From contig OZ244960.1 of assembly GCA_965222605.1 (NCBI GenBank), positions 2,816,001 to 2,880,000 on the forward strand: a stretch of DNA of 64,000 bases, given 5' to 3'. Of the stretch, positions 1 through 64,000 are shown piece after piece (the stretch's first letter is position 1; the number at the start of each line of letters is the position of its first letter). A program made the translations under genes and the position numbers. Source of the DNA: Candidatus Latescibacterota bacterium. GTDB lineage: Bacteria; Latescibacterota; UBA2968. The notes under the pieces were generated by a model. It saw nothing but the letters and a program-made list of their open reading frames with translations, had not been told where the DNA came from and made no database searches.

Positions 1-151
1 GGAAACCGCTCTCCGGTATGTGATCTCGCACAGATCCAATCCCGTCGTCATTCCGGGCGCAACAAAAGTCGAACAAGTAATAGGCAATGCTCGGGCAGGT
101 GCCGTCTTGCTGGATGAGGGCTTGTATCGGAAATTGGGGGCTATTGCGTAA
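1..151 (+). CDS. Aldo/keto reductase, C-terminal fragment (cut by window edge)
   Basis: Frame from nt 2 reads ETALRYVISHRSNPVVIPGATKVEQVIGNARAG...; AKR C-terminal 'ALR...VIPG...EQ..N' pattern; TAA at 149-151. Confidence 0.75.
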   Translation, partial: ETALRYVISHRSNPVVIPGATKVEQVIGNARAGAVLLDEGLYRKLGAIA

Positions 152-181
152 CGTCATTTACATAACCAGAGGAAAGATCTA

Positions 182-1177
182 ATGCAAATACGGATTCCAT
201 TTAATGAGTTAAAAGAGGCATTTGTTGCGGCACTCCTGAAGGCGGGATTGTCAGAGGACCGCGCGGAACTATGCGGGCGATTATTCGCAGAGAATCAACG
301 CGACGGCGTATATTCCCATGGACTGAACCGATTTCCCGGGCTATTGGCAAAACTGCGCGAAGGACGATTAGATGGTGCTGCCGAACCCGAATGCGTGAAA
401 ACACTGGGCGTCGTGGAGCAATGGGATGGCAAAATGGGGATTGGGCTAATCAATGCCCATCTCGCGATGGGACGCGCAATTGAAATAGCAAAAACAAACG
501 GCATGGGATGCATAGGCTTGCGCAACACAAATCACTGGATGCGTGCAGGAGCTTATGGCCTGCAAGCCGCCGATGCGGGATGTATCGGCATGTGCTGGAC
601 CAACACAACCCCGCTCATGCCACCCTGGGGCGCAACGGAGAAACGCATTGGAAACAATCCAATGACAATGGCGATCCCGAGAAAAAATGGACATATTCTC
701 CTGGACATGGCGATGAGCCAGTATTCCAATGGCAAATTAGAAGTCTTGCAAGCGCGAGGAGAAACATTGCCTATCGCCGGTGGTTTTGATACCGAGGGCA
801 ATCTGACCTGCGACCCCGGCGCCATTCTCGATTCCAAACGCGCCCTCCCAATTGGCTACTGGAAAGGATCGGCACTCGCGATCGTACTCGACACCCTGGC
901 CGCGCTATTATCGGGCGGTCAGGCAACACACAATATCGGCGCGCAAGGCGATGAACATGCCGTATCGCAGACCTATATTGCCATTGATGTCACATCGTTA
1001 AACGGACGGGAATGGTGTGAACGAATTGTAAACGGCATAATTGACGACCTGCATGAAGTTCACGAATCTGCACGCTATCCCGGCGAAGGCATGCTGCGAA
1101 CGCGACGCGAGAGTCTGGAGAAAGGGGTGGTGGTAGAGGAGGATCAGTGGGAAGGATTATTGAAGATAACTGATTAA
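182..1177 (+). CDS. dlgD: 3-dehydro-L-gulonate 2-dehydrogenase (Ldh_2 family)
   Basis: DGVYSHGLNRF, LRNTNHWMRAGAYG, IGNNP, LPIGYWKGS motifs typical of YiaK/DlgD; GAGGA RBS. Confidence 0.85.
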   Translation: MQIRIPFNELKEAFVAALLKAGLSEDRAELCGRLFAENQRDGVYSHGLNRFPGLLAKLREGRLDGAAEPECVKTLGVVEQWDGKMGIGLINAHLAMGRAIEIAKTNGMGCIGLRNTNHWMRAGAYGLQAADAGCIGMCWTNTTPLMPPWGATEKRIGNNPMTMAIPRKNGHILLDMAMSQYSNGKLEVLQARGETLPIAGGFDTEGNLTCDPGAILDSKRALPIGYWKGSALAIVLDTLAALLSGGQATHNIGAQGDEHAVSQTYIAIDVTSLNGREWCERIVNGIIDDLHEVHESARYPGEGMLRTRRESLEKGVVVEEDQWEGLLKITD

Positions 1178-1216
1178 ACCATTTTTCAAGGCTGAACTTT
1201 CTACAGGAGCGTTTTT

Positions 1217-2071
1217 ATGTCTAACCCTTTATTACCCACGACCAATGCCGACGGCTTGTCCGTCGTGCCCATGAGTGAAGAGCAGAAATACCTGTTTGAT
1301 CTGAAAGGATGGATCTGCTTGCCCGGCTTGCTCAGTGAAGAAGAACTCATACCCGTGCGCGAACACCAGATGAAATTTCTGTACGAACGCGACTCATTAC
1401 CCCCCGATGAACGCGACAATCACGGCGGCGCATCGCAGATCCTACTCGATCACCCGGCCGTAGTCGGTGTATTAAACGAAATCATTTCACATCAGGCACT
1501 GGCAAACGAAACCTGCTACGGATTTCGGTATGACCATACCTATACGAGTCATCGACAGGCTGGTCACGACAACTTTCGTCCCCATGGCGGAGGTGGATAC
1601 TTCAACTTTCTCGGAAATTCCCACATCTATCAAATGCAACCGGGAAAAATTCACGCGGGATTGATTCGCGTCGTCTGGGAATTAAATGAGGTGAGAGAGG
1701 GTGACGGCGGCACGATGTTCTTATCGGGCAGTCACAAAGCCGCATTCCCGCGACCTGACACACTGAGTACGCGCGAGAGCAATTTATGGGACACGTATTC
1801 CTGCGCGGGAGGATCCGCACTGATCTTCACCGAAGCCCTGTGTCACTCGGGCACAAAATGGGTCAACGAAGAATGGGATCGGTTGAGCCTATTCACATGT
1901 TATAACACCGTGAATGCAAAATGGGGCAAAGGATGCCCGCCGCCTGAAGTCATTGCCGCGATGCCCCCAAAGCGGCAAACCCTGTTCCGCGGCGTCTGGC
2001 ACGGCATGCGCGAAGTACCGAATGTGAATAGGTATTACGACGAAGTAAATATCGGAAGATATGCAGAATAA
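1217..2071 (+). CDS. Phytanoyl-CoA dioxygenase (PhyH) family Fe(II)/2OG enzyme, HxG variant
   Basis: EQKYLFDLKGW N-terminus, GSHKA, FTEALCHSG; first metal motif reads PHGGG rather than HxD. Confidence 0.75.
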   Translation: MSNPLLPTTNADGLSVVPMSEEQKYLFDLKGWICLPGLLSEEELIPVREHQMKFLYERDSLPPDERDNHGGASQILLDHPAVVGVLNEIISHQALANETCYGFRYDHTYTSHRQAGHDNFRPHGGGGYFNFLGNSHIYQMQPGKIHAGLIRVVWELNEVREGDGGTMFLSGSHKAAFPRPDTLSTRESNLWDTYSCAGGSALIFTEALCHSGTKWVNEEWDRLSLFTCYNTVNAKWGKGCPPPEVIAAMPPKRQTLFRGVWHGMREVPNVNRYYDEVNIGRYAE

Positions 2072-2086
2072 AAACAGGAGTGAACC

Positions 2087-2740
2087 ATGAACGTATTGAT
2101 CACCTCGGGCAAAACAGCATTAGCCCGGGCACTATCAGCGGATTTGGCAAAAGAGCACGAAATCGTATTGACGGATCTCGTGGATGTGGAAACAGATTGC
2201 GATTTTGTCAAATGTGAACTCGGGCACGAAGGAGAGACAGAAGCCCTCGTACAGGGAATGGATGCCATTGTACATCTCGCGGAATTGCCCGAAGAATTGA
2301 AAAGTGATGAACGGGAAATGGACTTTCAGACGCGGTGTACTTATAACATCATGCACGCAGCAAAAGAAAAAAACGTGCCGCATGTCGTCTTTATCAGTTC
2401 CCTGAGCTTATTCGCGTCCTGCGATCCCAACTGGAATGTCACAGAAGTCTGGGCACCGCGACCCTCGACAGAATCGGCACCTATGGCGCGCTACCTGGGT
2501 GAATTTACCTGCCGAGAATTTGCGCGAGAGCATTCGGTGCGCGTAACATGCTTGCGATTTGGAGACATAGACAGCAATGGCGACACAGCATTGACAACAG
2601 AAGACGCGGTAAAAGCCATTGGAAAAGCACTGGTAAAAAACGGTCCCATGTGGCAGATATTGCACATGCAATCAGAAGTTGCAAATGCTCGGTTCCCTAC
2701 AGACCAGGCAAAACAAGTATTGGGCCTTAACGAACAATAA
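2087..2740 (+). CDS. NAD-dependent epimerase/dehydratase family protein (degenerate motifs)
   Basis: MNVLITSG, DAIVHLA, VVFISS, CLRFG; YxxxK not evident. Confidence 0.7.
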   Translation: MNVLITSGKTALARALSADLAKEHEIVLTDLVDVETDCDFVKCELGHEGETEALVQGMDAIVHLAELPEELKSDEREMDFQTRCTYNIMHAAKEKNVPHVVFISSLSLFASCDPNWNVTEVWAPRPSTESAPMARYLGEFTCREFAREHSVRVTCLRFGDIDSNGDTALTTEDAVKAIGKALVKNGPMWQILHMQSEVANARFPTDQAKQVLGLNEQ

Positions 2741-2750
2741 TGAGGTCAAC

Positions 2751-3479
2751 ATGAAAGTCGTAATCTACGGAAGCAATGGCCAGTTAGGACCGCATGTGGT
2801 GAAAGCTCTGGAGGGACATGTAGATCTGCGCTTGACCGACCTGGAGCCATTTGACACACCGCACGAAATGATGATAGTAGATGTATCAGACCCCGATGCG
2901 GTCACACGCGCGGCAGAGGGAATGGATGCAATCATCAACCTATCGGTCTTGCGCCCCCACCGACAGATCGCCTTTGACGTAAATACCATGGGATGCTACA
3001 ACATCATGCGCGCAGCGGTTGAGCACGGTATCCCGCGGGTCATCAATACAGGACCGCATTTTACCGTACAGGGCGCACCTTATGAGGCATTGGATTACAA
3101 CATCGGTCCCGATGTCCCACCCAAACCCAGCACAAATCTGTACGCCCTATCCAAGGGCCTGGGTCAAGAAATCTGCCGAATCTTTACCGCGCAGAGCGAT
3201 GTCTATGTATTGTGTTACTTATTCTACATCTTCTGCTATCACGACGACCTGTCAAGACCCGGTCTAAACCGCCCGTTTCTCGTAACATGGCGAGATGCAT
3301 CAGCGGCATTCTTACCGGGCCTGACCATAGATCTCCAAACACTGCCATCGCAATGCGAAGTCTTCAACATCTTTGCAAACCGACCACACCAGAAATTCTC
3401 AAACGAAAAAGCAAAACGCATTCTGGGATGGCAGCCTAAGGATGACCTGGAGCATACGTATCTCAAATCCAACGTGTAA
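2751..3479 (+). CDS. NAD-dependent epimerase/dehydratase (uronate dehydrogenase-like)
   Basis: ATG at 2751 after GAGG; GSNGQLG Rossmann motif, YALSK catalytic motif, LGWQPK C-terminus. Confidence 0.8.
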   Translation: MKVVIYGSNGQLGPHVVKALEGHVDLRLTDLEPFDTPHEMMIVDVSDPDAVTRAAEGMDAIINLSVLRPHRQIAFDVNTMGCYNIMRAAVEHGIPRVINTGPHFTVQGAPYEALDYNIGPDVPPKPSTNLYALSKGLGQEICRIFTAQSDVYVLCYLFYIFCYHDDLSRPGLNRPFLVTWRDASAAFLPGLTIDLQTLPSQCEVFNIFANRPHQKFSNEKAKRILGWQPKDDLEHTYLKSNV

Positions 3480-3501
3480 ATAGTCAACCGGAGCAACTCC
3501 G

Positions 3502-4857
3502 ATGATTACCTCGATCCGCCTCGTAAATTTCAAAAACTTCGCCGACGAAACCCTGCGCGTAGGTCCATTTACGGTAATCGTAGGCGCAAACGCCAGCGGC
3601 AAGAGCAATATCCGCGACGCCTTCCGCTTCCTGCACGGCATAGGTCGTGGCTATACCCTGGCGGAGATTATCGGCGGAAAATACGGCTCGGATTGGGAAC
3701 CAATTCGCGGCGCTGGAAATGAGATTGCGCGATTTTGCCCTCCCTATATGCCGTCCGAATTCTCCCTTCATGTCGAACTAACGCTCTCAGGGATAAAGAC
3801 ATATTATTCGATTAAGGTCGGATTAAACCCAACAAATTCCGAAGGGTTCCGCGTATTAGAGGAAGAGCTAAGGACCGAATCCGCAATAATCTATACGACC
3901 ATGAAAACTTCCGAATCCGATCTCTGGTTGCAGGTAGGAGAGAATGGTGAAAGGCAGATCGGCCTTAGCCGGTCTCAACCGGCCCTCACTCAGTTTCTTC
4001 AGAAATACAAGGAGATATGGTACCAGCAAATATCCGACTTGGGCCTTCACTCTGTGCTTGAGAGTATGCGCTTTCTGGACCTGTCTCCAGACAGAATGCG
4101 AGAGGCTTCTTTCCCCGGTGCGAACAGGTTGGGCGATTTTGGTGAAAATTTGCCGACTGTATTGGAGGAAATTTGCACTGACCCCAAACGACAGAAGATT
4201 CTGACAAGTTGGGTACACGAACTCACGCCCATGGATGTACAGGGGTTCGAGTTCCCGCCTGATCCGAGTGGTCGAATTCATCTCATGCTCTGCGAGGCAA
4301 ACGGCAGAAAGGTGTCCGCCGATAGCGCGTCAGACGGCACCTTGCGTTTTCTCGCCATGCTGGCCACGCTACTCGGCAAATATTCCGAGGGCCTATATTT
4401 CTTTGAAGAAATCGACACTGGTATTCACCCAACACGGCTGCATTTATTAATGGACTTGATTGAAGGGCAAACCGCGAAGCAAGGTATTCAGGTAATCACC
4501 ACGACCCATGCGCCAACCCTATTGACTGTAATGAACGATCATACGTTCGAGAACACATCCATAGTGTGCCGGCTGGAAGACTCTTCCGATGCTATTATCC
4601 GCCCGGTTGTCGATCTTCCCAATGTGCGGGAACTGCGGCAGGATCAAGGGCTGGGACGGTTACATGAATCTGGATGGATGGAGAACGCGCTTTATTTCAC
4701 CGAAGACTACGACGAAAAGGACTTCGTTGCAGTTGACCGGCTCCGAGATAAGATGAGGAACAATGATCCCGATTACGTCGAAACACAGATTGTGAAAGCT
4801 GTTGCTGAGGTCAAGGCCAATTCAGGAGACACCAGTGCCATTTGTCGCCCATTATAA
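3502..4857 (+). CDS. ABC-type AAA ATPase (AAA_21/AAA_15-like, defence-associated class) with foreign-looking C-terminal tail
   Basis: NFKNF, Walker A GANASGKSN, signature SASDGTLR, Walker B FFEEIDTGIHP, H-loop TTHAP. Confidence 0.8.
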   Translation: MITSIRLVNFKNFADETLRVGPFTVIVGANASGKSNIRDAFRFLHGIGRGYTLAEIIGGKYGSDWEPIRGAGNEIARFCPPYMPSEFSLHVELTLSGIKTYYSIKVGLNPTNSEGFRVLEEELRTESAIIYTTMKTSESDLWLQVGENGERQIGLSRSQPALTQFLQKYKEIWYQQISDLGLHSVLESMRFLDLSPDRMREASFPGANRLGDFGENLPTVLEEICTDPKRQKILTSWVHELTPMDVQGFEFPPDPSGRIHLMLCEANGRKVSADSASDGTLRFLAMLATLLGKYSEGLYFFEEIDTGIHPTRLHLLMDLIEGQTAKQGIQVITTTHAPTLLTVMNDHTFENTSIVCRLEDSSDAIIRPVVDLPNVRELRQDQGLGRLHESGWMENALYFTEDYDEKDFVAVDRLRDKMRNNDPDYVETQIVKAVAEVKANSGDTSAICRPL

Positions 4858-5241
4858 AGGATGCTTGTGTAGCAACTTCTGCACTACCCACTAAAGCGAA
4901 GTAACTCCACATGACTCAGATGTGCAAGAATTATCTGAAGCGATTCACAACATGCCTGATTTAACAGAGAAAGAAATAGATCTTCAACGCCAAAGATATC
5001 GTCAAATGTATGAGGTCAGGGCGCATCATTGAATTAAAGCGTGAACTGACCTGGACCAGTTGTACCCCGTCCCCAATGCAGGTTCTTGCCGATTATGCCC
5101 CGATGCCGTAATTTGTTAAAAAGGCCGCAATTGCCTATACTACGGAAACTCGAGTTGATTGATGACGGCACCATTTGACTCGGTCCAGGATTGAGAATCT
5201 GATAATCGTATTATTTATATTAGTATATAGCGGAGACAAAC

Positions 5242-6951
5242 ATGGCACTTCATAGTGCTGAGCAAAACGTCGCGAACAAGCAGCCATTGAGTGCTCTGGT
5301 AGCGGATCCCACTTACCGCGAAATTTCGCGGATCAATCCTCGCCGTCTCCTGGGGGCGTACTACACCCCCGACGCACTCGCAAGTATTTTGGCAACATGG
5401 GCACTCGCACCTGGGAAGGGCAATGTCCTGGATCCGAGCTTTGGCGGGTGTGCATTCCTTAATGCGGCAACGACTATCCTGGCCTCCAGAGGTGTTTCAG
5501 AGCCTGGTAAGCGGGTCTTCGGCGTTGATGTGGACCCAACGTGTATGGAGTATGTACTCAAGGATCAAAATCTCATTGAGAAGAACTGCATTATTCAAGA
5601 CTTTCTCAGCTTGTCTCCGAAGGATATACCCGGGGCACCCTTTCACGCCATAACCGGCAATCCTCCCTACGTGCGTCACCACTGGTTTAATGGAACGACC
5701 CGAAAGGCAGGCCGGGCAGCCATGGCCGACGCCGGAGTGGCACTTCCCGATACAGCGAGCGCCTGGGCGTATTTTTTGGTCCACACACTGAGCTTTATCG
5801 CGAAGAACGGCCGGCTCGCAATGCTTGTTCCGGAAGCGATCCTTCAGGCTGACTACGCCACTATCGTCAGGGACTTGCTCACATCCCGTTTCGATCATGT
5901 TTGTCTGGTTCACATTCGCGACCGTCTATTTGAAGGTACAGACGAAGCCGTGGTCGCAGTCGCCGCTTCGCAATATGGTGGTAAAAGAGGCACCTTGCGC
6001 GTTGAAGCTGTCGAGCGATCCGAGGATTTAGCAGCTGTCCTGGACACCCCAAAAGGCGGGAGTTCTACTTCCCATTTGACAACCCCAAAAGGTCGCCGCA
6101 TTGACTCGCTGACTGTCCAATTGCTCGGTGAATTGGAGCAACATTCTGCAGTCCAAAAGGTCTCCGATGTCGCAACCGTGAGGATTGGTTTGGTCACAGG
6201 TGCCAATAAATACTTCATCCGTAATGCCAAAAATCTGAAACAAATCGGTGTTCCTCACGAGTCCTGGGTACGACTAATTTCTCGTACGCGATGGCTATCA
6301 GGACTGGATTTCACCAAAGAAGATCTCCAAAAACTCGTTGAAGCTGACCAACAGGCCATCCTGGTTCGGCCCACACTGGCGTGCGAAAATGCTCCCGGCA
6401 TCAAGCAGTGGATTGACGAGGGAATTGAGGCCGATGTTCACGAGCGATATAAATGCACCATACGCGATCCCTGGTTTCGTGTCGATCTAAAGCCCGTACC
6501 AGACGCCTTCGCCACATGCGCCCGTATGAGTGCTCCCTTGCTCGTTCTCAACCGGGTTGGTTGCCAATGTACCAATGCACTCCATGCCATGTATTTGCAT
6601 TGCGGAAGCGATGCCTCTCTACCTGCCATCGCTGTGGGGTTCCTCACGAGTGCCGTGAGTGTCTGGGCAGAACTCCACGGACGTCGGTACGGAGGAGGCG
6701 TCTTGAAGATGGAACCCGGCACGCTGAATAAAACGCCGGTACCAATAATTCAGGACGCGGAAGATGCCTTTGATGAATTGAATAAACTCATTCGAGATGG
6801 GCGAGAAACCGAAGCAAGAGAACTGGCGGACAATCTCGTTCTTGGAGATCTATTGGGCTTACCAAAGAAAGATATTCAGCGATTACAGCAGGCACACATC
6901 CAGTTGATGATCCAACGCCGACCCACCAGAAATGGAACCAACCATGGCTAA
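5242..6951 (+). CDS. N6-adenine-type DNA methyltransferase (gamma-class order, TaqI/Eco57I-like) with C-terminal TRD region
   Basis: GAYYTP (motif X), VLDPSFGGCAFL (motif I), GVDVD, GNPPY (motif IV), RIGLVTGANKYF, GRRYGGGVLKMEP. Confidence 0.88.
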   Translation: MALHSAEQNVANKQPLSALVADPTYREISRINPRRLLGAYYTPDALASILATWALAPGKGNVLDPSFGGCAFLNAATTILASRGVSEPGKRVFGVDVDPTCMEYVLKDQNLIEKNCIIQDFLSLSPKDIPGAPFHAITGNPPYVRHHWFNGTTRKAGRAAMADAGVALPDTASAWAYFLVHTLSFIAKNGRLAMLVPEAILQADYATIVRDLLTSRFDHVCLVHIRDRLFEGTDEAVVAVAASQYGGKRGTLRVEAVERSEDLAAVLDTPKGGSSTSHLTTPKGRRIDSLTVQLLGELEQHSAVQKVSDVATVRIGLVTGANKYFIRNAKNLKQIGVPHESWVRLISRTRWLSGLDFTKEDLQKLVEADQQAILVRPTLACENAPGIKQWIDEGIEADVHERYKCTIRDPWFRVDLKPVPDAFATCARMSAPLLVLNRVGCQCTNALHAMYLHCGSDASLPAIAVGFLTSAVSVWAELHGRRYGGGVLKMEPGTLNKTPVPIIQDAEDAFDELNKLIRDGRETEARELADNLVLGDLLGLPKKDIQRLQQAHIQLMIQRRPTRNGTNHG

Positions 6952-9268
6952 GCTCACTGTTGACACCCACTTGTTCCGAGAACTCGGGGAACTACTGGTC
7001 GGGCGCGACTCCACAGCCTTGATCGAACTGATCAAGAACGCCTACGACGCCGATGCGACCGAGGTCACTGTATATGGTGAGCGCCTCAATAATCCAGAAG
7101 AGGGACATATCCTGGTAATAGACGACGGCGTGGGCATGAATGCGGAAGCGTTCACGAAGGGATTTCTGCGGATTGCTTCGCGTCTAAAGGAGCAAGGGGA
7201 GCGGCGGTCCGCCCTGTTTCAACGCCGTTACACCGGTGCGAAGGGAATTGGTCGGCTTGCCGCTCATAAGCTCGCGAGAAAACTTGAAGTTGACAGCGTG
7301 CCACGATTCGCCGAATCGGATGGGATTCGAGAAGCTCTGAACGCCACAATAGATTGGGACAAAATCGAGCAGTACGAAACCCTGGATGACCTTGACTCTA
7401 CCGATGCGATTCTTCTGGAAACGAAGACGATACGCAAGAACGCTCATTCAGGAACGACACTTCTTCTATCGCAACTGCGAAAAGCTTGGACTGAGACTGA
7501 GCGTGCGAGGTTTTTTGCCGAGGTTCAATCGTTCGATCCTCCCTCATTTCTACGTGAGCCGCTCCCGCGATCAATTATCGAAAAGACACTGCTGTTTGAC
7601 ACACCAGTTATGCGAGACCAGGGTTCCGATGCTGTTGCTCCTCCATTCCAAGTGAACCTTGAAGGGGACTTTGCTGCTGGCGAGGACTACTTGGCACTTG
7701 TTGCCGAAGTCGCGACCTGGGTACTGGAGATACAGGCGGTTCCCGGCAGCGATGAAGTGCATTTTGCCGTCGCACCAACGAAGAGTAATCGAGAGGATAA
7801 TCCGGAAGCGGGAGAATTCAAGCAGTCGATCCCCCATCCCACTCCTGATAAAGGTCCGCATTTTGAGGCTCGCATCCTGATCCGAGAAGGGCATTTTAGG
7901 AGGCGCACGGATCAGCGGGTGTGGGGGACGCACGTCAGCGGGATCCGAGTTTATATGGAAGGATTCCGCGTCTTACCCTATGGAGATCAAAAGGACGACT
8001 GGCTCTCGATTGACGCTGATTATACGAGGCGCCCACGACAACTCGAGATGCTTGAAAAACTCCGTCTCGGTGTGGAAACGATGGACCCTGATGAGGGTCT
8101 CACCCGCATGCCGAGTAACAATTACTTTGGCGCGATTTTTCTTACCCAGGAACGTTGTCCCAGTCTGCGCGTTCTTGTGAACCGTGAGGGATTTATTCCA
8201 GAGGCCGGATTCGACACATTAGTGCATCTTGTGCGGACAGGTATTGATCTTTGTACGCGAGCAAGGGCAGCAGCGGGTTATGCCCGCCGCCAACAAAGGA
8301 GAGAAGACCGCCGTCGAGAATCAAAGGCTATAATGGATCAAACGGGTAGGGTTGAAGCTGATGATACTACGGACGAGTCCCCTGAGACGCATGAATTGCC
8401 CAATCGGCTTCAAGATGTGACTCAACTCCTGAAAGAAGCTCGCGAGCGCCTCAACGAAGGAGATACTAAGAAAGCCAAGGTCGCAGTCAGCGCAGCCATG
8501 CAAAAGCACGGTGGAACGCCGGAACTTGCTGCGGACCTGTGGTCCGAACGCTCACTCTTACATGTCCTAGCGTCCGTGGGTACGCAGATGGCGGCTTTCG
8601 TGCATGAGATCAATGCCTTGCTGGGAGCGGCGCAAACTATCGAGTACGCTCTGGAGCGTCTACTCAAAGAGGGAGGGTTGTCTCGCGAACAGCGACGGAG
8701 CCTTAGGCTAATATTGACGGTCACAGTGGATTTGAAGCGTGGATTGGAACGCCAGGCTGCTTACCTGATAGATATCGAAACTCCCGATGCTCGCCGCCGC
8801 CGGTCTCGACAGCGTTTATGTGAACGTTTCGACGCCGCGGTTCGTCTCGTACAGCATCAAGCAGAACGCCGAGGCATCAAAATTGATAACCAAATTCCAC
8901 CCGAATTGAGGTCTCCCCCGATGTTTTCCGCCGAGCTTACAGCGATATTCGCCAATCTCCTGACAAATGCGGTTAAAGCCGCTGGAGAGGATGGACATAT
9001 CTTCGCTTCAGCATCCAGTGCAGATGATCAAGTTCGAATTCGCATCCAGAACACCGGCACTGCTGTCCAACTCGGTGAGGCCGAGCACTGGTTCAAACCC
9101 TTCCAGTCAACAACATCTGTAGTAAACCCCGTGCTGGGCCAAGGAATGGGGCTGGGACTGACCATTACACGGAACCTGTTGGAGAACTATGGAGCAGTTG
9201 TGAAATTCGTCCAACCAGATAGCCCGTTTAAAACTGCTATCGAAATAGCCTTGCCAAATAGGAGTTAA
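6944..9268 (+). CDS. MORC-like GHKL ATPase fused to C-terminal histidine kinase
   Basis: ELIKNAYDADA, DDGVGM, GAKGIGRL, SGTTL (GHKL); GFRVLPYG/NREGF middle region; H-box FVHEIN, N-box NLLTNAVKA, F-box FKPF, G2 GMGLGL; ATG overlaps MTase stop. Confidence 0.85.
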   Translation: MAKLTVDTHLFRELGELLVGRDSTALIELIKNAYDADATEVTVYGERLNNPEEGHILVIDDGVGMNAEAFTKGFLRIASRLKEQGERRSALFQRRYTGAKGIGRLAAHKLARKLEVDSVPRFAESDGIREALNATIDWDKIEQYETLDDLDSTDAILLETKTIRKNAHSGTTLLLSQLRKAWTETERARFFAEVQSFDPPSFLREPLPRSIIEKTLLFDTPVMRDQGSDAVAPPFQVNLEGDFAAGEDYLALVAEVATWVLEIQAVPGSDEVHFAVAPTKSNREDNPEAGEFKQSIPHPTPDKGPHFEARILIREGHFRRRTDQRVWGTHVSGIRVYMEGFRVLPYGDQKDDWLSIDADYTRRPRQLEMLEKLRLGVETMDPDEGLTRMPSNNYFGAIFLTQERCPSLRVLVNREGFIPEAGFDTLVHLVRTGIDLCTRARAAAGYARRQQRREDRRRESKAIMDQTGRVEADDTTDESPETHELPNRLQDVTQLLKEARERLNEGDTKKAKVAVSAAMQKHGGTPELAADLWSERSLLHVLASVGTQMAAFVHEINALLGAAQTIEYALERLLKEGGLSREQRRSLRLILTVTVDLKRGLERQAAYLIDIETPDARRRRSRQRLCERFDAAVRLVQHQAERRGIKIDNQIPPELRSPPMFSAELTAIFANLLTNAVKAAGEDGHIFASASSADDQVRIRIQNTGTAVQLGEAEHWFKPFQSTTSVVNPVLGQGMGLGLTITRNLLENYGAVVKFVQPDSPFKTAIEIALPNRS

Positions 9269-9276
9269 CTGTACTC

Positions 9277-10413
9277 ATGAAAAATACTGAGAAGCCATCC
9301 ATTCTTGTCATTGATGATGAACCTGACGAACTGCGTAATAAATTCAATCTATGGCTAGGTGAACACGCAGCACCTCCTGTATTTCATCCTCAAGATGTAG
9401 AAAGATCGGACTTGAATAATGCTGATCTGGTTCTGGTGGACTATGCGCTGGAATACTGGTCGGAACGGGATAATCTATCGACCATTTCACTCCAGCCAAC
9501 AAACGGAATGGCTCTTGCGGTTGTATTACGGGAACAAGTGGACGAAAATGAAAGAGACAAATTAACAGCATTTGCGCTACATACGGCTTATCTCGGAAAT
9601 ATTAAGGGACGATTTTCACCTGCGACTGCCCAACATGTTCTTGCGCGCTTGAACAATCTGGAATGGATATTCCCAAAGACGAATCCTGATAGCTATAACC
9701 AGATGCTTCTTCTTGCGAACGCTGTCCGGAAGCTTCCAGGTCAATGGTCGGAAGATTCGGATGACTCGATTTCAATGGTGCAACAACTTCTCGATATGGA
9801 TGAGGACGACGAATCGTTTGAGCGCTGCTGGCAAGACGTTAAAGATTGCCGGGTGCCAATTGAAGAGTTGACCGTGGATGGACACGGCATCCTGTTCATT
9901 CGATGGTTGCTTCATCAAGTATTGCCGTATCCCTCCTTTTTGTGGGCAGAGCACTGGGTTGCGGCGCGCCTTGGGATTTCCATTGATGCCCTGCGTGAGG
10001 TCCTGGAGGGAGATAGCGATCTGGCGAAAGACTTGGAGTCCATGCTCTATTCTGGAATTCTCGAGGGGTTTTTGGGAAATATGTGGTGGCGTGGTGCTAT
10101 TGAGGACTATGCTTGGAATCTATCAGAAGGACACACGGCTGATGTACAACATTTGCGAGATGTTTTGTCCGAGCGTGCCGGAATGAAACTGAAGCCAATT
10201 GACGTCAACCCCGCGGTGGTTTGCGTGGATAAGAATTGGCAACCCACCGACGAGTTCCTATCGCCAATGACTGCCATAACCCTCCACCCCGACCACTGGC
10301 CTCCGTTTGCTGACCCAGCCTGGATGGACATCGAAACTGTGCAAAATGACGATACTCTGTTGCCGTTGGTGAATCCCCTTGACCAGCACCGCATCGTGAG
10401 TAACAAAGAATAG
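9277..10413 (+). CDS. Response-regulator receiver domain plus ~250-aa unknown C-terminal domain
   Basis: ILVIDDE, LVLVDY (phosphoacceptor Asp), NGMAL, LHTAY, IFPK; starts 8 nt after kinase stop. Confidence 0.75.
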   Translation: MKNTEKPSILVIDDEPDELRNKFNLWLGEHAAPPVFHPQDVERSDLNNADLVLVDYALEYWSERDNLSTISLQPTNGMALAVVLREQVDENERDKLTAFALHTAYLGNIKGRFSPATAQHVLARLNNLEWIFPKTNPDSYNQMLLLANAVRKLPGQWSEDSDDSISMVQQLLDMDEDDESFERCWQDVKDCRVPIEELTVDGHGILFIRWLLHQVLPYPSFLWAEHWVAARLGISIDALREVLEGDSDLAKDLESMLYSGILEGFLGNMWWRGAIEDYAWNLSEGHTADVQHLRDVLSERAGMKLKPIDVNPAVVCVDKNWQPTDEFLSPMTAITLHPDHWPPFADPAWMDIETVQNDDTLLPLVNPLDQHRIVSNKE

Positions 10414-10423
10414 GACGGCAAGA

Positions 10424-11146
10424 ATGGCGGGGTTTCGCTTTCTTTTTTCTGAACTTGTCCAAGAGACCAAAGTGATGGCAACATTGTCAGAGGAGTTCCT
10501 CGATCCGAATAGGATATGGGTTCTCTCTCGTTTCTTGAGCCACCTCCGAAGCATTGGTGGGAAACCCGAAGAAAGCGTTTATCCTCTGGAGCTTCGATGC
10601 CTTCGCACAATACCAAGCAATCAGTACGACAGAAAAGCAGGTAAAGAGATATATGCGGTTATTTCAGGAATTTGGGAACTGCAACCATGGGGGAAGCGCT
10701 CAGATCCGGATCGCGAGATAGAATTCTGCGGAAAAGCTTCAACGAAGATCAAGTTGTACGCTTCTGACGATTCTAAGACGAAGACACGCTTAGCAATGTG
10801 GAGTCTGGAACTGGGTGCTGAGGACAGTCCTGGCTGTTATGTCCACGCTCATATTCTCGGGGACACCGTTGATCCGCGGTTCCCGAAATCAGTTCCCATT
10901 CCCAGATTGCCCAGCCTTTTCGTCACTCCGATGAGTGCTGTAGAGTTCGTCCTCGGCGAACTCTTCCAGAACGATTGGCCTGAGGTGACCTCCAAAAAGC
11001 GTTACGAAGTGTTTGAGTGGCATAAGCTCCAAAAAAAGTGGCTTCAGCAACTGTTCTCATGGTACCAAGACCAAATAGAGAAGGCGGGTTCCTTTCCGTG
11101 GATAGCATTAAAGAAGGCGAAGCCAGAAGACGGCATGTTTCTCTGA
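10424..11146 (+). CDS. Hypothetical protein with HxH motif, last gene of the MTase-HK-REC operon
   Basis: 240 aa ORF 10 nt after REC gene with AGGA RBS; PGCYVHAHILG...IPRLPSLFVTPMSAVEFVLGELF. Confidence 0.7.
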   Translation: MAGFRFLFSELVQETKVMATLSEEFLDPNRIWVLSRFLSHLRSIGGKPEESVYPLELRCLRTIPSNQYDRKAGKEIYAVISGIWELQPWGKRSDPDREIEFCGKASTKIKLYASDDSKTKTRLAMWSLELGAEDSPGCYVHAHILGDTVDPRFPKSVPIPRLPSLFVTPMSAVEFVLGELFQNDWPEVTSKKRYEVFEWHKLQKKWLQQLFSWYQDQIEKAGSFPWIALKKAKPEDGMFL

Positions 11147-11212
11147 AAATTCAGAAGACGGAGGCCGTGACGGAGACGAGCGATAAACATAATCTCAGAT
11201 ACCTTATCGATG

Positions 11213-11241
11213 AAATCCGCAGGTCTGATCCTGCGGGTTTT
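11213..11241 (+). terminator. Intrinsic terminator of the island operon
   Basis: AAATCCGCAGG / CCTGCGGGTTTT stem with short T run. Confidence 0.6.
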
Positions 11242-11273
11242 AGTATTCAGGTAGAGTTCGCATCTTTCGTGTG

Positions 11274-11340
11274 AAGACCAATCAAGATCATTAGCTGATT
11301 GGTCTTAATTTTTGGGTATAATGCCATTTATACTCAAAAA
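11274..11340. repeat. Two further inverted repeats: AAGACCAATCA/TGATTGGTCTT and TTTGGGTATAA-N6-TTATACTCAAA
   Basis: Perfect 11-bp IR at 11274-11306; 10/11 palindrome with 6-nt spacer at 11311-11338. Confidence 0.7.
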
Positions 11341-11474
11341 CACCATTGCAAACCCCTGTTTTCGCGCTTAAATTGCAGATAGTTATAGCTGAATTCTGAC
11401 ATGGTTCGTATCTCCGCACATCTGCTGCCATTTCTCACCAATAGTCACAACTCCTGTCATAAGGAGGACAGAAA

Positions 11475-12704
11475 ATGAAAATTCGACCCGACCTCGTCCC
11501 GGAAACCGAGCGAAACAACCTCGAAGTCATCCAACTCACGGATGAATCGATCCCCTCATCACACATCTACATGGAAGCGCAGATATTCACACCCGATTCC
11601 CAACGACTGATCCTTCACCGGTCTGCCCATCCGCACGGCTCTGATCCAAAGGACCCGGAGCACCAGTTCCTCATCTGCGACCTCGAAGACCATTGCAGCT
11701 TGACGCCAATCACCACCGAACTCGGAACCACGGGACCATCCATCTCACCAGACGGCGAATGGCTTTACTACTTCGTCAATGAAACAGAGCCTGGAGGCGG
11801 ACAGCTAACGCTCAAGCGCGTCAAAATGGACGGAACAGAACGCGACATCATCTATGTCCTGGACCACGCGATTCCGGACACCGATTTCAGGTTGAGCCGA
11901 CCGTATCCGCTTTCGACAATCTCATCCGACGGCAAGCGCATCGCAATCTCGGGATTCCTCGGCGACGGCAAAACCGCAGGCGCACCCTGGGGACTTCTCG
12001 TCTTTGAAATTGAGGACCCATCCGTACGCCTGATCTTTCAGGGGCCCTCCTGGTGCAATATACACCCACAATACACGCGCCAGACAGACCCCGAGGGCAC
12101 CCATGACATCATGATCCAGGAAAACCACGGAAACACCGCATCAACCGACGGCAGCATAGAAACGCTCGTCAGCGGGCGGGGTGCAGACATCCACGTAATC
12201 CGGGACGACGGCACGGCACTGCGCGATTTTCCCTGGGGACGGGACGGAAACGAATTCTGCCAGGGACATCAATGCTGGCAGGGACAAAGCGACATCGCCA
12301 TTACGAGCACAAGCACACGCGAACCCGCTGAAAGACAACTCATCTCGGGACGCGCCGCGGATCACATCGGAGATGAAGGCATCAACACACCGGGCGGATG
12401 GCGAAACGACCTGTCCCGATCCTTCGACGCGCCCGACTTCTGCCACTTCGCAACTGACATCAACGGGAAACGGCTGATCACGGACGCAGGTCCAATAGAT
12501 GCGGGCGGAGCCGTCTGGCTATTCGATCTCCCCGAAGAAGACAAAGGTGCGCTCGCAAATGCGCGGAAAGTCGCGGACCCCGGATCATCCTGGCAAAAAC
12601 ATACGCACATCCATCCCTTTCTATCCCCAGATGGACGATCGGGCTTCTTCAACTCCGATGAAAGCGGCATACTACAGGCGTATATGGTGCGCGGTTGGTC
12701 TTAA
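11475..12704 (+). CDS. TolB/oligogalacturonate-lyase-like beta-propeller protein
   Basis: HIYMEAQIFTPDSQRL, SPDGEWLYY, HIHPFLSPDG; AAGGAGGA RBS. Confidence 0.65.
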   Translation: MKIRPDLVPETERNNLEVIQLTDESIPSSHIYMEAQIFTPDSQRLILHRSAHPHGSDPKDPEHQFLICDLEDHCSLTPITTELGTTGPSISPDGEWLYYFVNETEPGGGQLTLKRVKMDGTERDIIYVLDHAIPDTDFRLSRPYPLSTISSDGKRIAISGFLGDGKTAGAPWGLLVFEIEDPSVRLIFQGPSWCNIHPQYTRQTDPEGTHDIMIQENHGNTASTDGSIETLVSGRGADIHVIRDDGTALRDFPWGRDGNEFCQGHQCWQGQSDIAITSTSTREPAERQLISGRAADHIGDEGINTPGGWRNDLSRSFDAPDFCHFATDINGKRLITDAGPIDAGGAVWLFDLPEEDKGALANARKVADPGSSWQKHTHIHPFLSPDGRSGFFNSDESGILQAYMVRGWS

Positions 12705-12715
12705 GCAAGACTGAA

Positions 12716-14716
12716 ATGCTACTACTTGCATTCATCGCTTTTCTCAACACCAGTCAGACCGCAAACGAGGAAGGGGGTACCAAATTGATTCCCCGACAAG
12801 TGCTGTTCGGCAATCCAGAAAAAACCATGGCTCGGATCAGTCCCGACGGCGAGTATCTGAGCTACCTCGCGCCAGTGGAGGGCGTTTTGAACGTCTGGGT
12901 CGTGGACGATCCCGGCTCAGCCAGGCCGATCACCAGGGACGAGGAACGCGGCATCCGCGACTACACCTGGACCTATGATGGCCAGCACATCCTGTACTAT
13001 CAGGATGCCAGGGGCGATGAAGACTGGCACGTGTACGCGACGAATATCGCCACGGGCGAAACCCGAGACCTGACGCCCTTTGAAAAAGTCAACTCGCAGG
13101 TTCTCTCGATCAATGAAAAGACGCCCAACGAGATCCTGGTCGGCATCAACAACCGCAATCCGCAACTGCACGACGTCTATCGAATCGAGCTTTCCACCGG
13201 CGAGCGGACCCTAATCGAAGAGAATCCGGGCTTTGTCTCTTACCTGTTCGACAACGACGATCGCACGCGTTTTGCCATGACGGTTTCGCCGACCGGGGGA
13301 CAAGTGATCCTCCAACGGGACGAGAGCAACCAGTGGCAACCCTTCCTGGAGGTCCCCAACACCGACGCCATGACGACTGGGCTGGCCGGCTTCGACAAGT
13401 CAAACCAGATCCTCTATCTGATCGACAGCCGCAAGCGAAACACGGCCGCCTTGTTCTCCCTCGATCTGGCGTCCGGCAAACAAGAACTGGTGGCCGAGGA
13501 TGACCGCGCGGATGTGGGCGGGATGTTGATTCATCCGACAGAGAAACACGCGCAGGCCGTGTCGTTCACTTACGACCGCAACCGCTGGCACGTGCTGGAC
13601 TCGGCGATACAAGGGGACATGGATTACTTGCACTCGGTGGAAGACGGCGAATTGTCGATCACCAGCCGCACGCTCGACGACCGCTTGTGGATAGCGGCCT
13701 ACGCCCTGGACAACGGGCCGGTCAAATACTACCTGTACGACCGCGTCAGGAAACAGGCGAATTACCTGTTCAGCAACCGCACAGACCTGGACGAGTACCA
13801 ACTGACCAGGATGCATTCGCTGACCATCAAATCCCGCGACGGGTGGAATCTGGTCAGCTATCTGACGCTTCCCCCCGACAGCACCCCCGACGGCGAGGCT
13901 CGACCGAGCAATCCGGTACCGCTGGTTTTACTGGTTCACGGGGGTCCCTGGGGGCGCGACATCTGGGGCTACGATTCGCAACATCAATGGCTGGCGAACC
14001 GCGGTTACGCCGTACTGAGCGTCAACTTCCGCGGCTCGACCGGCTTCGGCAAGGAATTCACCAACGCTGGCAATGGCGAGTGGGCCGGCAAAATGCACGA
14101 CGACCTGATTGACGCTGTCAACTGGGCGGTCCGTGAAAAAATCACGCAACGCGACCAGGTGGCGATTATGGGCGGCAGCTACGGCGGATACGCGACCCTG
14201 GTCGGGCTGACCTTTACCCCCGAGACATTCGTCTGCGGCGTCGATATTGTCGGTCCAAGCAACCTCGTCACGTTGCTACAAAACGTGCCGCCTTATTGGG
14301 TTCCAATACTGCCGATGATGAAAGACCGCGTAGGTGACTGGACGACAGAGGAGGGCCAGAAATCCTTGCTGGCCAAATCGCCGCTTGCACGCGTAGATCA
14401 GATCCAGCGGCCTCTGCTGATCGGCCAGGGTGCCAACGACCCGCGCGTCAAGCAAGTCGAATCCGATCAAATCGTCGAGGCGATGAAAGAAAAAAACATC
14501 CCCGTGACCTACGTGCTTTATCCGGATGAAGGGCACGGATTCGCACGGCCGGAAAACCGCCTGTCGTTTTACGCCGTCGCTGAGGCGTTCTTGTCCGAGC
14601 ACCTGGGCGGACGGTTTGAATCGGTCGGAGAGGACTTTCAAGGATCAAAAATTCGGGTGCCAGAGGGCGCGGACCAGGTCCCTGGACTCCAGGCGGCTCT
14701 GGCGTCGCTGCCATAG
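12716..14716 (+). CDS. S9 family peptidase (dipeptidyl/acylaminoacyl peptidase)
   Basis: VHGGPW, NFRGSTGFGK, GGSYGG nucleophile, GANDPRV, YPDEGHGF. Confidence 0.92.
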   Translation: MLLLAFIAFLNTSQTANEEGGTKLIPRQVLFGNPEKTMARISPDGEYLSYLAPVEGVLNVWVVDDPGSARPITRDEERGIRDYTWTYDGQHILYYQDARGDEDWHVYATNIATGETRDLTPFEKVNSQVLSINEKTPNEILVGINNRNPQLHDVYRIELSTGERTLIEENPGFVSYLFDNDDRTRFAMTVSPTGGQVILQRDESNQWQPFLEVPNTDAMTTGLAGFDKSNQILYLIDSRKRNTAALFSLDLASGKQELVAEDDRADVGGMLIHPTEKHAQAVSFTYDRNRWHVLDSAIQGDMDYLHSVEDGELSITSRTLDDRLWIAAYALDNGPVKYYLYDRVRKQANYLFSNRTDLDEYQLTRMHSLTIKSRDGWNLVSYLTLPPDSTPDGEARPSNPVPLVLLVHGGPWGRDIWGYDSQHQWLANRGYAVLSVNFRGSTGFGKEFTNAGNGEWAGKMHDDLIDAVNWAVREKITQRDQVAIMGGSYGGYATLVGLTFTPETFVCGVDIVGPSNLVTLLQNVPPYWVPILPMMKDRVGDWTTEEGQKSLLAKSPLARVDQIQRPLLIGQGANDPRVKQVESDQIVEAMKEKNIPVTYVLYPDEGHGFARPENRLSFYAVAEAFLSEHLGGRFESVGEDFQGSKIRVPEGADQVPGLQAALASLP

Positions 14717-14735
14717 AAGAGAGGAACAATGAAAC

Positions 14736-15728
14736 ATGATCATTTCTCTCGATTCCATCCGCGACGATTTGACCACCTGGGCGGAATCCCTCTACCTCCC
14801 GGCCACGGGCGCCTTCCGCAATGGCGACGCACCAGCACCCAGCCTTCCCAGCACCCTCTTCATCACCTATATCCTGTACAGCATAAACGCGCTCGACGCA
14901 GTGGCGCTTGACCGCGCGAAATGGATCGCCTGGATCCAGTCACAACAGAGCGAACAGGACGGATCCTTTGCCTTTCCGCCCTCAGACAAACGGGGTATCG
15001 CATTTTGGAACGCGGTTCGCGCACTCAACATGCTGGACGCCCAGGTCCTGAAATTCCCCGACAATCAGCGCGGCGCAACAACCATCGCCGGACTCCACCA
15101 GTGGTTCAAAACGTGGAAAGCATCGGGCGACACCCATCACGAAGTACTCGCGCTCGCGCCCATGCTCGTCAGCCATCCAGACCCCGCGTGGGTCCAGGCT
15201 TTCTTCGACGAACTCGCCGCACAACAGCACCCCACGCAGGGAACATGGCCCGCTGAAAACCCCACCAACATCAGCCGCACATTTGCCTACAGCCTGATCT
15301 ACACGGGAATGGACAAGCTGCCGCCACAGGCTGAGAAAATCGTAGATGCCATGCTTAATCTCCAGGAGGAGAATGGCTTCTGGCATGGAAGTCCAAATTT
15401 TTCAACCATGGACGCGGTCTATCTGCTATCGCGACTGCCAAAAGCGATCGGGTGGCGCGAGGCAGATGCAAACGCCGCGCTGCACCGCACAGCAGACGCG
15501 CTCATCCCCTATTACACAGCGCACGCAGAACGCGACAAGCTGGACACCCATCAATTCGCGGCCACCGTACAAACATTCGCGCTGCTATCCGAAGCATTGC
15601 CCCAGCGATTTACAACATCGCACCCGTGGCGATTCGGATGGAGCAACAAAGCGTTCTGGCAATGCTGCGTAATCAAAGAAGCATTGACCGCATTGCCACA
15701 CATCAAAACAGGAGCACATCAACCATGA
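14736..15728 (+). CDS. Hypothetical alpha/alpha-barrel protein with prenyltransferase/squalene-cyclase-like QW repeats
   Basis: QSQQSEQDGSF, QQHPTQGTW, LQEENGFW repeats. Confidence 0.55.
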   Translation: MIISLDSIRDDLTTWAESLYLPATGAFRNGDAPAPSLPSTLFITYILYSINALDAVALDRAKWIAWIQSQQSEQDGSFAFPPSDKRGIAFWNAVRALNMLDAQVLKFPDNQRGATTIAGLHQWFKTWKASGDTHHEVLALAPMLVSHPDPAWVQAFFDELAAQQHPTQGTWPAENPTNISRTFAYSLIYTGMDKLPPQAEKIVDAMLNLQEENGFWHGSPNFSTMDAVYLLSRLPKAIGWREADANAALHRTADALIPYYTAHAERDKLDTHQFAATVQTFALLSEALPQRFTTSHPWRFGWSNKAFWQCCVIKEALTALPHIKTGAHQP

Positions 15729-16849
15729 AAATCACCGATGTGGAAACCATCGTAATCGAAAACATCCAGCCCTATCGCGGGGGAAGATACTGGCTCTTTG
15801 TCCAACTCATCACCGACGAAGGCATCATAGGACTGGGCGAGCGACCCTCGGGCAATGCCACCAATTTGGACTCCCAAATCAGCCTCATCAAAAACCTGTG
15901 TCAGCAATTCGCCATCGGCACAAGCCCATTCGACATCGAAAGCCTGTGGCAGCGCATCTTTGCATCCCGACACGACTATCGCCACCCCGGCCTCGACGCA
16001 ACACCCGCCTTGAGCGCCATCGAGATGGCGTGCTGGGACATCGTCGGCAAAGCCCTGAACCAGCCCATCTACAATCTGCTCGGCGGCAGAGTTCACGACA
16101 AACTCAGAGCCTATGCCTATATGCCGACCGACGGCATCTGGGAAAACCCAGAACGAGCGGGAGAGATAGCGACCCGCCTGATTGCAGACGGAAATACCGC
16201 CTGCAAATTCGATCCCTTCCAACCGGTCTTTCCCCATCCACGCGACTTTCCACTCAAAACCATCCGCCACGTCGCCAAAATATTCAAAAGCATCCGGGAC
16301 GCAGTCGGCGACGAATTGGAAATCGGCATCGGCACCCACGGACAGTTCAGCACATCTGGCGCAATCCGCGTGGCAAAAGAACTTGAAGAATTCAGCCCCT
16401 TCTGGTTCGAAGAACCCGTCCCCCCAGAAAACATCGACGAAATGGCCCGAGTCGCCGCCCATACCAGCATCCCAATTGCCACGGGCGAGCGACTCGTCAC
16501 CAAATACGAATTTGCCGAACTCCTGAAAAAACAGGCCGCACAAATCCTCCAATTAGACGTGGGACAATGTGGCGGGATATTGGAATCCAAAAAAATCGCC
16601 AGCATGGCCGAAGCCCACTACGCCCTCATCGCGCCCCACATGTATTGCGGCCCAGTCGCCGCAGCCGCCGCTGTGCAACTCGACACATGCTCGCCAAATT
16701 TTCTGATCCAGGAATTCAACGCCAACACCCTCCACAGCGAAATATTCAAAGAACCAATCCAGTTTGAAAGCGGCTATATCACCCCGCCAACAGGACCGGG
16801 TTTAGGGATCGAACTCGACGAATCAGTAGTTGCGAAACATCGCGCGTAA
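15725..16849 (+). CDS. Mandelate racemase/enolase superfamily dehydratase (galactonate dehydratase-like)
   Basis: MKITDVET start (ATG 15725), AIEMACWDIVGK, KFDPF, WFEEP, ATGER, GPGLGIE. Confidence 0.88.
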   Translation: MKITDVETIVIENIQPYRGGRYWLFVQLITDEGIIGLGERPSGNATNLDSQISLIKNLCQQFAIGTSPFDIESLWQRIFASRHDYRHPGLDATPALSAIEMACWDIVGKALNQPIYNLLGGRVHDKLRAYAYMPTDGIWENPERAGEIATRLIADGNTACKFDPFQPVFPHPRDFPLKTIRHVAKIFKSIRDAVGDELEIGIGTHGQFSTSGAIRVAKELEEFSPFWFEEPVPPENIDEMARVAAHTSIPIATGERLVTKYEFAELLKKQAAQILQLDVGQCGGILESKKIASMAEAHYALIAPHMYCGPVAAAAAVQLDTCSPNFLIQEFNANTLHSEIFKEPIQFESGYITPPTGPGLGIELDESVVAKHRA

Positions 16850-16851
16850 GG

Positions 16852-16880
16852 TTGCGTAAAACTGCAATATCTGCTATAAT
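16852..16880 (+). promoter_or_regulatory. Sigma70-type promoter of TA-like cassette
   Basis: TTGCGT-N17-TATAAT. Confidence 0.65.
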
Positions 16881-16916
16881 CTATCACTTCCGGGTCATCA
16901 TTAGAGGATTTAACCA

Positions 16917-17369
16917 TTGAGAAAATGGCCTGAATTTGACAATAACGGTGATCTGCCTGTAGGCATTCATCGGGCGACATTGCCTGAAGTGCTACAACAT
17001 TTTGGAACGGGAACAGTACAGCGACATCTTGTTGGACAACGACTGGAACGCATTTATAATCTGGCCCTCGGAACAGGACAGATGGCGAGATTTATCGTAT
17101 TTGGTTCCTTCGTTACGGCAAAACCTTCTCCCGAGGATGTCGATATCTTTATGATGATGGAAGATTCGTTTGATGTCAACCAGGTAAGTAATGAGGCAGC
17201 TATCATTTTTGACCATCAGGCGGTGCAAAATGTGATAGGTGCAAGTGTTTTCTGGATTCGACGACTGGCCGCAATTGGCGGGGAACGGGAAGCCCTGGAG
17301 TACTGGCAGATAAAACGAGACAAAACGCGACGTGGAATCGTGGAGGTGATCAGCGATGATTCGGAATAA
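16917..17369 (+). CDS. Minimal nucleotidyltransferase-like protein (DUF6932-like)
   Basis: GDLPVGIH N-terminus; FGSFVTAKPSPEDVDI = GS...DxD pol-beta-like motif. Confidence 0.7.
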   Translation: MRKWPEFDNNGDLPVGIHRATLPEVLQHFGTGTVQRHLVGQRLERIYNLALGTGQMARFIVFGSFVTAKPSPEDVDIFMMMEDSFDVNQVSNEAAIIFDHQAVQNVIGASVFWIRRLAAIGGEREALEYWQIKRDKTRRGIVEVISDDSE

Positions 17370-17565
17370 CCTTGAACTTGAAGCAACCAAAGAACGCATC
17401 AGATACTTTCAACAACAGGTTGAAAAACTGCGACAGACTGAAACCAATCCACAGAATTACCAGTTATCGGCAGGAGGATTTATTGCCGAAATTGATCGGA
17501 TGAATCTCGAGGTAAGAGAGTTTCTTTCACTGCATCCCTGTCAACTAAAGGAACAGGTCCCTTGA
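17356..17565 (+). CDS. Small coiled-coil partner protein (antitoxin-like)
   Basis: Overlaps upstream gene, GGAGG RBS, MIRNNLELEATKERI start. Confidence 0.6.
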   Translation: MIRNNLELEATKERIRYFQQQVEKLRQTETNPQNYQLSAGGFIAEIDRMNLEVREFLSLHPCQLKEQVP

Positions 17566-17567
17566 CG

Positions 17568-17678
17568 ATGTTGCACGCCTTTGAAAAGCGAAGCCAGAAA
17601 CTTCCGCAAAGAGAAATTCGGATTGCAATGGAACGCAATAAAGTCGTTCAACAAACTCCAAAACAGAAGCGGGACTAA
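17568..17678 (+). pseudogene. C-terminal remnant of a HigB/Gp49-like RelE toxin
   Basis: Reads MLHAFEKRSQKLPQREIRIAMER, matching the LHxFxKKxQKxPxxEIxxA pattern. Confidence 0.6.
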
Positions 17679-17750
17679 GCATGGATCAGCTCCTTTGGGT
17701 AACGATTCGCTGGAGAGAGCGAACCATTGAAAAAATAATCTAAAATAATA

Positions 17751-17785
17751 AAAAAGAGCGGTGATCCGAAGACCACCGCTCTTTT
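17751..17785. terminator. Bidirectional intrinsic terminator
   Basis: AAAAAGAGCGGTG...CACCGCTCTTTT between convergent genes. Confidence 0.8.
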
Positions 17786-17802
17786 GCGTTTATCGTAAAT
17801 AC

Positions 17803-18921
17803 TTACTTGTTGCGATGTAAAATTTGCTGCAAACGCCCGACTTCGCGTTGCAGATAATTGATATGTTGATAAACCGCTGCATCTACTGGCTCTATCAGAG
17901 GCTCTGGGCGCAAAGCAGCCAGAGCAGACCTATCCATCTGATCCAGCTCGACCTGTATTGCCACCACCCGTCCCTCGCGTCGAATACCCAGCATTGCGGT
18001 CTCGCCCGGCGTACTTTCCAGCACCATCCGCTTCAAATGCACCGGACCACCAACCGCACGCCCCCGATATGAAAGCACCACATCGCCCGGCCGAATCCCG
18101 CCCTCAGTTGCAGGACTATTGGGCTGCACATTGACCACCACCACCTCGTTGCCCCGTTGTGCAACCTCCACACCCAATTTGCCATACGCCATCTGCCCAT
18201 GTGCAACCAGCGCACGCGCCACCCGCATTGCGCGATTGATCGGAATGACAAAAACCGACGACGGCATCGGACCCCATCCAAACAGAGAACCATCGTTTTG
18301 TACAACGACGCGAACCGGATCTTCATAGCGCCACACCATCCCCCCAACCCGTCCATGGCCGCAAAACACAGGTGCGCCGCCATAACTGCTCTGCACGCGA
18401 GCCGACACCTGAAACAAATCCGTATCCCGATAGATTTCATGCACCGTCCCAAAAGCCGGCACCAGATTGCCAAAGTCATTGCCCAACAAAAGGGCGTAAT
18501 GCCCAATTTTAATATGCTGTGAATCTCCCACCACAACCGTGGGCAAATTTTCTGCCTCAACGCGAATAACAGCAATCCCCGAAATCGGATCTGCCCCCAC
18601 GAGCGCAGCCCGCACCTGCACGCCAGAAGCCAGCGTCACCCGAATCTCATCGGCATCTGCAATAGCGGCTTCAATCGTTAAAATATAACCCTGGGGATCA
18701 AAAATAAACCCCGTACCGTGGGTAAACACCGAACCAAACGGCCCGCTATCTGCCCGCACACGGGGGGGATACAGCGTGTGAATCCTCACCACACTCTGCC
18801 GATTATCTTCCAAAATTGTCGCAATTTCCTCTTCAAGCGCGCACAATAGGCTGCGTTCTTCCGTCCATCCCTTGCCCACAACAAGCAGGCACAACGCCAT
18901 TGCACAACACAAACACCTCAT
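17803..18921 (-). CDS. HtrA/DegP-like trypsin+PDZ protein, apparently catalytically inactive
   Basis: Signal-like N-terminus, GTGFIFDPQGYILT, PDZ (PNSPATEGGIRPGDVV); triad positions read TIEAAI, DPISGIAV, SSYGGAP. Confidence 0.8.
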   Translation of the reverse strand: MRCLCCAMALCLLVVGKGWTEERSLLCALEEEIATILEDNRQSVVRIHTLYPPRVRADSGPFGSVFTHGTGFIFDPQGYILTIEAAIADADEIRVTLASGVQVRAALVGADPISGIAVIRVEAENLPTVVVGDSQHIKIGHYALLLGNDFGNLVPAFGTVHEIYRDTDLFQVSARVQSSYGGAPVFCGHGRVGGMVWRYEDPVRVVVQNDGSLFGWGPMPSSVFVIPINRAMRVARALVAHGQMAYGKLGVEVAQRGNEVVVVNVQPNSPATEGGIRPGDVVLSYRGRAVGGPVHLKRMVLESTPGETAMLGIRREGRVVAIQVELDQMDRSALAALRPEPLIEPVDAAVYQHINYLQREVGRLQQILHRNK

Positions 18922-18953
18922 GATCCCGCCTCTCTCCACTCGCCGAGCCAACG

Positions 18954-19550
18954 TCAAAATGAATACGAAACGGGAACCTGTTTCACATCGCGCAGGTTGC
19001 GCATATTCGATGGCCGCTGCTTCAACTGCAATGCGGAATCCACACGCGCCGAGTCCCGATAATGACGAGAATCCAGACTATAAGATTCCTTGGACAAACG
19101 CTCCAATTCCAGAGCACCTACATCAACATTTGGCAATCTCTCGCCCGGCACCAATGGAATTTCCGGACGCTCCACTGCCATCTGTGGGGTAGGTGTTGTA
19201 TCGCTATAGAAAACCACCTGAGTCAACCCCAGGCCGATCACCACAGCTGCAGCCAGCGTTGTAATAGTCCGCGAGACAGAAGAGAACAGTGTACGCCGCA
19301 CTTTGTGCAAAGACTGTTTTTCTTTTGAAACAGCCATCGCCAAATGGCTGCGAAGAGCAAAATCAAACTCAGCCGATGGGCGCACCTTTGGCAATTGCGC
19401 CATGCGCTCCTTCAAAGCTTGCACATCGGCTAACAAAACGCGACAATGCTCGCACTCGGCAGCTTTGCGATCCATTTCTGCCATCTCAACCGGACTCATT
19501 TCGCCATCTACATAAGCCGAAACTCGCGCTTCAAAATCGGTAACGGTCAT
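18954..19550 (-). CDS. Membrane anti-sigma factor with degenerate zf-HC2 (ZAS) domain
   Basis: SAYVDGEM...KAAECEHC, one TM helix (TLAAAVVIGLGLTQVVF). Confidence 0.8.
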   Translation of the reverse strand: MTVTDFEARVSAYVDGEMSPVEMAEMDRKAAECEHCRVLLADVQALKERMAQLPKVRPSAEFDFALRSHLAMAVSKEKQSLHKVRRTLFSSVSRTITTLAAAVVIGLGLTQVVFYSDTTPTPQMAVERPEIPLVPGERLPNVDVGALELERLSKESYSLDSRHYRDSARVDSALQLKQRPSNMRNLRDVKQVPVSYSF

Positions 19551-19588
19551 GTCTATATTTTACCTCCGAGCAGGGTTTCCGGGATATC

Positions 19589-20200
19589 TTAGACATTCAG
19601 GCCCACATCCCGACCTTCATTTTTCAATTTTTGTTGTAATTTTAAGCGCCCGCGATTGACGCGCGATTTCACAGTCCCAACCGGACACTTCACAATTTCA
19701 GAAATTTCATAATACGACATACCTTCCACATCGCGCAACAAAATCACCTGGCGGTAATTATCGGGCAACGAAGCAATCGCATTCTGAATCTCCACATTGA
19801 ACAGCGAAGTTTCCGCCATGTGATCGGGACGCATAGATTCATCGGGCAATTCCATGCCCGTGTCTGACTCCTCGTCTCGATGCAGAGAAAACAACCGCCA
19901 CCGCTTGCGCCTTCTCAACTCACTTTTAGCCAAATTCCCGGCAATCGTAAACAGCCATGTAGAAAAATTGGCAATTGCACGATATTCCTTGCGCTTTCCA
20001 AACGCACGCAAAAACGCCTCTTGTACGATATCTTCTGCTGTTTCCCGATCGCCCACAAAGCGAAAAACAAAATTGTACAACCGCCCTTGATAGCGCCGCA
20101 CAATTTTTCCATAAGCATCAATATCTCCAGCAGATACCTCAGCTAAAATCTCCACATCTGACTGTTCGCCCAGTCCATATCTCGAATTTGCCATAAGCAT
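19589..20200 (-). CDS. ECF RNA polymerase sigma factor (RpoE/SigW-like)
   Basis: AEDIVQEAFLRA, FSTWLFTIAGN, LRDVEGMSYYEI, GTVKSRVNRGR. Confidence 0.92.
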   Translation of the reverse strand: MLMANSRYGLGEQSDVEILAEVSAGDIDAYGKIVRRYQGRLYNFVFRFVGDRETAEDIVQEAFLRAFGKRKEYRAIANFSTWLFTIAGNLAKSELRRRKRWRLFSLHRDEESDTGMELPDESMRPDHMAETSLFNVEIQNAIASLPDNYRQVILLRDVEGMSYYEISEIVKCPVGTVKSRVNRGRLKLQQKLKNEGRDVGLNV

Positions 20201-20265
20201 GGAATCCCTCCCTTAGCACCTGTGTCCCCCTCCCCGCCCAAAACCTTATATCCTCAATCTAAACA

Positions 20266-20294
20266 TTAAACCCCTCAGGCTCCTTCATAGTTCC
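20266..20294 (-). promoter_or_regulatory. Possible ECF autoregulatory promoter
   Basis: Minus strand GGAACT-N17-GTTTAA upstream of the sigma gene. Confidence 0.4.
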
Positions 20295-20407
20295 CAAAAA
20301 TACGCGCTGCCTGCTTTTCCGCATTGCGCCCTGGTCAATCCCGTTTTATATTCAACATTCCAAAGCCGAAACTGATGACATTCATGTTAAGAAAGCGAGG
20401 AACCCCG

Positions 20408-22402
20408 ATGGCAGCAAATCAGGTGGTCGAACAAAACGGAAAATACATCCCACCGCAAAATCTCAGCACCAATGCACATGTCCCCAGTATTGATGCCTAC
20501 GGGAAACAATACGAAAAATCGATTGCCGATCCCGAAGCATTCTGGGCCGAAATTGCCAATTCATTCCACTGGTACAAAAAATGGGACACCGTGCGGTCCT
20601 ACAACTACAATATGGACAATGGGCCAATCTTTATCAAGTGGTTTGAAGGGGCCAAAACCAACATCACGTACAACTGCATCGACCGTCACCTCGCGTCTCG
20701 AGGAGATCAAATCGCCATCTTATGGGAAGGCAACGAACCTGGTGAAGACGCCAAACTCACCTACAGTGAACTGCACGAGCAAGTCTGCAAATTTGCCAAC
20801 GTACTCAAATCCCGAGGCGTAAAAAAAGGCGACTGCGTCTCCATCTACATGCCCATGATCCCCGAACTCGCCATCGCCATGCTCGCCTGCGCGCGCATCG
20901 GCGCCATCCACTCAATAGTCTTTGGCGGCTTCTCTGCCGAAGCACTGGCAGACCGCATCGTCGATTCCTCCTGTCAGATCGTACTCACCACAGATGGCAT
21001 GTTCCGCGGTGACCGCCCCATGGAACGCAAGCAACCCGCCGACGAAGCCATTGCATTGGCAAATGAACGCATGGGGAACACCAGCGTTCACACCTGCATC
21101 GTCGTCCAGCGCGTGGGTGAAGACAGTGGCATCGCGTGTCCCATGCAAGAAGGGCGCGACTTATGGTGGCACGAAGCCATGTCAGAAGCTATTGCCGACT
21201 GCCCATGCGAAGAAATGGACGCCGAAGACCCGCTCTTCATCCTCTATACATCTGGCTCCACTGGCAAACCCAAAGGCGTACAGCACAACGTGGGTGGCTA
21301 CATGGTGTACACGGGCTACACGCACAAAAACGTCTTTGACTATCAGGACGGCGACATCTACTTTTGCGCCGCCGACATTGGCTGGGTCACGGGCCACTCC
21401 TACATCATCTATGGGCCCCTATCAAATGCCGCCACCACCATCATGTTTGAAAGCACGCCCGTCTATCCCGACCCGGGCCGTTATTGGCAGGTCATCGACA
21501 AATACAAAGTCAACCAATTCTACACCGCCCCCACAGCCATACGCGCCCTCACCCGAGAAGGCGAAGAATGGCCCGCCAAATACGACCTGTCATCTCTCAA
21601 AATACTCGGAACAGTGGGCGAACCCATCAATCCCGAAGCCTGGCAATGGTATCACCGCAATATCGGGCGAGAGCGATGTCCCATCGTAGATACCTGGTGG
21701 CAAACCGAAACCGGAGGCATCCTCATCAGTCCCCTGCCCGGCGCAACCCCCACCAAACCCGGATCGGCGACTTTTCCCCTCTACGGCATCAAACCCGTGG
21801 TCCTCGAACCAGAATCGGGCAAAATCGTCGAAGGCAATGGCGTCGATGGCGTACTCGCCATCTCAGAACCCTGGCCGGGACAAATGCGCACCGTCTATGG
21901 CGATCACAAACGCTTTGAAGAAACCTACTTTCAGCAATACAAAGGCTTCTACTTCACCGGTGACGGCTGCCGTCGCGACGAAGACGGCTACTACTGGATC
22001 ACCGGCCGCGTAGATGACGTCATCAACATCTCGGGCCACCGCATGGGCACCGCCGAAGTCGAGAGTGCCCTGGTCTCACACGGAAAAGTGGCCGAAGCCG
22101 CTGTCGTCGGCTTCCCGCACGAAATCAAAGGACAGGGCATCTATGCCTACGTCACCCTCAACGCGGGCGAAGCCTATACCGACGAACTCAAAACCGAACT
22201 CGTCCAGCAAGTCCGCACCGAAATCGGCCCCATCGCCACCCCAGACGTAATCCACTGGGCACCGGGATTGCCCAAAACGCGCTCGGGCAAAATCATGCGC
22301 CGAATCCTGCGAAAAATCGCCGAAGACGACACCTCAAACCTCGGCGACACCTCAACCCTCGCCGACCCATCCGTCGTTGACGACCTCCTCGCCAACCGGT
22401 AG
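20408..22402 (+). CDS. acs: Acetyl-CoA synthetase
   Basis: [42 protein letters not shown]; ATG 20408 after GAGG. Confidence 0.96.
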
Positions 22403-22407
22403 GGACG

Positions 22408-22441
22408 AAAAAAAGCGGGCACGCAATCGTGCCCGCTTTTT
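22408..22441. terminator. Bidirectional intrinsic terminator
   Basis: AAAAAAAGCGGGCACG CAAT CGTGCCCGCTTTTT. Confidence 0.85.
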
Positions 22442-22451
22442 CTCCCTTCCC

Positions 22452-22754
22452 CTATCCTTTTAACTCAACAATAATATTCCGCCAGGGTTCATTGCCCACA
22501 TTGATGGCCTCGTGTACATCTTCGCCATCAACATCTCGCCATTGCACATGGCCGTCCTTCATATCGCGGGCATCGCCTTTGGTCCCCTCTGATGAGACGC
22601 CCTGGAGCGTCCCCCCGCCGATAACCACGTACAGATAGTCATTCTCGTGCCGATGCATACCCGTGCTCTCGCCCGGGGCAAGCGCGAGGTCCCAAACGCG
22701 CACGCGATCGTTTTCAAAGAGCAGTTTGGTCCCAATATCTTCAGATATATTCAT
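22452..22754 (-). CDS. Cupin domain protein
   Basis: LFENDRVRVW, HRHENDY, HEAINVG. Confidence 0.8.
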   Translation of the reverse strand: MNISEDIGTKLLFENDRVRVWDLALAPGESTGMHRHENDYLYVVIGGGTLQGVSSEGTKGDARDMKDGHVQWRDVDGEDVHEAINVGNEPWRNIIVELKG

Positions 22755-22780
22755 GGCTTTGATCTCCTGTAGAAAAAATG

Positions 22781-23848
22781 TCAGACCGCAAATTTTTGTG
22801 CGACAAAAATATCGGCGCGCCGGCCCAGCACCGCGATATCTTTAATGTGCTCAATCGGCGTGAGATTGGTTCGCGCCAGCGCACTTTTGACCGCATTCCA
22901 CTCGCTCGAAAGAATCGCAACAAGACCATTGGGGCGCAAAACCCGGTCAATCTCCACAAAAGCAGAGTCATAGAGCGCACGGAGTTCAAAAACAGACCCA
23001 ACCTGACGGCCCCAGGGCGGATTGGTCGCAACCTTATCAACCGATTGATCGGGCAGTGGCAAGTGACGCGCATCCCAGTGATAAACATCGCGCGGTTTGT
23101 GGCGATTGCCAAAATTTTCCAGCGTATCCGCAACAGCTTGTTCGTCAATATCCCCGCCCTGAATCAGGGCGTAGCGACTCGCAAGCGCGCGTTCGATCAT
23201 AACCGTACCCGCACCGCACATAGGATCCAGAAAAACATCGCCATCTTCCGGACAGGTGAGCTGTACCAGTGCCCGCGCAATAGTCGGACGCAACGACGCA
23301 GGGCGGTTGGCCGTCTTATACGTGCGATGGCGCATCGTGCGATCCGTAAGGCGCAAACCCAGGCGCACCTGCCTGCCGGTCTGTTGCAACCACAGTTCCA
23401 GATCGGCATTATCGGGCACAAGACGCCATTTGGGAAAGCGGCGATACACAGCCCGTTCAACGGCTTTCTGCATCTGGTTGCGACGGTACGATTGCCAGTC
23501 CTGCATGGATGCCTGGACAATAACGCGATATTTTGTGCGCCCTTTGGGCAACCCATTGAACTGCCTGTGCATATTGAGCGCCGGAATCAGATCCGGTATC
23601 TCGCCCAGAGTATTGAGATCCTCGCGCGCTCCGCTCAGCGGTATATCGGCAAGCCAATAAAAAACATCCTCCACAGTGCCCAGTTGGCGCAACGCGAGCG
23701 GACTGCCCTGCCAGTTAAACTGCACCAAATCGTAATCTCGCACGCGATTTGTACGCACATTGGAAAGGCGATTCCCAAAACAAAACCGCAATTCCCGCAC
23801 GGCAATCTGTCCAATGCCCTTGAATGACGTGGTATATAAAGTCGTCAC
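22781..23848 (-). CDS. THUMP/UPF0020 RNA methyltransferase
   Basis: ASLRPTIA, LDPMCGAGT, TNPPWG. Confidence 0.85.
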   Translation of the reverse strand: MTTLYTTSFKGIGQIAVRELRFCFGNRLSNVRTNRVRDYDLVQFNWQGSPLALRQLGTVEDVFYWLADIPLSGAREDLNTLGEIPDLIPALNMHRQFNGLPKGRTKYRVIVQASMQDWQSYRRNQMQKAVERAVYRRFPKWRLVPDNADLELWLQQTGRQVRLGLRLTDRTMRHRTYKTANRPASLRPTIARALVQLTCPEDGDVFLDPMCGAGTVMIERALASRYALIQGGDIDEQAVADTLENFGNRHKPRDVYHWDARHLPLPDQSVDKVATNPPWGRQVGSVFELRALYDSAFVEIDRVLRPNGLVAILSSEWNAVKSALARTNLTPIEHIKDIAVLGRRADIFVAQKFAV

Positions 23849-23869
23849 AGTATCTTCTTCTCGCCTTTT

Positions 23870-23899
23870 ATCTGTGTGTATCTGTGTTCATCTGTGGTT
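23870..23899. repeat. Three 10-nt ATCTGTG-core repeats (intergenic)
   Basis: ATCTGTGTGT ATCTGTGTTC ATCTGTGGTT. Confidence 0.7.
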
Positions 23900-23918
23900 G
23901 CTTTTTGCCTTTGTGTTC

Positions 23919-25972
<2,054 letters not shown>

Positions 25973-25975
25973 CGC

Positions 25976-26962
25976 TCATCGTCCATCGCTCATCGCCGCG
26001 CCAACCTCCCGCGCAACGCGGGGACGACGCAACTTCCAGATCATGCCATCGTAAATAAAATGCATAAACGAAGTGCCATACGTAAAAACCAGAAAAATCG
26101 GAAGAGAAAGAAATTTGAGACCGTATAACAGGCCGCTGACCACAACAATAAAGCCTGTAGTATAGGGCACGATATGCTTTCCCGCTCGCGTCAACACAGG
26201 CGACGCAAAAGCATCGAGTTTTGCCTTATTGTGAACCGTAAGCGCAACAAGGGCGATATATTCCGCCGCATGGCTAAAGCTGGTCGCAGTGAAAAGGGCA
26301 TCTGTAGATAAAATGGGGACAACGCCATACATGAACGCGATCGAAGCAAAAAAAAGCAACTTGGGCCAGTTGATTTGCGCGCCCCGAAATTCGTAAATAA
26401 GCCACGCAATCGTAACAGCGATAGCTGCGACATATATCGCCTGCGCCCCCATCTGGGGAAGCGGCGTGCCAATAAGCGTATGCAGATAATGCATAACGCG
26501 ACCTTCAACATTGGCCTGAAACGCAAACATATACCCAAAGCCCGCAATGCCCCAGAGGTATGAAGTCCACGCATCGAGCTGTTTGTGCCCCCATTGTCCC
26601 TTGCCGGAATAAATCCGCAAAATGCCGTACTTTTGACGGACAAAATGGAAATAATTAAAAAGATACCAGAAAGCGAACATCTCGGGTTCTTCAACGCGAA
26701 AATAATAACACATAGCGACGAACCCCAGACACAGCACCGGGGTTATGAGATAGATCAGCCGCCGACGTTCAAATTCAATGCGGTCGAGATAAACGAGGGG
26801 AAAAGTGAAATACCGGTGGGCAACAAATGACGTGACCGCAATAAGACGGAAAGTCTCACCGTGGTCAGGGAGAAGATAAGGAGCAGCAAAAAATACCAGC
26901 CATCCGAGCGAAATACAGCACAAATCAACAGATGGGGAAATGATCCAGTGAGATTTTTTCAT
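25976..26962 (-). CDS. Polytopic membrane protein with conserved-looking His motifs
   Basis: Multiple hydrophobic helices; AHRYFT, HFVRQKYG, SHAAEY, HFIYDGMIWK. Confidence 0.7.
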   Translation of the reverse strand: MKKSHWIISPSVDLCCISLGWLVFFAAPYLLPDHGETFRLIAVTSFVAHRYFTFPLVYLDRIEFERRRLIYLITPVLCLGFVAMCYYFRVEEPEMFAFWYLFNYFHFVRQKYGILRIYSGKGQWGHKQLDAWTSYLWGIAGFGYMFAFQANVEGRVMHYLHTLIGTPLPQMGAQAIYVAAIAVTIAWLIYEFRGAQINWPKLLFFASIAFMYGVVPILSTDALFTATSFSHAAEYIALVALTVHNKAKLDAFASPVLTRAGKHIVPYTTGFIVVVSGLLYGLKFLSLPIFLVFTYGTSFMHFIYDGMIWKLRRPRVAREVGAAMSDGR

Positions 26963-26968
26963 CGCACA

Positions 26969-27943
26969 CTACGCGCGGGTCGCGCCCAGGGTTTCGAGAA
27001 CTTGTTTGGGAATTTTGCAAACAAATGTATAAGCGGGATCAAACATATTGCCCATATCGTATTCAACCGCTTCGCCCAGCAACACATGCACAGTGCGCTC
27101 ATCCAACCCAAAATCCGACGTGAGCCAGCGGATCATTTCAGTGGTAGCGTGTTCAACGCACTGATCGAGCGGACGGGCATTGCCAACCGTTAAAATATGC
27201 GTATCGTTTTCACCCCGCGGCCAGTTGATGGTTTTGCCTTTGTGCAGGTGAACCGTAAAACTCACATCAAAAGAAATTTCAATACCCGTACCCACAATTT
27301 CACCATCGCCCTGAAGCGCGTGCCCATCGCCAATGTGAAAAAGCGCGCCCGCGACAAAAACCGGCAAATAAACCGTCGTGCCCTCGTTAAAGCGCTTGTA
27401 GTCCATATTCCCGCCGTGCGTGGATGAAGTCGCAGTCGAAATCGCCTGCCCTCGCGGCGGCGCAACCCCAAAACACCCGGGATGCGGATTGAGCGGCAAG
27501 ACCAGATCCTTTAATGGACGAGTCGCGGGCTTGCCATAACCAGGCGTGGTATGGTCGCGGTCACGAGAAACTTCCACCGGGCGTGCCGTGCGATTTTCAA
27601 AATCAATTTCCCATAAAACCCGCGCAATATCATCGTCAAATTTGGGCACATAGCCCGGATCGAGAACATTGGGCGCAATGCGCGCAGAAGTATATCCATG
27701 CGAGCGGTTGGGCATCAGATAATCAAACACAACCGAAATCGAATCCCCCGGCTCTGCACCTTCAATATAAAAAGGTCCCGTCTGAGGATTGCCGCCTTCT
27801 GTCACCTGCGCGCCCGTCTTGTCCCTGCCGCCCGCACAAACCGTAGTCGTCGAAAGCGTATCGCCACTGGCAATGGTCAGAACCGGATCGTGAGACCCGA
27901 TAGCCGTGTGATAATGCGTGGGGGTAAAATTGTGATGTGCCAT
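26969..27943 (-). CDS. Acetamidase/formamidase family protein
   Basis: NPQTGPFYIEGAEPGD, HGGNMD, GDGHALQGDGE. Confidence 0.9.
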   Translation of the reverse strand: MAHHNFTPTHYHTAIGSHDPVLTIASGDTLSTTTVCAGGRDKTGAQVTEGGNPQTGPFYIEGAEPGDSISVVFDYLMPNRSHGYTSARIAPNVLDPGYVPKFDDDIARVLWEIDFENRTARPVEVSRDRDHTTPGYGKPATRPLKDLVLPLNPHPGCFGVAPPRGQAISTATSSTHGGNMDYKRFNEGTTVYLPVFVAGALFHIGDGHALQGDGEIVGTGIEISFDVSFTVHLHKGKTINWPRGENDTHILTVGNARPLDQCVEHATTEMIRWLTSDFGLDERTVHVLLGEAVEYDMGNMFDPAYTFVCKIPKQVLETLGATRA

Positions 27944-27984
27944 AAATACTCCTAAAAGATAAGGATCGCCTAAGATTTATATAA

Positions 27985-28260
27985 TCACCGAATCAATTTA
28001 TCGTATTCAGCATGTGTTCCAATCCAAAACCAGACCAATCCTTCTTCAATTTCAATTGCGACAGTTCGATATTTAATGCCAATTCTTGCAGACCAATACC
28101 TGCCGACCTTTCCCCGTTTCACGAGAACATGCTTCAATTGCAAAGAAGGATGTCTCGAATCTCGCTTCAGTAATTTGAAATTCTCATCTGCTAATTCTTG
28201 AATCTCTCGTGGAAGTCTTTGATAACATTTCCAAAAATAGGGGTTTGTAAAATGTTTCAT
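27985..28260 (-). CDS. RelE/ParE-like type II toxin
   Basis: FWKCYQRLP, HPSLQLK, WSARIG..YR, WFWIGTHAEYD. Confidence 0.8.
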   Translation of the reverse strand: MKHFTNPYFWKCYQRLPREIQELADENFKLLKRDSRHPSLQLKHVLVKRGKVGRYWSARIGIKYRTVAIEIEEGLVWFWIGTHAEYDKLIR

Positions 28261-28457
28261 ACCTCTCTAACATTTCCTGCGCGAAAATCAGCAATCGCTT
28301 GATTCGCAAGGTGATCCAATTTGCCGAGCTTAACATCTTCCTCAAACTGTTTATCCCATACTTTTGCATCAAATTCCTCGAACCACACTCTAAAACGAGC
28401 CAGTTCATCCGCTGAGAGTTGGGCAACATCTGCTTGAAGTTCTTGAACCGCTGGCAT
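28257..28457 (-). CDS. Cognate antitoxin
   Basis: 66 aa, LSADELARFRVWF...WDKQFEEDV..GKLD; 4-nt overlap with toxin. Confidence 0.75.
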   Translation of the reverse strand: MPAVQELQADVAQLSADELARFRVWFEEFDAKVWDKQFEEDVKLGKLDHLANQAIADFRAGNVREV

Positions 28458-28477
28458 GTATTTCTCCTTCCGTCATT

Positions 28478-29389
28478 TTATGCAATCATCCTTATTTTTT
28501 CCGGCGCCTCCCAGGCACGCTCCCATGATTTACCTCGATCCTCACTGGTATAAAGCGTCTTATCCACAGCCGCCCATGCACACCCGTCCTTCGAGAACGC
28601 AATGTGAAAGGTATCGATATTGTGCGGAACCGTCTCTGGAAAACCCGCTGTAACGTGTCCCCAGGTACTCCCCGCATCATCCGATCTGTAAAGCTGACCT
28701 GAAGCCTCTCCGTGTGGTCCCCTGCTAACCGTAGCCAGCAAACAATCCGGATCGTCGGGATGCACGGCAATAGCGCGACCGTAATAATAGGGAAAACCCT
28801 CAGACCGGTGGGACCACGACCTGCCGCGGTCATCGCTCACATACACCGCACGCGCCGTATTCGCATACACGCGATTGTCGTCCCGGGGCGATGTCGCCAC
28901 CTGGTGTACATCATCGTGTAAATCGGGCGTCACGGGTTCCCATGTCTCACCCCAATCTGCCGAGCGCATGATATTACCCACGTGAATATCGGCATAAACC
29001 CACCCATCCGTTGTCCGGGCAAAACTGCGCACATCTGGCGGACCACCCCAGGGCGTGTACCATTTTTCGCGCACCGAAAGTTGGTCAAAGGACTCAACGC
29101 GATACGTTTTCCCATCATCATAACAATAAATATGGGACTCGCCCGTACCGATAAGCAAGCGCAGGGGTTCTTCGTCAATAATGATCAGACACTCGATATC
29201 CTGCTCAATACCCGTGGCAACTGTTTGAGAACCCGTTTGGGTACACACAAACAAATCGCCTCCCTTGAGAGCGACCACACAATAAACCTCGCCTTTGGCA
29301 AGCGCGGCAACATCGCCTTCTAAAATCTGCACAGGAGCGTCCTGCTCCTCAAAACCCGTATGTACCGTTCGCGACGTAGCAATAAGCAT
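28478..29389 (-). CDS. BNR/Asp-box beta-propeller protein
   Basis: Repeated SxDxGxT/SW boxes (SADWGETW, SDDRGRSW, SDDAGSTW, SEDRGKSW). Confidence 0.8.
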   Translation of the reverse strand: MLIATSRTVHTGFEEQDAPVQILEGDVAALAKGEVYCVVALKGGDLFVCTQTGSQTVATGIEQDIECLIIIDEEPLRLLIGTGESHIYCYDDGKTYRVESFDQLSVREKWYTPWGGPPDVRSFARTTDGWVYADIHVGNIMRSADWGETWEPVTPDLHDDVHQVATSPRDDNRVYANTARAVYVSDDRGRSWSHRSEGFPYYYGRAIAVHPDDPDCLLATVSRGPHGEASGQLYRSDDAGSTWGHVTAGFPETVPHNIDTFHIAFSKDGCAWAAVDKTLYTSEDRGKSWERAWEAPEKIRMIA

Positions 29390-29555
29390 AACGCACCTCC
29401 ATGATTAACGTTTAAGTTTAAAAGCAATTTAACGGATCGCCCGCACCCTGTAAACCCCAAAATCCATTGCCCGACAATTCTAAAAACTTGACAAACTCAG
29501 AAATGTTCAGATTATTTGTATTGTCTTTGCATCCTGCACAGAGGAGATCGATACC

Positions 29556-30407
29556 ATGAAACATTGGAAACCCACCGACGAACAAAAACACCAATGGAAA
29601 GAAAAGGGATTTTTCATCGAGCGCAATGTCGTACCAGAAGACACTGCTTTTGACATGCGCGGCGTCATAAAAAACGAATTGCTCAAACCCGAGCCGAGTG
29701 GCCGCCCCAATGTGGATCCCATGGATCCCATGGGCGATACCCCGGAAGCGCGTGCCCTGAGATTTCGAAAATTGGGCAATTTCTGCGTGGAATCCCCCCT
29801 CATCTGGCATACATTTCACACCGGACGAGAAATGCTTGCCATGGCGCGATATTTTTTGGGCAACGACATCATCGTCAAGTTCAACAGCGTATTTGTAAAA
29901 CCCGCCAAAACGGGCAGCGCAACACCCTGGCACCAGGACAACGGCCTCTGGCGCGACGGAGAAACCGAACCGTTTAACGCGTGGATGGCACTCGATCCGG
30001 CGACGCGCGAAAATGGGTGTATGCAATTTGTCCCAGGCAGTCACAAAGGTGAGATTGTACAACATGTCATGTATGAAGACAGCATTCACGGCGAACTGCC
30101 CCGCGACCTTGTAAAAGCGCGCATAGAACAATGCGGCATAGAACATATCGAAGCCAATCCGGGTGATGTGGTCTGCTGGCACAGCAGCCTGTGGCATTAC
30201 AGCCCGCCAAACCCCAGTGCAAATAGCCGCATAGCCATCGCGGGCGTGTGGACAAACCAAAAAATCAACGCCGGGTACGTGCGTCCTCTGAATCGCTGGG
30301 GCATGAAAAACGGCGAAATATGCACCGCATTCCCCCCCGAATTCGTCCAGATCGAAAACGGCGAACTCCACCAGTTAGGAGCCTTTCCCAAAGCAATAAA
30401 ACAATGA
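29556..30407 (+). CDS. PhyH family dioxygenase
   Basis: PWHQD, DPATRENGCM, PGSHK, LWHYS; GAGGAG RBS. Confidence 0.88.
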   Translation: MKHWKPTDEQKHQWKEKGFFIERNVVPEDTAFDMRGVIKNELLKPEPSGRPNVDPMDPMGDTPEARALRFRKLGNFCVESPLIWHTFHTGREMLAMARYFLGNDIIVKFNSVFVKPAKTGSATPWHQDNGLWRDGETEPFNAWMALDPATRENGCMQFVPGSHKGEIVQHVMYEDSIHGELPRDLVKARIEQCGIEHIEANPGDVVCWHSSLWHYSPPNPSANSRIAIAGVWTNQKINAGYVRPLNRWGMKNGEICTAFPPEFVQIENGELHQLGAFPKAIKQ

Positions 30408-32620
30408 ACAAACAGGGAACCATAGAACGTTCCATAGGTCTTGCAGGTGCTACGGGAGTGGGCATTGGCGCCATGGTCGGAGGCGGCATACTGGCACTTG
30501 CAGGCGTGGCCTATGCGACCACCGGACCGGCGACACTTGCCGTCTTCGCTGCCAATGGTGTAATAGCAATACTGACTGCATTGAGCTTTGCCGAGATGTC
30601 AACCGCATTTCCCCAGTCCGGCGGCACCTATACATTTGCCAAAAACGTATTGTCCGTACGCGCGGCTTTCGCTTTTGGATGGGTGGGCTGGTTTGCATCC
30701 ATCGTCGCCGGCGTACTCTACGCGATGGGGTTTGCATCCTATGCTGCGATAGCACTGCAAGAATGCGGACGTCTTCTCTTTGGCATTGCACCAGAATGGC
30801 TCGTTGGCCAGGCGATGGTTGCAACGCTGGCCATCTGTGCAACAGCCTATTATACCTTCGGCCTCATTCGCACGAGCGGGGGCGGGGACAACTGGATCAA
30901 TTTTGCAAAAATGATCGTTTTTGCCGTGCTTATCGGCGGCGGTCTATGGGCACTCACAGGCCGCAGTCTAACGGCTATACACACCAGCCTGACCCCATTC
31001 CTCACCCATGGTACAGCGGGATTTTTTCAAGCCATGGGATATACCTTTATTGTTCTCCAGGGATTTGACCTCATCGCCGCCATTGCCGGCGAAGTGCGCG
31101 CCCCCGAACGCACATTGCCGCGAGCCATGCTCTTGTCTCTCGCAGCGGCTCTGGGCGTCTATTTGCCCCTGCTCTTTGTGATTGCGACTGTAGGTGTGCC
31201 GCCTGGACAGACGATTGGTGCCCTCAGTGCCAAACACCCCGAAGTGGTGGTGGCTCTGGCGGCGCGACATTTTCTGGGTGAAACGGGTTTCTGGCTCGTG
31301 CTGGTCGCCGCCATTTTGTCTATGCTATCGGCACTACAGTCCAATTTGCTCGCGGCTTCCCGCGTGGCCCTCACCATGGCACAAGACCGCACCCTTCCCG
31401 CACCTATTGGCGAAGTACACATTCGCTACAAAACGCCCATAACAGCAATCTGTGTCAGTGCCCTGACAATGGCAACGCTGCTGCTGGTCGTGCCCGATGT
31501 AGCGGCTGCCAGCGCTGCGGCGAGTTTGATTTTTCTCATCTCTTTTGCCATGACGCACTGGACCAGCATCCTGGCCCGAACGCGACGGCGAACACCCGCA
31601 CCATTCCACACGCCATTTTTCCCGCTCATACCCGTCACAGGCGGTTTGTGTTGCGCTGGATTGGCACTCTTTCAAGCCCTGTCCGTGCCCACCGCCGGTT
31701 TGATCTCGGCGGTATGGGTGGGACTGGGCGGATTATTGTATTGGGCATTACTGGCGCGTCGCGCGCGCGTTGTAGATGCCTCTGCAGAGGCACTCGACCC
31801 GCAATTGCTTCAAATGCGCGGCCGCAGTCCGCTGGTCCTCGTACCCGTGGCCAATCCTCAAAATGCCTCGGCCATGGTCGCAGTTGCCCACGCGCTCGCA
31901 CCGCAGGGCGTGGGGCGCGTGTTGTTATTGTCTGTCGTAGCCGCGCCAGAAGAGGAGTGGCAGGAGGGAGATCCACCCCATTCCTTACACGATACACAGA
32001 CAGTGCTCAGAGAAGCCGTAACAGCCTCGTTTGCCGCTGGAATGGCACCCGAAGCACTGATGACCATCGCGCCACAACCCTGGCTCGAGATTGTGCGGGT
32101 TTCTCGCGCGCATCGCTGCGAGAGTTTGTTATTGGGTTTGAGCGATGTCAACAGCGCCCATTTAGAAGAACTCATCAGTTCTGTGGCGTGCGATGTGGTC
32201 GTTTTGCACACGCCACCGGGCTGGCACTTAAAAAACGTGCATCGCGTACTGGTGCCCACGCGAAGTCTTGATGCCCACGACAAATTTCGCGCCCGCTTGC
32301 TGGGCAGTTTGTGCCGCACGGGCAACCGCGAAGTCACATTTTTGCAGGTATTACCCGAGCATGCCACCGACTTTCAGTGTGACCGCGCACAGCGCAGACT
32401 GGCGCAGTTTGCAAATGAAGAAGTTCCCACCAGAGCCGATGCCCTGGTGGTGCGCCACAACAAACCCCTCGAAGAAATTACGCGCCAGGCAAATAATTAC
32501 GACCTGGCGATTTTGGGATTGGAGCGCGTGGGCAAAAACCGCAGACAATTTGGTCAACTCGCACCAGTTCTCGCACAAAATATCAATTGCGCCACCATCA
32601 TGATCAGCAGACGAGGATGA
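30404..32620 (+). CDS. APC amino acid permease with C-terminal universal-stress-protein-like domains
   Basis: ATG 30404; GAMVGGGI, FPQSGGTY, GFDLIA..AGEV; VLVPVANP USP-like start. Confidence 0.87.
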   Translation: MNKQGTIERSIGLAGATGVGIGAMVGGGILALAGVAYATTGPATLAVFAANGVIAILTALSFAEMSTAFPQSGGTYTFAKNVLSVRAAFAFGWVGWFASIVAGVLYAMGFASYAAIALQECGRLLFGIAPEWLVGQAMVATLAICATAYYTFGLIRTSGGGDNWINFAKMIVFAVLIGGGLWALTGRSLTAIHTSLTPFLTHGTAGFFQAMGYTFIVLQGFDLIAAIAGEVRAPERTLPRAMLLSLAAALGVYLPLLFVIATVGVPPGQTIGALSAKHPEVVVALAARHFLGETGFWLVLVAAILSMLSALQSNLLAASRVALTMAQDRTLPAPIGEVHIRYKTPITAICVSALTMATLLLVVPDVAAASAAASLIFLISFAMTHWTSILARTRRRTPAPFHTPFFPLIPVTGGLCCAGLALFQALSVPTAGLISAVWVGLGGLLYWALLARRARVVDASAEALDPQLLQMRGRSPLVLVPVANPQNASAMVAVAHALAPQGVGRVLLLSVVAAPEEEWQEGDPPHSLHDTQTVLREAVTASFAAGMAPEALMTIAPQPWLEIVRVSRAHRCESLLLGLSDVNSAHLEELISSVACDVVVLHTPPGWHLKNVHRVLVPTRSLDAHDKFRARLLGSLCRTGNREVTFLQVLPEHATDFQCDRAQRRLAQFANEEVPTRADALVVRHNKPLEEITRQANNYDLAILGLERVGKNRRQFGQLAPVLAQNINCATIMISRRG

Positions 32621-32633
32621 AAGGAAAAACATC

Positions 32634-33476
32634 ATGGACGCGAAAAAATGGTTGCAACACTGCGCGACAGACGCGCAACTCAAACAGTTTAACGACGAGG
32701 GATATTTGATCGTCGAAGACGCCCTATCTCCCGACCTGCTCGCGCGATTGAATGACGCCGTCGATCAGGTAGAAGCGCGGGAGCGCGCGGCAAAGGGGCT
32801 GAAATCAGATGCTTTGTTGAGCAAATTCCGAACCGTTGTGGAAGACGATGCCTTTCTGGAATTGCTCGATAATCCCAAAACATTTCCCTTATTATGGGAT
32901 ATTTTGGGATGGAATATCCAGCTCTATATTTCCCATCTGATCGTGTATCCCCCCGAAAAAAAGAAACGCGAGATTAACCCGGGCGGCTGGCATCAAGACG
33001 GCGGACGACCCGTGCCCGAGATGGAACGCCCCCACCCGCGCTTATCTCTGAAAATCAGTTATTGGTTAAGCGATGTTGACACGCCAGAACACGGCGCAAT
33101 GCAAATTGTGCCGCGCAGTCACAAACTGGACACAAAACCCGAAGGATGCGATGCCGGCAAGGGAGTGATGCCCGTATGTGTCAAGGCGGGAACAGCCGTG
33201 CTTTTTGACCGCAGAATGTGGCACCGGCGCGGGATTAACACATCCGATGTGACGCGCCGCGTACTATTCTTTGGCTACAGTTATCGCTGGCTGCGGGGGC
33301 TGGATTACAACCTCATACCCGAAGATATACTCAGCAAATGCGACCCCATCCGCCGTCAGCTACTCGGCGATGGCATAGACGTAAAAGGCTGGTGGCAACC
33401 CACAGAAGCCGATGTCCCCCTCAAAAGTTGGCTGCGCGAACACAGAGGCGAAGAATATCTCAAGGCACTGGGATAG
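32634..33476 (+). CDS. PhyH family dioxygenase
   Basis: FNDEGYL, GWHQDG, FDRRMWH. Confidence 0.87.
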   Translation: MDAKKWLQHCATDAQLKQFNDEGYLIVEDALSPDLLARLNDAVDQVEARERAAKGLKSDALLSKFRTVVEDDAFLELLDNPKTFPLLWDILGWNIQLYISHLIVYPPEKKKREINPGGWHQDGGRPVPEMERPHPRLSLKISYWLSDVDTPEHGAMQIVPRSHKLDTKPEGCDAGKGVMPVCVKAGTAVLFDRRMWHRRGINTSDVTRRVLFFGYSYRWLRGLDYNLIPEDILSKCDPIRRQLLGDGIDVKGWWQPTEADVPLKSWLREHRGEEYLKALG

Positions 33477-33498
33477 CGATTGACCAGAATAACAGATT

Positions 33499-33530
33499 GA
33501 GCCATAACAGATAAATGTTATGGCTCTTTG
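33499..33530. terminator. Hairpin between convergent genes
   Basis: GAGCCATAACA-N6-TGTTATGGCTC followed by TTT. Confidence 0.55.
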
Positions 33531-33565
33531 CTTTATAATATTAAGGGAGAAATCCCACCAGATTC

Positions 33566-34390
33566 TCATCCGCGCTCATCAAAAGACCACAATTTGAGAA
33601 TCGTCTTACACAAAATCCATTCGAGATCGTCATCGGTAAAAAACATATGGTTGCGTATCAAGTCCAGAGACCCCCTGTACCCACAACTCCTGAACACATG
33701 GGGAAAGTCCGTCCCCCACATCAACCGCTCGGGGCCATACACATCGTATATGCGCTTGATCATATCATGCGTATCGCGGTGCGGATAGGGCATTGTGGAT
33801 CGCTGTTCCACATTGGAAATTTTGACATAAACATTGGGATATTGACCCCAGTTGAGCAAATTGGTGAGCAAGGGTTTGGGGTCGGGTTCATCCGCGGGGA
33901 TATTGGCAATGTGGTCAACCACAACATTGACCTCGGGAAATCGGGCAATAATGGGTTCGATAGGCTGATGATCCTCAGTTCCGCCAAACAGATTGAAGCA
34001 CAGACCGAGATCCCGGGCACGCGCCCACAGCGGATCTTTGTCAGATGCAGACAGACCCGCAGGATCTCCATAACGCGACAGATGAATGCGCATCCCGCCA
34101 AACCCCTCTTCTTTATGCAGGCGCTCCAACTCATCCGCTGCATCGGGTGATGTGGGATCCACAAGCGCCTGCGCCGCGAGTTTATCGGGATACCGTTTGA
34201 GACAGTCCGCGACATACCGATTGTCAAAAAGATAGTGGATCGGCTGAACAATAACCGCTTTATCCACCCCCGCTTCATCCATCGTCTCAAACAAAAGCTC
34301 GACCGAACCCGCCTCATTGGGACGACTGGGACCGTAGGGATAGGTTTCCTCGTCATCGCTCCACACATGGAGATGGGGATCAATAATCAT
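33566..34390 (-). CDS. Amidohydrolase_2 family protein
   Basis: IIDPHLHVW, VVVDHI, YVKIS, LMWGTDFP. Confidence 0.88.
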   Translation of the reverse strand: MIIDPHLHVWSDDEETYPYGPSRPNEAGSVELLFETMDEAGVDKAVIVQPIHYLFDNRYVADCLKRYPDKLAAQALVDPTSPDAADELERLHKEEGFGGMRIHLSRYGDPAGLSASDKDPLWARARDLGLCFNLFGGTEDHQPIEPIIARFPEVNVVVDHIANIPADEPDPKPLLTNLLNWGQYPNVYVKISNVEQRSTMPYPHRDTHDMIKRIYDVYGPERLMWGTDFPHVFRSCGYRGSLDLIRNHMFFTDDDLEWILCKTILKLWSFDERG

Positions 34391-34403
34391 AATAAACCTC
34401 ATT

Positions 34404-34432
34404 GTTGGGGCGGGTTTAAAACCCGCCCGTAC
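34404..34432. repeat. REP-like palindrome
   Basis: GGGCGGGTTTAAAACCCGCCC, intergenic within an apparent operon. Confidence 0.65.
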
Positions 34433-34465
34433 GTTTCTTGGGAGGAATAAAAAACAAAACGCCAA

Positions 34466-35377
34466 TTACCGACCTTCTGGCGTATCTTGCAAAATCTTCT
34501 CAATGCGTTCCAATTCATCATCCGAAAACTCGACATCTGCTGCGCCCACGTGTTCTTTGACCTGATCGGGATCTTTCGCGCCAACGAGCACACAAGTAAC
34601 TTCCTCGCGTCGAAGAAGCCAGGCAATAGCGAATTGGACCATCGTGATATTTTTATCGGCAGCAACGGATTTTAATTCATCTGCCACTGCGAGATAACGG
34701 GCGAAAAGATCGCCTTGAAAGCGGGGCGAACCGGCGCGCTCGTCGTCTTCGGCGAAAATGTGGTCGGGCGCGTATTTGCCCGTGAGCAAACCTTTCCCCA
34801 GGGGACTATGGGCGAGAATACCAATACCCGTTTGTCTGCAAAAACCCAGATCTTCAGCTTCAATATTGCGGTCAAACATATTGTAACGCGGTTGATTCGA
34901 GTGAAATGGGGCAATATCGTACGCCGTTTGCATCTGTGCCGCATTGAAATTGGAAACCCCGATAAAGCGCGTTTTGCCCTGTTCTTGCAGCCGGGCCATA
35001 GTTTCCATACTCTCTTCAATGGGATATTGCGAGTTCCAACTGTGAATCTGGTACAGATCTACGCAATCGACATCGAGATTTCGCAGACTGTTTTCAATGG
35101 CATTTTCAATATCCCCACGAGAATATTGACGACTGACTTTTGTCGCGAGAAAGCACCGCTCGCGATAGCCGTCTTTGAGTGCCCTGCCCAACGTGGCTTC
35201 GCTGGTGCGATATGCCTGTGCAGTATCGAGCAGGGTAATACCGCTATCAATAGCAGTACGCACAGTATCAATACACTCCCTATCGTCCATATTGCCCATA
35301 CCGCCGCCAATGGGCCAGGCACCCAGGCCAATGACCGGGATGTCGGCACCGTCTTTGCCTAATTGTCGATACTTCAT
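34466..35377 (-). CDS. Aldo/keto reductase
   Basis: IGLGAWPIGG, DTAQAY, LATK, DLYQIH, IGVSNF, SPLGKGLLTGK. Confidence 0.92.
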   Translation of the reverse strand: MKYRQLGKDGADIPVIGLGAWPIGGGMGNMDDRECIDTVRTAIDSGITLLDTAQAYRTSEATLGRALKDGYRERCFLATKVSRQYSRGDIENAIENSLRNLDVDCVDLYQIHSWNSQYPIEESMETMARLQEQGKTRFIGVSNFNAAQMQTAYDIAPFHSNQPRYNMFDRNIEAEDLGFCRQTGIGILAHSPLGKGLLTGKYAPDHIFAEDDERAGSPRFQGDLFARYLAVADELKSVAADKNITMVQFAIAWLLRREEVTCVLVGAKDPDQVKEHVGAADVEFSDDELERIEKILQDTPEGR

Positions 35378-35478
35378 GAGACCTCCTTAAAGTTCTGTGC
35401 TTGATATTCAGCGTGTGATGTGATATGTTTTGACAGTTGGGAAAAGGACTTCCCTCTTACTTCACACCTGGATCTTTA

Positions 35479-36645
35479 ATGTCCCTAATCGATACACCCG
35501 ACGCACTCGAAACCCTTGTCAACCGCGCCTTGAACGCGCCCTGTGTGGGCATTGATACAGAATTTGTCTGGGAGCAAACCTATTATCCGCGCCTGGGCAT
35601 TATACAGGTGGGGCTTTCAGAAAATGATTGCCACCTGATAGACGCCGTCACATTGTCTGACCTATCGCCTCTGGGTGCGTTAATAGCAGACCCACACACA
35701 GTAAAAATTTTGCACGATGCACAGCAAGACCTCTGGATATTGAAACGGATAACAGATGCTGTCCCCTGTAATATATTTGATACGCGTTGTGCAGCGGGTT
35801 TTGCGGGCCTGGGTTCAACCCTATCGCTGGGCAATTTGTTGCGCCTGTGTCTCAATATACAATTGCCCAAAACAGAAACACGCACAAACTGGTTGAGGCG
35901 ACCACTATCGGATAATCAACGCGCCTATGCCCTGGATGACGTGCGATATTTGCCCGCCCTTCGCGAACATCTCCTGACCAACATTCATCGGCGAAGCCGA
36001 GAAAACTGGTTGGCAGAAGAACTCCGCAAATACGATATTGCCAAATTGTACGACGACCGCGCACCCGAAGAACAATATACACGCGTAAAAGGTACAGGGC
36101 GGCTTTCAAGACGCGATATGGCCATCGTGCGCGAACTGGCTACCTGGCGCGAACAAAAGGCGCGACAGGTAGATCGTCCCAGAAACCGCGTGATAAGCGA
36201 TGACGCCATCGTGCAAATTGCCCGGCGCAAACCGCAATCAATTCAGTCGTTAAAACGGTTGCGGGGCATTGCGAGGTCAACCATAAATCAGCACGGCAAT
36301 AGCCTCCTCAACGCCGTGCAGTACGGATTGGCAATCGACGAAAAAAATTGCCCTCCCATATCGCTACCTGTGCGTCCCAATCCCTTTGACGATGCGCGTC
36401 TCGATCTCGCCATGGCTTTTTTGCGCGGACAGTGTCTATCAGAAGAGATCGATATCTCAATGGTCGCATCGCGATCAGAAGTCAAAGCATTCATTTCTCC
36501 AAAAAAAAATACGACGGATAATCCGTTGCGTGCGGGTTGGCGATATGAATTTTCAGGCGCAGACCTGACCGCACTTCTGAATGGCAAACACGCCGTCGGC
36601 ATCAATCCCGACACGCGCTTGCCCTGGTTGCTGCGGGATGCGTAA
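35479..36645 (+). CDS. rnd: Ribonuclease D
   Basis: IDTEF, KILHDAQQD, FDT, YALDDV, HRDC region WRE..AR..DRP; GWR near C-terminus. Confidence 0.9.
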   Translation: MSLIDTPDALETLVNRALNAPCVGIDTEFVWEQTYYPRLGIIQVGLSENDCHLIDAVTLSDLSPLGALIADPHTVKILHDAQQDLWILKRITDAVPCNIFDTRCAAGFAGLGSTLSLGNLLRLCLNIQLPKTETRTNWLRRPLSDNQRAYALDDVRYLPALREHLLTNIHRRSRENWLAEELRKYDIAKLYDDRAPEEQYTRVKGTGRLSRRDMAIVRELATWREQKARQVDRPRNRVISDDAIVQIARRKPQSIQSLKRLRGIARSTINQHGNSLLNAVQYGLAIDEKNCPPISLPVRPNPFDDARLDLAMAFLRGQCLSEEIDISMVASRSEVKAFISPKKNTTDNPLRAGWRYEFSGADLTALLNGKHAVGINPDTRLPWLLRDA

Positions 36646-36693
36646 ACGACCACTTACTTTTTGCAGGTGGTGCATCCAGTACGAGCGATTTAT

Positions 36694-37050
36694 TTACTCT
36701 CGATCTGTGACAGCATCTGTTCCAAAAGCGTTACGAAGGGCATCGCGCCCTGGGCCGAATGCATTTTCGTGATCGAGAACCGCTACCTTGCGAGAGGCCA
36801 TTTCCTCTAAAAGAATAGCCACAGGTAGATGGGCAAGTTTTGCGGCAGTCCGCAGGTCAATATGATTTTCCTGATAAGCACGGACAGCTTCTGAAATTCT
36901 GAATTGTTTCATACCCTCCAATACCCACTGTCGCATAAGTGCGGCTTCAGAATAAGCGGTTTCTCCAACCAGTTCAGACAATTGCTTGGCTTCCTCTGAC
37001 GTGAGACGGACTGATTTCGTTACCCGTTTGGGAGAAGATATAGTATTCAT
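36694..37050 (-). CDS. UPF0175-like antitoxin-type protein
   Basis: TKSVRL (RHH-like) then AVRAYQENHIDLRTAAKLA helix-turn-helix-like segment. Confidence 0.6.
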   Translation of the reverse strand: MNTISSPKRVTKSVRLTSEEAKQLSELVGETAYSEAALMRQWVLEGMKQFRISEAVRAYQENHIDLRTAAKLAHLPVAILLEEMASRKVAVLDHENAFGPGRDALRNAFGTDAVTDRE

Positions 37051-37189
37051 TTTTTTTATTTTACCTTTCATCGCGAATTTGATCGATAAACACGCGAGCG
37101 TCTTCTCGTGCCAGCGTATGCGCCAGAGTAGTAATAAATCGACTGCGCGTGATTACTCCCAACGGTAGAGCAGTTGGGCTTCTTGGCGG

Positions 37190-37796
37190 TCAAACCGCCT
37201 GACTTTGTAATCCCAAAGTCAATATGTTTATCGCAGCATTGAGGTCTCTGTCTGCTGTATAGCCACACTTTTTGCAATGATGCACACGATCAGAGAGTGC
37301 TTTCTTCTCGCGGTGTCCACAAGAAGAGCAATCTTGTGAGGTGTACTCAGGATCAACAGCCTTGAATCCAATACCAGCTTCTTCCGCTTTGTATTCGAGA
37401 CAACGCCTAAACAGTGACCACGCTGCGTCTGAGATGCTTTTTGATAAACGACGATTCTTTTGCATCTTTTTGGCGTCTAACTTTTCTGTTGCAACAAAGC
37501 CATACTTATTGACTACTTTCCGAGCCTCTTGATGCACAAAATCATTCCGTCTATTGTCGCGAACCACTTGTCCGTCGCTGTGCGCCTGAGCGTGCAAGAC
37601 TTAGGCATACCCTCAAGTGGTCTGTGAATGTCGCCTGTTGCTCATAGCGCGACAAACTTTCTTTATTCTTTTCCCATGCTTGGACTCTTGCACAGATAAG
37701 TTGATTATACAGCAAGCGACATTCTTCAATGTGCGCCAGTAGGATTTTCTCCTGTTTTTTCGTTGGGCGCAGTCTGTATTTGAAGGATTTAAGCAT
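37190..37796 (-). pseudogene. tnpB: TnpB remnant
   Basis: N-terminal FKYRLRPT..Q...CRLLYN; C-terminal ATEKL, SISDAAW, YTSQDCSSCG, CKKCG, DRDLNAAINI; two frames, RuvC-I region missing. Confidence 0.88.
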
Positions 37797-37802
37797 AATA
37801 AA

Positions 37803-37831
37803 AATATATACTTATGCACATATTTTGTCAA
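37803..37831 (-). promoter_or_regulatory. Sigma70 promoter of tnpB (probably leaderless)
   Basis: TTGACA-N17-TATATT ending 6 nt before the ATG at 37796. Confidence 0.7.
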
Positions 37832-38005
37832 CCTATTTTTCGTGGAACTATTGGACGAATCTCAATGACTCACCGCCCCATAAAACCGTAAGCCCTTCGC
37901 CATGCGACCCAAAGCTAAAGTATTTGGGACTTTCCGGCTATTTGTTAATTTCATCTTCCACGCGGCAGGTCTCTGCGGGAATGGGATAGCGATTGGACAT
38001 AAGAG

Positions 38006-39982
38006 CTACCACCCGTGAACAGAATGTCCATCTTCTGAAAAAAAGGTAAAATCGACAATAGAAGACACACCCACGCCGACGACATAACCGATCACAAGAC
38101 CAAAGAACAAAGGAATACAGCGCCGATAGAGTGAAATGCCACCGACGCGCAGAATAATGAGCTTGGACGCCCATGTCAGAAAAATACTGAAAGCATAGAC
38201 CCGAGAACCCGACATCTTTTGAAAAGCCAGACCTAGAGGATGCAAGGGCCACCACGGGACGCGATTGCGAAGAAGCATAAGCAGACCCGCTTGCCCAAGC
38301 CCAAAAATCCAGACCGCTATTTTACCCGGATCAAAAACCGTTTTATCCGCGCCAACAATAGCGGAAACCATGCGGTCGTACGTGCGAATATTGGACCCGC
38401 TAAAACCCGACAGCCCCAGGTTTTGACCCGCGTAGTTATATCCCAAATGGACAATAAAAAGACACGACCCAAAAAAACCCGAGGCAAAAGCCAGCAGAAC
38501 GATCCAGAAAACCCATCGGCGGCGGACGTCATCCCCTAAAAGTTTGAGATGATGAGGCAGCGCGGGCCATGCGGGAATGCGCGAATTTCCAAAAAATGCA
38601 CTCGAATTAATCACGCCCAATGCAACAGTATTTTGTTGCGTGAGCGTTGCAGTCCCCGTAAAAATCTCGACAATTTGACCCCCCTTGCCGCCAACCGGAA
38701 AAAGATAAGAAAAGCCACTCGCCGCGGTGTATTTTGCCACGGTAAAATACGCTGCATAGAGCAGTAAAAGGTGGAAGAGAGCGAGAAATGGAGACAAACC
38801 CACTGCGACAAACCAGCCGAAAACAAAAATAGTCGCCGCAATAAAACCGAGCATCGCCAGGCGATAAGATACGAGACCGTCATCCGCCTCTCCCGTCATC
38901 GCTGTGCGAAGAACATGCCGCAAATGGCCTCGCGCGACCCATACCGCCCACAAAGCGAGAAAGATGAAAGCACCATGAGATTCTAAAATCAGAATCTCAC
39001 TCGCTTCTGCCTGTTGCCCGGAAATCCCCACATTAAATCCCGTGCGAGCCATCACCCCTTCCTTGACAATGGCGATAAGACGAAAAGCCCAGAAACTGAA
39101 GAGGATATCCAGATTACACATATAAGTAAGCCCCAAAACAGGAGGCAGAATACGCAAATAGAACGATGGGAAATTGCGCGCAATGGGCACCTCTTTGGTC
39201 AAATAACCGTCGTAAATGCCAATTCGAGGCAAACTGATGGCAAAATAACCGAAAATATTCCAGATAAAAACACCGAAAACAATAAAAAACCCCACCCAAA
39301 AGAATTTATTCCGAAAAATGCCGGGTATAACGCGGCCCGGTTCATCAAAGCCCTCGGTCAATGCAATCGGAAAAGCCGCGAGTGGAAAAGTGAGACGCTC
39401 GTTTTCTTCCCATTGCTTTTGAAAAATGACCGAGAGACATAACCCGGCAACAACAAGGGCGATAGATACGGCAAACCACCAGTGCAGCGAAGCCAGCCAG
39501 CCGCGCCAGGGGATGCTTGCGCCATCGGGAAGGCCCTCGTAATACGTACGAATAATTTCGGGCGTTGCCTGGGGCAAACACCACCACGGCAAGATGTCAA
39601 AAAGGACTTCTTCCCATCGGTTTTCGGGCGAGGCGTAATAAAACGGCGTACTGACAATGCCGCCCCAATAGGTCGTCCACCCACTTGCCGAAACCGTACC
39701 CACAATCCACGACATACTGTAGATAACGAGAAGTTCTGTGCTGCGCAAAGCCATGCGAGGCCATGCGAGCTTCAAAATGAGATTGATCACGAGCCATGCG
39801 ACAAAGGGCAAGAGCATGGCCATAGACAATTGCGACTTGACCAGCGACGCAGACCCCAAAATCATGCCCGTGTAATCGCTGTAAATATTGAGCAACGCCG
39901 CAGTAGCCGCACCCAGGACAATGGATCGGACGGTAATACGCCGCGGGCGCGCAGGTTCGGGTTGTGATTTTGGAAGTGCCAT
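38006..39982 (-). CDS. DUF6785/DUF6784-like polytopic membrane protein (putative transporter)
   Basis: YYASPENRW, KQWEENERLTFP, WWPLHPLG, GHSVHGW; paralog of 57946-59931. Confidence 0.72.
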   Translation of the reverse strand: MALPKSQPEPARPRRITVRSIVLGAATAALLNIYSDYTGMILGSASLVKSQLSMAMLLPFVAWLVINLILKLAWPRMALRSTELLVIYSMSWIVGTVSASGWTTYWGGIVSTPFYYASPENRWEEVLFDILPWWCLPQATPEIIRTYYEGLPDGASIPWRGWLASLHWWFAVSIALVVAGLCLSVIFQKQWEENERLTFPLAAFPIALTEGFDEPGRVIPGIFRNKFFWVGFFIVFGVFIWNIFGYFAISLPRIGIYDGYLTKEVPIARNFPSFYLRILPPVLGLTYMCNLDILFSFWAFRLIAIVKEGVMARTGFNVGISGQQAEASEILILESHGAFIFLALWAVWVARGHLRHVLRTAMTGEADDGLVSYRLAMLGFIAATIFVFGWFVAVGLSPFLALFHLLLLYAAYFTVAKYTAASGFSYLFPVGGKGGQIVEIFTGTATLTQQNTVALGVINSSAFFGNSRIPAWPALPHHLKLLGDDVRRRWVFWIVLLAFASGFFGSCLFIVHLGYNYAGQNLGLSGFSGSNIRTYDRMVSAIVGADKTVFDPGKIAVWIFGLGQAGLLMLLRNRVPWWPLHPLGLAFQKMSGSRVYAFSIFLTWASKLIILRVGGISLYRRCIPLFFGLVIGYVVGVGVSSIVDFTFFSEDGHSVHGW

Positions 39983-40205
39983 AATGGTATTTTGGGTAAT
40001 GATATATCGCGCATTTGTCAAGAATGTATTGTAATGGTTATCGCTATAGTTGTTGTGGAGGGGTTTTATTTTCGACCAGATAATTTTCTGAAAGAGGCGA
40101 AAAATGGACCGCAACTTCGACCCAAATTGCGTTGGCTACTCAATAGATGGCGTCTTGATTTTACAAGAATTAAAACCATAGCTAATTGATCAGGTCAACC
40201 TTCAA

Positions 40206-40247
40206 AAAGCGCGTTCACTTATAGTGAGCGCACTTTGTATTTTTTAT
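40206..40247. terminator. Hairpin with T-tract in AT-rich intergenic region
   Basis: AAAGCGCGTTCAC TTATA GTGAGCGCACTTT followed by GTATTTTTTT. Confidence 0.5.
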
Positions 40248-40488
40248 CTTTCCTAAAAACGCGATATGTTCTACATTATCAGGCAAATGCTTCATTTCCC
40301 CCCAATATCTTGTATATCCTCCCCCTCTCAGTTTTTGTTATAAGAACTGTATTTCATCCATTGGTTATAAAAATTGGACGATATACCGCATAAACGGTAT
40401 GGAATTTCGTCTGCATTTTTCTTTTTCAATTATTCTATTTTAATTAAAAATAATAAGTTATGCGTATAATCGCCTGAACAGACTCGCA

Positions 40489-40505
40489 TTGGCACAGATA
40501 TTGCA
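40489..40505 (+). promoter_or_regulatory. Sigma54 (-24/-12) promoter
   Basis: TTGGCACAGATATTGCA with exact GG-N10-GC spacing; IHF-like AAATAATAAGTTA at 40448-40460. Confidence 0.7.
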
Positions 40506-40661
40506 AATAACTATCGGATCCTATCTTGAACAGCGTGATGGGACAGGCCTCAAACTTGCAGAGTATAACTGTCTGTGCCGCGCCATACTTGAGGATTGCG
40601 TGACATCAGTAAATTACTACAAGTTGCATAAAAAAATATGATGCTCAAAAGGAAAAAATAG

Positions 40662-41717
40662 ATGAGCACACAACCCAATGGCTTAATTGCCGTGGTTAAA
40701 GCCGCCCGGCGCATTGAAGTCGGCGCGCTCGAAGACGAAATAGAAACGTGTTTTGCACGCGGCTGGAGCGATGGCCTGCCCGTCGTCCCACCCACCGAAG
40801 AACGCATATTGCGCATGCTATCGGGAACAACCCGTGCACCCGACGAATTGGTGGGCATCGTCCCCCCCAATTACAACACCTGCACCGTTGAAAAAGTCGC
40901 CATCAACGCTGTCCTCGCCGGATGCAAACCCGAATACCTGCCCGTTGTACTCACAGCGGTTGAAGCGGCACTCACAGAGGCTTTTTGCATGCACGGACTG
41001 CTCGCCACGACATTCTTTGCAGGTCCCCTGATCGTCGTCAACGGACCGATCACACGCGAAATCGGCATGAACGCACGGGTCAACGCGCTCGGGCAGGGCA
41101 ATCGCGCCAACGCGACCATCGGACGCGCCCTTCAACTCGTCATCCGCAACATCGGCGGCGGCGTCCCCGGCGGCATTGATCGCGCCATGCTCGGCAACCC
41201 GGGCAAATACACCTTCTGCTTTGCCGAACGCGAAGACGATTCGCCCTGGGAATCCCTCGCCGTCGAAAGGGGATTTGAACCCGACGCATCCACCGTCTCA
41301 CTCTTTGCAGCCAGCGGCGTCACCCCCATCATGGATCAGGCTTCCCGAGATCCCGACGCGCTTTGCCGATCCATCGCCGCTTGCCTCAAAGCCGACAGCC
41401 ACCCCAAACACGCAAACAGCCCTCCCCCCGTACTCGTCATCTCCCCGGAACACACCCGCCGCTATGCCGACGCAGGCTGGTCAAAAACCCGGTTCCGCGA
41501 CACATTAAATCAGTATCTCCAAATCCCCGTCGCGGAACTGCTCTCAGGCGCGGGCGGCATCCCGGAAGGCCTGCGGGCAACAGACAAAGAAACAATACCC
41601 AAATTTCGAAACAACACATTGCACATCGTTCGCGCAGGTGGAGACGCGGGCTTATTCTCTGCCCTCATCAGCAGTTGGGGCGGTAGCCAATCCATCACAA
41701 AGGAGATCACGCCATGA
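40662..41717 (+). CDS. Conserved hypothetical protein typically adjacent to UGSC (seleno)proteins
   Basis: GWSDGLPVVPPT, EKVAINAVLAGCKPEY, NRANATIGRAL, GNPGKY; 4-nt overlap with next gene. Confidence 0.75.
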   Translation: MSTQPNGLIAVVKAARRIEVGALEDEIETCFARGWSDGLPVVPPTEERILRMLSGTTRAPDELVGIVPPNYNTCTVEKVAINAVLAGCKPEYLPVVLTAVEAALTEAFCMHGLLATTFFAGPLIVVNGPITREIGMNARVNALGQGNRANATIGRALQLVIRNIGGGVPGGIDRAMLGNPGKYTFCFAEREDDSPWESLAVERGFEPDASTVSLFAASGVTPIMDQASRDPDALCRSIAACLKADSHPKHANSPPPVLVISPEHTRRYADAGWSKTRFRDTLNQYLQIPVAELLSGAGGIPEGLRATDKETIPKFRNNTLHIVRAGGDAGLFSALISSWGGSQSITKEITP

Positions 41718-42223
41718 AATTACTCGACCCCACATCCGAGCAAAAACCAGCACAGAGAGAACGGGTAAAACGCCCGCAATCACTCGACGGACTAACCATT
41801 GGGCTTCTGGACATTTCCAAAAGCCGTGGCGACGTATTCCTCGACCACATCGAAACGCATCTCACCCGGCGCGACCTCAAAGTCAACCGCTACATCAAAC
41901 CCACATTCACGCGCCCGGCACCCATCGAACTCCAGCAACAAATCGCCACCGAATGCGATGTGGTCGTCGAAGGCCTGGCCGATTGAGGGTCCTGTACAAC
42001 GTGCAGTGTGCACGACACGACCAACCTGGAAACGCGCGGTATTCCCACCGTCTTTGTCGCATCCGAGCCGTTCCGAGAAGCCGCCGATGCCCAATCGACC
42101 GCCCTGGGATTTAATCCCGCTCGCGTCTTTGTCGCCCATCCCATCCAGGATCGCACCGACGAAGAAATGCAGGCACTTGCCGATGGCGCTATTGAACGCA
42201 TCTTGAAAAGAATTAGTGAATAA
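41714..42223 (+). CDS. UGSC-family selenoprotein (Sec at TGA 41984-41986), 169 aa
   Basis: ORFs 41714-41986 and 42008-42223 are in frame; readthrough gives [16 protein letters not shown]...RGIPTV. Confidence 0.85.
41993..42017 (+). promoter_or_regulatory. Candidate bacterial SECIS element
   Basis: CGTGCA-GTG-TGCACG hairpin (42000-42014), G-containing loop ~20 nt after the UGA. Confidence 0.6.
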
Positions 42224-42240
42224 AAAAGGATCTACCCCCA

Positions 42241-42648
42241 ATGAACGACGAAAAAATCACCAAAACAAACGAAGAATGGCGGACGCAACTCACCCCCGAA
42301 CAATACTACGTCTGCCGTCAAAAAGGCACAGAACGCGCCTTCACCGGCATGTACTGGGACAGCCGTGAAGAAGGCGTATATCGCTGTGTATGCTGCAATG
42401 CCGAACTCTTCCGCTCAGACCAGAAATTCGACTCGCACTGCGGATGGCCCAGCTTTTTTGACGCCATTGAACCCGAACGAATCAACCAGCACGAAGACCT
42501 GAGCTTTGGCATGCGCCGCATCGAAGTCACCTGCGCCCGCTGCGATGCCCACCTGGGCCACATCTTCGACGACGGCCCCGCCCCCACGGGCCTGCGCTAT
42601 TGCATCAACTCCGTAGCCATTGATCTGGATCGCGATGAAGAATCGTAA
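42241..42648 (+). CDS. msrB: Peptide methionine sulfoxide reductase B
   Basis: [45 protein letters not shown]. Confidence 0.96.
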
Positions 42649-45600
42649 AACACATTCTCCACAAGAAAGCCTCACGGATCTAAAAAAAATGTTCTCACAA
42701 ATTGCACAACTCTTCTCACATATCAGCCGCACCCGCCTGACAGCCTTCATTCTCATGCTTGCCCTGCCAATCGCGGCACGGGCGCAGACTGAGCCGGTCG
42801 TGACAATTAAGTCAAGTCCTACCAGCGTCATGGAAGGCAAGACAGCCCGCTTTATCATATCGGCGATCCCGGCCCCAACCAGCAACCTGACGGTGAACAT
42901 AGAAGTGACCAGCGGTGGACCGGTCCTCCCCAACAACTACACGCCGCCTACAACAATCACCGTCGGTACCTCTGGCCAAGCCACAATGACAGTGCCAACC
43001 GCAGATTTCACGGAGAATCCGGACGACAAAAACTGGGGCAAAGTTTTAGTAGATATAAAAAAAGGGAATGGCTACACGATCGGTGAACATGGAAGTGCAT
43101 CCGTGCAGGTGATTGACGAAGATGCGACCGCAGTTCCGACCTTGACACTTCACGCAGACCGCACGCGAGCCGCGGTAGGCGACGTGGTGACGGTCACAAT
43201 AAGGCGCACCGAACCTTACAACAGGCGGCATCGGGTGGATATCCGGATGGTCGGACATGGGGGACTGTTCAACGATCATGAAATTGATGAATGGGAACCG
43301 ATAGTAGAAATCCTTCATCCGGCTGCTCTCAACAGGCATCCGATGACCGAGAGATCAATTTCTATTACCGTGTGGCCAGAAAAGAACTGTCAAAGAACGC
43401 AGGGGCGCAAAATTGAAGCCTACCTCTTCGATGCCTACTACTATGGAGAAAACCTTCCAGAGAATACTGGAGATGTGGAATATAAAGTAGGCGACCCATC
43501 CTCGATAACCATAGATGTTTATTACCCCTCGAACCGGCAACCGACAGGTGCCCCAACAATCAGCTACTCGGGCGATCTTGAAGAGAATACAACACTCACA
43601 GCGGATGCCTCGAACATCCAGGATGCCGATGGCCTCAACAATGTGTCATATACCTATCAGTGGTACCGGGTAGCAAGCGGTTCGGCGACCCAGATCCCCA
43701 ATGCCACGAATTCGACGTACGACGTAGTCGAAGCCGATAATGGTTTCAAACTGAAAGTTCGAGCAGTCTTCACCGACGATTTGTGCAATCCCCAGATATC
43801 GGACAGCGCGTTGACACCAGTCGTGGGTGGCGCAGGTACACAAGTAACGCCAGTCGGGACAATTGAAGCGAATCCCCCAAGCATCACCGAAGGTCAGTCT
43901 AAGACATTCAAAATCACAATGACCCCTGCCCCGACGACCTCACTAAACGCAGAAGTGCGCATCAGCCAGATCGGCAATTTCATCATCGGCTCACCGGGCA
44001 CGGGCACGCACACAGTCACCTTCAACCCCAACCAAGCCACCACCACACTGACAGTCAATACTGAAGATGATCAAGTAGATGAATTAAATGGCGAAATAAG
44101 AGCGGTACTTCAGAGCATGCCAGCCTATACATTAGGCGACCCATCCTCAGCAACCGTTACCGTTGAAGACAACGACAATCCGCGGATGACAATCGAAGCG
44201 GATACCTCACCTATCACCGAAGGCACGCCTGCGACATTCACAATCACAGCGGACCCCGTACCGGCAACCCCACTAACCGTGACCGTAAGCGTCACCGAGA
44301 CCCGAGATTTCATCAGCGGCACACCGCCCTCAACCGTCAACTTCAGCGCCAACCAGACCTCCGCCACAGTGACAGTCGAAATGGATGACGATGATATAGA
44401 TGAGCTGGATGGTCAGATAAAAGCGCAACTACAGAACGGAACAGACTATGATTTAGGCTCTCCGTCCTCAGCAACTGTCACCGTTGAAGACAACGACATG
44501 CCAGAGCTATCAATCGGCGCGAACCAGAGCGCTGCAGAGAGCGCGGGCAGCATAGAATTCACGGTGACACTGGATGGACCGAATGCGCAGACAGTAACGG
44601 TGGATTATGCGACATCGGACGGCACGGCGACAGAACCTGGAGACTATACGCGGAGGAACGGCAGGCTGACATTCTCCCCGAGCGGAGCGCGCACACAGAC
44701 CATCCACGTGACGATCCGGGATGACAATATAGATGAGAACAATGAGAACTTCACCGTGACGCTAAGCAATGCGAGCAACGCGACGATGGGGACTGCCTCT
44801 GCGACCGGAACGATCACCGATGACGACACGCGCGGGGTCAGAGTGGAACCGACAGCACTGAACGTGCCGGAAAATGGCAGCAACACCTACAGGGTGGTGC
44901 TGACCTCGCAGCCGACCGAGAACGTGACCGTGACGGTGAATGTGCCATCGAACATGGATGTGTCGGTAAATCAGACGAATCTGATATTCACGACGAGCAC
45001 CTGGCGTAACCCGAAAACAGTGAGGGTGAATGCGGCGCAGGACGGTGACATGGACGCGGATCCTGCCGTGACGATCAGGCACACGGCGAGCGGCGGCGAC
45101 TACGGGACGGTACAGGCGGATGACGTGACGGTGACGATCATCGAAACCGGCGCGCCGACACTGAGCATTGACCCTGCAAGTGCGTCTGAAAACGCCGGGA
45201 CAATGTCGTTCACGGTAAGGCTGAGCTTGGCGAGTGCGACGGCAGTGACGGTGACTTATGCGACACCGGACGGCACGGGCACGGCGACAGCACCAGAAGA
45301 CTACACGGCGGTGACGAACAGCGTGACGTTCGCCGCGAATAGCACGACGCCGCAGCCGATCAGTGTGGCAATCATTGACGACAATATAGATGAGGAAGAC
45401 GAGACATTCACGATGAGGCTGAATAAACCACCGAATGCGATGCTGGCCGGTGGAGGCAACACCCTCTCGGCGACCGGGACGATACAGGACAACGACAGGC
45501 GCGGGGTGAGGGTGTCACCCACCACCCTGACGGTGAACGAGGGAAGCAACAATACCTACACGGTACAGCTCCTATCGGCACCGACGAACACAGTGGCGAT

Positions 45601-48600
45601 CGGAGTGTCAGCGACCGGCAACACGGACGTGTCGGTAGATAAACCACGTCTAACGTTCACAGCGAACACCTGGAACACAGCGCAGACGGTGACTGTGGAG
45701 GCGGTGCAAGACGAAGACTCAGCGAACGACACAGCCACTGTGCAACACACAGTGAGCGGCGGCGACTACGCCGGGGTGACGGCGGCCTCGGTAGCAGTGA
45801 CGGTGGACGACGACGAAAATCCGCAGCCACCCGTGCAGCCACCCGTGCAGCCACCCGTGCAGCCACCCGTGCAACCACCGCAGCCACCGATAGGGACACC
45901 ACAGGTGGTGACAATCACAGCGGATACTTCACCCGTCACCGAAGGCACGGCTGCGACATTCACAATCACAGCGAACCCTGCACCTACAACCGCAATAACC
46001 GTGAGCGTGAACACCAGCGAGGACGGCAATGTCATCAGCGGCACACCGGACGAAACCGTCACCATCGACGCCAATGAGACCACCGCCACACTGACAGTAG
46101 CAACGCACGATGATCAAATAGATGAGCCAAATAGCGAGGTGACAGCGCAATTACAAGGTGGAACAGGCTATGCAGTAGGCACACCGTCCTCAGCAACCGT
46201 CACCGTTGAAGACAACGACATTTCGCCGCCGGGAACCCCACAGGTGACAATCACAGCGGATACTTCACCCGTCACCGAAGGCACGGCTGCGACATTCACA
46301 ATCACAGCGAACCCTGCACCTACAACCGCAATAACCGTGAGCGTGAACACCAGCGAGGACGGCAATGTCATCAGCGGCACACCGGACGAAACCGTCACCA
46401 TCGACGCCAATGAGACCACCGCCACACTGACAGTAGCAACGCACGATGATCAAATAGATGAGCCAAATAGCGAGGTGACAGCGCAATTACAAGGTGGAAC
46501 AGGCTATGCAGTAGGCACACCGTCCTCAGCAACCGTCACCGTTGAAGACAACGACATTTCGCCGCCGGGAACCCCACAGGTGACAATCACAGCGGGGACT
46601 TCACCCGTCACAGAAGGTATAGCTGCGACATTTACAATCAGAGCGAACCCTGCACCTACAACAGCAATAACCGTGAGCGTGAACACCAACGAGGACGGCA
46701 ATGTCATCAGCGGCACACCGGACGAAACCGTCACCATCGACGCCAATGAGACCACCGCCACACTGACAGTAGCAACGCACGATGATCAAATAGATGAGCC
46801 AAATAGCGAGGTGACAGCGCAATTACAAGGTGGAACAGGCTATGCAGTAGGCACACCGTCCTCAGCAACCGTCACCGTTGAAGACAACGACATTTCGCCG
46901 CCGGGAACCCCACAGGTGACAATCACAGCGGGGACTTCACCCGTCACCGAAGGCACGGCTGCGACATTCACAATCACAGCGAACCCTGCACCCACAACAG
47001 CAATAACCGTGAGCGTGACCGTGACAGAGACAGAAGATATCATCAGCGGCACACCGCCCTCAACAGTCACCATCGGCACCACAGGTCAGGCCACACTGAC
47101 AGTAGCAACGCACGACGACGATGTAGGTGAAGACGACAGCGAGGTGACAGCGCAATTACAAGGTGGAACAGGCTATGCAGTAGGCACACCGTCCTCAGCA
47201 ACCGTCACCGTCAACGACAATGACATCCCGCAGGTGACAATCACAGCGAATACGTCACCCGTCACAGAAGGTATAGCTGCGACATTTACAATCAGAGCAA
47301 ATCCCAGACCGGCAACCCCACTAACTGTAAACGTGAACGTCACCCAGACCGGCGATGTCCTCAGCGGCACTCCACCTTCGACAGTCACCTTCCGCGCCAA
47401 TCAGACCACCGCCACCCTTACAGTAGCAACAGACGACGACGATGTGCGCGAAACCGATGGTACCGTAATGGCGCAAATAACTGCGGGTGTCGGCTACACA
47501 GTGGGATCACCATCCTCGGCAACCGTCACCGTTGAGGACAATGACACACCTCCCAATCATCCAGCCACAGGTGCCCCAATAATCATCGGCACACCCGAGT
47601 TGCGTGAAACACTAACAGCGGATGTCTCTAACATCCGGGATGCCAATGGCCTCGAAAATGTCACTTATGCCTATCAGTGGATCCGCGTAATGGGCAGTAT
47701 GGAGACCCAGATCCCCGGTGCCACAGCTCCGACATACGAAGTAGTAACAGACGATAGTGGTTACCGGCTAAAAGTTCGGGTGAACTTCACCGATGATCTG
47801 GGCTATCCCGAAGAATTGGAAAGCGCATTGACAGCGATGGTGGTCATACCGGGGGTAACACCGGTAATATCAATCACAGCGGACCCCCCAAGTGTCACCG
47901 AAGGCACGGCTGCGACATTCACAATCACAGCGACCCCTGCACCCACAATCACACTGACCGTGAACATAAGCGTGACCGAGACCGCCAATACCCTCAGCGG
48001 CACACCACCCGCAACCGTCACCATCAGCGCCGGCCAGACCACACTGACAGTAGCAACAGACGATGATAAGACAGACGAACACGCCAGTGTCGTAACCGCG
48101 CAAGTGCAAGCCGGAATAGGCTATGTAGTGGGCACGCCATCCTCGGCGAGAGTGCTCGTGCTGGATGATGATTTGCCACCATCGATAGACGCAACCCTGA
48201 GCAGCCTGACAATCAACCCCGGCGTTATGAACCCGACATTTGACTCAGCGACATTGTCCTACACTGCCCTATTGCCGAACGCGACCTCAACCGTAACAGT
48301 TACAGCAACACCCAATAACCCGGACGCAACCGTATCCATCAACGGTCAGAACGCGACCACATTGGACGTGCCATTTACCGGTGACACGATGGACATCACA
48401 GTAACAGTAACTGCCGTAGATAACATCACGCAATTGACCTATACCATCACAGTCAACCGTGCGCCAGCAGGGCTTCCACAAGTGACCATCACAGCAAATC
48501 CCACAACCGTCACCGAAGGCACGGCTGCCACATTCACAATCACAGCAAACCAGCCATCGGTAACCGATCTGATCGTGAACGTGAAGGTAACAGAGACCGC

Positions 48601-51600
48601 CAAAATGCTCAGCGGCACACCGCCCTCGACTGTCACCATCAGCGCCGGCCACACCACCGCCACACTGACAGTAGCAACAGACGACGATGATATAGATGAA
48701 CACGCCAGCATGGTAAAAGCGCGACTACAAGCCGGAACAGGCTATACAGTAGGCGATCCATCCTCGGCGAGCGTACTCGTGCTGGACGACGAAGTGACGA
48801 TATCTACAGACGCGACCCTGAACAGCTTGACAATCAACCCCGGTACACTGAACCCGACATTCGATCCGGAGACATTGGACTACACCGTCTCAGTGACAAA
48901 CGGGGTCTCGACCATAACGGTTACAGCAATAGGCAATAACGCGGGCGCAACCATATCCATCAACGGGCAGAACACCACCTCATTGGATGTTTCACTTGTC
49001 GAAGGCACAAATACCATCACAGTAACAGTAACAGCCGAAGACAACACCACGCAATTGACCTACACCATCACAGTAACCCGGCAAGAGCCTATCCCCAACC
49101 GCCCAGCCACAGGTGCCCCAACAATCATCGGCACACCCGAAGTGGGTCAAACACTCACAGCGGATGTCTCTAACATCCAGGATGCCGACGGCCTCGAAAA
49201 TGTAACCTATGCCTATCAATGGATACGCGTCAGAGGCGATGTGGAAACCGAAATCCCCAATGCCACAGGTACAACGTACGAAGTCGCAACAGCCGACATT
49301 GATCACCAGATAAAAGTTCGGGTGAACTTCACCGACGATGCGGGCAATGCCGAAGAATTGGAAAGCGCGTTGACCAGCGCCGTCGTTGCACCCGTCGTAA
49401 CACCCGTCTTGACCATCTCGGCAAGTGCTACAAGCATCACCGAAGGCACGGCTGCCACATTCACAATCACAGCAACCCCTGCACCCACAACCGAACTGAC
49501 CATGAACGTGAACATCACCGAAACTGGCAATGTCCTCAGCGGCACACCACCCTCAACCATCACCATCAGCACTGCCCAGACCACTCTCACAGTAGCAACG
49601 AACGACGACAATGTAGATGAAGAAAATAGTGTAATAACCGCAGCACTACAAGCCGGAACAGGCTACACAGTAGGCACACCATCCTCTGCAAGCGTCACCG
49701 TCAACGACAACGACGCGCGCCCCAACAATCCAGCGACAGGAGCTCCAATAATCATTGGCACACCTGAAGTAAGTGAAACACTCACCGCGGACGTCTCTAA
49801 CATCCAGGATGCCGACGGCCTCGAAAATGTCGCATATACCTATCAGTGGATACGAGTGATAGACGGTGTGGAAACCGAAATTGCCGGAGCGACAGGTACA
49901 ACATACGAAGTCGCAACAGCTGACATTGGTCACCAGATAAAAGTCCGGGTGAATTTCACCGACGATCTGGGCAATGCCGAAGAATTGGAAAGCGCGTTAA
50001 CAGCGGTCGTCGTTGCACCAGTGGTACCAGTCCTGACCATCTCGGCAAGCGCTACAAGCATCACCGAAGGCACGGCGGCGACATTCACAATCACAGCGAC
50101 CCCTGCACCCCTAACAGCACTGACCGTGAACATAAGCGTCACCGAAACCGGCAATACCCTCAGCGGCACACCGCCCTCAACCATCACCATCAGCGCCAAC
50201 GAGACCACCCTCACAGTCGCAACGAATGACGACAATATAGATGAAGAAGCCAGCGCGATAACCGCAGCACTACAAGCCGGAACAGGCTACACAGTGGGCG
50301 ACCCATCCTCGGCGAGCGTCACCGTTGACGACAACGACCTTCCCCCGAACTCGCCAGCCACAGGCGCCCCCACAATCATCGGCACACCCAAAGTGTTAGA
50401 AACACTGACAGCCGATGTCTCTAACATCCGGGATGCCGACGGCCTCACCAATGTATCATACACCTATCAGTGGATCCGTTTGGTAGGCAGTGTGGAAACC
50501 GAGATCATCGGAGCCACGGGTGTGACATACGAAGTCACAATAACCGATGTTGATCGCCAGCTAAAAGTTCGGGTGAACTTCACCGATGATCTGGGCAATG
50601 CCGAAGAATTGGAAAGCGCATGGACAGCTGTTATTGCAGCAGAGGAACCTCGCGTGGTGAAACTGGACGGATGGCTGGCGCGATTTGGGCGAACAGCATC
50701 GAATCATGTAATCGAGACAGTGCGCGAACGCGTGAGGGGGCACGTAGGCACCAACCATGTGGTGATCGGCGGATACAACCTGAATGAGATGAATTATAAC
50801 GGACTATTCTACAATCCGATATTGATGCCAGGCGAGTTCCCAATGAGATTTAGCATTGAGGCCGCGCAGAGTGCTCAAAGCAAAGAGATATTGAAGCAAA
50901 TAATATCGAGTACATCATTTGCTCTGTCCGGCACACTTGGGCCGTATAGCGAACCTCGATGGGCAGTGTGGGGTCGGGGCGCAACAACGCGCTTTAGTGG
51001 CACCGACGACGATCAGACAGTAGAAGGCGACGTAACATCGGTCATGCTGGGCATCGACTATGGAGATAACCGTTTCCAGGGTGGGCTTGTCCTATCCTAC
51101 ACCATGGGCGATGGGATACTGGGCACCATCGCCAATACCCGCGACGAATGGTCAGTAGAGACAACGCTGACAGGTATTTACCCCTGGACACGCCTCGCAG
51201 TGACAAACCGGTTCTCTGTATGGGGAATGCTGGGCTATGGAGGAGGCGACCTGCCCCTTTCGCGCGACGGCATCAAGAAATTAGAGACAGACGCAAACAT
51301 GGTGATGGGAGCCATTGGTACCCGCACCGATTTGGTCGGATCGACCTGGCATGACGGATTCTCATTATCACTGGCGTCAGATGCAGTGCTATCGCGTGCG
51401 AATGCGGATGATCTGGCGGATTTGTTGGAAAATAAGGGCACTGCGAGCCGTGTACGCGTGTTATTAGAGGGATCACACGTACTCTGGGTCTCCGGGGGAT
51501 CACTGCACCCATTGGCCGAGTTGGGAATGCGGTATGATGGCGGCGATGCAGACACGGGCATGGGGATAGAAATTGGTGCCGGGATGCGCTATGTGCTGAC

Positions 51601-52120
51601 CTCGCTGGGCCTGATGATTGAAGGTCGGGTACGCGGCCTCATAGCACACCAGGAAGGCAGTTATGAAGAATGGGGCGGTTCGGGCACAATCCGCCTGTCT
51701 CCAAATCCATCAGGCGAGGGACTATCGCTTCGGGTATCGCCAACATGGGGCAACGCATCTGGCAGCGTACGTGCCCTGTGGTCGAGGCCCGACATGAGCG
51801 ACATTGCATCTGGTCGCAACTCGGAACTCTACTCATCTAATCGCGTATCCGCCGAAGTGGCATACGGCGTGCCGGTATTGGGCGAAAAATTAGTTGCGAC
51901 GCCATTTGTCGGGCTACAAGACAGGCACAAACGGCTCGGCTTCGGCTTGCACAGAGGTTCGTTGTTCGGCCTTGCGGTCGAAGGCATGCAATACAACCGG
52001 GACCTTGCCCTGCGGGTTCGCGCGGGCATGCATACCCACAACTTCATCCTCCGCCTTGAAGGCAGCCTCGATACATATGGTCACCACGCCTATTTCAGAC
52101 TACAGCACAATATGGAATAA
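42635..52120 (+). CDS. Giant (~3,160 aa) autotransporter-like adhesin with Calx-beta/Ig-like and cadherin-like repeats
   Basis: Signal peptide ...ALPIAARA-Q; many [11 protein letters not shown]...[10 protein letters not shown] units; PATGAP...YQW units; two DATLxSLTINPG units; C-terminal beta-barrel ([12 protein letters not shown]). Start uncertain (42635 or 42689). Confidence 0.85.
45824..45871 (+). repeat. 12-bp tandem repeat x4 encoding a QPPV linker
   Basis: CAGCCACCCGTG x4. Confidence 0.95.
45908..47233 (+). repeat. 336-bp tandem repeats (three near-identical units plus a partly diverged fourth)
   Basis: Unit starts GTGACAATCACAGCGG at 45908, 46244, 46580, 46916. Confidence 0.93.
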
Positions 52121-53130
52121 TGCCATTGATAATGACCCTCAAAACCCTGAAACACACCCTCTCCAAATTCCAAAACCTCGCCATCCTCGTCATCGGTGAC
52201 TACTTCCTCGACCGCTATCTCACCATTGACCCCGACCTCGCCGAAACATCCATCGAAACCGGCCTTGAAGCACGCCAAATCGTCGCCATTCGCAACCGGC
52301 CCGGCGCAGCCGGCACCATCACCTCCAACCTCTGCGCCCTCGGCATTGGACGCGTCTATGCCCTGGGCATAATCGGTCGCGATGGTCAGGGCTATGACCT
52401 CAAACAGGGGTTGTCCACCACAGGTGTGGATGTCACCCATCTCATCGAAACACCCGACCGCTTTACCCCGACTTATACCAAACCCATAAACAAAAAAACA
52501 GGCGCTGAAATGGAACGCCTGGACATAAAAAATCGAACGCCTTTACCCCTCGACCTCGAAAATCAACTCATCAAAACCCTGCACAACCTCCTCCCCAAAG
52601 TAGATGGCATCATAGCCCTCGACCAGGTACAGGAACCCAACTGCGGAGTGCTCACAGATCGCGTCGTCGCCGAACTCGCAAAACTCGCCAAAACGCATCC
52701 CAACACCATATGCTTCGCCGACTCCCGCACCCGCATCACCAACTTCAAAAATGTCATACTCAAAGCCAACCGCGACGAAGCCATTCAGGCCATTGGAGAG
52801 CGCGACCTCAACCGATGTGCCCGCATCTTTTCCCAGCGCACCGGCAAACCCGTCTTCATCACCCTTGGCCCCGACGGCATTCTCGTTGCCAACAACGAAA
52901 ACCTCACGCATATTCCCGGTATAAAAATTCCGCCCCCCATCGACATTGTCGGCGCAGGCGACAGCGTCTCCGCATCTGTTGTCTCCGCGCTTTGTGCCGG
53001 CGCATCATTACCCGAAGCCGCCCAACTCGGCGTATTGGCCTCATCCATCACCATACAACAAATCGGCACAACCGGCACGGCCTCGCCCGAACAGATCGCA
53101 AAACGATTTCGAGAAACCAAAACAGCTTAA
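52120..53130 (+). CDS. PfkB family kinase (HldE/RfaE kinase domain-like)
   Basis: VIGDYFLDRY, PGAAGT, IIGRDGQG, DIVGAGD. Confidence 0.85.
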   Translation: MPLIMTLKTLKHTLSKFQNLAILVIGDYFLDRYLTIDPDLAETSIETGLEARQIVAIRNRPGAAGTITSNLCALGIGRVYALGIIGRDGQGYDLKQGLSTTGVDVTHLIETPDRFTPTYTKPINKKTGAEMERLDIKNRTPLPLDLENQLIKTLHNLLPKVDGIIALDQVQEPNCGVLTDRVVAELAKLAKTHPNTICFADSRTRITNFKNVILKANRDEAIQAIGERDLNRCARIFSQRTGKPVFITLGPDGILVANNENLTHIPGIKIPPPIDIVGAGDSVSASVVSALCAGASLPEAAQLGVLASSITIQQIGTTGTASPEQIAKRFRETKTA

Positions 53131-53140
53131 AGGGAACCCC

Positions 53141-53335
53141 ATGTCTGACAAACCCAACTTCATCGTATTTATGAGTAGCGACCGATACAAACTCCTCCTC
53201 GACGGCAACGAAATACACCTCTCCAACCTCAACACCGACCCCAACGAAACCACCAACATCGCAGGCGACGAACCCGACCTGACCAACGACCTCCTCACCC
53301 GCCTCAACGCATGGCACACCTCCGTAACGCAATAA
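53141..53335 (+). pseudogene. Sulfatase remnant (N- and C-termini fused by internal deletion)
   Basis: MSDKPNFIVFMS joined to DRYKL...LSNLNTDPNETTNIA...L..W; no CxPxR core. Confidence 0.7.
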
Positions 53336-53344
53336 CCCCAGCCC

Positions 53345-54103
53345 CTATCCTCGCCCTCCCTTTACACTCCACACCGAACCCGTCGTATAAGTATTGCGCT
53401 CGGAACACAAAAACTCAATCACCTCAGCCACCTCCTCCGGATCCGAATACCGCCCCATCGCCTGACCCGGGGGACTGGCAATAAACTCGGGCGAAAACCT
53501 CGGCACCACCATCTCTGTCAACGCCCGCCCCGGTTCTACCCCATTGACAAACACCCCATCTTTGCAATACGCATTGCCCAACGCGCCGATAAACGAATAC
53601 ACAGCCCCCTTCGACACCGAATACGGCACCTGATTCGGGCTGCCATTGCGCGCACCCGAAGTAATCGTCACACAGCGCCCCCAACCGCCTGCGAGCATGT
53701 GGGGAATTGCAGCCTGATGAAAATGATAAACCCCGTACACATTGATTCGCATCACCTTATCAAACTGTGCCACGAGTTGCTCAAAAAACGACTTCTCCCA
53801 TCCCAAAATACCGGCACAACACACCAGAATATCCAGCCTTCCAAAATGCTCAACCGTCTGTGCCACGCACGCCTGAACAGCGGACTCATCCGTCACATCT
53901 GTCTCCACAAACATCGCCTGCTGTCCCAATGCCTCGATCTTCGCAACCGTTTCCGCACCCTCTTCTGTCAGAACATCGGCAACAACAATATCCCGCCCCT
54001 CCTTCGCAATCCGAACCGCCGTTGCCCCACCAATACCCCGCGCCCCGCCCGTAATAAGTGCAACTCGCCGCTCCTTTTCTGCTGCAAAACGCAAATTCGA
54101 CAT
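53345..54103 (-). CDS. Short-chain dehydrogenase/reductase
   Basis: TGGARGIG, GRLDILV, YSVSK, VNGVEPG. Confidence 0.9.
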   Translation of the reverse strand: MSNLRFAAEKERRVALITGGARGIGGATAVRIAKEGRDIVVADVLTEEGAETVAKIEALGQQAMFVETDVTDESAVQACVAQTVEHFGRLDILVCCAGILGWEKSFFEQLVAQFDKVMRINVYGVYHFHQAAIPHMLAGGWGRCVTITSGARNGSPNQVPYSVSKGAVYSFIGALGNAYCKDGVFVNGVEPGRALTEMVVPRFSPEFIASPPGQAMGRYSDPEEVAEVIEFLCSERNTYTTGSVWSVKGGRG

Positions 54104-54198
54104 CTCACCCTCCTCATATTCTATTGCTCATTGTCGTTTCATCATTTAATATAACGCAGGTTGTGACCAATTTCATACCTGAATACAAGGAGAGGATC

Positions 54199-55326
54199 AT
54201 GAAAATCGACCAGGTCGAACACTTCCTGCTCGGCAACAGCTATGTCGTCCGCCTCACCACCGACACCGGCATCTCCGGCATTGGAACCTCCGCCTGCTGG
54301 GGCTATCCCGAAGCCATCCAATCCATCGCGAAAGTCTTCAAAGAATACCTCATCGGACAAAATCCCATGCGCATTGAACACCACTGGCAACACCTCTACC
54401 GCATGGCACCCTTTCGCGGCACCGCGCTTTGCGGCGCAGTCAGCGCAATGGACATCGCCCTATACGACATCAAAGGCAAACACTTTCAAGTCCCCGTCTG
54501 GGAACTGCTCGGCGGCAACTGCCGCGACAAAATTCGCCTGCACCTGCTCGCGGGCGGCCCCACACCCGAAAAAATGTATGAAAATGCAAAAGCCGCCGTT
54601 GCCGAAGGCTTTACCGCGATCAAATTTGATCCCATCACAGCCGGATACCAGAACCGAGCGCAATCGCGCATCATTCAAACCGCCGTCGAAATCGTCGCCG
54701 CTGCCCGCGAAGGCGCCGGACCCGATGTAGATCTCATCGTTGAAGTCCACCGCAAACTCACCCCAATGGTCGCCGTAGCCCTGGGCGAAGCCCTCGTGCC
54801 CTATCACCTCTACTTCATGGAAGACCCCATCCAGATAGACACCATCACCACCCAGGCTGAAATCGCCAAACGCATTCCCGTTCCCCTGGCCAATGGCGAG
54901 CGCTTTACCACAATATGGGAATTTCGCGAACTCCTCGAACACGGCGGTCCCCAATACGTGCGCCCAGACATAGCGCTGGCAGGTGGCCTGACCCACTGCA
55001 AAAAAATCGCCGCCATTGCAGAATCCTATCACTGCGCGGTCGTCACCCACAACTTTCTCAGCCCCCTTGGCACAGCCGCATCCCTTCACCTCGACGTTAG
55101 CATCCCCAACTTCATCACACAGGAATACTCCAAAAACGACGAAAGCGAACACAACGCCGTGTACAAATGCGCTCACAAACGCGAAGGCGGTTATATCCCC
55201 CTCCCCGGAGCCTCCGGCCTTGGCGTTGAACTCGACGACGCCAAAATACCCGACACGCCCTTTGCCCCTTTGACCAAAGTCAATACACCGAGACGAGAGG
55301 ACGGATCAATCGCGTATGCGGTGTGA
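54199..55326 (+). CDS. Mandelate racemase/enolase superfamily, galactonate dehydratase-like
   Basis: ATG 54199 after GGAGAGG; SAMDIALYDIKGK, KFDP, VEVHR, FMEDP, NGER. Confidence 0.88.
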   Translation: MKIDQVEHFLLGNSYVVRLTTDTGISGIGTSACWGYPEAIQSIAKVFKEYLIGQNPMRIEHHWQHLYRMAPFRGTALCGAVSAMDIALYDIKGKHFQVPVWELLGGNCRDKIRLHLLAGGPTPEKMYENAKAAVAEGFTAIKFDPITAGYQNRAQSRIIQTAVEIVAAAREGAGPDVDLIVEVHRKLTPMVAVALGEALVPYHLYFMEDPIQIDTITTQAEIAKRIPVPLANGERFTTIWEFRELLEHGGPQYVRPDIALAGGLTHCKKIAAIAESYHCAVVTHNFLSPLGTAASLHLDVSIPNFITQEYSKNDESEHNAVYKCAHKREGGYIPLPGASGLGVELDDAKIPDTPFAPLTKVNTPRREDGSIAYAV

Positions 55327-56494
55327 AACAGATTACAAAACCGCCATACTCAATGCGGTATCAAACCCCGAGACCTTTCTCAGGCTTACCCTGAGCCATC
55401 CGCGTCGTGGCACAATCTGGACCAAAATCGCCGTCCGCGTGGTCCAGATCAAAAACGCGCCTCACCTCCAGATCGCGCGATATAGCCGCACACAAGACAT
55501 CACCGAAAACATCCCGCTAACCGACGCGGACACCGCACTCGATGAACTACTCGCCTTGCCCTTCACACAAATCCACGTACAAACCAGCCGCGAAGACCTG
55601 CACATTCGCATCACCAAAAAAGGCCGCGCATTATTCAACCGCGCAAAACCCTCGCGTCCAGATGCCCAACCCGCCCTATCGCACAACCGCGTCAAGCATC
55701 ATCCCCTATCCGACAACCGTCCAGATGCCTTTCTCCAGGGCCTCGGCATTATGGATCACAACGGGCGCGTACGCGCATCCATGCGCGACAAATTCAAACA
55801 GATCAACGCCTTTCTCGGCCACTTACAACCCGTCATACCAGAAACAAATCGCCCCCTCACCCTCATAGACTGCGGCTGCGGCAGCGCGTATCTCACATTT
55901 GCAGCGTATCACTACTTGAACAACATCCGGAACATCCCCGCGCAACTCATTGGCATTGACCACAACCCATCCCTCATCGCCAAATGTCGCACCCTCGCCA
56001 GTGATCTCGGCTGGACAGACCTCGCCTTTCACGAATCCAGCATCGCCAGCTACACACCCCAAACACCGCCCGACATCGTCTTTAGCCTTCACGCCTGCGA
56101 CACAGCCACCGACGAAGCCATTGCCCGCGCCGTGCAGTGGAACAGCCCCGTCATCCTCGCAGCGCCCTGCTGCCAGCATGAACTGCGCGCACAACTCGAC
56201 GCTTATGTCTTCGCACCCGTAACAGCACACGGCATCCTCAAAGGACGCACCGCCGACATCCTCACCGACGCCTGCCGCGCACAACTCCTGAGAATATTGG
56301 GCTATCGCACCGAAGTCATAGAATTTATCGACTCCAAACACACGCCCAAAAACCTCCTCATCCGCGCAAAAAAAACCGCCCGAACAAATGATCCAACCCT
56401 CATTCGGGAGTATCGCACCCTGCGCGACTTCTGGCACATCACCCCCAGCCTCGAGCGACTGCTCGCCCGCGATCTCGCGCCTCTTTTATCCTGA
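55316..56494 (+). CDS. SAM-dependent methyltransferase (Methyltransf_32-like)
   Basis: KFKQIN, DCGCGSAYLTF, SLHACDTATD, APCCQH, HTPKN. Confidence 0.85.
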   Translation: MRCETDYKTAILNAVSNPETFLRLTLSHPRRGTIWTKIAVRVVQIKNAPHLQIARYSRTQDITENIPLTDADTALDELLALPFTQIHVQTSREDLHIRITKKGRALFNRAKPSRPDAQPALSHNRVKHHPLSDNRPDAFLQGLGIMDHNGRVRASMRDKFKQINAFLGHLQPVIPETNRPLTLIDCGCGSAYLTFAAYHYLNNIRNIPAQLIGIDHNPSLIAKCRTLASDLGWTDLAFHESSIASYTPQTPPDIVFSLHACDTATDEAIARAVQWNSPVILAAPCCQHELRAQLDAYVFAPVTAHGILKGRTADILTDACRAQLLRILGYRTEVIEFIDSKHTPKNLLIRAKKTARTNDPTLIREYRTLRDFWHITPSLERLLARDLAPLLS

Positions 56495-56533
56495 CAGACC
56501 CGTATCTCTGCCACATCACCCTGGAGAAACTGC

Positions 56534-57931
56534 ATGAGACACCTTATCCTAATCTGTATCTTGAGCGTATTGCATCACCCGGTATTTGCGCAGGATGGAA
56601 AAGCCCTGTACGCGACATATTGCGCGCAGTGTCACGGTCCCGACCTGAGAGGGGGCAATGCACCGAGCATGGTCGATGGCATCTGGAAATACGGAGACGG
56701 GCGCGGCTATCGCATCCGAAACATCAAAAACGGACTCACGGATTTGGGCATGCCGGGCTATGGAAAACAGCTCACAGACAGGCAGATTGCGATGATCGTA
56801 GAATTCATCGAACAGCAAGAAAAAGAAGTGGGCCAACCCAAACCCCCACCGCCCGACTTTATACAAACACTGGACTACGATATCAATGTCGATATCTGGA
56901 TCCAGGACCTGAAAATCCCCTGGGCAATCGACTTTATCGATCCACAAACAGCATTGATTACCGAGCGGCCAGGCTCGCTGCGAATGGTTAAAAACGGACA
57001 ACTCCTCCCCGACCCCGTTGCGGGAACACCCCAGGTCCTCCATGGCGGGCAAGGCGGATTGATGGACGTGGCAATAGATCCGAATTACGACGAAAATAGA
57101 TGGATTTACCTCGCCTATAGCCATGAAATCGCCCGCCTTGAAGGACGGCGCCGATCCCCAGCCATGACGCGCCTCGTGCGCGGTCACATCAGGGATAACA
57201 CCTGGGTCAACCAGGAAGTCATCTACGAAGCCCCACATGAAACCTATAGCACCACCCGGCATCACTACGGCTGTCGCATCGTATTCGACGCAGACGGATA
57301 CCTCTATTTTGCAATCGGAGACCGGGGCGCGCAAAACCAGGCACAGGATTTGACCCGGCCAAACGGCAAGGTTCACCGCATCCACACAGACGGACGCATA
57401 CCCAAAGACAATCCTTTTGTGGGACGAGATGGCGCACTCAAAACCATCTATTCCTATGGCCATCGCAATCCCCAGGGTCTGACAGTCAATCCAATCACAG
57501 GAAAAATATGGGACGGCGAACACGGTCCAATGGGAGGTGACGAACTAAATGTCGTTGCCAAAGGAAAAAATTACGGATGGCCCGAAATTACTTATGGCCT
57601 CAACTACAACGGCACAATCGTATCTGAACGCGTACACCAACAGGGAATGGAACAGCCAACCCTTTATTGGCGACCATCAATCGCCATCTGCGGCATCAAT
57701 TTTTATCGGGGTAACATGTTCCCCAAATGGCAAAATAAATTGCTCGTGGCATCTTTGAAATACGAAGATGTACGGGTCCTCTCCGTTCACGGAGATCGTG
57801 TGATACACGAAGAAGTCATACTGAAAAACGCGGGACGGGTGCGCGAGGCTATATCCGGACCAGATGGCGCAGTGTACGTGGTCCTCAACCAGCCCGATGC
57901 GATTTTGCGCTTAACGCTGAGTGAAGAGTAA
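56534..57931 (+). CDS. PQQ-dependent sugar dehydrogenase (sGDH/YliI type) with N-terminal cytochrome c
   Basis: Signal peptide, CAQCH, GQGGLMD, GHRNPQG, EHGPMGGDE, NYGWP. Confidence 0.9.
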   Translation: MRHLILICILSVLHHPVFAQDGKALYATYCAQCHGPDLRGGNAPSMVDGIWKYGDGRGYRIRNIKNGLTDLGMPGYGKQLTDRQIAMIVEFIEQQEKEVGQPKPPPPDFIQTLDYDINVDIWIQDLKIPWAIDFIDPQTALITERPGSLRMVKNGQLLPDPVAGTPQVLHGGQGGLMDVAIDPNYDENRWIYLAYSHEIARLEGRRRSPAMTRLVRGHIRDNTWVNQEVIYEAPHETYSTTRHHYGCRIVFDADGYLYFAIGDRGAQNQAQDLTRPNGKVHRIHTDGRIPKDNPFVGRDGALKTIYSYGHRNPQGLTVNPITGKIWDGEHGPMGGDELNVVAKGKNYGWPEITYGLNYNGTIVSERVHQQGMEQPTLYWRPSIAICGINFYRGNMFPKWQNKLLVASLKYEDVRVLSVHGDRVIHEEVILKNAGRVREAISGPDGAVYVVLNQPDAILRLTLSEE

Positions 57932-57945
57932 CGGAACCACATCTC

Positions 57946-59931
57946 ATGGCACTCGCGCAACCCGTAAACAACACCGAAGCCCTGCCCAATCGCGACCGCG
58001 TAACCATGCGTTGTGTCTTGCTGGGTCTGGGACTGGTCATAACTGTAAATACATGGCCGATCTACGGACTCTATGTAATTCACATCAACCAGATGGTATT
58101 CAGCTACATGGCGATGGCACTCATGATCCCATTTGTACTGCTATCGCTGGGATTGAACGTATTATTGCGAAAATACTGGCCCCGTGCCGCGTTTTCCCCT
58201 CTCGAAATGGCCATCGTATTTTCCATGGGGCTGGTGGGCGCATTATTTCCCCTCATGAATTTTACCGGCCTGATCATGGGGCACCTGGCAACCCCCTATT
58301 ATTTTGCCTCCGCGCAAAACCGCTGGTCCGAATTTCTCCATCCCCATTTGCCGCGCTGGTTATTCCCCACAGATGAAAATGGGGCGATGCGCCTCTTTTT
58401 TGAAGGCTTACCGCCCGGCCATGCAATACCGTGGGAAGTGTGGGTAGTACCCCTATTCTGGTGGTTTGCATTTGCCGGTGCAATTACCTGGACATGCTTG
58501 TGCATCGCAGTGATTTTGCGACGACAGTGGTCCGAACACGAAAAGCTGCCATTTCCCGCGGCTCAGGTCGCGTTGGAACTCGTAAGGGAAGAAAACAAAA
58601 AAATATGGCCTCCTCTCGTAGGCCGCCCAGCATTCTGGATCGGCATGGCAATTCCACTAACTGTAATATGCTGGAATATCCTATCGTACTTCATGCCCGA
58701 TTTCCCAAAAATTCCAATCACGCGAGCGGGCGACGGCGTCACATTTTTGCATATCAGCCGATATATTCCAGATCGGTATTTTTATATCGGAATACAATTT
58801 TTTATCGCGGGATTTGCATACTGGACCAGCCTGGACGTATTATTTTCAATCTGGTTTTTTTATCTACTCGTCGTAGCCGAAGTCTATACCTTTAACCGAA
58901 TCGGATACACCATTGGAACGCCGGGATTGTGGTCCTCAACACACGCAGCCAATGCGTGGCAGGCATTTGGCGCACTCGCATGTATGCTGTGCCTGGGATT
59001 GTGGATGGGACGCGAACATCTCAAAGGCGTTTGGCATGCCATCAGGGGGCGAAAGAAATTAGACGACTCCGAAGAACTCATGTCCTACCGCACAGCGGGC
59101 ATAGGGGGCCTGGCCGGGCTGTTATTCATCATCGGATGGCTGCACACCTCGGGCATGGCATGGTATGTGATCGTACCCTTCTTGATCGGCATGGGAATAT
59201 TGTACATAGGCATAGCCCGGGTCATTGCCGAAAGCGGATTGGTCTATTTGCGCGGCTCCATGATGCCCCCCACCTTCGCGCTCTACACCCTCGGCTCGGC
59301 AAATACCCCGGCGGCGAGCATGGCAAATTTTGCATTTTCTTTTGCGTATTTTACAGACGCCAAAAGTCTCGCCATGGCCAGTATGGCGCATTGCTCGTGG
59401 ATTACAGCAGCCATAAAAGGACGCAAACGCATGGTGGCGACTGCTCTGGTATTGGCGGGCATTGCAGCGGCCATTTCATCGGTGGCATTTACACTGTATC
59501 TGGGCTATGAGACAGGCGCGTATAATTTCAGAGCATTTGAGTTTCGCACACATCCGCGGATCTTTGACTACTGGATCCGACAGATGCAAACCTTCAACCC
59601 ACCAGACTGGAAGCGAATTGGATTTTTCGGTTTTGGCGCAGCCGGAATGGCACTATTGACATTGTTGCGGTATCGCGTATCCTGGTGGCCCTTGCATCCC
59701 GTTGGATTTGCCATCATGGAAACACAAGCTGTGCGGGGAACGATCTTTACAATATTTCTCGTATGGTTGTGCAAATTGCTCATCTTGCAAATCGGCGGCA
59801 TCGCGCTATACCGCAAAGGCCAGCCATTATTTCTCGGTATCCTCGTTGGGTTCATCCTCGGCGTGGCAATCTCGGCAACAGTAGATACCATCTGGTTTCC
59901 CGGCAGCGGGCATTCGGTTCACCATTGGTAA
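57946..59931 (+). CDS. DUF6785/DUF6784-like polytopic membrane protein
   Basis: YFASAQNRW, RQWSEHEKLPFP, WWPLHPVG, GHSVHHW. Confidence 0.72.
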   Translation: MALAQPVNNTEALPNRDRVTMRCVLLGLGLVITVNTWPIYGLYVIHINQMVFSYMAMALMIPFVLLSLGLNVLLRKYWPRAAFSPLEMAIVFSMGLVGALFPLMNFTGLIMGHLATPYYFASAQNRWSEFLHPHLPRWLFPTDENGAMRLFFEGLPPGHAIPWEVWVVPLFWWFAFAGAITWTCLCIAVILRRQWSEHEKLPFPAAQVALELVREENKKIWPPLVGRPAFWIGMAIPLTVICWNILSYFMPDFPKIPITRAGDGVTFLHISRYIPDRYFYIGIQFFIAGFAYWTSLDVLFSIWFFYLLVVAEVYTFNRIGYTIGTPGLWSSTHAANAWQAFGALACMLCLGLWMGREHLKGVWHAIRGRKKLDDSEELMSYRTAGIGGLAGLLFIIGWLHTSGMAWYVIVPFLIGMGILYIGIARVIAESGLVYLRGSMMPPTFALYTLGSANTPAASMANFAFSFAYFTDAKSLAMASMAHCSWITAAIKGRKRMVATALVLAGIAAAISSVAFTLYLGYETGAYNFRAFEFRTHPRIFDYWIRQMQTFNPPDWKRIGFFGFGAAGMALLTLLRYRVSWWPLHPVGFAIMETQAVRGTIFTIFLVWLCKLLILQIGGIALYRKGQPLFLGILVGFILGVAISATVDTIWFPGSGHSVHHW

Positions 59932-59941
59932 AGGCTCCAAA

Positions 59942-60196
59942 ATGAAAGAACACAATACGGACAAATCCTCATCACTCGGTCAAGCCTATCGCAGTGTCGG
60001 ACCCTATTTAACCCTGGGCATTCAACTGATCGCGACAATATTGCTATGTATATTTGCCGGGCATTGGGCAGATGGCAAATTTGATACCTCGCCCCTATTG
60101 ACCTTAATCGGTGGTCTGATAGGCATTGCTGCGGGATTTTACCACTTCTTTAAAGCCGTCTTAAAAATGGACCGCAAATCGGAGGAAGATGCGTGA
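59942..60196 (+). CDS. AtpZ/AtpI family protein (ATP synthase gene 1)
   Basis: Two TM helices, GHWADGKFDTSP; first gene of atp operon. Confidence 0.85.
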   Translation: MKEHNTDKSSSLGQAYRSVGPYLTLGIQLIATILLCIFAGHWADGKFDTSPLLTLIGGLIGIAAGFYHFFKAVLKMDRKSEEDA

Positions 60197-60582
60197 GGAA
60201 TTTTGTCAAACAAATTGCCGTGGTCTTGTTGGTCGCGTGGATCCTCGGAGGATACCCAATCTACCTGTGGAAAGGAACAGATGTGCTCATTGCCGCAGGG
60301 GTTGGCTGTGCGATTTGCACCCTGAATGCACTCGCTGGCGCATGGCTCGCATTGTGGGGCATGCGCCGGGACAACCGCACATTTATGACAGTCGTATTCG
60401 GCGGCATGGGGATTCGCCTTATTATTGTACTGGTTTTCTTTTTTGTCGCTCTAAAATTAGTCAAACTTCACGTTTTTAGCTTGACTCTTTCACTATTTTT
60501 ATTTTATGTAGTGTTTCAGATTTTAGAAATTCGGTTCTTCGTCGGGTGCCCGTCCGACAAAGCCAATAATTCAGGAGTCTGA
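60193..60582 (+). CDS. atpI: ATP synthase subunit I-like membrane protein
   Basis: Four TM helices, GGMGIRL; directly before atpB. Confidence 0.7.
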   Translation: MRNFVKQIAVVLLVAWILGGYPIYLWKGTDVLIAAGVGCAICTLNALAGAWLALWGMRRDNRTFMTVVFGGMGIRLIIVLVFFFVALKLVKLHVFSLTLSLFLFYVVFQILEIRFFVGCPSDKANNSGV

Positions 60583-60585
60583 CGG

Positions 60586-61383
60586 ATGGCAGCACAGGCA
60601 GAGGAGCAAAGTGGCGGCAGTTTCATCCTCGAGCATATCACAGACCATCACGAGCTTCACCTCGGTCCACTCCATATTCCCCTTCCCCATTTTGATCTTT
60701 TTGGCATCGATATGTCAATTACCGGCCACCTGGTCATGATGTGGGTCGCCTCCCTATTACTCATTCTCACCCTGATCACTTCCACAAAACGACGCGGACT
60801 CATTCCTTCGGGCTTTGCCAATGCGATTGAGGCCATCGCCATATTTATCCGCGACGACGTCGCCCGGCCCAATCTGGGAGAGCGGGACGCCCCGAAATAC
60901 ATGCCGTTTCTAATGACGGTCTTTTTTTTCATCCTGTTCTGCAATCTCCTGGGCTTAATTCCCTTTGGACAAACCGCAACGGGCAATATCAATGTGACAG
61001 CTACACTGGCGGGTATTTCATTTGCGATGATGCTCGGCGCGGGAATCAAACACAATGGCTTATTCGGTTTTTTCAAGGGCCTGATCCCCCCCAATCTGCC
61101 AGTTGCATTGCTGCCCCTCATGATCCCGCTGGAATTTTTGGGCCTCTTGACCAAACCATTTGCACTGTGCATTCGTCTCTTTGCCAATATGCTGGCCGGT
61201 CATGTCGTAATATTGTCTTTGATCGGCATCATTTTTATTCTCGGATATCTTGTCGCCCCCATTGCCATTGCTTTTGCATTGGCAATGTACATGTTGGAAA
61301 TTTTCATCGCTTTTCTTCAAGCTTATGTATTCACGCTCCTGACCGCCCTATTTGTGGGCCTGTGTATGCATCAGGAGCATTGA
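60586..61383 (+). CDS. atpB: F0F1 ATP synthase subunit a
   Basis: NLLGLIP, KPFALCIRLFANMLAGH, FLQAYVFTLL. Confidence 0.96.
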   Translation: MAAQAEEQSGGSFILEHITDHHELHLGPLHIPLPHFDLFGIDMSITGHLVMMWVASLLLILTLITSTKRRGLIPSGFANAIEAIAIFIRDDVARPNLGERDAPKYMPFLMTVFFFILFCNLLGLIPFGQTATGNINVTATLAGISFAMMLGAGIKHNGLFGFFKGLIPPNLPVALLPLMIPLEFLGLLTKPFALCIRLFANMLAGHVVILSLIGIIFILGYLVAPIAIAFALAMYMLEIFIAFLQAYVFTLLTALFVGLCMHQEH

Positions 61384-61647
<264 letters not shown>

Positions 61648-61685
61648 ACCGCGCGAACAGAACGCGGTGAAAGAGAGACATAACA

Positions 61686-62186
61686 ATGGATTTGTTGAGT
61701 CCAAACCCGGGCTTGATCATCTGGACGCTCATCACATTTGTGTTCGTTTTGCTCGTTTTGAAGAAATTTGTTTGGGGGCCGTTGTTATCGGCACTCGACC
61801 AGCGAGAAACGCGCATCCGCGAAGCACTCGAGCAAGCTGATAAAGCGCGTGCCGAAGCCGAACGGTCCGCCGAAGAGAACAAACAGGCACTCGCACAGGC
61901 GCAGGCAGAAGCTCAGGCTGCGATTAACAAAGCGCGCGAAGACGCCGAACAGGTCGCTCGGGACGTGCAAGAACGCGCCGAAGCCGACGCCCAACAGCTT
62001 CTCGAACAGGCGCGTCGCACCATTCAACAAGAGCGCAATCAGGCTCTCCAGACATTGCGTCAGCAAACAGCCGAACTGGCGATTCTCGCTGCGGGACAAT
62101 TGCTGGAGGAAAATTTGGACGACGAGCACAACAAAAAAATCGTAGATGATTTCATCAACCGCATGCCAGATACACAGCAAAATTGA
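61686..62186 (+). CDS. atpF: F0F1 ATP synthase subunit b
   Basis: [17 protein letters not shown]...RE, long coiled coil. Confidence 0.95.
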
Positions 62187-62218
62187 GTAGTCAGTAGTCA
62201 GCCCACCCAACTACCCCG

Positions 62219-62306
62219 TGGATCGCGGCTAAAACCCTGCCGCGATGACGTACGCATAGCTCATTAATGACAATTGTCACGCCTGCATGCTTTAAGCAGG
62301 CGTCCA
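62219..62306. repeat. Pair of REP-like palindromes inside the atp operon
   Basis: TGGAT-CGCGGC...GCCGCG-ATGAC (62219-62249) and GTCA-CGCCTGC...GCAGGCG-TCCA (62276-62306). Confidence 0.65.
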
Positions 62307-62341
62307 GAAGGGCGGGTTGAAAGCTGATAAAGGAATTTTTT

Positions 62342-62881
62342 GTGAGCCAGTCAGCCGTTTCCATCCGATATACCAGCGCATTGATCGATGCCGCGCAAGA
62401 CAGCGGGGTATTGGATCGGGTTGAAGCCGATGTGCAGGCATTATTGGACTTGTTGCACGCCTCGGAAGACCTGCGGAGATTTGTCGCAGATCCGATGATG
62501 CGATCTGAACAAAAGCGCGCGGTATTGAACGAGTTGCTCGCCGGAAAAGTCGAGGATGTGACCCTCAGGTTTCTACTGCTGCTTTGCGATAATCGCCGCG
62601 AGCGCGTATTGCCCGAGTTGCTGTCGGATTTCCTATCCGTATTGGAAGACCGGCGCGGTCAGGCCACAGCCCAGCTGACGGTCGCTGCGCCCCTGTCCTC
62701 TGAACAGGAAACGCAATTAATTGCAAAGCTCTCGACCTATTCTGGCAAGCAGGTGCGATTGGAAACGACAATAGACGAACAGTTAAAGGCCGGGTTTGTG
62801 GTGCGGCTCGGTGACCGTGTATTTGATGGCACACTGGCGACGCAACTCAATCGGTTGCGACAACGCCTCGTGTCTGATTAA
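62342..62881 (+). CDS. atpH: F0F1 ATP synthase subunit delta
   Basis: RYTSAL, FLLLLCDNRR, GFVVRLGDRVFDGT. Confidence 0.93.
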   Translation: MSQSAVSIRYTSALIDAAQDSGVLDRVEADVQALLDLLHASEDLRRFVADPMMRSEQKRAVLNELLAGKVEDVTLRFLLLLCDNRRERVLPELLSDFLSVLEDRRGQATAQLTVAAPLSSEQETQLIAKLSTYSGKQVRLETTIDEQLKAGFVVRLGDRVFDGTLATQLNRLRQRLVSD

Positions 62882-62897
62882 GAGAAGGTAGGCAAAC

Positions 62898-64000
62898 ATG
62901 GCGACGAATTTACAGATTCGCCCCGACGAAATTTCGGCACTGCTCAAACAGCATATCCTGGATTCCAGGATTGAAATAGATGTCTATGAAAGCGGCACCG
63001 TACAGCAAGTGGGGGATGGCGTGGCCCGCGTGCAGGGATTGGGCAACGTGCAGACCAGCGAACTGGTCGAATTCCCCAACGGCATTATGGGGATGGCACT
63101 CAACCTCGAAGAAGACAACGTGGGCTGTGTGTTATTTGGCGATGACACATTGATCCGCGAAGGCGACGAGGCCAAACGCACCCAACGCATTGCCGAAGTA
63201 CCCGTGGGCGAAGCCCTCCTGGGCCGCGTGGTAAATCCACTCGGCATGCCAATAGATGGCAAAGGCCCAATTGACGCCGAAGCAACGCTTCCCATTGAAC
63301 GCAAGGCGCCCGGCGTCATTGACCGGCAGCCCGTAACCGAAGCCCTGATGACCGGATTAAAAGTAATCGACTCAACCGTCCCAATCGGGCGGGGACAGCG
63401 AGAATTGATCATCGGAGACCGGCAAACGGGCAAAACAGCCATTGGCGTCGATACCATCATCAACCAGAAAAACAGCGACGTAAAGTGCATCTATGTCGCC
63501 ATTGGGCAAAAGGCTTCGACAGTAGCCAAAGTCGTGGCCGAACTGGAAGCCAATGGCGCTATGGAATACACCATTGTCGTATCGGCTACAGCCAGCGAAC
63601 CCGCTCCGCTTCAATTTCTATCCCCTTATTCGGGCTGCTCAATGGGCGAGTATTTCCGCGACAAGGGCGAACACGCGATGATCATTTACGACGATTTGTC
63701 CAAACAAGCGTGGGCTTATCGCGAGATGTCACTGATATTGCGCCGCCCGCCGGGCCGCGAAGCCTATCCTGGCGACGTATTTTATTTGCACTCGCGTCTG
63801 CTCGAGCGCGCCGCCAAGATGAGTGATGCAGAGGGCGCGGGTTCGCTCACCGCATTGCCCGTAATCGAAATTCTGGAGGGCGATGTATCCACCTTTGTGC
63901 CCACCAATGTGATATCGATTACCGATGGGCAGATCTTGCTCAAACCCGAGTTATTTTACGCGGGTATCCGCCCTGCCATGGATGTGGGTGCGTCGGTATC
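62898..64000 (+). CDS. atpA: F0F1 ATP synthase subunit alpha (partial, runs off window)
   Basis: [55 protein letters not shown]. Confidence 0.97.

Follow-up and report, generated by a model that had tools for sequence, protein, structure and literature searches.

A mobile four-gene cassette of a Latescibacterota bacterium, probably a phosphorelay-gated defence system related to Ambrosia

What is a DNA methylase doing in one operon with a histidine kinase, a receiver protein and a fourth protein which belongs to no annotated family? This question is raised by four genes in the window, by which we mean the whole stretch of 64,000 nucleotides from a Candidatus Latescibacterota bacterium that was analysed. 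Our own reading, to which we give a probability of about 60%, is that they form a mobile defence cassette of a class "MORC-like kinase + receiver + DNA methylase", as a variant of Ambrosia, an anti-phage system which has been validated.

All four genes lie on the forward strand: gene 1 at 5242..6951 (569 aa), gene 2 in an ORF at 6932..9268, gene 3 at 9277..10413 (378 aa) and gene 4 at 10424..11146 (240 aa). The relatives of gene 2 begin at the residue matching the ATG at 6944, and with this likely start gene 2 overlaps gene 1 by 8 nt; this overlap and the gaps of 8 nt and 10 nt which follow agree with the first-pass annotation of the locus. The operon had been described as closed by a terminator, which is supported by a terminator-like hairpin with a U-run on the same strand (11211..11242). 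Its folding energy is -20.7 kcal/mol (z = -4.13) and none of 200 shuffled sequences was as stable; a simple consensus terminator scan does not report it. The AT skew runs from -0.02 to 0.12 in the cassette, while the genes on either side of it have 0.10 to 0.26, which bears out an early remark that its composition is unlike that of its neighbours. These neighbours had been called unrelated metabolic genes, and this has to be corrected, as not all of them are metabolic: the next gene upstream, at 3502-4857, gives a hit to PDC-M07A, a defence candidate of PADLOC (1.3e-63). A search of the window for the gene which usually partners this ATPase found no trace of it.

Gene 1 can be assigned to the gamma-class N6-adenine DNA methyltransferases of the Eco57I type, and it brings its own C-terminal target-recognition domain. 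The Pfam matches are N6_Mtase (2.1e-16), M_Eco57I_C (2.9e-21) and Eco57I (2.1e-06), PADLOC adds MTase_II (8e-91), and the motifs are intact (motif I, DPSFGG, aa 64-69; NPPY, aa 140-143, window 5659-5670), so that the N6-methylase seen at first sight is upheld. In all 11 partner methylases which could be assessed NPP[YF] is kept. Profile searches also reveal a weak resemblance to the methylases BREX PglX and MADS MAD2. Methylases of the Eco57I type modify one strand of asymmetric sites.

Gene 2, whose residues we count from 6932, is a MORC-like GHKL ATPase joined to a histidine-kinase core. Pfam finds HATPase_c_3 at residues 28-172 (5.8e-18) and HATPase_c at residues 668-775 (8.6e-20), and among PDB sequences there are matches to the DHp-CA part of ZraS (8.6e-09) and, at the N-terminus, to the GHKL module of MORC2 (5.9e-04). 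The N-terminus is also matched by the PADLOC REase_II models and, over positions 2-176 only and below the cut-off, by the NCBIfam model of the BbrUII/HgiDII restriction enzyme (NF050001, 3.9e-23). A GHKL module of this kind precedes a nuclease domain in related restriction enzymes. The GHKL motifs (ELIKNAYDA, 32-40; DxGxG, 64-69; GAKGIGRLA, 102-110) are followed by two central motifs (EGFRVLPYG, 343-351; VNREGF, 416-421), whose conservation suggests that an S5 domain may come after the GHKL module, then by an H-box whose His558 (window 8603-8605) aligns with the phospho-histidine of ZraS, and finally by the N-box (675-683), the G1 box (706-711) and the G2 box (736-743). All these motifs are invariant in 13/13 homologues. 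No window of 19 residues reaches a Kyte-Doolittle value of 1.6, and hence a transmembrane segment is not expected; domains and hydropathy thus agree with the picture, drawn earlier, of two ATP-binding modules without a transmembrane sensor. In the G1 box, an Asn replaces the Asp which contacts adenine in histidine kinases, in gene 2 and in each of the 13 homologues. This means that autokinase activity of gene 2 is not assured, and with such a conserved exchange in the nucleotide pocket one has to ask which nucleotide the kinase works with.

In the structure model of gene 3, residues 4-159 take up a receiver fold. The set of receiver residues is complete (Asp13, Asp14, the phospho-acceptor Asp55 at window 9439-9441, Thr103 and Lys134), and the protein therefore deserves the name of receiver that it had been given, even though no family of Pfam, PADLOC or NCBIfam matches it by sequence. 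The residues required for methylation and for both ATPases, the H-box histidine and the receiver aspartate are all intact. The 220 residues of the gene 3 tail (aa ~160-378), unannotated so far, are a conserved output domain with the motifs RWLLHQVLPYP (209-219), AARLGIS (229-235), RWWR (269-272) and PDxWP (338-342), the second of which looks HTH-like in its sequence and predicted helices. The core of this tail (aa ~184-290) is common to the receiver partners of Hymenobacter (E 4.6e-05), Paraburkholderia (E 1.4e-04) and Halomicrobium (E 6.6e-04). A known effector domain is absent from the tail in Pfam, PADLOC and NCBIfam, the ESM Atlas has no usable match to residues 160-378, and a profile search with gene 3 against PDB sequences gave nothing usable. 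Genes 3 and 4 had been counted as two uncharacterised effectors; this is doubtful, for the tail of gene 3 is conserved throughout its family and only the fourth slot varies.

Where, then, is the effector? Searches of Pfam, PADLOC and NCBIfam recognise no restriction endonuclease family in the cassette, just as the first reading had it, nor do they find a nuclease or another toxic domain anywhere in it. Gene 4 itself, a soluble protein, has no match in these three collections, and neither it nor 22 of its relatives match HNH or any other Pfam family; a fold search over 48,161 representative PDB chains brought up nothing structurally related, and a profile search against PDB sequences returned nothing usable. 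Since there is no fold relative, it is the position of gene 4 in the operon that speaks for a role as effector. With 557 clusters at 50% identity the family is a large one, and it has a well-defined conserved set: His141 (window 10844-10846) and Arg161 are present in 171/171 relatives and Glu179 in 170/171. The label "HxH protein" should be dropped, as only the first histidine of the pair is invariant: in the alignment of 171 sequences, 31 positions have a commonest residue which reaches 85%, and position 143 is none of them; in an alignment of 23 sequences (A4) it is a nearly invariant Gln, with His in the window. We regard it as possible, if rather doubtful, that gene 4 founds a new enzyme fold and acts as a phosphorelay-controlled effector in place of the HNH nuclease of Ambrosia, either as a new kind of nuclease or as a protein switched by phosphoryl transfer from the receiver. 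If gene 4 is the effector, it would be of a new type. The predicted complex of gene 3 with gene 4 scored 0.00, which speaks neither for nor against binding.

Two identities proposed for gene 4 were rejected. One cluster of the ESM Atlas (at 0.87), in which 15% of the members carry DUF2290, had pointed to this domain; hhalign against six DUF2290 proteins from related genomes was not significant (E 0.35, 0.18). DUF2290 is the partner in the Helicase-DUF2290 entry of PADLOC. The other lead was a stretch G-C-aromatic-x-H, reminiscent of the Vsr motif. Its Cys138 falls below the 85% cut-off in the 171 sequences, no Vsr family is matched, and there is no Vsr among the fold matches.

Do the four genes belong together? 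We collected 17 loci anchored on relatives of gene 3, 4 on genome contigs and 13 on metagenome contigs. Gene 2 stands directly upstream of gene 3 in all 15 loci whose contig reaches that far, and a relative of gene 4 follows downstream in all 15 that can be assessed (14 by BLAST and one, L028, by hhalign at E 2.8e-08). The conserved synteny which was to be checked is thus found: the kinase-receiver-gene 4 triad recurs in 15/15 assessable loci. A methylase of the Eco57I type adjoins the triad in 13/17 loci, 7 times upstream, 5 times downstream and once downstream on the opposite strand; in the other 4 the contig is too short or the locus decayed. The downstream methylases share only 23.8-28.9% identity with gene 1. 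This means that the methylase was moved or swapped while its association with the triad was kept.

The relatives which bear a name come from MAGs of Poribacteria, Gemmatimonadota and Latescibacterota. Plasmids carry the genes too: a Rhizobium plasmid has relatives of gene 2 (40.8% identical), gene 3 (E 4.2e-39) and gene 4 (E 1.8e-10), and a Clavibacter plasmid has a relative of gene 3 (E 2e-48). Of the 168 genomes of the phylum, 6 have a member of the gene 3 family; in the genus, leaving this genome aside, it is 4 of 20. We could compare filled with empty sites, as the insert, made of the PDC-M07A-like ATPase gene and the four-gene cassette (3480..11474), is bordered by an epimerase-family gene (2679-3479) and a PD40-repeat gene (11475-12704). 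These flanks lie 5-8 nt apart at 10 sites of the same genus, which are empty; they lie 6.4-11.2 kb apart where a relative of gene 3 is present (G000, G072, G078, G083, G084), and 3.7 kb (G077) or 1.95 kb (G089) apart with other cargo in between. Hence, the cassette is horizontally inserted and mobile, and it occupies a hotspot in this genus. Linkage, plasmids and filled sites together confirm the conserved mobile unit of four genes that had been suspected.

The company which the related loci keep is of the defence type: BrxL, TIR with HsdS, a Schlafen-type helicase, transposases and an RT-trypsin fusion, as well as PDC-S14 beside the Rhizobium copy and pAgo beside the Hymenobacter copy. Viral contigs yielded no relative of gene 3. 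The fourth slot is filled differently from one lineage to another. It holds an unrelated protein of 193 aa in Clavibacter and other unknown proteins in Hymenobacter and Paraburkholderia, while a Bacteroides plasmid combines a kinase, a short receiver, an HNH protein and an Eco57I-type methylase; the Halomicrobium record, whose gene table is incomplete, lists no fourth gene beside the receiver gene. The kinase-receiver pair can thus be regarded as an old and widely transferred chassis, found in at least 6 named phyla, on plasmids and on one haloarchaeal plasmid, with a conserved receiver output domain and an exchangeable fourth gene.

Is such a system new? The first-pass annotation had put it forward as undescribed, and this can no longer be maintained, as the architecture is already in print (PMC8011034; 10.1101/2025.09.30.679545). 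In Pseudomonas aeruginosa, van den Berg et al. validated against phages the system Ambrosia (AbrR-AbrA-AbrB-AbrC-AbrD), composed of a HipB-like XRE regulator AbrR, an N6-adenine methylase AbrA, a "sensor histidine kinase/HSP90-like ATPase" AbrB, a wHTH receiver AbrC and a type IV HNH endonuclease AbrD (10.1101/2025.09.30.679545). According to their report, each of the five proteins is required, the receiver mutation D60A abolishes defence, the genes are induced on infection, and phage grown on cells with the methylase AbrA only stayed sensitive, from which the authors conclude that it is not a conventional type II restriction-modification (R-M) system. Like Ambrosia, our cassette unites in one operon an N6-adenine methylase, an HATPase kinase, a receiver with a phospho-accepting Asp and a small fourth protein. 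Gene 1, with its N6_Mtase/Eco57I domains and NPPY, is the counterpart of AbrA. Gene 2 fits AbrB by its architecture (two HATPase domains and an H-box), and gene 3 fits AbrC by its receiver fold and Asp55, its tail having only an HTH-like motif instead of a recognised wHTH; in both cases the comparison is with the published description. Unlike Ambrosia, the cassette has neither an HNH nuclease, its fourth gene belonging to a family without known fold, nor an XRE regulator. No ORF of at least 80 aa that could be AbrR-like lies between 4857 and 5242, where the longest open stretch in the three + strand frames has 54 codons, and no HTH family was found in the genes flanking the cassette. Moreover, Ambrosia is reported only from Gammaproteobacteria, whereas the gene family described here occurs in Latescibacterota, Poribacteria, Gemmatimonadota, Alphaproteobacteria and Actinomycetota. 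A tblastn search of plasmids with gene 2 gave no Pseudomonas record in the best 25 of 125 matches listed, and neither did one with the Paraburkholderia kinase among the matches listed.

Bellieny-Rabelo et al. described in 2021 a two-component-like module, HEF_HK (PF19191) and Response_reg_2 (PF19192), beside R-M genes, in which Vsr is encoded immediately after the receiver-like gene and HNH_2 is the nuclease domain met most often (PMC8011034). They derive the HEF_HK family from paraMORC ATPases and speculate on a regulatory role linked to R-M and NTP sensing. The cassette resembles this module in its soluble kinase (HATPase_c_3, DHp and HATPase_c), its adjacent receiver gene and its linked DNA methylase; in the module, the place after the receiver gene, where our gene 4 stands, often goes to a nuclease gene. 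The cassette differs in its partner methylase, which is of the N6-adenine Eco57I type and not a C5-cytosine one, and in having no Vsr; the module itself is presented in that text without a functional test. Neither gene 2 against PF19191 nor gene 3 against PF19192 gave a match at E <= 10, a scan of the genome with PF19191 found only sub-threshold matches, elsewhere in it, and a second search for homologues of gene 3 returned close relatives only, and therefore no link to PF19192.

Iyer et al. had proposed in 2008 that paraMORC ATPases link the recognition and cleavage sites in R-M systems (PMC2292703). The first-pass annotation took it as established that MORC-type ATPases occur in R-M operons, some of them fused to kinases beside receivers; this second part is not borne out by the 2008 text, where the word "receiver" occurs 0 times and no kinase fusion is mentioned, and it is borne out by the 2021 paper (PMC8011034). 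Gene 2 has in common with paraMORC and with the BbrUII/HgiDII enzymes an N-terminal GHKL module, intact ATP-binding motifs and an R-M-like operon. Where paraMORC3 ends in an endonuclease domain, gene 2 ends in a histidine-kinase core, and its output should therefore be a phosphoryl signal rather than a cleavage. The idea of defence gated by a phosphorelay has direct precedents in Ambrosia (10.1101/2025.09.30.679545) and in Detocs (DtcA-DtcB-DtcC), for which Rousset et al. report a His-to-Asp relay, the loss of defence in the mutants H645A and D58A, and the need for a buffer protein, DtcB, against autoimmunity (10.1101/2023.01.24.525353). We propose the same His-to-Asp transfer as the trigger here, and an exchangeable effector part is common to both. 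The Detocs kinase has TPR sensors where gene 2 has its GHKL module, DtcC unites effector and receiver in one protein, a second receiver serves as buffer, and there is no methylase; our cassette has a single receiver gene, and hence no stand-alone buffer receiver like DtcB.

The cassette is thus most likely a phosphorelay-gated, R-M-like defence system with gene 4 as its effector, and we infer that it would work in the following way. Gene 2 would be the sensor, its N-terminal GHKL module monitoring DNA or the state of infection. Its kinase core would phosphorylate itself on His558 and pass the phosphate to Asp55 of gene 3. Phosphorylated gene 3 would then turn the system on through its HTH-like output domain, either by having the operon transcribed more strongly, as has been suggested for AbrC of Ambrosia, or by acting directly on its partner. 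Gene 1 would methylate adenine at an asymmetric site, and gene 4, standing in the slot of the HNH (or Vsr) nucleases of sister systems, would be the effector which stops the invader. Systems of the Ambrosia type join epigenetic marking with two-component signalling.

A classical R-M system, which is the model of the first-pass annotation, would use the same genes otherwise: gene 1 would mark self, the clamp of gene 2 would detect unmethylated DNA or the loss of methylation, and the relay would license gene 4 as a new endonuclease. The methylase is indeed linked to the triad and catalytically intact, gene 2 starts with a GHKL head like that of BbrUII/HgiDII and matches the PADLOC REase_II models there, and sequence is a notoriously poor guide to restriction endonucleases; the link between recognition and cleavage proposed for paraMORC ATPases (PMC2292703) goes in the same direction. 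We nevertheless hold this to be unlikely. Ambrosia, the only relative of this architecture which was tested, does not behave as a conventional type II system in the view of its authors (10.1101/2025.09.30.679545), modification of one strand of asymmetric sites makes simple self-marking harder, and gene 4 shows no known nuclease fold, its conserved His, Arg and Glu lacking the acidic cluster typical of metal-dependent nucleases. These same three residues, with an invariant His, would suit phosphoryl chemistry as well as hydrolysis, and gene 4 might instead be an accessory of the relay (a phosphatase, a sink like DtcB or a phospho-acceptor), leaving it to gene 3 and the MORC-like clamp to exclude the invader non-nucleolytically, as in BREX. 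The buffer which prevents autoimmunity in Detocs (10.1101/2023.01.24.525353) is a precedent, and gene 1 has a weak likeness to PglX and MAD2; the tail core of gene 3, shared with receivers which have other fourth genes, suggests a common output in gene 3. But the fourth slot of sister systems holds bona fide nucleases (HNH; Vsr or HNH_2, PMC8011034), fold searches find gene 4 unlike receivers, HPt, CheX/CheC or other phosphorelay accessories, and the Halomicrobium record, with its incomplete gene table, lists no such gene by the receiver. This makes an accessory role distinctly improbable in our eyes.

It is still harder to believe that the cassette has nothing to do with defence and is a mobile epigenetic regulator or addiction module, in which kinase and receiver would control the methylase in response to a signal from inside the cell, for instance the NTP pool, and which would persist because it is selfish. 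The HTH-like motif of gene 3, the fact that several species of the genus keep the cassette in the same chromosomal place and the 2021 proposal of R-M-linked regulation and NTP sensing (PMC8011034) would agree with this. Against it, defence genes surround the cassette time and again, copies of it sit on plasmids, the patchy distribution is what one usually sees in defence cargo, and a system of the same architecture protects against phage (10.1101/2025.09.30.679545).

Upstream of gene 1 there is no inverted repeat or other repeat marking an operator, promoter-like sites are not more frequent than in shuffled sequences, and the alignment of upstream regions shows conservation limited to three near-identical loci. 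In the RNA libraries X1 and X2, the contigs leave parts of the cassette uncovered, among them the whole of gene 3; this is not evidence of silence. Contigs 90-95% alike to the window, from two RNA libraries where DNA carry-over is possible, give a weak hint that the cassette is expressed: with lengths of 1299 nt and 2818 nt they span the junction of genes 1 and 2, and such contigs also cover gene 4.

The four genes lie as co-oriented open reading frames on the plus strand, as the first-pass annotation had described them: gene 1, an N6 methylase (5242-6951), gene 2, a MORC-like ATPase/histidine kinase (6932-9268), gene 3, a receiver protein (9277-10413), and gene 4, a protein of 240 residues (10424-11146). 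The gaps of 8 nt and 10 nt are correct, and the 8-nt overlap of genes 1 and 2 holds with the likely gene 2 start, the ATG at 6944, which matches where its relatives begin (gene 2 residues are numbered from 6932). As for the closing terminator, a hairpin with a U-run downstream of gene 4 (11211-11242) folds at -20.7 kcal/mol (z -4.1, with 0 of 200 shuffles equally stable), and it is absent from the output of the consensus terminator scan. The block is distinct from its flanks by base composition, the AT skew being -0.02 to 0.12 across 5001-11000 and 0.10-0.26 in the flanking genes. The four-gene block was confirmed as observed, while the interpretation attached to it was supported in part. Two metatranscriptome libraries, from two studies, contain contigs 90-95% similar to the window: two run across the junction of genes 1 and 2 (5866-7164, 1299 nt; 6370-9193, 2818 nt), and one covers gene 4 (10609-11107). 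They stem from relatives and may include DNA carried into the libraries, and are a weak hint of expression.

To examine synteny, the four proteins were mapped on 17 loci anchored on gene 3 (4 species genomes and 13 metagenomes). Gene 2 is directly upstream of gene 3 in all 15 loci whose contig reaches far enough (L019 and L026 begin inside gene 3; in L027 gene 2 is fragmented). A gene 4 relative is found downstream of gene 3 in 15/15 assessable loci, 14 by BLAST and one, L028, by hhalign (E 2.8e-08), the contigs of L017 and L024 ending inside gene 3. In 13 of the 17 loci this triad has an Eco57I-type methylase next to it, 7 times upstream, 5 times downstream and once downstream on the opposite strand; in the other 4 the contig is too short or decayed. 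Of the 120 gene 4 clusters listed, 49 have a longest contig exactly equal in size to that of a listed gene 3 cluster, which was taken as an indirect measure of co-location. Locus L027 (3734 bases) is a fragmentary, decayed cassette with gene 2 in two pieces, a partial gene 3 and the gene 4 relative on the opposite strand.

Gene 1 belongs to the gamma class of N6-adenine methylases, is of Eco57I type and has a recognition domain of its own at the C-terminus (Pfam N6_Mtase, Eco57I and M_Eco57I_C; PADLOC MTase_II, 8e-91). Its NPPY motif is at residues 140-143, and NPP[YF] is kept in 11/11 assessable partner methylases, including the downstream ones, which share just 23.8-28.9% identity with gene 1. 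The methylase has been moved or replaced during the history of the cassette, its association with the triad being maintained.

Gene 2 is made of two GHKL modules. The N-terminal one (HATPase_c_3, residues 28-172) has ExxxNAxDA, DxGxG and GxxGxG intact, matches human MORC2 among solved structures, and aligns with the BbrUII/HgiDII restriction-enzyme family over the first 176 positions of the latter. The C-terminal module forms a histidine-kinase core with N, F and G2 boxes, in which the His558-Glu helix aligns with the phospho-accepting His of ZraS. Its G1 box (residues 706-711) reads (Q/E)NTG in 13/13 homologues, an Asn replacing the adenine-contacting Asp of kinases, whereas the N-terminal module retains its Asp; this raises the question of the nucleotide bound by the kinase core. 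The strongly conserved motifs EGFRVLPYG and VNREGF between the modules probably mark an S5-like transducer, as in MORC/MutL-type ATPases. Gene 3 has no family match by sequence. Across 18 homologues, with identity down to 26%, its acidic pair Asp13-Asp14, acceptor Asp55 and Lys134 are invariant, and position 103 is Thr or Ser. The remaining 220 residues are also conserved, with RWLLHQVLPYP, AARLGIS (flanked by two predicted helices), RWWR and PDxWP. No segment hydrophobic enough for a membrane helix was found in genes 2, 3 or 4.

The interest of the cassette centres on gene 4, for which, as for 22 relatives, the family search gave no match. An exhaustive profile search gathered 557 clusters at 50% identity (E <= 0.001), 324 of them at E <= 1e-30, the best 150 being without exception stand-alone proteins, 169-294 residues long. 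Among 171 aligned members, His141 and Arg161 never change and Glu179 is present in 170, while Cys138 and position 143 are less than 85% conserved. Hence the label "HxH protein" suits the copy in the window and not the family. We found no paper describing this family or the present cassette variant in the literature covered, from which most subscription journals were missing. The protein P0183 (363 residues, on a contig of 2020 bases) consists of residues 1 to ~163 of a gene 2 relative, continued in frame by a gene 4 relative from about residue 51, in which the invariant His141 has become Tyr. It is a deletion remnant of a decayed cassette, not a functional fusion.

Members of the gene 3 family occur in 6 of 168 phylum genomes and, within the genus, in 4 of the other 20. 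In the window, the cassette lies in a cargo hotspot (3480-11474) between an epimerase-family gene (2679-3479) and a PD40 gene (11475-12704). These two genes are 5-8 nt apart at ten empty sites of the same genus (in G073 at G073:C1:4449800-4451900, locus L038, in G074, G076, G079, G080, G081, G086, G087 and G090, and in a second copy in G072). In 7 genomes the junction is filled, by defence-type cargo that differs in content and measures 2 to 11 kb: the spacing is 6.4-11.2 kb in the five cassette-bearing genomes, and 3.7 kb in G077 and 1.95 kb in G089, which carry other cargo, namely an ATPase of the PADLOC defence candidate PDC-M07A type followed by a partner of 187-188 residues. An ABC-type ATPase (AAA_21/AAA_15) matching PDC-M07A at 1.3e-63 also stands beside the cassette in the window (3502-4857), where no trace of the partner was found. 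We conclude that the junction is a small defence hotspot. G072 has one empty and one filled copy, which may reflect duplication or mixed strains (contamination estimate 6%). Elsewhere, the cassette neighbours BrxL, TIR with HsdS, a Schlafen-type helicase, transposases, a UvrD-like helicase and a reverse transcriptase-trypsin fusion. The fusion, a protein of 388 residues with a reverse-transcriptase domain and a trypsin-like protease, follows the cassette downstream in L004 (12306-13472, minus strand), from a genome of the same genus. At the hotspot edge, ORFs 2087-2740 and 2679-3479 are adjacent and overlapping, and each has a match to the N-terminal portion of the NAD-dependent epimerase family; the match to the latter has in-frame TAG or TGA stops in several same-genus genomes.

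Plasmids carry copies too. On Rhizobium pTH2c the methylase is accompanied by relatives of gene 2 (40.8% identity), of gene 3 (E 4.2e-39) and of gene 4 (E 1.8e-10), and next comes a GIY-YIG/DUF4357 gene that is a separate single-gene PADLOC candidate (PDC-S14). On Clavibacter pCCa the methylase stands with gene 2 and a gene 3 relative (E 2e-48), and the fourth protein, of 193 residues, is unrelated. Plasmids of Hymenobacter, Paraburkholderia and Halomicrobium, the last an archaeon, bear more distant kinase-receiver pairs. Their receivers share with gene 3 the core of its tail (residues ~184-290; hhalign E 4.6e-05, 1.4e-04 and 6.6e-04), and the fourth genes there show no relation to gene 4 or lack annotation. 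A Bacteroides plasmid has a kinase, a short receiver, an HNH nuclease and an Eco57I-type methylase. What stays constant is thus the kinase and the receiver with its output domain, together with the kind of methylase; what varies is the fourth slot. On the Hymenobacter plasmid (L031), the distant cassette has on one side a Piwi-domain (pAgo) gene together with a large DNA methyltransferase and on the other a Schlafen AlbA_2/HATPase_c_4 protein (flanks at 231-5868 and 13449-14903), which makes this a dense defence island.

The first-pass annotation had counted kinase fusion and receiver as established for prokaryotic MORC ATPases. The text of Iyer et al. 2008 (PMC2292703), which defined paraMORC ATPases in restriction-modification operons, contains neither. 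Bellieny-Rabelo et al. 2021 (PMC8011034) describe HATPase_c_3 + HEF_HK + HATPase_c kinases; of 644 regions, 91.6% show the link to a receiver-like protein (Response_reg_2), and C5 methylases, Vsr directly downstream and HNH_2 are frequent in the vicinity. Without experiments, they propose a regulatory link to restriction-modification. Genes 2 and 3 differ from that module, as they miss its Pfam models even at E <= 10; the Paraburkholderia kinase matches one weakly (E 0.0079). Similar in outline is the anti-phage system Ambrosia (AbrR-AbrA-AbrB-AbrC-AbrD), validated by van den Berg et al. (10.1101/2025.09.30.679545): an XRE regulator, an N6 methylase, a HATPase kinase, a receiver with wHTH and a type IV HNH protein, all five required, with defence lost upon receiver D60A and the methylase and nuclease positions induced upon infection. 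With Detocs, Rousset et al. (10.1101/2023.01.24.525353) showed that an anti-phage effector can be set off by His-to-Asp transfer.

Starting from the domains, residues, linkage and mobility observed, we infer each step of a mechanism which, taken whole, we consider the most likely, at a probability of about 0.6: a phosphorelay-triggered defence system with gene 4 as effector. The MORC-like module of gene 2 would sense infection or DNA state, with autophosphorylation on His558, from which the phosphate would be handed to gene 3, at Asp55. Through its conserved output domain, gene 3 would then turn the system on, either at the level of transcription, as has been proposed for AbrC, or by acting directly. 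Adenine methylation would come from gene 1, and gene 4 would occupy the nuclease slot. Against this reading stand the lack of a recognisable nuclease in the cassette and the Asn of the kinase G1 box.

The constancy of the methylase would fit the self-marking restriction-modification system put forward in the first-pass annotation; we find that model unlikely, and in Ambrosia (10.1101/2025.09.30.679545) AbrA methylation does not protect the phage. That gene 4 is a relay accessory, with a non-nucleolytic output, we judge quite improbable. An epigenetic or selfish module foreign to defence is a very improbable reading, against which the company of BrxL, TIR and PDC-M07A genes speaks.

Outside the cassette, Helicase + DUF2290 pairs (PADLOC Helicase-DUF2290; loci L039-L044) were found in 13 of the 168 phylum genomes, none in the window's own genome, and some adjoin a type I restriction subunit. 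In the window, a DUF6932 protein of 150 residues (16917-17369; 5.2e-26) stands alone among metabolic genes.
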